Notes under the pieces: generated by a model
What the model saw: only the letters and a program-made list of their open reading frames with translations
Database searches by the model: none
Told to the model about the DNA's origin: nothing
Program-made: the position numbers and the translations under genes
Shown here: positions 1 to 33,572 of the stretch, one piece after another
Layout of the letters: each line of letters opens with the position of its first letter
Position numbering within the stretch: the stretch's first letter is position 1
Source: Rhodospirillales bacterium
GTDB lineage: Bacteria > Pseudomonadota > Alphaproteobacteria > Bin95
Length of the DNA stretch: 33,572 nt
Reading direction: 5' to 3'
Assembly (NCBI GenBank): GCA_038143065.1
Contig: JAYQLI010000017.1
Coordinates: 1 to 33,572 of the forward strand

Positions 1-37
1 CACCTTAGCGAGTTTCGCGAGTGTGTTTTTTATTTTG

Positions 38-63
38 TCAGCCAGACATACAGCCAGACAAAT
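38..63 (+). repeat. Tandem CAGCCAGACA repeats (12-bp period); left end of integrative element (arm-type sites or att repeat)
   Basis: tcagccagacatacagccagacaaat matches 30584..30609 (tcagccagacattcagccagacaaat) at 25/26 nt in direct orientation. Confidence 0.8.
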
Positions 64-428
64 GATGGTCAAACCACGTTACTTAGCGTTATCTCATACT
101 TGTGAGAAGCGCTTATTTGGTACGCGCGCGCGCCTGTGCGCGTCGCTGTCCTCTTTGCATGAAAGTGATGTTAAGGCGTTTTTTTGCTGGAGCTCGGGAG
201 GTAGGTTAATGTTCGCTTAGCTAAGCTATTTTGCATAGCCTCAAAGCATAATCAGCAAAATGTTTATCCAGAAAATTTAAACTACTATAATTCACAGTCA
301 GTTTTATCGCTTCGTGTCATTTATTGATTGAGTAGGGTGAAAGCGTACCAATTCCAGCCAATTGCCATCGTTGCTTTTCTAACAACTTTCACAGGTCCAA
401 TTTTGTCTAAAGTTTAATCCGATAAGTT

Positions 429-1432
429 TCAGATGTAGCTCGGTTCTATTGTTTTACCGGATTGCGCCGCTTGCATGCATGCGAGCGCAATGGCTAGTGC
501 GGCATGGCCGTCAGCAGCGGTGGCTGATGGTGAGCGCTCGCTCACAACAGCTTGATAAAATTCGTCAAGTGCGTTGAAGAATGACTGATCATAACGCTCG
601 AGAAAAAAATGCTTTAATGGTTCGCGCCCAACGGTTCGTTTTTTGTCCCATCGTACCAAATTATTTTCACGATGATTAAGCGTTTGCACCATGCCGTCAT
701 TGCCAAAAGCTTCTAAACGTTGATCAAAACCGTAGTACAGCTGCGGCTATTATTGATATGGACGAGTGCGCCAGATGGCATTTTGAGCGTTGTCATTGTC
801 ATATCAAAATCTCCTTCAACACCGATTTGATCGTCAAACATGCACGATCCAGTTGCTGAAACGCTCACTGGCCGTTCACCTGCTATCCAGCAAAGCAAAT
901 CAATGTCATGGATAGTCGCATCCACAAAATAACCGCCTGAAGAGCGAACGTATTCTATCGGTGGCGGACTAGGTTCGCGGGACCAACTCATAAGCATGTT
1001 AAGCCGGCCGATCTCACCGGTTTTAACTGCTTCGCGCAGAGCTGAATTATCTTTATCAAAACGCCGATTGAAACCAAGCATAAAAGGTACTGGATTTTTC
1101 TCCAGTAAGGCCATTGCACGATTTACTCGGGCAAGCGATTGGTCCAATGGCTTTTCGCAATAAATAGCTTTTCCTGCTCGAGCGGCGGCCTCGATATAAT
1201 CCACGTGAGTGTCTGTTGGCGTGGCGATCACTACCGCGTCGATCGCGGGATCGGCCAGCACCGCATCGAGGTCATCCCTGCACGCCCGCCATTGACCGGC
1301 TGCCTTGTTGGCCGATGTGATGCGTGGGTTATATATTATCTCTAATTTTAGCCCGGGATGACTGTTGATCTTGGGGCTATAAACCTTTGCCATGCGGCCC
1401 GTACCCATCAGTGCTATACCAAGGCGTTGCAT
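429..1432 (-). CDS. Gfo/Idh/MocA oxidoreductase, myo-inositol 2-dehydrogenase-like (frameshifted)
   Basis: ORFs 713..1432 and 429..692; GTGRMA Rossmann, ATPTDTH, CEKP, GFNRRFD, DATIHDID, C-terminal ERY..F and DGHAAL. Confidence 0.85.
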
Positions 1433-3030
1433 TACGCTTGCTCCTTCAAATCTTGCAGGATCATCGCAGCGGCCTTTTCGCTAATCATGATCGAGGCAGC
1501 ATTGGTGTTCCCCGTAACAATACGAGGCATTATTGAGGCATCGGCTAGGCAATCCATGGATGCCATAAACCCTCAGACGCGGATCAACTACTGCATTTCC
1601 GTCTATCCCCATTTTGCAGGTCCCAACAGCATGCAGTAGCGATAATCCATTGCTGCGACAATACTCTAGCAGTTGGTCATCATTTTGTATGTCTTTGCCC
1701 GGTGATATCTCGCATTCCACGCAATCAGACATCGGCGCGGTGGACGCGATCTTCCGTCCGAAACGCAAACCAGCAATTGCAGCGCGCTGGTCAGCCTCAT
1801 CGGCGAAGAAATTGAATTGGATCTCCGGCTGGTCTGTCGGGGACGCGCCGGAGATCCTGACATGCCCTCGGGAGGAAGGTCGCATGTGTTCGGCAAGAAT
1901 GGTGAAGCCCGAAAAAGGGTGCGGTTTTAGCTGTTCGTTCGTGCACCATGCCATGAACGTCACCATCATGTCAGGGCGAGCGATCTCGGGGCCAGAGCAG
2001 ATAAATGTGTTTGAATAATTGCCATTGTCTGCGAAGGGGCCGGTGCGGAAAATCAGGTGGCGCAGCAGTTGCAGCCCGCCCTTAAGCTTATTGTTGTAGA
2101 GATCATTGACCGTAGATGAAACGGTGGATCGGTATTCCGCACCGATGCCGAAATGATCCTGCAGGTTCTCGCCGACACCGGGTAATTCGTTTTGCACATC
2201 AATTCCGTGGCGCTTGAGCAGCGCGCCAGGGCCAATGCCGGAAATTTGTAAGAGCTGCGGCGAATTGAAGGTGCCGCCACTCAAAATGATCTCCCGCCGC
2301 GCTTTGGCCTTGTGCGTGCCGCTGCGGTCGTTCCAACGCACGCCCGTGGCACGCTTTCCTCCAGTGTGATGCGTTCGACCATTGCATGCAGTTTGAGGTC
2401 GATGTTCTGTTTGGCAAGACCGCGCAGATAGCCCGCTGCTGTGCTCCAGCGCATGCCTTTCTTCGTGGTAGTTTGGACGTAGCCCGTGCCTTCCTGCTGG
2501 GCACCGTTGAAATCGTCATTGCGCGGCACGCCAAGCGCCTCTGAGGCCGCGTGAAAGGCCTCGCCAAGCGCATGCTCTGTGCGAATGTCCGACACAGCGA
2601 CGGGGCCGCCAGTGCCGTGAAAGTCATCCGGTCCGCGTTCCTGGTCTTCGCAAGATTTGAAATAAGGCAGCACGCTTTCCCAGCTCCAGCCGGTGCACCC
2701 GGCCTCTTCCCAAGCGTCAAAATCCTGAGGCTGGCCTCGCATGTAGATCATGCCGTTGATCGAACCTGTTCCACCCAGAACTTTGCCGCGCGGCTGGAAC
2801 AGGCGACGGTTGTTGAGATGCGGCTCGGGCGCACTTTCGTAGCACCAATTCACCTTGGGGTTGGCATAGAGCATCGAATATCCAAGTGGAATGTGGATGA
2901 AAGGATTTCGATCCTTTGCGCCTGCTTCTAATAAAAGCACAGAGTGCCCGCTTTCGGCGAGGCGACCGGCCACTGCGCACCCGGCAGAGCCTGCCCCGAT
3001 CACGATGTAATCGTAGTCCGAATGCGTCAT
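1432..3030 (-). CDS. GMC (choline dehydrogenase-like) FAD oxidoreductase (frameshifted)
   Basis: [64 protein letters not shown]; RBS before ATG at 3030; TAATG overlap with downstream gene. Confidence 0.9.
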
Positions 3031-3188
3031 TAGGTTCTCCCGCAACATTTCAATCTTCATTTTTTTGCATGCGGTGAGCTTGTTCCCAAATACATGAAAT
3101 GTCAGATTTGGATAATTCGCTTATGGTTTGCCGGGGCCGCTTAGAAATAATGATTGGAATACCCGGCTGGACGACAGGAGATTTTCCT

Positions 3189-4890
3189 ATGACACGCGAG
3201 GAATTGTTGCGCATCCTCACCTTTGTCGAAGCAAATCGAGACATATCCGAAAAGCGGACCAGCCTCGCCAGAGTGGATCCTCGCTGGAACATAGTGGCTT
3301 ATGCCATGCGGCGGCATCTAGAGGGTAAGCTACTTACTATTACGTCGGCAGCTATGGCGGCAGATGTGCCCTATGGTACCGCAATGCGGCGTATCACTGA
3401 GCTCATTGATGAAGGGCTGTTACACAAACGAATTAAATCACGCTCTGGAAAGTCTTTTTCTCTGCATCCAACTCGAAAGCTGATCCTTGAGTTTGAGAGC
3501 TTTGCAATGCAACTCAAGGCTATGGTGGGAAATACTTTTGGTTTTAATACTGGCGATGGCGAAATCGGTGACTTCTATTTTGGGGGTTATTATATGGCAT
3601 CACGTACATTGCCTTATCCAAGTGCCATGCGACAGGGCGTTGGTTTGGACAAACCTTTTCGGATCCTGAGCTCCAATGATCCGACCTTCAAAACGCTGAG
3701 TGAATTTTCATCCAGTCTAAACGAACTGTGGCGCTAATATCAAAATTGTCAATCTCCCCTTAGATGAATTGCATGACGAAATCATATCGAATGCAACACG
3801 CAAATCTTCCCTTTATGATATGGTTGCTTTTGATTTGCCGTGGATTGGTCAGTTGGTAAATGAATCTTTGATCGAACCTTTGGACGATTTTATACGGGAA
3901 GATCGCTATAATCCGTCCGACTTTCACAACGCAGCTTATAAGGGATCATCTTGGAACGGTAAACAGTATGGCTTGCCGATACAACCAACGGCAGAATTGT
4001 TGTTCTGCCGCGCCGATCTGTTTGCAGAAGCTGGGCTATCCTTTCCAAAAACTACGGATGAGTTGTTATTGGCGGCACGAGTACTGCATCGCTCTGCCTT
4101 AAACATGTCTGGAATTGTCATGAATTTCGGCCGAGGCACGCCGATGGCGCACACTTTCATACAAACTCTAGCGGATTTCGGCCAACCAATTATCAATCTC
4201 AATCCTTTGGGTGATGGCTTCGACGTGACTGAAATCAATAAAGAAAATTATCGCCCTATGCTTGACACCGATGCGGCACGAGCCGCCGCGGAGTTTTTGC
4301 AAGAGATCGCTGAATTTTCTCACAAAGACAGCCTTATTTGCAACTGGGACCGACGGATCAAAATTTTTTCAAAAGGTGAAGCTGCGATGACCTATGGCTG
4401 GAGCATCCGGGCTGCTGCTTTCGAGTTGAACTCGAGCTCGCCTGCTTACGGAAACGTTCAATTTTTGGCGCATCCACATGGTCCGGGCACGCACACAGTT
4501 ACTCCTATCGGAGGGTTTTCTTTAGCAATCCCGTCGGGTTTGAGCGCTGCACGCAAGAAAATATCTTGGAAAGTTATGGAATATATGACGAGGCCCGAAA
4601 TGCTCAAGTGGTATGTCTTAAATGGTAACCTCACTAGCCCTCGCTTTTCCACAAGTATAGACCCCGAAGTGCAAGCCAGTTCTTTGCTTATAAGTGAGGT
4701 CGATAGCATGGAACGACGTGGTGAATTGCAAACCTGGCCCCGCCCGCCGATCCCTGATTTCAGCGACCTGCTTACCATCCTTGGCGACGAAATGCATATG
4801 ATGTTGCAAGGTGCAGTTTCAGCTGAGGATGCACTTGGAAGATCGCAGAACCGGATCGATAAATTGATGCGTGAGCGGGGCCGCTATTGA
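3189..4890 (+). CDS. Winged-helix + family-1 solute-binding domain fusion protein, putative regulator (frameshift ~3730)
   Basis: ORFs 3099..3737 and 3769..4890 together are colinear with intact paralog 16503..18311 (SGKSFSLHPT, YFG, DPTF, DLPW, WPRPP); AGGAG RBS before 3189. Confidence 0.8.
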
Positions 4891-5050
4891 CTGCTGTCTT
4901 ATTGTGAATGTTCCCAAGATTCATTTTGGACATCTGAACTGTAGAATGTGGCCAAGACGACCCCCAGACTAGAGGCACTTTCTAAATTTAGCAGTAGGTC
5001 GGTGAAGTATGATCGATTTGCTGAGCGCAACTACTAAGGAGGATCATATC

Positions 5051-6004
5051 ATGAAAATAACTAATTTTGCAGTAGCGGCAGTTCTTTCAGTTGGAGTTTT
5101 TACAACATCGTCAATAGCAGAACAGCTCAGTATGGCCTTTATCGTAAAGGACATGAATAATCCATACTATGCACGTATGGGGGAAGGTGCATTGCGTGCC
5201 GCCGATGAAAAAGGGATTAAACTGTCTTACGTGGCTGCTGAGTTCAACGGCGATATCGAAGGGCAAATTGGCGTTGTGGAAGCTGAGCTAGTAAAAAACC
5301 ACGACGCAATCGTTCTTGTCCCAATGAATGGAACCGCCTTAATTCCTAAGGTGATGGAAGCTAATTCATTAGGAATTCCAGTCATTACTGCTGATACAAA
5401 AGTAGAGGATGGTCCAGGTAAAGTGGAGACCTTTGTTGGCCTTGATGAACGCAGCTCATTCACTGGTATGGCCCAATGGGTCGTGGATCAACTTGGTGGT
5501 GAAGGTCAAGTAGCCATTCTTGAGGGCTTTAGGGGCAGCTCAACTGCTGAGCTCCGTTTGCTTGGCATGATGGATGTTTTCGATGCCTATGATGGAATTG
5601 AAGTGGTTGCTTCCATAGCTGCAGACTGGGACCAGGAAAAAGGCCTCAAAGTCGCTGAAGACATTCTACAATCGCATCCCGAAGTTGATGCATTTGTTGG
5701 AACGAACGATTTGATGGCCTTAGGTGCGGTGCAGGCAGTAAAAGGAGCCGGAAAATCTGATAGTATCATTGTTGTTGGTGACGATGCTATTCCTTCAGCG
5801 CTGGCCTCTCTGCGGGCTGGCGACTTGGATGCTACAATAGATGGCAATACCGACCTGGTTGGCTATGAAGCGGTAATGGCCGCCTACCGTCATGTGACCA
5901 ATGGAGAAGATCTCGACGATTGGATTAAGGTCGAGTCTTCGATCATGACTGCCGAAGATGTCACGGATGACTATCTTGAAGGGCGTGGCATTGAGCTGAA
6001 GTAA
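5051..6004 (+). CDS. Sugar ABC transporter periplasmic binding protein (RbsB-like)
   Basis: Signal peptide, NNPYY, GIPVITAD, ADWD, NDLMALGA; AAGGAGG RBS. Confidence 0.9.
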   Translation: MKITNFAVAAVLSVGVFTTSSIAEQLSMAFIVKDMNNPYYARMGEGALRAADEKGIKLSYVAAEFNGDIEGQIGVVEAELVKNHDAIVLVPMNGTALIPKVMEANSLGIPVITADTKVEDGPGKVETFVGLDERSSFTGMAQWVVDQLGGEGQVAILEGFRGSSTAELRLLGMMDVFDAYDGIEVVASIAADWDQEKGLKVAEDILQSHPEVDAFVGTNDLMALGAVQAVKGAGKSDSIIVVGDDAIPSALASLRAGDLDATIDGNTDLVGYEAVMAAYRHVTNGEDLDDWIKVESSIMTAEDVTDDYLEGRGIELK

Positions 6005-6023
6005 TAAACTTTGTTTGAATAAA

Positions 6024-6052
6024 AAGTGGTTGGTCTTCTTTTCCAACCACTT
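6024..6052 (+). terminator. Intercistronic stem-loop after binding-protein gene
   Basis: aagtggttgg-N9-ccaaccactt, 10-bp perfect stem. Confidence 0.6.
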
Positions 6053-6078
6053 ACTTCTGGGAAGAAGAGGTTATCGAA

Positions 6079-6845
6079 ATGGTAGGTTCAAATTCACTTG
6101 TAGAAATGCGATCTATATCGAAGAATTTCGGTGGTCTTCAGGCCCTAAAAAATGTCAGCCTTGAACTTTATTCTGGCGAAGTATTGGGTGTTCTGGGACA
6201 TAACGGTGCAGGGAAATCAACTTTAATTAAGATATTGGCCGGCGCTGAGACTTCCAGTGCTGGCACTATCCTTGTTGATGGTCGTGAAACTCAAGTTAGA
6301 GGTCCTAAAGATGCGCGCGCTTGCGGGATTGAAACTATTTACCAAGAACTCGCTTTGTGTGGGAACTTGAATGCGCCGTCAAATCTGTACATGGGCCGGG
6401 AAATTAATAAATGGGGCTTTCTCGATAAAAAAGCCATGAAGAAAGAGACGGCAAGTGCACTTAGGCGGCTTAATATTCGTATTAACTCGCTTGAGACAGA
6501 GGTCGAAGCTATGTCCGGTGGCCAGCGCCAGGCGATTTCTATTAGCCGCGCGGTTCATTTCGACACTAAAATTTTGATCATGGATGAACCGACCGCAGCG
6601 CTTGGCATGGACGAGAGTAAGCAGGTCATGGACTTGACTGTTGAACTGAAAAACAGGGTCTCGGCATTATATGGATCAGCCATGATATCCATGAAGTTTA
6701 CAATTTTACTGATCGGATCACAATTTTACATGGCGGTGAGAATGTCATCACTGGCCCAACACGCGATTTTACAGAAGATGAGATTGTTTCAATGATCATT
6801 TCAGGGCGCCCTGTTGAACGTCTTGACTACAAGGAAAAGGTTTAG
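6079..6845 (+). CDS. Sugar ABC transporter ATPase, single domain (frameshift ~6655)
   Basis: GHNGAGKST, MSGGQRQ, LIMDEPT; ISHD H-loop continues in alternate frame to TAG 6845. Confidence 0.88.
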
Positions 6846-6848
6846 ATC

Positions 6849-7785
6849 ATGCAAATCGCAAACCTGAAATTTAACCCAATTGTTTGGATCGTATTAGTCG
6901 CCGTGCTTATGGCGACGATCTCTCTTTTCTTTCTCCATTCTTCTTTACAATTGGTAATATGACAAACTTATCAAAGCAGGTTTCAATTGTTGCCATCCTT
7001 GCTGCAGGTCAGGCAGTTGTCATTATTTCTGGTGGAATTGACCTTTCTGTTGGCTCCGTTCTCGCCTTTTCAGCGGTCGTGATTGGGACGTTAATCCAGA
7101 TGGATATTAACCCAACAGTCGCAATGTTTGCTGGTCTATTTTCTGGAACTTTTGCAGGCTGTATCAACGGCCTAGTCATTACATGGGCGAAAATTCCACC
7201 TTTCATCGCCACACTGGGCATGTTGGGGATCGCGCAGGGGCATGGCTCTTGTGATTACTGGTGGTGTTTCGCATCCAGTTTTGTCACCCCTATTTCTTTA
7301 TATTGGAAATGCAAAACTTTTAGGAATCCCCATTCCTGTGTATTTTGTTGCTTTAACGTTTTTCGCCATCGGAATCATGATGCATAAAACTGTCTTTGGT
7401 CAACATGTTTATGCAATTGGCGGAAATGAACGTGGCGCGGCTTCAGGGTATTCCGGTTGATCGTCAGAAGGTCAAGATTTATGCATTGAGTGGGTTCTTG
7501 GCTGCAATGGCTGCTGTCGTCATGACAGGTCGCTTGGCTGCAACACCACCCAGTGTTGCGCAGGCTATAGAGCTTCAGGCTATTGCTGCAGTAATTATCG
7601 GCGGGGTCAGCTTTGTTGGTGGGCGGGGTCTTGTTTTGACCGCTCTCGTTGGCGCTTTAATCATGGCTATGATTACTAATGGGCTAAATATTTTGGGCAT
7701 CTCTTCCTTCTATCAACAGGTGTTGATTGGCATTGTGATTATTATAGCTGTGTGGCTAGACAATCTGAAATCGTCTGGCCGTTAG
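6849..7785 (+). CDS. Sugar ABC transporter permease (RbsC-like, several frameshifts)
   Basis: SGGIDLSVG, IPPFIATLG, FGQHVYAIGGN, ELQAIAAVIIGG spread over ORFs 6884..7387, 7242..7460, 7396..7785. Confidence 0.88.
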
Positions 7786-7795
7786 TTGAATATGA

Positions 7796-8918
7796 TTGAA
7801 CAAAAAAAAAGCCAAAAGCGTTGGTATAGGACTTGTAGGTTCAGGTTTCATGGGGCGTTGCCATGCTAATGCTTTCCGATCTGTAGCAGGATTGTTCGAC
7901 TTAGCGCTTGAACCAAGTCTTAATGTTTTGGCTGATGCAAACGACGAATTGGCTGCTGTTGCAGCGCAAAGCCTCGGTTTTTCGCGTGGAACAGGTGACT
8001 GGCGATGTTTGGTCGCAGATGACACCGTGGACATAGTAGCCATCACAGCGCCCAATCAATTACATGCTCCTATCGCTAATGCAGCCATTGCTGCGGGTAA
8101 GACTGTCTATTGTGAAAAGCCGCTATCGAGCACGGTAGCGTCGGCACTTGAAATGACTGAGGCGGCAGAACATGCGGGTGTAATTACGTTAGTTGGTTTC
8201 AATTTCTTGCGTAACCCGATGATCAAGTTCGCGCGTGAAATCATAAAGAACGGTGAGATCGAGAGGTCACCGGTTTTCGAGGGCGCCATGCTGAGAACTA
8301 CATGTCCGACCCCGATATACCGCACTCTTTTAGGACAGATCCGCAGGGCGGCGGGGCTTTGGCTGATATTGGAAGCCATATAATCTCCATGGCGCGCTAT
8401 TTAATAGGTCCGATTGTTGAGGTCCAGGCGGAATGCCGTACGATCCACACCAGGCGACCGATTGAAGCGGATCTTCTCAGCGCTCTTTTGTCAAGGTAGA
8501 TGATATGACCCACGCGCTAGTTCGCTTTAAAAACGGGGTCAGTGGTAGCCTTGAAGCTAATTGGGCTGCGACTGCGCGCACGATGGATCTGTCTTGGGAG
8601 ATTAGCGGTACCAAAGGTGCTCTTGCCTTTACACAAGAGCGAATGAACGAATTACAGCTTTGGTCAAGCATTAAAGGGCGGAGCGGCTACACAAAAGTGG
8701 AGGCTGGACCGGCTCATTCACCGTATGGTGCATTTTGTCCTGCGCCAGGCCATCATTTAGGTTTTAATGACCTGAAAGTTATTGAAGTCGCCGAATTACT
8801 TGCGGCGCATGCGGGGGGTGCTCCCTGCGGTCCTAGTTTTCGTGAGGCCTATGAAGTCCAACGCATTGTTGAGGCAATGCAGCGTTCACATATTGAACGA
8901 AAGTGGATTAAGTTGTGA
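7796..8918 (+). CDS. Gfo/Idh/MocA oxidoreductase (frameshifted)
   Basis: GLVGSGFMGRCH, CEKPL, GGALADIGSH, GHHLGFNDLKVIE over three ORFs; exact start uncertain (A-run near 7802). Confidence 0.85.
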
Positions 8919-9127
8919 GCTTTGATAAAATTGGTCACGGTGAAATAAAAAGGCATCAGCCTTAAGCATTGCAGCTACAGTTGATAAAAGACCCCAAAAA
9001 GCTGGCGGGCTCGAATTGCTTCTACTGTACTCGGGCACCTTTTTCGAGAAGTCGCACAAAAATGTATTTCTTTAAATTAGATTTTTAGTTCTCGGACTTA
9101 AATAAAAATATTTTGTTATTTCTATTA

Positions 9128-9837
9128 TTAAAAATCAAGTTTTCGCGCAGCCCAAGAAATTCCACGTTTTACGATTTCCGTTACATCTGGCACCTTCAAA
9201 TCCTCAAGGCGATGCCCGATTGAACAATAGAAAATGCGACCCTTATCCCATCTGCGTTTCCAAATTACTGGCACGACAGTGCCTTCGATCCACCATAAAT
9301 GATCGCCTGAAAAAGTTGTGGTGGCCAACACTTCATTTGAGGCATCGGTTAACATAAAATACTGTTCGGAAAAGAGCTCGAAACTTTTGATCCCTTTTAC
9401 AATCGGGTCATTGGGCCGGGTAATCGTCACGTCATAAGAAACGAAATCATCTGATGGAATAGGATTATCGGGCTAACCTGGAGGATGGGCGACAAATTGC
9501 CCCCCGATCAAAAAGTGATAGGTTGGGCGATCGCGGAAGGCATCCCCATATGACCATGCCATCCGGCTAAGCCGCAGCCCGAGGCAACCAATTTTAGCAG
9601 TCCATCCTCTTGTTTTTTTGTCATATTACCAAATTCGGGCTGATGAGAAGATCGCGCGCTTGACCAAATGGGTATGATGACATTCACATCAGATAAGGTT
9701 TCGGGCTGCTCTAGAGGCACGAGCGTATCGTAGATTTCAACGTCATATCCGTCCGCTATCAATAAGTCAGAGCACCATTGTGCAAAATCGGTTGGCTTAT
9801 GGCCTTGCCAGCCCCCTACGAATAACACCGCCTTCAT
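9128..9837 (-). CDS. ThuA domain-containing protein (frameshifted)
   Basis: GGWQGHKP, GLAGWHG, SEQYFM, GRIFYCSIGH, RGISWAA motifs. Confidence 0.8.
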
Positions 9838-10700
9838 GTGTGTTCCTTTTTCAGATAGCTGATTACAGAGGCCATATCGCGGTTGACATAGCCTTTTTGG
9901 CTGGCCTGGTTCAAAATATCTAAGTTCAATTCTGCTTGCGGCATTTGAACATCCAAGCTCTGCGCCAAGCGTGTGGCAAGATCGACATCCTTGGCTGCTA
10001 AGCCAACGGTGAACGTAACTTGATGCGCTCGCTCATCCAAATAAAGTGGTTTGCGATAGCGTAACATAGGCGCGCAAGCAGCCGAAGCTTCCAAAGCTTC
10101 ATAGGCCAAGGGAAGCTCAATGCCTGCGGCTTGGGCGAGGTTAAGCGACTCTGCGGCTGCCTGATTCAAACTGTGTATCACCGAATTGATCGCAAGCTTC
10201 ATTGTCGCACCTGCAGATTGCTTGCCAAGAATGATCGTTTTTTCGCCCAAAGCGTCAAAAATTGGTAGCAAAGGCTGTGCTATTTCCTCTGACCCACCCA
10301 CCATAATCATCAATTTGCCCGCTTGAGCGGCTTGGGTGGCGCCGGAAACCGGCGCGTCTATGATAGCAGCACGGCTTGATTGGCTTTGTAATCGGTTGAT
10401 CCAATTCGGGCTGACAGTGCTCATCTCTATGAACACCATGGCTTTTTTGCCTTTTAATAAGCCCGCCTCACCCAGATAGACGTCCTGAGAGGCGGCATCA
10501 TCGGCAAGCATTGTAATAACGATATCGCAAGCAGAGGCTAAGGCTTCCGGTGTTTGAGCGATCTGGCACTGCATTTCAGTCGCAAAAGATGCGCTGCGCG
10601 CAGGGTTGCGGTTCCAGACTTGAATATCGAAACCAGCATTGATCAGATTTTTGGCCATGGGAACGACCATGCGGCCCAGGCCTGCAATCCCTAATTTCAT
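9834..10700 (-). CDS. NAD(P)-dependent oxidoreductase, 3-hydroxyisobutyrate dehydrogenase family
   Basis: GLGRM..PMA, WNR, EMSTVSP, DAPVSG, catalytic K in MKLAIN, KDVDLA. Confidence 0.88.
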   Translation of the reverse strand: MKLGIAGLGRMVVPMAKNLINAGFDIQVWNRNPARSASFATEMQCQIAQTPEALASACDIVITMLADDAASQDVYLGEAGLLKGKKAMVFIEMSTVSPNWINRLQSQSSRAAIIDAPVSGATQAAQAGKLMIMVGGSEEIAQPLLPIFDALGEKTIILGKQSAGATMKLAINSVIHSLNQAAAESLNLAQAAGIELPLAYEALEASAACAPMLRYRKPLYLDERAHQVTFTVGLAAKDVDLATRLAQSLDVQMPQAELNLDILNQASQKGYVNRDMASVISYLKKEHT

Positions 10701-10736
10701 AGTTTGTTACTTTCAATTATCGGCTCAACTGCATTT

Positions 10737-11543
10737 TTATTGAATGCACCAACCGCCATCGATATGCAGCATTTGACCGGTCATATAATCGCTGTCATGG
10801 CTGGCTAAAAATGCCGCTGTGCCTTTCACATCATCGGGGTAGGAGACGCGTTTGATTACAAGCTCATTATTGGTGATATCTTCGTAAGCTTGCCCTGCCC
10901 GCTCTTTGAAACCAATTTCAACTAAATCTTTGTCAAGCTGTTCCCAAAGAGGCGTAACGACCACGCCGGGAGCATACCCGTTCACGGTAATATTATGTTC
11001 CGCCAACGAGACGGGACCGCAATGCGTTAACGCCAAACATCCATATTTTGAAGTGCAATAGACGGTCACATCCACCAATGGCTTGCGGGAGGCAATGCTA
11101 CCAACATTGATCAATTTATATACGTGTTCTTGCGGACCCTGTTTAATCATTTGGCGCGCTGTTTCTTGCATGCCAAGCCACATTGCCTTGGTGTTGACCG
11201 ACATGATCATGTCCCAATTGTCTTCATCAATATCCATAAAAAACCGTGGCTTATTGAGACCTGCGTTGAACAGGCCGATATTGATCATGCCAAAAGCATC
11301 CACAGTGGCGGCCACGGCGGCCACATTGTCTTCGCGTTTGGTAACATCCATTTGAACCGCAATCGCTTTTCCATTGCCGCGCGCATTGATGGTTTCTGCC
11401 ATTTTATTGGCTAAATCAATGTCTAAATCTCCGAGGCAAACATTTGCGCCCTGTTGCGCAAAATGTTCCGCGTTGGTCGCGCCCATGCCGCGTGCTGCGC
11501 CGGTAATTAATATGTTTTTTCCTGCTAATCTTTGCGGATCCAT
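10737..11543 (-). CDS. SDR oxidoreductase (polyol/acetoin dehydrogenase-like)
   Basis: TGAARGMG, NAG, YCTSK, PGVVVTPLW, YMTGQ..IDGG; GGAGG RBS before ATG at 11543. Confidence 0.9.
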   Translation of the reverse strand: MDPQRLAGKNILITGAARGMGATNAEHFAQQGANVCLGDLDIDLANKMAETINARGNGKAIAVQMDVTKREDNVAAVAATVDAFGMINIGLFNAGLNKPRFFMDIDEDNWDMIMSVNTKAMWLGMQETARQMIKQGPQEHVYKLINVGSIASRKPLVDVTVYCTSKYGCLALTHCGPVSLAEHNITVNGYAPGVVVTPLWEQLDKDLVEIGFKERAGQAYEDITNNELVIKRVSYPDDVKGTAAFLASHDSDYMTGQMLHIDGGWCIQ

Positions 11544-11640
11544 GGTAAAAGCCTCCCATTGCACTTTTGATATTTTATAATCGGTTCCAATTACCGATCC
11601 ATCATTGTCAAAAGATTTCCCGGTGCAAAATTCGAATGCA

Positions 11641-11671
11641 TCCAAAATGAATTTAATTAATCCAAACTGGA
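11641..11671. promoter_or_regulatory. Two candidate operator boxes in divergent promoter region
   Basis: TCCAAAATGAA (11641..11651) and TCCAAACTGGA (11661..11671). Confidence 0.5.
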
Positions 11672-11754
11672 CTAATTTATGGTTCTGAATTTTGACTTTT
11701 GGTTGTTGGCTTGAGAGAGCTGCGAAAGTAGCAAAACATTTAGGGAGGACGAAC

Positions 11755-12777
11755 ATGTCTTATTTGAATAAGGTGGCCGGGGTTGCAGTTGCGGCAGGCG
11801 TCGCACTGGGCGGCATGGCCACATCAGTGCTGGCTGCATCCATTGTTTCTTTTAACGGACCCGCAGGGGAGGCTTATGTTGGCCGTTTCATTAAAGGAAT
11901 TAAAGAAACCGCAGCCTTAAAAGGCTTCGATATTAAAGTTTATGAAAACCAATACAACCAAGCCGAACAGGATCAACAAGTGCAACAGGTTTTGGCGACG
12001 GGCCAATTGCCTGATGTGTTCATCTGGTGGCCTTCTGATGCAGTCGCAGGTTTGGGTTCGCTGCGCGCCTTGGCCAAAACTGGCGTACCTGTTTTGAAAA
12101 TAAACCAGCTGCCAAACGAGCAGGACAAGCAATATATTTTTGGATATGCAGGTCCAGATGATCGTTTGCGCGCGCAATGCCGGTTATATGATGCGTGAAG
12201 CAGCGGCAGCGAAAAAAGCAGCGGGTGGGACAGGCTTCAATGTTCTTGCCTTGTCATACCCCCATTCTTATGGCGGTTATGGACTGTCTATCAATGCCTT
12301 CAAAGAAGCCATCGCTGGCTCAGATTTGAAAATCATTGGCGATGTGGATGAAGGCTTTGGTCAAGCAAATGGCTATAAAGGCGCGGCGAAAATGATCGCG
12401 GCTTTGCAAGGGCAAAGTATTGATTTCGTTTATGGAATGGATGATGCGATCTTGACAGGCGGTATCAAGGCTTTGGAAGAAGCTGGCATGGTCATGGGCG
12501 AAGATGTGATTGCTGTTGGAACGGTCTGTAATGGTGACAAACAGCTGATTGAAGAAGGGAAGCAGTTTGGAACAACGCTGCAATCTCCGCTTCATGAAGG
12601 ACAATTGGCTATCAAAATGGTAGAAGAATACCTGAACACAGGTAAACTGGCCAATTACATTAATTTCACGCCAAACCCTCAGTGACTAAAGATACGATCG
12701 AAACCACGGCGCTACGTGGTTATGATGGTAAACTCTATACAATCGAAGAGCTATGCTCGGGCGCTTGGGCAGACTAA
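11755..12777 (+). CDS. Sugar ABC transporter periplasmic binding protein (frameshifted)
   Basis: Signal peptide MSYLNKVAG...VLAA, GVPVLKIN, YGMDD, TTLQSP; ORFs 11692..12198 and 12140..12685 plus tail to TAA 12777; GGGAGG RBS. Confidence 0.8.
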
Positions 12778-12791
12778 CGGCCCCAAAACAG

Positions 12792-12822
12792 TATCTCTGC
12801 CGGCAAAAATCCGGCAGAGATA
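12792..12822 (+). terminator. Intercistronic stem-loop after binding-protein gene
   Basis: tatctctgccgg-caaaaat-ccggcagagata, 12-bp perfect stem. Confidence 0.65.
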
Positions 12823-12845
12823 TCCATTTTGAACGGAATAAATAA

Positions 12846-14365
12846 ATGACCGAATTGTTGAAATTATCCGGTGTTTCACGCTCATTTGGCGCAATTCACG
12901 CCTTAAAGGCCGTTGATTTCGAAATCGAAGCCGGCGAAATAATGGGTTTGGTTGGAGAAAACGGGGCTGGCAAATCAACTTTGGTAAAAATTATCAGTGG
13001 ATTTGACGATGGATATACTGGTGATTTCGTCCTGAACGGGAAAAGCCAACGATTTTCAAGCCCTCTTAAAGCTGAGCGGGCGGGTGTCGCCATCGCACAA
13101 CAAGAGCTGAGCTTGATACCGGCAATGAGCGTGGCTGAAAACGTTTTTATTTCTGGTGAGCACGCTCCGGTTTTTGCCACAAAAAGCAGTTTGGCGCGCA
13201 AAGCAAGCCCGTTTCTAAAAGAGGTTGGGCTTGAAGACGTAGATCCTTATATTCCTGTCGAACGCTTGTCTGTTGTATAACAACAATTGGTTGAAGTGGC
13301 GCTACTGCTTGCGAAACAGCCGCATATTTTAATCATAGATGAACCAACGGCGGCGTTGGGAGAAAGCGACTCTATTCGCATTCTTGCAATGGTTCAGCGG
13401 TTGGCCCAACGCGGTAAGTCGATTATTTACGTCAGCCACCGCATGGATGAAATCTTCAAAATTTGTGATCGGATTACCGTCTTGCGCGACGGTCAAAGCC
13501 AAGAAGCCCGGACTGCAAAAGAGCTTGATGTGTCCTCCTTGGTGGAATTGATGTTGGGCCGAGAGCTTGCAAACATGTTTCCTGCCCACCCCGAAATTCT
13601 GCGCACAAAACCTCTGTTAGAGGTTTGCGATGTTTGGCCCGATGGGACTTTAGAGCCGTTTAACTTTGCCGTATATCCTGGCGAAATCTTGGGCTTGGCA
13701 GGGCAGCTTGGATCTGGGTCAGGCGATGTTTTAGCCGCGATCTCAGGCGCGCGACAATCGCGCAGCGGGCACATTATTTATAACGGCGAAAGTTTTCTGC
13801 CCAAATCGCCAAAAGAGGCAATCGCCCGTGGTATCGCATATTGCTCGGATGATCGAAAACTAGATGGTTTATTTCTTGGACGTCCGATAATAGAAAACCT
13901 GACCTCGCCCGCTTTGGGGGCGATTTCAAATCGCGGCATAATTGACTTGATAGCCGAACGCGATCTTGCTCTATCAAATGGTACAAAATTTACAGTAGAT
14001 GTGACCCGGCTTGATAATGAAGCAGGCGTTCTATCGGGGGAAATCAACAAAAAGTCGCATTGGGAAAATGGCTGGCAATCGAGCCTAAAATTATCTTGGT
14101 GAATGAGCCGACACGCGGCGTGGATGTTGGTGCGCGCGCCGAGATTTATGCAAAGCTGCGCGATTTAGCAAATGATGGTGCCGCGGTTGTTTTCGCGTCT
14201 ACGGATATTCAAGAGGTTACCGGTCTGGCAGATCGAGTGATTAGTTTTTATCGTGGGATGCAGGTGGGTGAATTGGCGTTAAGCGACATCACACCCACCA
14301 ATGTTTTGCAACAAATAACCCATCCTTTTGGGGATGAAGACAAACAGATAAAGGTGGTGTCCTAA
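12846..14365 (+). CDS. Sugar ABC transporter ATPase, two-domain RbsA-like (in-frame TAA at 13278..13280, frameshift ~14040)
   Basis: GENGAGKST, IIDEPT, YVSHRM, DRKLDGL, NEPTRGVDVGAR. Confidence 0.88.
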
Positions 14366-15373
14366 TGCGCAGCACTTCTCGTGGTATGACCGCAAAGCTT
14401 GAGGGTTTGGTTCAGAATTATTCTGGGTTGGTGGTCTCTCTGGTGGCGCTTTTTTTGGTCATTTTCGTTGTTGGAATGGCAACAGCGCCAAACTTTTTGA
14501 CTGTTTTTAACCTTAAAACAATCGTGAGAGATGCCGCTTTGGTGGGCATCATGGCGATTGGGTTGACCTTTGTAACCCTATCGGGGAATTTCTTCCTGTT
14601 GTCGTTAAAAGAAACCGCTGCGCTTAGCATCATTGCTTTTGCAACTTCGATGTCGGCAGGCTACGGCTTTGAGATTTCCTTTTTGTTTACAATGGTCATT
14701 GCGATCCTGACAGGCAGCGCGCAGGGCGTGCTAATCGGTCTTGGCGGAAATCCGATTGTTGTAACGCTTGGAGCCGCTGGATTGCTATATGGTCTTGGCG
14801 CCTATTGGAGCGACAATCTGGTAGTGTCTTTTCGCCGACCGCACGGGGCAGAATGGCTTGGTACAGGATCTTTCTTGGGCCTTCCCAATATAACCATTGC
14901 CTTTATTCTCATAGCGCTTGTAGCCGAGTTAACCTTACGGTTCACAAATTTTGGTCGGCAGGTGTATTTGATTGGTGCTAACCGCGCGGCGGGTCGTGCA
15001 ACGGGGCATGAAAATTTTGCTATGGCTATTAAAACTTGTACGATTGCATCAGTCTGCGCGGCTTTTGTGGCTATCGCATTTTCGGCGCAAGTCTCAAGCG
15101 CTCAAGTGAATTACTTTTCATCTGAATTTGGGTCGAGCGGGGATATGACGATTATGGTGATCGCGACGGTCATGGTGGGGGGAATTCCATTATGGGGGGT
15201 ATGGATCAACAATTCGTTCGAGTTTGGGGGCAGTTTTCATCTCTTCTGTGGATAATATGATGGTGCTGCACGGGTTTAATTCCGGTCCAAGGGTGTTGGC
15301 GGTTGGATTGATGATTGTTTTTTCAATTATGGTGTTTGCGCTTGTGCGTCGTGGCAGCCGGTCGCAAGAATAG
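14365..15373 (+). CDS. Sugar ABC transporter permease (frameshift ~15195)
   Basis: Hydrophobic, NPIVVTLG, TNFGRQVYLIGAN, IATVMVGG. Confidence 0.82.
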
Positions 15374-15382
15374 GATAGGCTT

Positions 15383-16419
15383 ATGAAAAATATTAAACAT
15401 TGGATCGTTAAAAATCCTGATTTGGCGTTTGCGGTCTTATTGGCGATTTGTGTCTATTCTTATTTCGCGTTGACGAATGAATTCTTCGCCACGCACCGAA
15501 CCGGCTATGCTATTATGGAACGGTTCGCGGTATTGGGCCTTGTGGGGCTGGCGCTGACATTGTGCATTATCGCTGGTGAAATTGATTTGTCGATTGGGTC
15601 TAACGCGGCCTTGGCTGCGGTTATTGTAGTGCGTTTTACAGATAGTTTAGGGGCGGTTACCGCCCTGTTGATTGCTATTCTTATCTCTACGCTTGTGGGC
15701 GCGATACAGGGCTATTTTATTGCATATTTGCGGGTAAGGGCGATCGTTCTGACGGTTGGAACCTTAATGTTATTGCGCGGGTGGCGTTATTTGCGGCGCA
15801 AGAGAAGACAGTGATGTTGACTGATTTTCGCGTGCCCGACTTTATCTCCACCAAAATGTTCGTTTATTTTTCACCTGCCAGTTTTTTGGTGATTGTGATG
15901 TTTATTGTTGTTGGTTTGTTTATGACCTTTACCCGGTATGGCCGCGAGATTTATGCGATTGGCGGGGCGCGCAAAGAGGCTATCGCTGCGGGGATTTATT
16001 TGAAACGCCCAATGATCATTGTATTTGCTATTTCCGGGTTATGCGCTGGCTTGGGAGGGTGCATTATTGGTTTGCGCTCGGGCACGGCTCAGGCCTTGGG
16101 TTTGCAATATCTTTTGCTGGCCGGCACAGTTGCTGCTTTTATTGGCGGTGTATCGATTCTTGGCGGCAAAGGCGGCGTTGTCGGGGCTGCGATTGGAACG
16201 TTAACGGTCAATTTCTTAAATACAGGATTGGTTTTCAACGTCACGCCGGCTTTTATGATCCAGCTTTATTTAGGCATTTTATTGATGGTAGTGATTATGT
16301 TCCAAACTGGTAGTCGGTTGTTTGAAGGATATGAGAGGCGCAAGCAATTGCTCTCTGACGTTGATATTCGCCGATTGGATTTACTCGTGCGCAAAAACGC
16401 ATTTAAGCCCCCGCCATAA
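15383..16419 (+). CDS. Sugar ABC transporter permease (frameshift ~15780)
   Basis: GEIDLSIG, TRYGREIYAIGG, AAFIGGVS. Confidence 0.85.
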
Positions 16420-16423
16420 ATAT

Positions 16424-16447
16424 CCAAATTGGATTAATCCAATTTGG
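16424..16447. promoter_or_regulatory. Perfect 24-bp palindrome, candidate double operator
   Basis: CCAAATTGGATT|AATCCAATTTGG directly upstream of the wHTH-SBP gene. Confidence 0.65.
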
Positions 16448-16502
16448 TAATTATACATGGTATCCTACAGACTGGCTGTAAATGGAAATCTGAGGGTGCG
16501 CC

Positions 16503-18311
16503 ATGCCATCATCCAAATCGAATATTCGCCGCATAACATATCCGCGAAGTCGGCATCGCGACGCGCCGGAAGGGCCGTATGAAACAACAGATATCCGACC
16601 AAAATCTGGCGTTGCAAACGCAGAATTGGAAAGCTTTCTTGATTTTGTCGAGCAATTTGACATGGAAATGGAACGCTCATTGTCTATCAAGAAAGGCTAT
16701 AGCGAAACACGCATTCTCGGAACGCTTCTACGGGATCATCTCTCGGGTAAAACATCTACGACCTCGTCTTTAATCGGCGCCTCTGGAATGAGTTATGGCA
16801 CGGCCATTCGCGCGGTTGAGGCAATTGAGAACCGGGGGCTTTTGCTGCGCCGACCGCGCACATCCAGCGGTAAATCATTTTCGTTGCATCCGACTGAAAA
16901 ACTGTTGAGTGAATGGCAAGAATTTGCCAGACGGGCGCGGGCGGCTTTGCAAAGTACCTGGGGACTTACGGGTTCAAAAGATGCGTCCGATTATTATTTT
17001 GGAGCCTCTTATTCCACTGGAAAAGTTTTACCCCCGCCTTCGATAATGAGCGTCAAGCTTCCGCTCAGCGGAAACCTTAGATTATTGGAACATGCCGATC
17101 CGACGTTCATGGCGATGCAGGCCTTGAAGCGTCAATTTGAAAAAATCTTCGGTTTGTCTATCAAAAGCCGCGCCTTGTCGATTGACCGCTTGCGCGAGGA
17201 AATACTAGAAAATGCCAGCCTTGCCAAATCAAGATATGATATTGTTGCCTGCGATTTGCCTTGGTTCGGTGAAATGGCACAAGCGGGCTATTTTCTTCCG
17301 TTGGATTCATTTATTAAAGCCGAGCGATTTGACACCCATGACTTTCACCTCAAAGCTTTGGCCAGCGCCCGCTATAAGGGGGTGCAATATGGTTTGCCAG
17401 TTCAAACAACGCCTGAACTCTTGGTCTATCGCAGCGATGTGTTTGCCGAGTTTGGTTTAACCCCGCCTCTAACAATTGCCGATACGCTTTCTGCGGCCAA
17501 AACAATCCATTCGCCATTCAAGGGGATGACGGGAATGGCTTGGAATGCCGGACGCGGCACACCTTTGGGCCATTCATTTTTATTCGTCATGGCCGCCTTT
17601 GGACAACCTGTTTTAAATTTATCGCCTTCTGCAGATGGGTTTGACGGAGAGCATGTGGAAGGAGAGAATTTCCGTCCCATGTTTGATTCCGACGCGGCGT
17701 GGGAGGCGGCGGAGTATTTCAAAGAACTCATCGATTATTCGCCGCGTGGCATTTTAAACATGTCTTGGTTTGACCGCGCGGTTTCATATGCTGAAGGCAA
17801 TTGCGCCATGGCGCATTGCGCGACTTTGCTCGCACCATTATTTGAACTGGATAAAACATCCCCCGCGTTTGAAAAAACAGAATATCTACCGCTTCCGGCA
17901 GGTCCAAAGGGACGGTCTATTGCGCCAATCGGAGGATACGCGCTGGCCATTCCTGCGAATGTTGACCCAGCGCGGTTTGATCCAATTTGGACGGCTTTGA
18001 CGTCGCTAACATCAGCACAAACCGTCAAACTTTATATAGAGAATGGAAGTTTGGTAAGCCCGCGGTTTAGTGTCAGTCAGGACCCTGAAGTTCAAAAGAT
18101 CTCACCGCTGATTTCGATTGTGGATGAGATGGCGCGAACTGGGGTTTTGCAAATGTGGCCACGCCCGCCAGTGCCTGAAATTACGCGCTTAATTGCGATG
18201 ATAGGAGAAGAAATGCATGATGCTTTGCTGGGAGACAAAACGCTTGCGACGGCGCTACAAAATTCACAAAACCGTGCCGATCGCCTCATGCGCGAAAACG
18301 GGCATTACTGA
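16503..18311 (+). CDS. Winged-helix + family-1 solute-binding domain fusion protein, putative regulator
   Basis: N-terminal TTSSLIGASGMSYGTAIRAVEAIENRGLLLRR wHTH-like segment; C-terminal sugar SBP motifs (YDIV..DLPW, LPLD, YGLP, LVYRSDVF, GGYALAIP); no signal peptide. Confidence 0.85.
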   Translation: MPSSKSNIRRITYPRSRHRDAPEGPYETTDIRPKSGVANAELESFLDFVEQFDMEMERSLSIKKGYSETRILGTLLRDHLSGKTSTTSSLIGASGMSYGTAIRAVEAIENRGLLLRRPRTSSGKSFSLHPTEKLLSEWQEFARRARAALQSTWGLTGSKDASDYYFGASYSTGKVLPPPSIMSVKLPLSGNLRLLEHADPTFMAMQALKRQFEKIFGLSIKSRALSIDRLREEILENASLAKSRYDIVACDLPWFGEMAQAGYFLPLDSFIKAERFDTHDFHLKALASARYKGVQYGLPVQTTPELLVYRSDVFAEFGLTPPLTIADTLSAAKTIHSPFKGMTGMAWNAGRGTPLGHSFLFVMAAFGQPVLNLSPSADGFDGEHVEGENFRPMFDSDAAWEAAEYFKELIDYSPRGILNMSWFDRAVSYAEGNCAMAHCATLLAPLFELDKTSPAFEKTEYLPLPAGPKGRSIAPIGGYALAIPANVDPARFDPIWTALTSLTSAQTVKLYIENGSLVSPRFSVSQDPEVQKISPLISIVDEMARTGVLQMWPRPPVPEITRLIAMIGEEMHDALLGDKTLATALQNSQNRADRLMRENGHY

Positions 18312-18353
18312 TCCCATGAAAATCCAAATTCGAGCTGCTCGAGGAGATATAAA

Positions 18354-19658
18354 ATGACCACGCCCAATGCCTTACATCCTAACGTGTTAACGCCAGCTGA
18401 TCTTGAACCAAATTGGCGCTGGGAGGGTCGTTTACCAGCCTGGGGGCACACATCGGTTGATTTTGAGCGGCGCGTTGATCATGATCGGTTGCGTCGCTAC
18501 CGCCTAAGTCGCACGCGCCAAGCTTTGAAAGCCTCGAATGCAGGCACGCTATTACTCTTTGACGTGAACAATATCCGCTATGTTTCGGCGACTAAAATCG
18601 GCGAATGGGAGCGCGATAAAATGTGCCGTTTTTGCCTCTTAACAGGTGATGATAGCCCATATGTGTGGGATTTTGGGTCTGCTGCAGTGCATCACCAAAA
18701 ATATTCTGATTGGTTGGAGCCAGATCATTGTTTGGCCGGTGTGGTCGGTATGCGGGGGACGATTCCGCCCGAGTTTGGGTTGATGAGGAAATACGCTAAG
18801 CAAATCGCTGGATTGATCAAAGATGCAGGTATGGCTGATATGCCTGTTGGGGTCGATTATGCGGAAACGGCTATGTTTCACGCGCTTCAAGAAGAAGGCA
18901 TTAATGTGATTGATGGCCAACAGATCATGCTGGCCGCGCGTGAGATCAAGAATTGGGATGAAATTCAACTTCTCACCCAAGCTGCGAGCATGGTGGATGG
19001 TGTTTATCATATGATCTATGAGGAACTGAAACCCGGTGTTCGTGAAAATGACATCGTCGCCTTGTCAAATAAAATGCTTTATGAAATGGGCTCTGATGAT
19101 GTTGAGGCAATCAATGCCATCTCAGGAGAGCGGTGTAACCCGCATCCTCATAATTTCACAGACCGACTGATCCGTCCTGGCGATCAGGCATTTTTCGATA
19201 TTTTGCAAAGTTATCAGGGATATCGCACTTGTTATTACAGAACCTTCAATGTTGGACGAGCAACGCCGTCTCAAAACGATGCTTATATCAAGGCGCGTGA
19301 ATGGCTCGAGGCGTCGATCCAAATGATCAAGCCGGGCGTGAGTACAGATAAAGTGGCCGAGGTTTGGCCAACGGCGGAAAGCTTGGGATTTCCAAATGAA
19401 GACGCGGCTTTTGGGTTACAATTTGGCCATGGTCTTGGTCTGGCCTTGCATGAGCGCCCTATTATCAGCAGGGCGGTCAGTATTGATCATCCAATGGAAA
19501 TAAAAACAGGCATGGTGTTTGCGCTTGAAACCTATTGTCCTGCCACTGACGGCTATTCAGCCGCACGTATCGAAGAAGAGGTCGTGGTGACGGATACGGG
19601 CTGCGAAGTGATTAGTTTATTTCCCGCCGAAGAGCTGCCGATTGCCAACCGCTATTAA
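18354..19658 (+). CDS. M24 (Xaa-Pro peptidase/creatinase fold) enzyme
   Basis: LLFDVNNIRY, AREIKNWDEI, GHGLGLALHERP, GMVFALET, RIEEEVVVT. Confidence 0.88.
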   Translation: MTTPNALHPNVLTPADLEPNWRWEGRLPAWGHTSVDFERRVDHDRLRRYRLSRTRQALKASNAGTLLLFDVNNIRYVSATKIGEWERDKMCRFCLLTGDDSPYVWDFGSAAVHHQKYSDWLEPDHCLAGVVGMRGTIPPEFGLMRKYAKQIAGLIKDAGMADMPVGVDYAETAMFHALQEEGINVIDGQQIMLAAREIKNWDEIQLLTQAASMVDGVYHMIYEELKPGVRENDIVALSNKMLYEMGSDDVEAINAISGERCNPHPHNFTDRLIRPGDQAFFDILQSYQGYRTCYYRTFNVGRATPSQNDAYIKAREWLEASIQMIKPGVSTDKVAEVWPTAESLGFPNEDAAFGLQFGHGLGLALHERPIISRAVSIDHPMEIKTGMVFALETYCPATDGYSAARIEEEVVVTDTGCEVISLFPAEELPIANRY

Positions 19659-19716
19659 ACAATTTTGGGTGTGGCGTAGTTTGCACAAGCAGTTCAAATC
19701 ATGAGTATGGAATATA

Positions 19717-20724
19717 ATGCCTAAAAAAAACCAAACAAATTCTGCGGAATATATGCGAATGTATATGCAGATGATGCGTATTCGGGCTTTCGAAGATAAC
19801 GCAAATCAATTATATCTATCTGCCAAAATGCCAGGTCTTACGCATATGTATTCAGGGCAAGAAGCGGTAGCTGTTGGGATCTGTGAAGCGTTAACGACCA
19901 GCGATAAGATCACGTCAACCCATCGTGGTCACGGCCATTGCCTGGCCAAAGGCGCGGATCTGAAGCTGATGTTTTGTGAACTTCTGGGCAAAGAAGAGGG
20001 CTATTGCCGTGGCAAAGGCGGATCGATGCATATTGCCGATCAATCAAATGGCAACTTAGGAGCAAATGCTATTGTGGGGGGCTCAATGGGTATCGCGACA
20101 GGGGCTGCCTTGTCGGCTAAGCGCTTAGGAACCTCTGATATTGTGGTTTGCTTTTTCGGCGATGGGGCTACGGCGCAAGGCTTGATGTATGAGGTTATGA
20201 ATATGGCCGCGCTGTGGAAGCTTCCGGTGATTTATGCCTGCGAAAACAATCTCTATGGCGAATACACCAAGGTTGAAGAAACGCTGGCTGGCGATATCAC
20301 TGCGCGCGCAGAGGCTTTCGGAATTGAGGCCTTGCAGGTGGATGGGCAAGACGTATTGGCGGTGAATGAGTGCACGCAGCGCCTGGCTGAACGCTGCCGG
20401 AAAGGCGAGGGCCCATTTTTTATGGAACTGCTGACCTATCGCTATCATGGGCATCATGTTGGCGATATTAACCGAGAATATTACCGTTCAAAGGAAGAAG
20501 AAGCCGAGTGGAAAAACAACCGTGACCCGATCAAAAATTTTGGGGCCTGGTTAACGTCGCAAGGAATTGCTTCTGAAGACGAGTTAAACGCCTTGCAATC
20601 GGAGATTAAAACCGAGGCTTCAGAGGCGGTGGAATATGCTTTGAACGCTGCTTATCCCAGCGAAACAGAGGTGGGTTTGCATGTTTTTGCAGCCACGCCG
20701 CAGATGGGAGAAGAGCATGCGTGA
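19717..20724 (+). CDS. TPP-dependent dehydrogenase E1 alpha subunit (AcoA/PdhA-like)
   Basis: GQEA, STHRGHGH, GKGGSMH, GDGA...ENN, TYRYHGH. Confidence 0.92.
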   Translation: MPKKNQTNSAEYMRMYMQMMRIRAFEDNANQLYLSAKMPGLTHMYSGQEAVAVGICEALTTSDKITSTHRGHGHCLAKGADLKLMFCELLGKEEGYCRGKGGSMHIADQSNGNLGANAIVGGSMGIATGAALSAKRLGTSDIVVCFFGDGATAQGLMYEVMNMAALWKLPVIYACENNLYGEYTKVEETLAGDITARAEAFGIEALQVDGQDVLAVNECTQRLAERCRKGEGPFFMELLTYRYHGHHVGDINREYYRSKEEEAEWKNNRDPIKNFGAWLTSQGIASEDELNALQSEIKTEASEAVEYALNAAYPSETEVGLHVFAATPQMGEEHA

Positions 20725-21712
20725 AATCACTCTTTCTAAGGCTGTTAATGAAGCGATTGCCGAAGAGATGCGGCGCGATGAAACAATTTTTTTGCTTGGG
20801 GAAGACGTTGCTGAAGCGGGCACTCCGTTCAAAATACTTTCTGGTCTTGTCGAAGAATTTGGAACGGATCGCATTGTTGATACTCCGATTGCTGAGCCCG
20901 GGTTTATGGGCATAGCGGTCGGTGCTGCGATGACGGGCAGCAGGCCAATCGTAGATTTGATGTTCGGCGATTTTCTATTTTTAATCATGGACCAATTATG
21001 CAACCAAGCGGCAAAAACCCATTATATGTCGGGGGGCAAGCTCAATGTACCATTGGTGCTACGCACCAATTTGGGCGCCACCCGTCGGTCTGCCGCGCAG
21101 CATAGTCAATCTTTGCATGCTTTGGTGGCGCACATTCCTGGTTTGAAAGTGGCTCTTCCGTCATCAGCCTATGAGGCGAAAGGGCTTTTGAAAACCGCTA
21201 TTCGCGACAATAATCCAGTGGTAATTTTTGAAGATAAGCTCATGTATAATGATAAGGCGCCGGTGCCAGAGGAAGAGTTTCTTATTCCGTTTGGGGTGGC
21301 AAATATAAAGCGAGTGGGCACTGATATCACCCTGATCGCAACCTCATCGATGGTTCAAGTCGCCGAACAAGCCGCTGATATATTGGCAGAACAGGACATC
21401 AGTGCCGAGGTGATTGATCCGCGCACGATCGTACCCCTTGATGAAGAAACCTTGATCGCTTCGGTGAAAAAAACCAGCCGAGCAATCGTGATAGATGAAG
21501 GCCATCAGAGCTATGGAATTACCGGAGAAATTGCCAGCCGACTGACCGAAAAGGCATTCTATCATTTAGATGCTCCAGTCATGCGGATGGGGGCAATGGA
21601 TGTGCCGGTGCCGTTTTCTCCAGTGCTTGAGGATTTGACGGTTCCAACCCCTGCCGGCGTGGCTGAGATGGCAAGAAAACTATTCTCAGGCGAGTTGATC
21701 CATGCCGCATGA
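20717..21712 (+). CDS. TPP-dependent dehydrogenase E1 beta subunit (AcoB/PdhB-like)
   Basis: GEDV, DTPIAE, AAQHSQS, IPGLKV, EVIDPRT. Confidence 0.92.
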   Translation: MREITLSKAVNEAIAEEMRRDETIFLLGEDVAEAGTPFKILSGLVEEFGTDRIVDTPIAEPGFMGIAVGAAMTGSRPIVDLMFGDFLFLIMDQLCNQAAKTHYMSGGKLNVPLVLRTNLGATRRSAAQHSQSLHALVAHIPGLKVALPSSAYEAKGLLKTAIRDNNPVVIFEDKLMYNDKAPVPEEEFLIPFGVANIKRVGTDITLIATSSMVQVAEQAADILAEQDISAEVIDPRTIVPLDEETLIASVKKTSRAIVIDEGHQSYGITGEIASRLTEKAFYHLDAPVMRMGAMDVPVPFSPVLEDLTVPTPAGVAEMARKLFSGELIHAA

Positions 21713-23054
21713 CGTGATCATGCCCGCCTTGGGGATGGCACAAGAAACCGGTGTAATCCTATCTTGGTTGAAAAAACCAGGGGATCAGGTTTCGCTGGGT
21801 GATGCCTTGATGGAAGTGGAAACAGATAAAGCTGTTATGGAAGTTGAGTCATCTGCTGCGGGGGTTTTGAGCGATGTAAAAGCAGCTGCCGGAGAGAGTG
21901 TGCCGGTAGGGCAGGTGGTTGCGGTGATTTTGGATCCTGAAGAGGTGTTAAGCACGCAGATAAGCCCAACAGAGAAGCCCAGTGGGGTTGCCCCGCATGG
22001 TGCTACATCAACAGAGGCAATCCCTGCAAATATAGATGTGACATCGCAGATAGTTATGCCAGCCCTTGGTATGGCACAGGAAACCGGGCGTGTGATCGCC
22101 TGGCATAAACAGGTTGGTGAGGAAACGGATGTTGATGATATTCTGCTTGAAGTAGAAACGGATAAAGCCACTATGGAAGTGCCTGCGGGAAAAGCTGGCT
22201 TTGTAGCCAATTTATTCGTGGGCGCTGGTCAAGAGGTTCCGGTAGGTTCTGTTATTGCGACCCTTTCGAATGTTAAACCTTCGGGTATTGCCGCGCCTCA
22301 GCAGCCGCTTACAAAGCCCATTACAGTTCCAGCCGAGACACCGACCTCGGTTGCAATGTCATCTGTCTTAAAACCCCGCTTTATACAACCGGGAAGCCAA
22401 ACAACGGATGTAGTGGCAGGTTCAGGGAAAATTTTGGCCTCACCAAAAGCGCGGCGTTTGGCCTTAGAAAATGACTTAGATTTGAACCTTTTGGCAAAGG
22501 CTGGATATGCTCAGCCGTATCACGTTGCTGATCTTGAGCGCTTTGATGACTTGCCTCAACTAAAAACAGAAAAATCTGTCTTAGGAAATAATAAGCGCAT
22601 TAATGCGGCTATTCCCGTCATTGGTGTAGAAAGCTTTCTCGCAAAGTTAAGAGAGCAGGCAGATATTGAAATATCTGACTATTTGGTCTGGGCCAGTTTT
22701 GCGTCTGCTGCTTGGCGGAATCAAAATCAAACACATGCAGCGGTGATCGTTGAAGTCGCAGAGCTTTTAACGCCAATTGGAATTTATGAAAACTTAGACA
22801 CGCAGCGCCTTTCGCGTGCGGTGCAATGCAATACCCAAAATCCGCCCAATTTTATAATTCGAACCCTGAGTAAAAGTTTAATTACTGCTCTGCACTTGGA
22901 TCACAGCTGTCCCAGCATCACCGTCCAAAAAACAGCCACGGATTATCTGATATCATTTGAATTTTCTGCCAATGCTATGTCTGACTTCGCAGCTGTGGCG
23001 TTTATATCAGATTTTGCGGCGCGTTTAGAAAATCCGTTGAGACAGCTACTTTAA
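21702..23054 (+). CDS. E2-like protein: two lipoyl domains + E1/E3-binding domain + degenerate acyltransferase-like domain
   Basis: Two MPALG...VETDKA lipoyl domains, ASPKARRLA; C-terminus ends AFISDFAARLENP but lacks DHRxxDG. Confidence 0.8.
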   Translation: MPHDVIMPALGMAQETGVILSWLKKPGDQVSLGDALMEVETDKAVMEVESSAAGVLSDVKAAAGESVPVGQVVAVILDPEEVLSTQISPTEKPSGVAPHGATSTEAIPANIDVTSQIVMPALGMAQETGRVIAWHKQVGEETDVDDILLEVETDKATMEVPAGKAGFVANLFVGAGQEVPVGSVIATLSNVKPSGIAAPQQPLTKPITVPAETPTSVAMSSVLKPRFIQPGSQTTDVVAGSGKILASPKARRLALENDLDLNLLAKAGYAQPYHVADLERFDDLPQLKTEKSVLGNNKRINAAIPVIGVESFLAKLREQADIEISDYLVWASFASAAWRNQNQTHAAVIVEVAELLTPIGIYENLDTQRLSRAVQCNTQNPPNFIIRTLSKSLITALHLDHSCPSITVQKTATDYLISFEFSANAMSDFAAVAFISDFAARLENPLRQLL

Positions 23055-23073
23055 GGGAATGGAGACTATCGTC

Positions 23074-24500
23074 ATGCAAACTAACCTTTATATTGATGGG
23101 AATTGGGTGCCAAGCCAGTCCGCCCAGCGCTTTGATGTGGTGAACCCTGCAACAGAGGATGTGATTGCATCGGTTGCCTCTGCGGATATTTTTGATGCCG
23201 ATTTGGCATTAAATGCGGCTTCCATCGCCATGCAAGAATGGGCTGCACGATCGCCTCGGGATCGTTCGGAAGTTTTGCGCAAAGCTTGGGAATTAATGAC
23301 GGCGCGATTGCCAGAATTTGCACGTTTAATCACGCTAGAAAATGGCAAAGCAAATGCCGATGCGATGGGAGAAGCCACCTATGCTGCCGAGTTTTTTCGC
23401 TGGTTTGCCGAAGAGGCGGTGCGCGTAGACGGTCTGATTGCGCATGCGCCCGCTTCAGGGGCACGGATCATTGTTCAGCATAAGCCAGCCGGGATTGCGG
23501 TTTTGGTGACCCCTTGGAATTACCCTGCGGCTATGGGAACGCGTAAAATTGCACCTGCTTTGGCGGCCGGTTGTGCGGTCATTATAAAGCCAGCATCGGA
23601 AACGCCTTTAACAATGCTGGCGCTTATGCCGCTTCTAGAAGAAGCTGGGGTGCCCAAAGGGGTGGTCAACGTTCTTCCATCCCGCAACACCGGCGTGCTG
23701 GTTGATCATATGTTACATGATCCGCGCGTGCGGGTAGTCAGTTTTACAGGGTCGACTGAAGTGGGGCGTAAGTTGCTTCATTCTGCGGCTGACCAAGTCT
23801 TGAAACCGGCTATGGAATTGGGGGGGAATGCTCCTGCGATTGTTTTTGAGGATGCTAATCTTGATGTGGCGGTGGAAGGCGTGATGCTGGCAAAAATGCG
23901 CAATTTGGGCGAGGCCTGTACCGCGGCAAATCGAATTTATGTGCATTCAAGTATTGCGCCAGCCTTTACCGAAAAGTTCACATCTGCCATGGCGGAGTTG
24001 AAAATCGGCAATGGTTTAGAGGCAGGCATAGATGTAGGCCCTCTGGTCAATGCAGATACCCGCAATAAGGTGGATGCATTCGTGCAGGACGCGGTTGCAA
24101 AAGGCGCCAAAGTGGAACTTGGGGGCGTGTTACCTTCGGGAAAAGGGTTTTTTACCCGCCCACAGTATTGTCAGGCGTTCCAGAAACTGCAGATTGTGTG
24201 GGGGATGAAATTTTTGGACCTGTTGCAGCGCTTCAAACTTTCAACGATCAAGAAGATGTAATTCGCCGCGCCAATGATACCGAATATGGACTGGTGGCCT
24301 ATGTATTCTCGGAAGATATGAAGCGCGCTTTGCAAGTTTGTGAACGGCTGGATTATGGAATGGTCGGCTTGAACCGCGGGTTGGTCTCTGACCCAGCGGC
24401 GCCTTTTGGCGGCACAAAACAATCTGGCCTCGGCCGCGAGGGAGGGCATGAGGGCATGCATGAGTTTATGGAAACCCAGTATATCTCAGCCAGTTGGTAG
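23074..24500 (+). CDS. NAD(P)-dependent aldehyde dehydrogenase, SSADH/GabD-like (frameshift ~24150)
   Basis: TPWNYP, KPASETP, FTGST, MELGGNAP, GEAC, EIFGPV, PFGGTKQSGLGREG. Confidence 0.9.
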
Positions 24501-24509
24501 GATAATTTA

Positions 24510-25415
24510 ATGGAGGTTCAGGCATCACCAAGCGTGCGGGCTTATGCGGCTGAAAAAAATGTGACTTTGGGTGACGTAGCAACCTCGCTTAAACGGAGCG
24601 TGCTGGGTAAAGAGGATATTGACCGCTTTTGCGCAACTCCAAACACAAATTTAGGCACCAGTGTTGCGCCAGCCGTGGAAAATTCAGCAAAATATTGGGC
24701 GATTGACCACGCTCAATTCGGACCCATTAGCCTAGAACCCTTGACCCGCATTGAGCAGGTCGCAGAAGCGAATCTTTCAGCTGCAAATGCGATGATTCCT
24801 CAAGTGACGCACCATGATTATGTCGAGATCAGTGCCATTGAAGCATTTCGCGAAAGAGTGAAATCTGAAGCTCAACAGCGCGGTGTTAAATTAACCGCAC
24901 TGGCCTTTCATCTTAGGGCGCTCGCCGAATGTTTGCTCAAATTCCCGCGCTTCAATGCATCTATCTCCGCGGATAAAAAACATCTTATATTGAAGCAATA
25001 TGTGCATATCGCACTTGCGGTTGATACACCCCATGGATTGGTTGTTCCTGTTCTGAGACATGTGAATGAAAAAGGGTTATGGGACATCTCGAATGAAGTC
25101 TCAGATTTAGTGGAGAAAGCACAGTCGCGCAAATTGCGACCTGAGGAATTGGCAGGCGGCTCGGTCACAATCTCCAATCTTGGGCGGCTAGGCGGGACGG
25201 CTTTCACTCCTATTGTAAACCCGCCTCAAGTGGCAATTCTTGGGCTATCGCGTAGCGAATTTAGACCGTATTGGGATGGTTCTACTTGGCAGGCTATTCC
25301 GACAATTCCGTTGGATTTAAGCTATGATCATCGCATAATAAATGGAGCTGATGCTGCAAGGTTTATGAATGCGTATCGTAAATTTATAAGTATGCCAGAA
25401 CTTATGTTTTCATAA
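24510..25415 (+). CDS. 2-oxoacid dehydrogenase acyltransferase catalytic protein lacking lipoyl domains
   Basis: ASPSVRAYA, FPRFNAS, AVDTPHGLVVPV, TISNLG, FTPIVNPPQVAILG, DLSYDHRIINGADAARF. Confidence 0.88.
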   Translation: MEVQASPSVRAYAAEKNVTLGDVATSLKRSVLGKEDIDRFCATPNTNLGTSVAPAVENSAKYWAIDHAQFGPISLEPLTRIEQVAEANLSAANAMIPQVTHHDYVEISAIEAFRERVKSEAQQRGVKLTALAFHLRALAECLLKFPRFNASISADKKHLILKQYVHIALAVDTPHGLVVPVLRHVNEKGLWDISNEVSDLVEKAQSRKLRPEELAGGSVTISNLGRLGGTAFTPIVNPPQVAILGLSRSEFRPYWDGSTWQAIPTIPLDLSYDHRIINGADAARFMNAYRKFISMPELMFS

Positions 25416-25764
25416 CAGCTATAAGCTAAACCTCCTCAAGATATTCCTGCCCGCCTTCCTTTTCTGTCACGAGTTTGAAATCTTCTTTTGGGCAGTCTGC
25501 CTTTTTTAAAATCAGTTGCTAAAAAATCGCTGTAGTAACGCGCTAGGCGCTCGGTAAAGTGGAAACTTTCATCGATATCATCCGAGGCCAAATTTATCGC
25601 ATCTGTTTCATTCATTGTGTAGCCATATCTATTCGTACTTTAAAAAGTCGTGGATATTGACTTTAGTGTAAAGGAATTTTTTGATACTTCGTATCACAAA
25701 TTTCTGTACGTGCTTAATCTTGAGAGACAGCGCCCACTTATGATTTTTGATTTTTTGATCTAAG

Positions 25765-25971
25765 TGCGCATGATGCGCATGACTTTTTCCAATAAACTTA
25801 TTTTCTTTCGCAATATTGCGCACGGATCACCATACCAAGCATTAGGCTTCAAATAAATATGAAAAATCATATACTTAAATATAACTTAAAAGTGGCCAAG
25901 AAAACTGATGCGCACATGCGCAAATTTTCTAATGTCAAAAATCAAAGGTTATATCGTCGTCATGCGCATCA
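25765..25971. repeat. TGCGCA iteron cluster around AT-rich core, candidate replication origin
   Basis: TGCGCA at 25765, 25774, 25817, 25909, 25917, 25963, at the 3' end of the VapE gene. Confidence 0.55.
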
Positions 25972-27470
25972 GTTATACGCACAAAACGCACCTGATCGCG
26001 TCGGTTGCCAGAGTTGAACTTCCCAGTTTTTTCAAAGCCCGCCATGACGAGGCAGTTTGACATTCGCCGCAAATCTCTTGGGGTGATTTTTTGAGGATCC
26101 AAAAGATCACCATCCACCCCAATCGATGGGAAGCATTTGGCAAATGCCTCTTTAATAGAAACCTCAGTCATGCCAGATAGATGCTGCCGAATTAACTCGA
26201 CCCAGATATCGCTTTCTTGTCGCAGCTCTGTCTGTTGCGCTGCATACAGAACATGTTGATCTGTGAGCCACCATTTTGGCTCTCGTTGATATTCCGCATA
26301 TGCCGCTGCCCAAATTGCATCGCGATCCCGTTTTAAACCAGCTACGTCAATCTTGGTTGTTTTAACTGGCAGAAATCGCCTGTTTCCAGTTTCGTCCAAA
26401 GCCCAGTCATCGCGGTTTGTGGTTGCAATGAAAACGCAGCGGCGGGGGTATATAATTTCATTGCGCTTATACGCAGGCCTATATTTCTCTTCTTGTCTGC
26501 TGATGAATGCTTTTTGCTGTTCGATTTTGGCTTTTTCCCTGGAAGGCCATTTCGGCAAGCTCTATGCACCATGCACCCACAATATAATCAGAGGCGTCTT
26601 TTGAGCCCATTGGGGCATACTGTCCTTGAACCAATCTAATCCGAATAATGCCCGCAATCCTGAGCTTTTGCCTATGCCCTGTTTGCCTTCCAAAACAATA
26701 ACTGTGTCCGCTTTGCAGCCAGCATTTACCGCACGCGCAACAGCTTGTTTTAGAAAGAGCGATGAAGCCACACGAATGAAGTCCTGATGCTCGTCATTCT
26801 CCGGCACGACACCAAAATAAGTTTCAAAGACGGTGGCTATATCAAGTTCACTTTCATCAAGCCCTTCTAGGTAATGTCGAACAGGGCTAATAGTTTGCTC
26901 GTCGCAAGCTGCATTTACCGCATCAATTACAACTTGCTTATTCACATTGCCCCAATTGCGTTGGATCCACATTTGAACTTTTGTGTAGTCATTGTCACCA
27001 ATAGGCCGTGGTTTAAAGTGAGCTGGGTTCCCAGTATCATATGGCGGCTTGGAAATGATCATTTCGCGGTTAGCAAGCTCATCAAACGCAAAGATTGACG
27101 ACCAGCGCTCATCTTCGGTTAACATTGCATAAACGTTTGCGGTATTTCGTACTGCGTCATCGCCAAACTTGGCACGCGCTCCATCGATCATAGGCTGCAC
27201 CTGCTTGCGTGTTTGCTCGATGTTGTATCCGTCAGTGGTCAAGCCATCCGTTACAGCGTGAATAGCTTCGTCCGTTTTTCCTTCAGCCACCAGACCTTTG
27301 GTGAGCCGCAAGAGACTGCTGTTCCATTGGCCTTCGTTTTGGCTTTTTGCGGCTAAGTCTTGGGCTGTTAAAATCGTCGATTGGCGAGCTGCAGATTTGG
27401 CCTGCGGTGCTGACTTTCTTTCGAACTTGGGCTGGAGCCTTGCAAACATTTGGTCGGGGTTATTCGACAT
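25935..27470 (-). CDS. VapE/VirE-family P-loop helicase with PriCT-like N-terminus (frameshift ~26610)
   Basis: FDEL, SPVRHYL, KADTVIVLEGKQGIGKSS Walker A, RRCVFIATTN, DETGNRRFLPV. Confidence 0.85.
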
Positions 27471-28078
27471 ATTTACCTCCCATCAGCAATTTGGTCACTT
27501 CAGCTCGGTAGTGACGTTTGAGTTTGCTTGCTGACGGATAAGCGACGCTCCCCGCAATGCGCATTAATCTGCTTGGGTTATAGATTGCATTGTCAGTGCC
27601 AAATTCTTTTATAAGACACTTCTGCAGCTCGCTCCAACGCTGCATATCGGTCATCGGTTCATCAAACCGGAAATAAATGTGATTTCTCAGAAACGGCTTT
27701 GTGCCGGTTACAACTTCCATCTCAGGGATGAACAATTTTGCTTTCTCGAACGCGATCCGCTGCCCCTTTTTCATCGGCATCAACATAGGCGAAAGAAGGC
27801 GCGTTTGATGTCTGCGTCTTTCGCACTTACTGAGTTTGCCTTAAAACCGGATGAACAACTGCATAGGCAATCAGCCCACGATTGTTCATTTCCACAATGC
27901 AGTGGGTGGCCTCACAGATTTGAGAAGTTTCAAAGCGGTAATTTTCAGGCTTTCGCTTTTCGGCAAGAAAACGAAGCTCAACCACTTCACGCTCATCCCA
28001 ATCTTGCATCAGTTTATGCAAATATCCCGCAATGGTTTTCGGGTTGGCGGATAGTTTCTTTTCAAATGTCTCAGACAT
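27460..28078 (-). CDS. RepB-like DNA primase (AEP fold), frameshifted
   Basis: VELRFL, YVDAD in an alternate frame near 27775, NHIYF, NPSRLMRIAGS. Confidence 0.65.
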
Positions 28079-28180
28079 CGCAAAACTCCATTTTGGAAAT
28101 TTGCCATGAGCCTAGAACTGCGTTATAAACCAATTGCTTAACGGATTGGCCTGCTCGCGTTCCACACTCGGCAGGCTTTT

Positions 28181-28460
28181 CTATTTTTTAACTAACTGGC
28201 TGGCGTAATCGGGTAGGGCTTCCAACATCTCCGAAGCGCCGCTTTTGAGCGGTCCTACGCTCCCACAGGCGCGAAGTAGCCCATCTCGATTGGTGTGATA
28301 GCTCACGCCTCTCCACGGCCCTCCGTGGGACGCTTCTTTGCGCTGCAGGATCCATTGAATACCATCTCTGCAGACTATCACCCGCCAGCGTAGCGCCAAC
28401 TGTGCGACTACGCCTTTGTAGCATCATCGCGTTCTCTGTGCGTCTGGGGCGCTGTGACAT
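28181..28460 (-). CDS. Hypothetical protein of the mobile module (probably frameshifted)
   Basis: WRVIVCRDGIQWILQRK segment; co-oriented between xis-like gene and primase. Confidence 0.5.
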
Positions 28461-28505
28461 CTACCCCCCGTAAACCGTTTGGGGGGGCGTTTTTGACCAG
28501 CTTAG

Positions 28506-28751
28506 TCATGTCACCAATCCCCCCTGTTTATAAGAAACCGCACCGTCCAACTTTTGCTCTGCAAATGCCAACGCCTCAGCCACTTCGTAAACAGCAGCTC
28601 TATTCGGGCGGCGTACCGTAAGCGGCCAAGTTTGTAGCGTCCGGTGGCTTATCGGAAAGAAGTTATGCGTAATAATCGCTGCCAGCGTTTTGCGATCAGC
28701 GAAGCGCGGAAGCGGTTGCTCTGGCTCCCAGTTTGTAGTTTTGAATGTCAT
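28506..28751 (-). CDS. Small DNA-binding excisionase-like protein
   Basis: RKTLAAII...FPISHRTLQTW...RAAVY pattern of MerR/Xis-type wHTH; location near integrase. Confidence 0.6.
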   Translation of the reverse strand: MTFKTTNWEPEQPLPRFADRKTLAAIITHNFFPISHRTLQTWPLTVRRPNRAAVYEVAEALAFAEQKLDGAVSYKQGGLVT

Positions 28752-28836
28752 CTAGTGCCTCTAAGTTGCTTAATGATGCCTTTATAAGCAATTCGGCATG
28801 GGTCACTTTTATGGTGCCTAAAAATCAAGTTTTCCG

Positions 28837-29298
28837 TTATAATGAACGTTCAAAGCGCCGATATTCTTGCCATAGATTATCAACCTGTTTGGCAGACAGG
28901 GAATATTTTTCGGCAATTTCTGAAATGATTCTTAACCGCGATCCGCGTGGTGGTTTTGTGGGTATTTTTAGCAACCGGCTTGCGGGTGAAATGTTTGCGC
29001 TCACAGCTCGGAACGCTTTCAGTTCATCTTCAATATCGGAGATATGTTGGTCGCCAGCTTCACTTTTAAGCCAATTGCTTCTTGAGGAAATCGGAACCAT
29101 ATTTACACTGCGCCACAGCTCACTGAGATCACTATCTGTTCTAAAGTGTTCGTCAATTGCCTTTTTTTTGGCCACCTCTTCTTCTTGCCTAAAAGACTTT
29201 CGCAGTCTTGCCCGACGCGTAATTAAAAAGTGGATCCCCCATTTCGGTTTACGGCCCGCCCCCTTTCTTTTTCCACCATGTTTATTGCTATTAGACAT
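28837..29298 (-). CDS. Hypothetical basic protein with GGKRKGAGRKP motif
   Basis: Translationally coupled to integrase stop (TGATG); possible C-terminal HTH (IAEKYSLSAKQVDNLW). Confidence 0.55.
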   Translation of the reverse strand: MSNSNKHGGKRKGAGRKPKWGIHFLITRRARLRKSFRQEEEVAKKKAIDEHFRTDSDLSELWRSVNMVPISSRSNWLKSEAGDQHISDIEDELKAFRAVSANISPASRLLKIPTKPPRGSRLRIISEIAEKYSLSAKQVDNLWQEYRRFERSL

Positions 29299-30560
29299 CA
29301 ACTCTGGTCGCCAGACGCGTCAGCTGAAGGTTTAATGACCTCATGTTCTAAAAAGTCGCTCCACCACTCCATAATCTCGCGCCGTTGTTTCACGTTTTTT
29401 GCATGCTGGTAAGCGCGCATTACACCAGTTCTCGTTGAAGAGCGCTTGTGGTTAAGCAGGCTGTCTACGAGGCTCTCGGAGAAAGGCGAATTCTCTGATA
29501 GCAAAGAACTGAATGTTCGACGAAAGCTATGTAAATTAAAATGGCCTACTGTTGTTTTAGTGCGTACGGATTTATTAAAAATGGGACCAAGATTTCATTG
29601 GCTCAGTATCAATTGTCGATAAAGGAAATAATTTCTTTTTTAACGATATGTTTTCGACATTTATTAAACGTAAGCAGCTGTCAGTGATTGGCATTATAAA
29701 ATATTGCTTATTCTTAGTCTCCTGAGAAGATAATCGTAATTCGTTGGCTGATAGAAAAATATGCTTTCCAGTTAGGTTGGCGGCTTCAGTTGCTCGTAAA
29801 GGCACAAGCATCATAAATCTGATGAACGTCAGATAGTCTTGCCGAAGTGCTGATGCAAGGAGACCAAGTAGCTTCAGCTCTTCGACAGTGAAAACAGTTT
29901 CTCTTGGCGGTGCCATTTTTGGCTTTTGCCATCTGGGAACATTTTTGGCTGGATTTACAATCAATACACCTTCTGAAACTAAGAAATCGATGAACCGGCT
30001 TAGCGAGCCAAAACGCTGCCGTCCCGTTGCGGGCCTATTTTTGTGCATTACTGAAATATTGCGTAGCAACGTGACTGTAAGGTCAGACGCCGAAAGCTCT
30101 GAAACACCTAGCTCTTCCAAGGCCAATTTAGCATGCGTATATTCTGTGGCTTTGTACTTGGTTTCATTTTCAGAACCTGCTCTTGATATTCCTGCAACCA
30201 AAGCCTCAAAGGGCGATCTCTATACTCTTGCTCCTACCCTTTCGTTTCTCCCGTTGCAATACGCTTCGCAGGATCACCGCCGTCTCTAACTTCAGACTTC
30301 ACTTCTTCCAATTTAAGGCGTGCAGCATTTGGCGACAATGCATTCAAATCGCCCAATTTCAATGTACGTTGAGGGTATCTATTTCCGTTAAAATCAACTC
30401 CACGACGTCTATAATTAACGTTCCACGATGCGCTGGCATTATTAATCGCCAGTCTCAAACCAGTTGGATCGACTAGCGTGATCTTTTTGCGCTGGCTCCG
30501 CTGTAACTTAATCGCTTTATCTATTTTTCGGAGATCTATGTGGCATTTAATCGTAGACAT
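29298..30560 (-). CDS. Tyrosine integrase with N-terminal arm-binding domain (frameshifted)
   Basis: GLRL...SW..YR...LKLG arm domain; catalytic R (PLRATE), K (TKN), HSFRR, LLNH, RAYQH across ORFs 30234..30560, 29575..30201, 29298..29504. Confidence 0.88.
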
Positions 30561-30570
30561 CGCACCTCAA

Positions 30571-30609
30571 TTCAGCCAGAAATTCAGCCAGACATTCAGC
30601 CAGACAAAT
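30571..30609 (+). repeat. Three tandem TTCAGCCAGA(A/C)A repeats; right end of element
   Basis: 12-bp period repeats between integrase start and tRNA. Confidence 0.85.
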
Positions 30610-30682
30610 AACCGTTGATAACTGCAAGATAACGTAACTTATCGATAAATAATATAATAAATTTAATTATATAGAACGCAGT

Positions 30683-30757
30683 TCCGGCGTAGCTCAGCGG
30701 TAGAGCAGTTGACTGTTAATCAATTGGTCGTAGGTTCGATCCCTACCGCCGGAGCCA
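30683..30757 (+). tRNA. tRNA-Asn (GTT)
   Basis: TCCGGCG/CGCCGGA acceptor stem, TAGCTCAGCGGTAGAGC D arm, TTGAC-TGTTAAT-CAA anticodon region, GGTTCGATCCC T arm, encoded CCA. Confidence 0.97.
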
Positions 30758-31179
30758 AATTCCAAAATAAAATCAATGACGTACATTAATCATGTTAGCA
30801 TGTGCGTGTGTAACTAAAAGTTATAAAAAGTTGTAAACAAATCTAGCATCTCTTTGGGGGTATGGTCGTTATTGTTTATATATGCTCGAAGTGAAAATAT
30901 GATCGTATTTGAATTTCTAAAAAACTCTGATGATTGAGTTAACGAACAGTGACTTGATTAACAAGATGATCCCACTGGACACCAATCACGTGGAGATTAA
31001 CATCTCCATCAAAGATGATATTCATCAGTGTTCCATTGCATCAAAATAATTTATTACATAAGGTTTTTTGTAAACATAAAGTAAGGATTTCAGAAATTGG
31101 CTTTAATTTATAAATTGATCAGAAAGATTAAAGCTGTGAATATTAAAAGGATTGAACGCTTATAGATCTCCAAAAAACC

Positions 31180-31912
31180 GATGCCAACTCGGTGATGGCT
31201 TTATCTATCGAGGGCCTTGCTAAGCTCTACCTTTGATACTTGGGAGCAGAATGAAAGAACTTTCCTAAGGAAATATTCGAAAGATACGATATTTTTTAAA
31301 TGTTGGAGCTCATCACGGCTATTATTGTTGCATGGCAAGAAAGGCGGGGTTGGAAGTAATAGCCATTGAACCTTTAATCGCAAATTTCAAAATGTTATTG
31401 AACAACCTACTTTTAAATGATCTACATTCAGAGTGCACTTTGATCAACGCAGCAGCGGGTCAGAGACCCCCATGTTAGTTTTATAGCGGCATACTTCTCA
31501 ACGGCATCAATGCTGAATTCCCACCAGCACGACAAACTTTTAACGCAAGCCGTTCCAATAATAACCATTGACACTCTAGCCGCTGATCCAAAGCACGATT
31601 TATTAATTTTAATGGATGTAGAAGGTTTTGAATATGAAGCATTATTGGGCGCCTCAAATCTTTTGAAACGCTCAAGTAGAGTGGATTGGATAATAGAAGT
31701 GTTTCCGTTTATCTCCAACAAAAATACCAAAACTCAAGAAAATAAAAACTTTTTTAAGCTTTTTGAAATAATGTTTGATAACGGTTATCAAGCTTGGCTG
31801 ATATCAGATAAATTGACTATAATCACAAGAGAGACAATAGAACTGGAAGCAAAAAAAATTACCTTGACCGAATGCATGGAAATTTTTCTTCTCTCGCAGA
31901 GAATTACTTATA
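31180..31912 (+). pseudogene. FkbM-family SAM methyltransferase (disrupted; boundaries approximate)
   Basis: NVGAHHGYY and VIAIEP near 31300..31375; ITIDT and MDVEGFEYEALLGA in ORF 31510..32064. Confidence 0.75.
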
Positions 31913-32330
31913 ACTCCATCTTCATAACATTGCGAAACGCAGCCATAAGCCTGTTCTTGGTTGAAGCAGCAAGACTTGGACGACGTTTGGTTAGGTCAGC
32001 TGATATACTCTTGAAAGTGTGGGTACATCAAAGCCTTACATCCCGTTCACCAAAGAACCAGTAACAGCCCCCAATCCTCGTTCTGAACGGCCGAATGCAA
32101 GGCTTGGATGTACCCCTGGCTGCGCTCACCATTTTGATGCTGCAATCTGGATCTATGCAAAAGCTTCAAAGCAAAGTGTCCAAATGTATATTCACGCTCG
32201 ACGGGCTTTTCGGATTTGAGCAATGAGAGTTCTTTTGCTACCTCCCTCGCCCGTATTACCGTATCTTCACGCAGCTGACTTGACCAGATACTCTTTTGGT
32301 CTTCTTGTCCCACACACGAACGTACCATTT
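31910..32330 (-). pseudogene. Fragment of tyrosine integrase N-terminal/core-binding region
   Basis: EYTFGHFA...YI...WGLL..FGERDV...LAASTKNRLMAAFRNVMK across frames; no catalytic domain; next to att repeat. Confidence 0.45.
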
Positions 32331-32481
32331 GCTCGATCGCTCGACACGGTAAGTGATAAGCCTCAGTAAAGCTTGATAGCTGCTGGTGCTTTAGACATAA
32401 TCGAGATCCAACACCAAATTCTATAAACCCCAGTTGTAAAACCATCTACTAACCCATTGAAACTGTTAAATACCAAGATAC

Positions 32482-32526
32482 CTGTTAATCAATTGGTCGT
32501 AGGTTCGATCCTACTCGCCGGAGCCA
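32482..32526 (+). repeat. Duplicated 3' 45 nt of tRNA-Asn (att site)
   Basis: ctgttaatcaattggtcgtaggttcgatcctactcgccggagcca vs 30713..30757, differing by two compensating 1-nt indels. Confidence 0.92.
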
Positions 32527-33572
32527 AAATAAAACAAAATCAATAACTTACATCACCCCCACAAGCACTCGGGTGTGTAACTAAAAGTTATAAACACTTA
32601 TAAACATTTTCTGGCATGCAATAAGCGGAGTCAAAGGCATTTCTATAGCCAAGAAAATTGCAATATTAATCCCGCCGTTTTTATTAAATGTATTCACGCA
32701 TTTTCGTTTGAAGATAGTCCTTCTGCCAATCTCCCAGAACTCACTAAGTTAAAGTACCGCCTCCCAGTGATTTCTTGCACCTCGGATAATAGTTCCTGCC
32801 AGATCTTTTAAATGAGAAAGCGTGTTAAAAGTACTGAGATGATAAACAAGGGACGGTAGAAGACTACTCAATGTAGCTATTTCGCGAAACTCATTCAAAA
32901 ATTGGTGAGCCGCCTGTTTCAATACAAAAAGTGGTTACCAGATAAGGGGTAGGCATGGGCCACACCCCGGTATTCGTTAGATACTCGGGCTTTGAAAGTG
33001 AGATGAGTTGTGGGTGGGTTAACCAGTTTGTAAAAGATTGACGCAAGTTAAAGATCATCTCGCTTTGAAGACGGTCTGGCCCTCTTATCGGCATCAAATA
33101 AGTTCTGCCGCCTGACATATTACACGCAATTTATTCTCAGCTAGTTTTGGTGAAAGGAGGCCTAACCCACAATCAGGAGCAACCACTAGCCGATCTCAGT
33201 CGATATCGACTACCTGCGATGGACGCCCATACTGTCAGTAATGAGAAACTACTAAGCCACAATGGTCAATCGCGAGAGGCATTCACGGATCACATGAGTC
33301 CTGACGGTTCATGGGCAGGTCATGCCTACGCTTGAGTTGTAATGTCGGCAGACAGTGTTGCCACATATAAATGTAATGATGTTGGAAAATAACAGAAACC
33401 GGCGGCGTATCTTTTAGAGGCGGAACCATATTTGAAACGAGATTTAAAGCGTTATCTGAACTGAATTGTAAGTATTTCATCTTTACTTATGAAGCTGATG
33501 CAGGGGACAAAGCAGTGTAGGAACTTGATCCCTGCATCTAAAATTATTGATTTAGAGCTTTGGCACTGATTA

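Follow-up and report, generated by a model that had tools for sequence, protein, structure and literature searches.

Is the 602-residue protein P0001, whose gene lies in the middle of the 33,572-nucleotide stretch of DNA analysed here (the window), an exported receptor of an ABC importer, or has a transport receptor been turned into the sensor of a cytoplasmic transcription factor? The original prediction took the second view, and our analysis supports that reading: P0001 carries a MarR-type winged helix, a complete solute-binding protein (SBP) domain and no signs of export. We consider it likely that P0001 is a ligand-responsive, dimeric one-component transcription factor for a sugar/polyol uptake and catabolism operon. 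The features on which this view rests are collected in Table 1.

Table 1. Position in the window of the P0001 gene, its domains, the candidate operator sites and the neighbouring genes
Feature	Position	Strand	Remarks
Second family member, two reading frames	3099..4890	+	N-terminal domain 3099-3737; SBP domain 3769-4890
Short-chain dehydrogenase (SDR) gene, divergent	10737..11543	-	Shares the promoter region holding two candidate sites
Two candidate operator sites	11640..11672	.	ATCCAAAATGAAT (11640), ATCCAAACTGGAC (11660)
CUT2-type ABC transporter genes 5' of the P0001 gene	11755..16419	+	Same-strand block, fragmented
Two adjacent candidate operator palindromes	16422..16449	.	ATCCAAATTGGAT (perfect, 16422), ATCCAATTTGGTA (16437)
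Gene of the winged-helix-SBP protein (P0001)	16503..18311	+	602 aa, ATG start, intact
MarR-like winged-helix domain, residues 37-153	16611..16961	+	AlphaFold2, Foldseek, VIA-align, homodimer model
Helices of the N-terminal domain			Helix 1, residues 39-60; helix 2, 67-80; helix 3, 87-94; recognition helix, 98-110; helix 5, 132-153
Wing strands of the N-terminal domain			Residues 114-118 and 126-130
Recognition helix and wing, residues 98-130	16794..16892	+	Conservation in 22 close homologs
Linker, conserved DYYFG.SY motif (residues 163-170)	16962..17057	+	Low-confidence model
Complete family-1 (MalE-like) solute-binding domain, residues 186-595	17058..18287	+	Pfam, PDB matches
Weaker palindrome match, 2 mismatches	18322..18334	.	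ATCCAAATTCGAG; between the P0001 gene and the M24 gene
Downstream block of genes	18354..25415	+	Pfam; M24 DddP-like enzyme first

The reading frame is as originally predicted, and the contigs of four public runs contain no indel between its first and last positions. Because the open frame can be extended upstream by at most three codons (605 aa) and the motif PEGPYE (residues 21-26) is kept in homologs, the assigned start codon is sound; homologs of 560-630 aa align with P0001 from end to end. A single polypeptide combines an SBP_bac_1/8 input domain with a MarR-like winged-helix output domain, and a Pfam scan detected no REC or kinase domain in it. The DYYFG linker that the prediction had pointed out is present at residues 163-167, with Y164 and G167 invariant in 22 homologs. 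A full-length AlphaFold2 model built from 22 close homologs was poor (mean pLDDT 53.7) and was dropped for questions of domain arrangement; an NCBIfam scan of P0001 returned SpxR as its sole match, at chance level (E 0.084).

The C-terminal part of P0001 is the full MalE-like domain that had been predicted. Pfam recognizes SBP_bac_1 over residues 244-487 (8.7e-20; 72.4 bits against a cut-off of 26) and SBP_bac_8 over residues 210-532 (6.5e-16), and a phmmer search of the PDB aligns residues 186-595 of P0001 with residues 24-421 of the 422-residue sugar SBP 5iai (4.9e-26), from which we conclude that the domain is complete. Further PDB matches are 1eu8 (1.3e-17) and 4rya (2.5e-11), and a family profile finds 5iai at 1.9e-65. 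The features of an exported protein are missing: the highest 12-residue Kyte-Doolittle mean within the first 70 residues is 0.52, compared with 1.66-2.20 for four exported SBPs from related loci; all 19-residue windows stay at or below 1.27; and the first 70 residues of 21 aligned homologs fall below the exported-SBP values as well, two of them marginally (maximum 1.62 and 1.47 vs. 1.66-2.20). By this criterion, which is a hydropathy heuristic and not SignalP, P0001 has no hydrophobic leader, lipobox-like leader or membrane helix, in agreement with the predicted lack of a signal peptide. The public names are those of transport proteins all the same, as had been foreseen: among the 120 matches listed, all names refer to extracellular solute-binding or ABC substrate-binding proteins.

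The N-terminal region is a MarR-type winged helix by three structural approaches. The AlphaFold2 model, made with an 88-sequence alignment, has a mean pLDDT of 83 and values above 94 in its core; all 12 Foldseek matches of this model in the PDB at E<=1e-3 are MarR-type regulators, with modest TM-scores of 0.39-0.51; and VIA-align relates it to winged-helix domains at Z of 8-9.9, a range which the tool grades as common, with ribosomal and cohesin winged helices among the matches. The model places SSLIGASG in helix 3, YGTAIRAVEAIEN in the recognition helix and both strands in the wing, so that the elements named in advance were named correctly. Conservation is concentrated in the same part of the domain: Y98, G99, R103, R117, T120, G123, S125, S127, L128, H129 and P130 are invariant in the 22 close homologs, and the segment of recognition helix and wing is also kept in 16 loci of other genomes.

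At the level of sequence families the signal of this domain is faint. Pfam HTH families give no match to residues 1-206 of P0001 at E<=10. A PDB profile search with one alignment (A2) was dominated by SBP matches, since A2 also contained SBP parts, and was set aside; a search with an N-terminal-only alignment (A3) found a SlyA-like MarR protein as its best match, weakly (E 0.015). ESM Atlas features of residues 1-180 lead to small MarR/IclR-type clusters at 0.86-0.88, below the 0.9 mark, and serve as a lead only. Among 35 divergent relatives, 23 have weak winged-helix Pfam matches at the equivalent position (MarR_2, HTH_IclR, MarR, HTH_24, TrmB, HTH_36); one exceeds its gathering score (P0268, HTH_24, 23.3 vs. 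21.9), and for MarR and MarR_2 the matches of the relatives stay below threshold and P0001 has none. The domain itself has 161 matches at E<=1e-3 among 1.84 billion representatives at 50% identity, many of the shorter of which are probably gene fragments, and it is almost exclusive to this architecture: 34 of the 35 scanned relatives carry SBP_bac_1 or SBP_bac_8. Two proteins that the N-terminal profile matches more weakly (5.2e-13 and 8e-13) turned out, on inspection, to be response regulators: they have a REC domain and, at the C terminus, a MarR-like winged helix.

Modelled as a homodimer, the N-terminal domain scores 0.44, compared with 0.01 for the best control, with contact agreement of at least 45% and partner pLDDT of at least 69 across runs. 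This score passes a mark that 20 of 30 proteins with solved same-chain pairs and 1 of 23 with solved single chains also pass, counts that hold only roughly here, as the alignment was custom-made for this domain. The predicted interface is formed by helices 1, 2 and 5, as in MarR dimers, and the pass may therefore mirror the likeness to solved MarR dimers.

The genes around P0001 suggest what it might control. The transporter block encodes a Peripla_BP_4 binding protein, a double ATPase and two BPD_transp_2 permeases; the downstream block encodes, in this order, the M24 DddP-like enzyme, E1 alpha, E1 beta, a lipoyl-domain protein, an aldehyde dehydrogenase whose gene is split in the window, and an E2 catalytic-domain protein. 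The E1/E2 set of this pathway is acetoin-dehydrogenase-like, with a split E2, and is joined by the M24 enzyme and the aldehyde dehydrogenase; the gene order is identical in locus L005, and for the M24/E1/E2 operon we found no assignment in openly licensed PMC papers or bioRxiv. The transporter fragments in the window come from single-base gaps that are absent from the four public runs; an interpretation of the fragments as pseudogenes of a decaying operon was rejected, as these runs have extra G/C letters at every break point within 11500-18400. An RNA-library contig (run X15) spans the junction of permease and regulator genes at 15689-16546, which proves neither transcription nor a single transcript.

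Sugar-type ABC transporter genes adjoin the gene in all nine related loci, and oxidoreductase genes are nearby in most. Seven of ten loci (the window, L001, L002, L003, L005, L007 and L009) have CUT2-type neighbours with their own Peripla_BP_4 receptor, the type in L003 being assigned from the likeness of its upstream ORFs, in size and order, to those of L002. No BPD_transp_1 (family-1) permease gene was found among the ORFs scanned in these seven loci. Family-1-type permease genes do adjoin the gene in L004 and L008.

A 13-bp palindrome, ATCCAA-N-TTGGAT, occurs beside the P0001 gene and again in the divergent promoter that serves the neighbouring ABC-transporter operon. The two copies next to the gene, ATCCAAATTGGAT and ATCCAATTTGGTA, lie 81 and 66 nt 5' of its start codon; the other two lie within the 211-nt divergent region between the SDR start codon (11543, minus strand) and that of the binding-protein gene (11755), about 90-110 nt 5' of the latter, and both are kept in the Planktomarina locus L005 and the C10 copy. 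Allowing up to two mismatches, the window holds 8 matches against 2.41±1.64 expected, a number that none of 100 shuffles reaches. Five of these fall in three intergenic regions of the P0001 operon, where the one downstream of the P0001 gene may be due to chance, and two fall inside the P0001 gene. One of the latter, at 17980, falls where the gene encodes the conserved peptide PIWT, and L005 has it at a similar offset; it therefore points to coding constraint and not to an operator. Across the 4.6-Mb genome the perfect palindrome has two copies, both about 70-80 nt 5' of the two copies of the gene; with up to one mismatch there are 28 sites vs. 6 for the reversed control.

The palindrome recurs well outside this genome. 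Among 15 loci that were not used for motif discovery, the gene flanks of 11 contain 13 matches, compared with 0.16±0.40 expected and none of 2000 flank shuffles reaching that number; the loci that bear it include those of a SAR202 MAG, Granulosicoccus, a Hyphomicrobiaceae MAG, Bradyrhizobium, Lichenibacterium and Lichenifustis, and the intergenic sequence around the recurring palindromes is not conserved. Such recurrence beside the gene argues, indirectly, for DNA binding by the family. In the flanks searched of L004, L017, L019 and L020 the palindrome is missing, and since the recognition segments of these loci do not visibly differ from those of loci with the motif, covariation lends no support to the pairing of segment and site. 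The site pair 5' of the P0001 gene can also form a 10-bp hairpin, which a terminator scan lists on the minus strand, and a scan for sigma-70 promoters found matches no more often than in shuffled sequence, with none in the intergenic regions of interest.

We propose that P0001 works as a cytoplasmic one-component transcription factor in the following way: two N-terminal MarR-like winged helices would form a dimer by way of helices 1, 2 and 5; this dimer would bind ATCCAA-N-TTGGAT 5' of the P0001 gene and within the divergent promoter that drives the ABC-transporter/catabolic operon; sensing would fall to the C-terminal full-size MalE-like domain (family 1, type-II fold), made without an export signal; its two lobes would close on a sugar- or polyol-like compound imported by the neighbouring CUT2 transporter, or on an intermediate of the pathway; and this movement would reach the DNA-binding dimer by way of the conserved DYYFG linker and alter operator occupancy. 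Given a role as a transcription factor, we somewhat favour a repressor that the ligand releases from its operator over an activator. The architecture, the fold, the missing hydrophobic leader, the palindrome with its conservation and location, and the conserved set of neighbouring genes are results of the computations; DNA binding, dimer formation in the cell, the class of ligand, the passing of the signal and the repressor role are inferences.

The wiring proposed for P0001 is of a kind that is already known, as LacI, LysR and SgrR likewise use binding-protein folds. In the LysR family, which the original prediction did not name, a winged helix already comes with a sensor of the type-II binding-protein fold, so that the coupling principle is less new than the original prediction stated; as in P0001, the winged helix is N-terminal, a helical linker or an element for dimerisation comes next, and a two-lobed domain of that fold is the ligand sensor, and LysR genes too are often found at divergent promoters. 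At about 200 residues, however, the LysR effector domain is a Pfam family of its own, with HTH_1 in front, whereas P0001 has as its predicted sensor the whole of a transporter-type SBP (about 410 residues) whose similarity to transport SBPs is clear (5iai at 4.9e-26); a Pfam scan of P0001 found neither HTH_1 nor LysR_substrate at E<=0.01. LacI/GalR proteins follow the logic predicted for P0001, with a binding-protein fold as a cytoplasmic sugar sensor on a DNA-binding domain and a place near sugar transport and catabolic genes, but their sensor is of the type-I fold (Peripla_BP_1/3) and their HTH a small one of LacI type; the same scan detected neither at E<=0.01. P0001 resembles MarR proteins in its N-terminal fold, helix order and wing, in a modelled winged helix-turn-helix with flanking dimerisation helices, in a predicted interface on the first and last helices, and in a palindromic candidate target. 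MarR proteins are single domains of about 150 residues that bind their ligand within the dimer; P0001 differs in having 602 residues with a separate, predicted sensor domain of 410 residues and a sequence similarity below Pfam thresholds. For TrmB, a family of sugar-specific winged-helix regulators, the HTH gave only sub-threshold matches in 2 of 35 relatives, and no C-terminal sugar-binding domain was detected.

The transport proteins themselves (5iai, a sugar SBP; 1eu8, a trehalose/maltose-binding protein; 4rya, a sorbitol SBP) align with the C-terminal 410 residues over the whole mature SBP; P0001 differs from them in the winged-helix domain that stands in front without a signal peptide or lipobox-like leader, and most P0001-type loci lack adjoining family-1 permease genes. 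The nearest architectural parallel is the SgrR family (E. coli SgrR, V. cholerae DsvR), described in a preprint as an N-terminal HTH with a C-terminal SBP_bac_5 (bioRxiv 10.64898/2026.04.01.715812). Both SgrR and, by prediction, P0001 are one-component cytoplasmic regulators in which an N-terminal helix-turn-helix precedes an ABC-type solute-binding domain of about 400 residues, and both are tied to sugar metabolism. They differ in the sensor, which belongs to family 1 in P0001 (SBP_bac_1/SBP_bac_8, MalE-like) and to family 5 in SgrR, and in the targets, predicted to be an ABC transporter and catabolic operon for P0001 and being a small RNA for SgrR. Neither SgrR_N nor SBP_bac_5 matches P0001 or any of 35 relatives (SgrR_N at E<=0.05). 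The absence of Pfam HTH, SgrR_N, LysR and LacI matches bears out the view that the combination belongs to no characterised regulator family, and openly licensed PMC papers and bioRxiv yielded no description of a regulator that joins a winged helix to a family-1 SBP.

Three other accounts have to be set against a ligand-released repressor. With the same architecture and operator, P0001 could be a ligand-dependent activator whose dimer, with sugar bound, brings RNA polymerase to both promoters, the divergent one and that of the P0001 gene, which we regard as rather unlikely: MarR-type proteins are mostly repressors, and tandem palindromes 66-81 nt from a start codon could overlap a promoter. SgrR, its closest architectural analogue, activates sgrS, and the distance of the divergent-region sites from the transporter ATG would fit an activator site upstream of a promoter; SgrR is also described in the preprint as controlling its own expression and sgrS/sgrT. 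Less probable still is a cytoplasmic ligand-binding protein that is no transcription factor, with a winged helix that serves contacts to a protein such as the ABC ATPase or a catabolic enzyme, and with palindromes that are unrelated RNA hairpins or repeat elements at operon junctions. Winged helices do fill roles other than DNA binding, as the ribosomal and cohesin matches illustrate, the site pair can fold into a hairpin, and the Pfam HTH models all stay below threshold on P0001; however, each 13-mer is palindromic by itself and stands beside the gene in distant taxa amid unconserved intergenic sequence, the invariant residues concentrate in the recognition helix and wing, and the two nearest outside relatives examined use this winged helix as a response-regulator output domain.

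That P0001 is an ordinary exported importer SBP with an unusual N-terminal extension, as its public annotation implies, seems very improbable. The uniform naming of its relatives, the completeness of the SBP domain and the family-1-type permease genes in L004 and L008 would suit an exported protein, but a folded winged-helix domain of 120 residues precedes the SBP domain, the hydropathy of P0001 and its homologs lies below that of exported SBPs, and most of the loci have a CUT2-type transporter that brings its own receptor. A cytoplasmic transcription factor accordingly stays our preferred reading of P0001.

If DNA binding holds true, well over 100 sequence clusters labelled as extracellular solute-binding proteins would be mis-annotated regulators, the conserved operator alone would be enough to predict sugar/polyol regulons in marine bacteria, and family 1 would be the third transporter-type class of binding proteins among cytoplasmic sensors. 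Since few ligand-binding scaffolds are understood as well as MalE-like domains, a natural domain of this type that is predicted to be wired to a DNA-binding output would be attractive for biosensor design. On balance we lean towards the broader view that P0001 stands for a family of transcription factors that is widespread but has gone unrecognised. In this view an entire transporter domain resembling maltose-binding protein was taken into the cytoplasm and fused with a MarR-like winged helix, a type of domain that some response regulators also use for output. Such a family would read one operator, ATCCA-N3-TGGAT, across the several phyla of the loci, and in abundant marine bacteria it would switch operons for the uptake and catabolism of sugars and polyols; it would represent a living intermediate on the presumed path from binding proteins to LysR- and LacI-type regulators, and offer a ready biosensor scaffold on the MalE fold.

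The window contains a further example. The original prediction saw no other regulator here, which proved wrong: a split paralog occupies two reading frames near the start of the window, with 37% identity to P0001 in the N-terminal domain and 45% in the SBP domain, and it lies directly 5' of another CUT2 transporter gene (5009-6004).

The original prediction that the gene at 16503..18311 encodes a regulator is supported by our analysis, and a predicted operator adds strength to it. The best-supported reading is that its product, the wHTH-SBP protein (an N-terminal winged helix followed by a family-1 solute-binding protein (SBP) domain), would act as a dimeric one-component regulator: its winged helices would bind a palindrome present both in the promoter of its own gene and in the divergent promoter of the operon; its MalE-like domain would sense either a sugar or polyol taken up by the cell or an intermediate of the pathway; and closure of the SBP lobes would change DNA binding via the conserved linker. 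We lean modestly towards a repressor over an activator. The nearest solved SBPs bind trehalose/maltose or sorbitol, or are unnamed sugar SBPs, which gives only a hint that the ligand may be of the sugar/polyol kind.

The predicted ORF proved exact (+ strand, 602 aa, start codon ATG). Given that the frame opens just 3 codons ahead of the ATG (605 aa open) and that PEGPYE at residues 21-26 is conserved among homologs, we take the annotated ATG as the real start. Pfam SBP_bac_1 covers residues 244-487 (8.7e-20; 72.4 bits vs. a cut-off of 26) and SBP_bac_8 residues 210-532 (6.5e-16); among solved structures, the sugar SBP 5iai (422 residues) matches residues 186-595 with its own residues 24-421 (4.9e-26), followed by 1eu8 (trehalose/maltose-binding protein) and 4rya (sorbitol SBP). 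The Pfam matches and this end-to-end structure alignment indicate that the C-terminal two thirds form a complete family-1 binding protein. A hydropathy heuristic found no hydrophobic leader in the first 70 residues (best 12-residue mean 0.52, compared with 1.66-2.20 for four exported binding proteins from related loci) and no membrane-helix-like stretch in the protein (19-residue maximum 1.27).

The N-terminal domain is, as modelled, a MarR-type winged helix. Pfam matched no family in the first 206 residues even at E≤10; the sole NCBIfam match of the protein, SpxR, was at chance level; and a profile of N-terminal fragments reached a SlyA-like MarR structure at just E 0.015. With residues 1-180 as the query, phmmer recovered only 161 proteins at E≤1e-3 from 1.84 billion representatives. 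When 35 of the more divergent of these were scanned with Pfam, SBP_bac_1 or SBP_bac_8 was present in 34, and 23 carried weak winged-helix matches (MarR_2, HTH_IclR, MarR, HTH_24, TrmB, HTH_36) at the equivalent of residues ~82-120, one relative (P0268) exceeding the gathering score (HTH_24, 23.3 vs. 21.9). An AlphaFold2 model of residues 31-180 (88-sequence alignment; mean pLDDT 83, core >94) has the order helix, helix, helix-turn-helix, two-stranded wing, long helix. All 12 Foldseek matches to this model in the PDB at E≤1e-3 are MarR-type regulators, including 7kfs, ST1710 and relatives, BldR, Rv0880, MepR and BpsR (TM-scores 0.39-0.48; 0.39-0.51 across the complete list). VIA-align (48,161 chains) gave Z of 8-9.9, a range that the tool itself flags as common, against the winged-helix domains of SAMD1 WH, MecI, BlcR and MarR-like proteins. 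The helices singled out by the original prediction correspond to helix 3, the recognition helix and the wing of the model, where the residues invariant in 22 homologs are grouped (S94, Y98, G99, R103, R117 and T120, together with G123, S125, S127, L128, H129 and P130). Another relative found with the N-terminal query, P0187 (505 aa), has a winged-helix domain at residues 212-344 and no detected SBP domain, which may point to another architecture or to an error in gene calling.

Homodimer prediction for the N-terminal domain scored 0.44 (best of three controls, 0.01), with at least 45% of contacts in agreement between runs and a partner pLDDT of at least 69. Among proteins solved as same-chain pairs, 20 of 30 attained the homodimer mark, as did 1 of 23 solved as single chains; these counts hold only roughly because our own alignment was used. 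Like that of MarR dimers, the predicted interface comprises helices 1, 2 and 5, and the pass may therefore reflect resemblance to solved MarR dimers.

An inverted-repeat search found two adjoining palindromes shortly before the gene (16419-16452), and alignment of the promoter region of the upstream transporter gene with the Planktomarina locus L005 revealed two conserved boxes with the same kind of palindrome. At ≤2 mismatches, ATCCAANTTGGAT has 8 sites in the window vs. 2.41±1.64 expected, a count reached in none of 100 shuffles, and five of the eight lie in intergenic regions of the gene block. The site at 17980 coincides with codons of the conserved peptide PIWT, with a similar offset in L005, and we read it as a probable coding effect.

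Palindrome sites in the window and response regulators matched by the N-terminal profile
Feature	Coordinates	Context
Palindrome sites	11640, 11660	211-nt divergent region, SDR gene (ATG 11543, -) / binding-protein gene (ATG 11755)
Palindrome site (perfect)	16422	81 nt ahead of the gene's start codon
Palindrome site	16437	66 nt ahead of the gene's start codon
Palindrome site	18322	ahead of the M24 gene
Palindrome sites	16511, 17980	within the wHTH-SBP gene
Palindrome site	2880	remaining window match
Response regulator, locus L023	1411-2490 (-)	weaker match, profile E 5.2e-13
Response regulator, locus L024	811-1875 (+)	weaker match, profile E 8e-13

The perfect palindrome occurs just twice in the 4.63-Mb genome, once upstream of each of the two gene copies at a distance of ~70-80 nt; at ≤1 mismatch there are 28 sites genome-wide vs. 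6 with the reversed control. Across nine loci, a match to the motif lies ≤160 nt from the homologous gene in eight (10 matches vs. 0.15±0.37 expected; attained in 0/200 shuffles). When L005, which had helped motif discovery, was dropped and seven further same-class genome loci were added, the gene flanks of 11 of 15 loci held 13 matches vs. 0.16±0.40 expected, a count reached in 0/2000 shuffles of the flanks alone. The flanks of the other four (L004, L017, L019 and L020) gave no match, and their recognition segments show no visible difference from those of palindrome-bearing loci. As the latter include a SAR202 MAG, Granulosicoccus, a Hyphomicrobiaceae MAG, Bradyrhizobium, Lichenibacterium and Lichenifustis, the candidate site has been kept with the gene across distant lineages.

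Sugar-type ABC transporter genes adjoin the gene in all nine related loci, and most of these also have oxidoreductase genes nearby (SDR, GMC, GFO/IDH/MocA, Zn-ADH, ThuA, xylose-isomerase-like). The transporter is of the CUT2 type (Peripla_BP_4, double ATPase, BPD_transp_2 permeases) in the window, L001, L002, L003, L005, L007 and L009, the upstream transporter ORFs of L003 being assigned by their size and order match to L002 rather than by domain scan. With Peripla_BP_4, such a transporter supplies its own type-I receptor, and no family-1 permease that could dock the SBP domain was found in the window or these six loci. The SAR202 locus L001 follows the window's order to its contig end (binding protein, ATPase, two permeases, gene, M24 enzyme), and L005 shares the downstream order (E1 alpha, E1 beta, lipoyl protein, aldehyde dehydrogenase, E2 catalytic protein). 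No other regulator gene was detected in the scanned ORFs of L001, L002 and L005; nearby regulators elsewhere are an RpiR-type gene in L004 and a LuxR-type response regulator in L006.

Directly after the regulator gene comes the M24 enzyme (18354-19658), which L001 and L005 also have at this place. Its best match is the model of the DMSP lyase DddP, which covers the full length of the enzyme at 116.9 bits, far under the 600-bit cut-off. The E2 component is natively split (window 21702-25415; L005 12166-15762) into a two-lipoyl-domain protein and a separate acyltransferase catalytic-domain protein, with the aldehyde dehydrogenase gene between them in identical order in Planktomarina. The transporter binding protein (window 12170-12679; L005 2240-3259) is 97.6% identical to its Planktomarina counterpart over residues 141-310, compared with 63-84% for neighbouring genes, which may reflect recent exchange or strong constraint.

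Of 8000 proteins scored in a word-index search with the wHTH-SBP protein, 1612 reached E≤1e-3; the top 120 are mostly 561-632 aa and 60-73% identical (one 99%), and the names displayed among them are all solute-binding or ABC substrate-binding proteins. The N-terminal profile matched at E≤1e-8 in 17 of 301 sampled same-class genomes, eight of which (the source genome counted) match strongly, in frames 567-759 aa long. Both weaker matches examined are response regulators with REC and a C-terminal MarR-like winged helix (in L023, HTH_27 at 29.8 bits vs. a cut-off of 22.2); among matches of this weaker kind that were inspected, they are the closest relatives of the N-terminal domain from outside the family, and in these two proteins the related winged helix thus serves a signalling protein as its output domain.

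Regulators with a binding-protein fold are an already known class, of which the wHTH plus family-1 SBP architecture is a new variant. LysR regulators combine a winged helix with a type-II binding-protein fold and LacI regulators use the type-I fold; both are closest to the wHTH-SBP protein in principle. Pfam placed the protein in none of the SgrR, LysR and LacI families; its N-terminal domain has the fold of the MarR family, but by sequence threshold and size the protein falls outside it. The closest architecture is that of SgrR/DsvR, which joins an HTH to an SBP_bac_5 domain (bioRxiv 10.64898/2026.04.01.715812). Searches of a limited literature collection found no description of the wHTH plus family-1 SBP architecture.

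Contig C10 of the same genome (~14100-30000, locus L014) repeats window 9134-25020 (15.9 kb, 96.4% identity) with an intact, 97% identical copy of the gene and frame breaks that differ from those of the window; this near-duplicate reflects either genuine duplication or the presence of another strain in the bin (contamination 5.5%). A third, more distant family member lies in the window itself, in two frames (3099-3737 and 3769-4890), and is immediately followed by a further CUT2 transporter gene.

Frameshifts split the CUT2 binding protein, ATPase and both permease genes (11755-16419). Contigs from public runs (three DNA studies and one metatranscriptome, compared over 11500-18400) have extra G/C letters at all break points (12167, 12675, 14035, 15176, 15193, 15778), and the four runs list no indels within the wHTH-SBP gene. 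Single-base deletions in the window assembly, and not genuine pseudogenes, are the probable cause over this stretch; the transporter genes were most likely broken by errors of assembly, and in nature the operon is probably whole. The aldehyde dehydrogenase (23059-24500) is also frameshift-split, at a break outside the compared stretch. Further genes seemingly split in two (1481-3060, 6079-8918, 9128-9837, 25935-27470; choline-dehydrogenase-like, ABC ATPase, permease, levoglucosan-dehydrogenase-like, ThuA and VapE-like products) may reflect the same artefact. The region downstream of the operon (25935-30560) contains VapE-like domain genes, in two fragments, and an integrase Arm DNA-binding fragment; these resemble what is left of an integrated mobile element, or the border of one. 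The stretch is present in metagenome runs of 10 studies, from seawater, estuary, marine and salt-marsh samples.

Follow-up and report, generated by a model that had tools for sequence, protein, structure and literature searches.

The E2 component of this catabolic gene cluster is encoded by two conserved partner genes instead of a single core protein. The cluster probably specifies a two-protein E2, in which P0001 is a non-catalytic lipoyl carrier and P0002 the acyltransferase, and a division of labour between the two proteins is well supported. No published description of this two-gene E2 system was found in the literature; elsewhere, a two-gene E2 with a dead paralog is known in the mitochondria of animals and fungi, as the pair of E2 and E3BP. 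The operon, which is catabolic and horizontally mobile, comprises genes for a solute-binding protein (SBP), an SDR, an M24 hydrolase, E1 alpha and beta, the carrier, an SSADH-like aldehyde dehydrogenase (ALDH) and the E2, and it is also found on plasmids of Phaeobacter, Tritonibacter, Marinovum and Pacificitalea. In the window, i.e., the whole stretch of 33,572 nucleotides that was analysed, the following features were assigned:

10746..11543, minus strand: SDR oxidoreductase (Pfam adh_short on the open reading frame 10737-11756)
16503..18311, plus strand: extracellular solute-binding protein (SBP_bac_1 and SBP_bac_8; syntenic in relatives)
18354..19658, plus strand: M24 (creatinase / Xaa-Pro peptidase-like) hydrolase (Peptidase_M24, E 2.4e-36)
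19717..20724, plus strand: E1 alpha, ThDP-dependent (E1_dh, E 2.1e-83)
20681..21712, plus strand: E1 beta (Transket_pyr and Transketolase_C)
21702..23054, plus strand: P0001, lipoyl carrier with dead core domain (LD-LD-PSBD-psiCD, 450 aa)
21711..21929, plus strand: P0001 lipoyl domain 1, residues 4-76, motif ETDKAV (best Biotin_lipoyl stretch, 4-76)
22047..22265, plus strand: P0001 lipoyl domain 2, residues ~116-188, motif ETDKAT (second Biotin_lipoyl stretch; NCBIfam E2 models align from 115-117)
22428..22550, plus strand: P0001 peripheral-subunit-binding domain (PSBD), residues 243-283 (partial E3_binding match; three helices with pLDDT >90; conservation profile)
22581..23051, plus strand: P0001 psiCD, residues 294-450, trimmed His-less domain of predicted E2 catalytic fold (match to E2p cores, His column, hhalign)
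23059..24500, plus strand: SSADH-like aldehyde dehydrogenase, in two frames in the assembly (23059-24261 and 24168-24500)
24148..24153, plus strand: T6 homopolymer, with one T missing in the assembly
24510..25415, plus strand: P0002, lipoyl-less E2 (PSBD and catalytic domain, 301 aa)
24516..24635, plus strand: P0002 PSBD, residues 3-42 (partial E3_binding match at 3-25; three helices at 7-42, pLDDT ~90)
24735..25409, plus strand: P0002 catalytic acyltransferase domain with SYDHRIING (PF00198)

The genes around the E2 pair are themselves conserved: the SDR of the window is 84% identical to that of the Phaeobacter operon and is a conserved operon member elsewhere, and the M24 hydrolase shows 76-93% identity across related clusters. 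E1 alpha scores 352 bits against TIGR03182, under the cut-off of 393.85, and E1 beta 385.8 bits against NF006667, over the cut-off of 321. The end of the E1 beta reading frame and the start of P0001 share 11 nt.

The original prediction had read P0001 as a protein with two ETDKA lipoyl domains, followed by a subunit-binding domain and by a shortened C-domain without the catalytic motif, and P0002 as a binding-domain-like N-terminus with an intact DHRIING motif and no lipoyl domain; both readings are borne out by profile searches and structural comparison. In P0001, the two Biotin_lipoyl stretches are recognised at E 1.2e-35. The E3_binding match remains below threshold (residues 244-264, 19.4 bits against a cut-off of 23.7). 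No other part of the family is as well conserved as the binding domain (LASPK...G.P.P.H..D). From its sequence alone, a PSBD that binds E1 cannot be told from one that binds E3. PF00198 gave no match in P0001 at E<=0.01, and the protein thus departs from the canonical E2 architecture in having no recognisable, catalytically competent PF00198 domain. Its domain order of lipoyl domains, PSBD and catalytically inactive E2-homologous C-domain is instead that of E3BP, by the criteria given in PMC10156792.

The C-domain of P0001 (psiCD) has 157 residues, and its AF2 model reaches a pLDDT of 92.9. All 157 residues align to E2p cores (VIA-align Z 17.5, rmsd 2.5 A, core span ~206 residues), every top match that Foldseek lists for the model is a core or model of the E2 family (E ~1e-9), and hhalign pairs psiCD with the P0002 family at a probability of 92.1% (E 6.1e-7), placing FEFSAN opposite LSYDHR. 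Identity to E2 and to E3BP structures is about 13-16% alike. On the strength of the model, psiCD is a trimmed E2 catalytic domain that has retained the fold only. A histidine at the column equivalent to the catalytic one occurs in 0 of 131 psiCD-family sequences and DH[RK] in 0 of 155, and conservation is lacking at the columns equivalent to DHR, where the commonest residue reaches a frequency of 0.18-0.41. Relative to the canonical domain, psiCD is short of ~50 residues; the N-terminal strand (arm) and helix and one inner helix are missing, and for this reason it may be unable to take the normal place in a core. The family counts 311 representatives at E<=1e-3, and among the best 150 listed of these 311 the psiCD match extends to the C-terminus, or to a few residues before it, with two exceptions. 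The most conserved element of psiCD is this very end, R..PLR(H/Q)LL (P445 100%, L446 94%, L449 93%), which sits at the position of the canonical E2 'knob' in the inter-trimer knob-and-socket contact described in the excerpt of PMC10415282. Two positions that hardly vary in the family are changed in the P0001 of the window (G258D, D388T).

In P0002, PF00198 covers residues 76-300 (profile positions 7-231 of 232, E 6.2e-74), which corresponds to a full-length acyltransferase domain. Against TIGR01348 the protein scores 310.9 bits over its PSBD and catalytic part; for want of the lipoyl part, this stays under the cut-off of 552 that applies to the whole protein. Profile searches gave no Biotin_lipoyl match in P0002, so that P0002, too, departs from the canonical one-chain E2, and the lipoyl TDK motif is found in 0 of 121 members of its family. 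DHR is present in all 121, at lengths of 207-318 aa (median 297 aa). Within the motif SYDHRIING, the residues SYDHR, N and G never vary, each of the two residues between them is either I or V, and Asn stands in place of the usual Asp (all in 32/32 aligned sequences).

From these domain contents, the following flow of acyl groups may be proposed. P0001, with its two lipoyl domains and binding domain, would use psiCD as a structural anchor only, and P0002, with its own binding domain and complete catalytic domain but without a lipoyl arm, would be the acyltransferase. E1 alpha-beta would put the acyl group on the lipoyl-lysines of P0001, P0002 would pass it to CoA, and an E3 would reoxidise the lipoyl groups. 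This E3 might be the cell's own in the present organism and the product of a dedicated lpdA in Phaeobacter.

A rival reading is that the odd C-domain, or the split itself, is the product of an error-rich assembly or of a dying gene. The assembly does contain many frame breaks, both within the window and in the chromosomal lpd and E2 genes, and the second copy of the cluster in this genome (C10) has its P0002 cut at residue 170. The ALDH gene is a case in point: Aldedh profile positions 1-353 and 355-460 fall on two pieces, split at the T6 run, whereas ALDH is a single intact gene in relatives. Since the contigs of 4/4 other sequencing runs have the extra T at full depth, the break is an assembly error. 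The prediction that two uninterrupted reading frames are separated by a whole ALDH gene therefore stands for the two frames, but not for ALDH, which is frameshifted as assembled. In P0001 and P0002, the only indel among the contigs of the four independent runs is a 1-base deletion at 25235, carried by a minor X1 contig (depth 30.2 of 130.9), and the E2 split is, as predicted, not a frameshift artefact. The same architecture is seen again in 52 of 552 genomes and on complete plasmids of cultured strains. Between the two copies in the genome (C17 versus C10), psiCD has accumulated 11 synonymous and 4 non-synonymous changes (dN/dS 0.10). Together with the confident fold and the 311 representatives, this agrees with the expectation that the degenerate domain is conserved. 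Neither gene is in decay, and the artefact reading, contradicted by independent runs, recurrence, dN/dS and fold, retains a negligible probability.

The linkage of the two genes was surveyed in 552 genomes from two alphaproteobacterial orders. The psiCD protein occurs in 52 of them (40/301 and 12/251 by order) and a P0002-type gene in 46 (36 and 10), or 47 if one pair cut by a contig end is counted. The P0002-type gene is always a neighbour of the dead-domain gene, 47 gene pairs share contig and strand at a distance of up to 2.3 kb, and none of the 500 genomes without psiCD has a P0002-type gene. Co-occurrence, which had been proposed as a check, is thus confirmed by 47 syntenic pairs, yet it is asymmetric: at the thresholds used, no P0002-type gene was found in 4 of the 52 carrier genomes (G148, G220, G430, G470). 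In these, as in the second cluster of G329, the carrier is intact and the operon ends at ALDH. Such genomes argue against obligate pairing, and the carrier does not strictly need P0002 as its partner. For 45 of the 47 pairs, the size of the gap indicates that ALDH lies between the genes, and tblastn bore this out in each of the 29 clusters to which it was applied.

In a covariation test on 28 clusters, the distances of psiCD followed those of the E2 catalytic domain most closely (raw r 0.78, partial r 0.68, Mantel p 0.0005), with lower partial r for E1 and ALDH (0.05-0.43), in a test that is weak, as the clusters are interrelated, fast-evolving proteins signal better, and the background included comparison proteins. 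psiCD itself evolves fast (mean Kimura distance 1.17 versus 0.30 for the E2 catalytic domain). This covariation, the E2 fold with its conserved knob-like end, the presence of a binding domain on both proteins, and the appearance of human E3BP among the fold matches of psiCD (Z 16.3) are consistent with a strict mixed core, the heteromeric core of the original prediction. Here psiCD and the P0002 catalytic domain would co-assemble into one oligomer in the manner of E3BP and E2, with the recruitment of E1 and E3 shared out between the two binding domains. Such a core is a stronger form of the two-protein explanation, not an alternative to it. However, psiCD matches E3BP no better than active E2s, it lacks the N-terminal arm and helix, and operons without P0002 occur; we regard the mixed core as plausible, if somewhat short of an even chance.

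Heavy trimming of psiCD and the carriers kept without P0002 would fit with separate assemblies, where P0001 forms a small scaffold of its own, e.g., an E1-holding trimer, P0002 forms a lipoyl-less core, and the two make contact via the swinging lipoyl arms only. The supply of lipoyl groups in trans has a precedent in OdhA, which uses the lipoyl domains of E2p (excerpt of PMC10415282). The very tight linkage, with P0002-type genes never found apart from a carrier (0 of 500 genomes), speaks against this arrangement, and both the covariation and the conserved knob-like end of psiCD hint at a contact that is more than transient, but none of the three is decisive, and we consider separate assemblies rather unlikely. 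Alternatively, the insertion of ALDH between the genes and the covariation of psiCD with ALDH (partial r 0.43) and E1 alpha (0.38) could mean that psiCD serves to dock another enzyme of the operon (such as E1 or ALDH), channelling an aldehyde or acyl product, and is not a core subunit. This is improbable, as the pair also occurs without ALDH and psiCD covaries more strongly with the E2 catalytic domain.

The two-protein E2 also has relatives that bear on its origin. In G049 and G055, the carrier and the lipoyl-less E2 genes are directly adjacent, without ALDH between them. In G047 (locus L073), the equivalent operon position, following SBP, M24, E1 alpha and E1 beta, is taken by one canonical E2, which has lipoyl, binding and catalytic domains on a single 410-aa chain and shares the unusual motif as DHRVING; this cluster is without dead paralog, ALDH and SDR. 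The fused form occurs in 1 of the 301 genomes of its order, compared to 37 with the split form, and in the tree it and the split family fall into a single clade (support 97/92). P0002 groups with bacterial AceF-like E2s. These sister operons suggest that the pair arose from one operon-specific canonical E2 via tandem duplication followed by complementary loss, although the tree leaves the order of events unsettled.

Among known systems, E3BP (protein X) comes closest to P0001: it is described, in the excerpt of PMC10156792, as a lipoylated E2 paralog with a binding domain and a His-less E2-homologous C-domain that stands beside a catalytic E2, and the core-binding domain of fungal E3BP is reduced, as psiCD is. 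In contrast, lipoyl domains are retained on eukaryotic E2p itself, whereas P0002 has none and all arms are carried by the dead paralog, and the present system is bacterial, encoded in an operon, and plasmid- or island-borne. With respect to architecture, the analogy to E3BP is apt.

Actinobacterial OdhA/KGD has a lipoyl-less E2 domain as well, which is also a fold match of psiCD (Z 14.8), but this domain is fused to E1o, and its arm donor AceF (E2p) is an active E2, while the donor here, P0001, is catalytically dead. P0002 was rejected as an OdhA-type E2, being a free protein of 301 aa with its own binding domain, with E1 alpha and beta as separate genes and no E1o fusion. The acetoin dehydrogenase E2 of the AcoC type (NF011457) combines a lipoyl domain with a C-terminal part other than the standard PF00198 and has a heteromeric E1 alpha-beta as its partner. 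Of the NCBIfam models, it matches P0001 best, but P0001 was rejected as a member: the match is confined to the lipoyl part (residues 3-80), and the score of 142.8 bits is under the curated whole-protein cut-off of 307. The C-terminal part of AcoC has an alpha/beta-hydrolase fold, unlike psiCD with its predicted E2/CAT fold.

A bolder reading of the two-protein E2 is an E3BP-like system that bacteria evolved on their own, independently of eukaryotes, an account that we would sooner doubt than accept. A dead, trimmed paralog, of whose core fold the 'knob' end alone is left, would use this end to plug all lipoyl arms and one of the two peripheral enzymes onto a lipoyl-less E2 core; in some lineages the catalytic partner would have been lost later, and the carrier would then work with another acyltransferase. 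If true, the recruitment of E1 and E3 and the number of arms would be set by a separate gene.

Two E2-derived open reading frames, P0001 (the carrier) and P0002 (a lipoyl-less E2), belong to a tight row of plus-strand genes that opens with a solute-binding protein and includes both subunits of an E1.

Gene row around the two E2-derived frames (coordinates; strand; product).
16503-18311; +; solute-binding protein, first gene of the row
18354-19658; +; M24 creatinase/Xaa-Pro-peptidase-like hydrolase
19717-20724; +; E1 alpha
20681-21712; +; E1 beta
21702-23054; +; P0001, 450 aa
23059-24500; +; SSADH-like aldehyde dehydrogenase (ALDH) between P0001 and P0002, as assembled in two frames (23059-24261 and 24168-24500)
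24510-25415; +; P0002, 301 aa

P0001 contains two lipoyl domains with the motifs ETDKAV and ETDKAT (Biotin_lipoyl, E 1.2e-35) and a below-threshold E3_binding match at residues 244-264, and no model of Pfam or NCBIfam matches its roughly 185 C-terminal residues; the trimmed domain within them, residues 294-450, is called psiCD here. P0002 carries a full PF00198 domain (E 6.2e-74) with the motif SYDHRIING and a partial E3_binding match at residues 3-25, and Pfam detects no lipoyl domain in it. The coordinates and motifs of both frames in the original prediction are therefore right, as seen from domain search and translation. Both proteins resemble one and the same AceF-type model, PRK11854, of which positions 106-356 align to P0001 residues 3-268 and positions 332-630 to P0002 residues 3-294. 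Compared with each other by BLASTP, the two give nothing significant outside their binding domains (E 0.15-0.19).

The frames were checked against contigs from four libraries of other studies, two of DNA and two of RNA, mapped on 21702-25415. The ALDH frame breaks at a run of six T (24148-24153), and all four libraries have one more T behind 24147 at full depth; ALDH is also a single intact gene in every related cluster examined. Because of these two observations, the break is an assembly error, and the whole ALDH gene proposed to separate the two frames exists in fact, though not in the sequence as assembled. Besides the extra T, the interval shows a single indel: a minor contig of sequencing run X1 lacks one base at 25235 (depth 30.2 of 130.9). 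Neither E2-derived frame has an indel in the main contigs of the four libraries, so both are independently confirmed, and the view that the split is no frameshift artefact holds. Gene fission by frameshift was likewise rejected, because P0001 possesses a core domain that is complete, though dead, as well as a stop codon of its own, and because the arrangement is conserved. The stretch is represented in six RNA libraries, contigs of two of which span it, a presence that does not amount to transcription. Genes read in two frames are frequent in the window (1481-3060, 6884-7785, 7796-8918, 11692-12685, 12846-14102, 15383-16419, 23059-24500, 25935-27470) and comprise a GMC oxidoreductase, permeases, GFO/IDH/MocA, Peripla_BP_4, an ABC ATPase, ALDH and VapE-like genes; among these breaks, assembly error is demonstrated for ALDH only. 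The chromosomal lpd and E2 genes (contig C35) are also broken in frame.

A word-based search with psiCD returns only a few relatives at 29-33% identity, and its profile finds no PDB chain by sequence. Among 1.84 billion representatives the profile detects 311 at E<=1e-3, of which 245 also pass E<=1e-10; of the best 150 of the 311, only two have a match that stops more than a few residues short of the C-terminus. Most family members have either one lipoyl domain and a length of about 330-345 aa, or two and 440-470 aa, and they usually end in ...FA.RL..PLRHLL. The AlphaFold2 model of psiCD, built from a 131-sequence alignment, has a pLDDT of 92.9, and the top Foldseek matches listed for it are all E2-family cores or models (E about 1e-9). 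VIA-align superposes psiCD on the human and bovine E2p cores with Z 17.5 and an rmsd of 2.5 A (157 residues aligned, span about 206) and on a model of human E3BP, the lipoylated, catalytically inactive E2 paralog of mitochondrial pyruvate dehydrogenase, with Z 16.3. An hhalign comparison of P0001 with the P0002 family covers binding domain and core (probability 92.1%, E 6.1e-7; 64% with a smaller alignment) and sets FEFSAN of P0001 against LSYDHR. The column equivalent to the catalytic His holds H in none of 131 sequences, DH[RK] is absent from the last 70 residues of all 155 family members inspected, and the columns equivalent to the active site are not conserved. The C-domain of P0001 is thus a real E2 core fold without its catalytic His, as had been proposed. 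ESM Atlas gives only 'hypothetical protein' clusters, some with E3_binding, which serve as leads only, and PGAP names the carrier simply 'biotin/lipoyl-containing protein'.

Conservation in the carrier family is concentrated in the binding domain (LASPK...G.P.P.H..D), a few core positions and the C-terminal residues R441, P445, L446 and L449. In canonical E2s, according to the relevant passages of PMC10415282, a C-terminal 3-10 helix or 'knob' enters a pocket of the facing trimer; the C-terminal motif of psiCD would occupy the position of this knob. Between the two cluster copies of the genome, psiCD differs by 11 synonymous and 4 non-synonymous changes (dN/dS 0.10). Its rate of evolution is roughly fourfold that of the P0002 catalytic domain (mean distance 1.17 vs 0.30), which fits a structural role. 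Taken with the size of the family and the confident model, the low dN/dS shows that psiCD is neither decay nor artefact. P0001 itself has D at residue 258 in the binding domain (window 22473 region), where 95% of the family have G, and T at residue 388 in a psiCD strand (window 22863 region), where 95% have D; these residues and the long P0002 branch in the catalytic-domain tree (0.55) point to faster change in the source host.

P0002 is a member of a large family of lipoyl-less E2s. Its best 120 matches are Rhodobacterales and Hyphomicrobiales proteins annotated as '2-oxo acid dehydrogenase subunit E2'; they measure 207-318 aa and, apart from two near-identical ones, are 53-58% identical to it. 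DHR is present in 121 of 121 family members and the lipoyl TDK motif in none of them. The catalytic motif reads SYDHR(V/I)(I/V/L)NGA, with S, Y, D, H, R, N, G and A identical in 32 of 32 aligned sequences and the Asn standing where most E2s have Asp.

Carrier loci were sought in a collection of species genomes with a psiCD profile from a four-sequence alignment. The gene order M24, E1 alpha, E1 beta, carrier, ALDH, E2 recurs in all four loci with enough flank, the fifth being error-laden; one carrier locus belongs to a gammaproteobacterial (Granulosicoccaceae) MAG, and one Paracoccaceae MAG has unrelated genes after ALDH. A census of two alphaproteobacterial orders extends this picture, its counts being descriptive rather than a statistical test because the genomes are related to each other.

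Census of psiCD and P0002-type genes (order; genomes; with psiCD; with P0002 type; threshold).
Order of genome G041; 301; 40; 36; at least 398 bits, open frames of 288-400 aa
Order of genome G043; 251; 12; 10; E<=1e-100
Total; 552; 52; 46

The combination of dead carrier and arm-less active E2 thus marks about 9% of the sampled genomes (52 of 552 with the carrier). According to the coordinate tables, all 47 carrier/P0002-type pairs share contig and strand and lie at most 2.3 kb apart, and a P0002-type gene is absent from all 500 genomes that lack psiCD, which bears out the expected co-occurrence in other genomes. Where psiCD lacks a P0002-type match, the gene is cut by a contig end (G322), persists as a degraded fragment (G076) or is missing from an otherwise complete operon that ends at ALDH (G148, G220, G430, G470), as does the second cluster of G329. 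This asymmetry is informative: across the 552 genomes the arm-less E2 never occurs without the carrier, and the carrier sometimes occurs without the arm-less E2.

A functional division of labour between the two proteins is likely. Whether they also meet in one core, with psiCD and the P0002 catalytic domain physically mixed, is a separate matter, and from the sequences we regard such a core as possible but rather doubtful. The conserved knob-like C-terminus of psiCD hints at it, and among the operon proteins the E2 catalytic domain is the best distance partner of psiCD (raw r 0.78, partial r 0.68, Mantel p 0.0005, 28 clusters), ahead of E1 alpha (raw/partial r 0.71/0.38), ALDH (0.72/0.43), E1 beta (0.54/0.05) and the M24 hydrolase (0.09/-0.50); the test is weak because the clusters are related, fast proteins carry more signal and the background of the partial correlations included the comparison proteins. 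However, psiCD has lost about 50 residues, including the N-terminal arm and helix, and next to the P0002 model it lacks the N-terminal strand and helix, one inner helix and part of a hairpin. The carrier that persists alone likewise speaks against a mixed core.

Four forms of the operon can be distinguished.

Operon forms (form; gene content; occurrence).
A; carrier, ALDH, E2; common form
B; carrier followed directly by E2, without ALDH; G049 (L074), G055 (L075)
C; a single canonical E2 of 410 aa with lipoyl domain, binding domain and PF00198, at the equivalent position and sharing the DHRVING motif; G047 (L073)
D; carrier and ALDH, without E2

The sister operons L073, L074 and L075 lack both ALDH and SDR, and in L073 and L075 the solute-binding protein shares 65% identity with that of the window, compared with 45-48% in the common form. 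A tree of 26 catalytic domains unites the split family with the fused E2 of G047 in one clade (support 97/92) beside AceF-like E2p; it does not resolve the branching within this clade, where G047 and P0002 have long branches. The simplest reading, in which we infer the direction of the steps, is that an operon-specific E2 was duplicated in tandem and that complementary loss would then have removed catalysis from one copy and the lipoyl arms from the other; ALDH would have been inserted between carrier and E2 later, and E2 would occasionally have been lost. In three Rhodobacterales loci (L070, L071, L072), the gene after an AceF-like E2 encodes an E3 and has a lipoyl-domain match immediately before it, which suggests a putative E3 with an N-terminal lipoyl domain.

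The operon is also found in 18 plasmid records, on plasmids of Phaeobacter gallaeciensis, P. inhibens, P. piscinae, Tritonibacter mobilis, Marinovum algicola and Pacificitalea manganoxidans, where the carrier is annotated as 'biotin/lipoyl-containing protein' or as a second 'E2'. The Phaeobacter and Tritonibacter plasmids belong to cultured strains. In pGal_E78 of the non-pathogen P. gallaeciensis DSM 26640 (genes GAL_RS21120 to GAL_RS21145), lpdA follows E2; it is absent from this position in three other plasmids inspected and in loci L009-L012. None of 40 searched relatives in the lineage of the window has psiCD, and split VapE-like genes (25935-27470, minus strand) and a tRNA-Asn (30683-30757) lie 3' of the operon. 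The assembly contains two copies, 96.4% identical, of a 15.9-kb block that holds the entire operon (window 9134-25020; contig C10 30014-14122); the C10 copy breaks off at P0002 residue 170, beyond which lie unrelated sequence and chemotaxis genes, and it has different frame breaks, in E1 beta and ALDH. This copy may reflect either a genuine duplication or another strain within the bin, whose contamination is 5.5%. Lineage distribution, flanking genes and second copy are the reasons why the cluster is read as an acquired island, and the operon thus looks like part of a horizontally acquired island in the source genome.

Genes near the operon include a sugar-type ABC transporter, SDR, GFO/IDH/MocA, GMC and ThuA-like genes; a 3-hydroxyisobutyrate-dehydrogenase-like gene and a second solute-binding protein also lie in window 1-12700. 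The annotations in 1-12700 suggest a probable role in sugar or polyol oxidation and uptake and may hint at the substrate class; our guess is a sugar- or polyol-derived keto compound. The M24 protein bears no more than a remote resemblance to DddP or ectoine hydrolase (117 and 64 bits, well short of their cut-offs). It is 76-93% identical across alpha- and gammaproteobacterial clusters and, together with E1 beta, the slowest-evolving operon protein, and its distances show no parallel with those of the remaining proteins of the operon (r -0.05 to 0.26).

In general, the core of a bacterial 2-oxoacid dehydrogenase is taken to consist of a single E2 protein in which arms, binding domain and active site are combined. 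The actinobacterial OdhA/AceF system, covered in the relevant part of PMC10415282, attracted notice as an exception to this view; it resembles the present pair in that lipoyl groups are supplied in trans, but there the arm-less E2 forms one chain with E1o, and the arms come from an E2 that is itself active. E3BPs, as characterized in the pertinent section of PMC10156792, combine E2-like topology, a binding domain and an inactive acetyltransferase-homologous domain, an architecture that the carrier shares, whereas the active partner here lacks arms entirely. The full-text literature available without subscription yielded no description of a bacterial lipoyl-carrier pseudo-E2 with a lipoyl-less E2, or of the operon; the pair is new to the literature searched, the E3BP and trans-lipoyl OdhA systems being known already. 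For the mitochondrial complex, the inactivity of E3BP and its seat in the core are stated as open questions in the same section of PMC10156792. A bacterial, operon-encoded counterpart that exists in fused, adjacent, ALDH-separated and partner-lost versions would make these questions testable.
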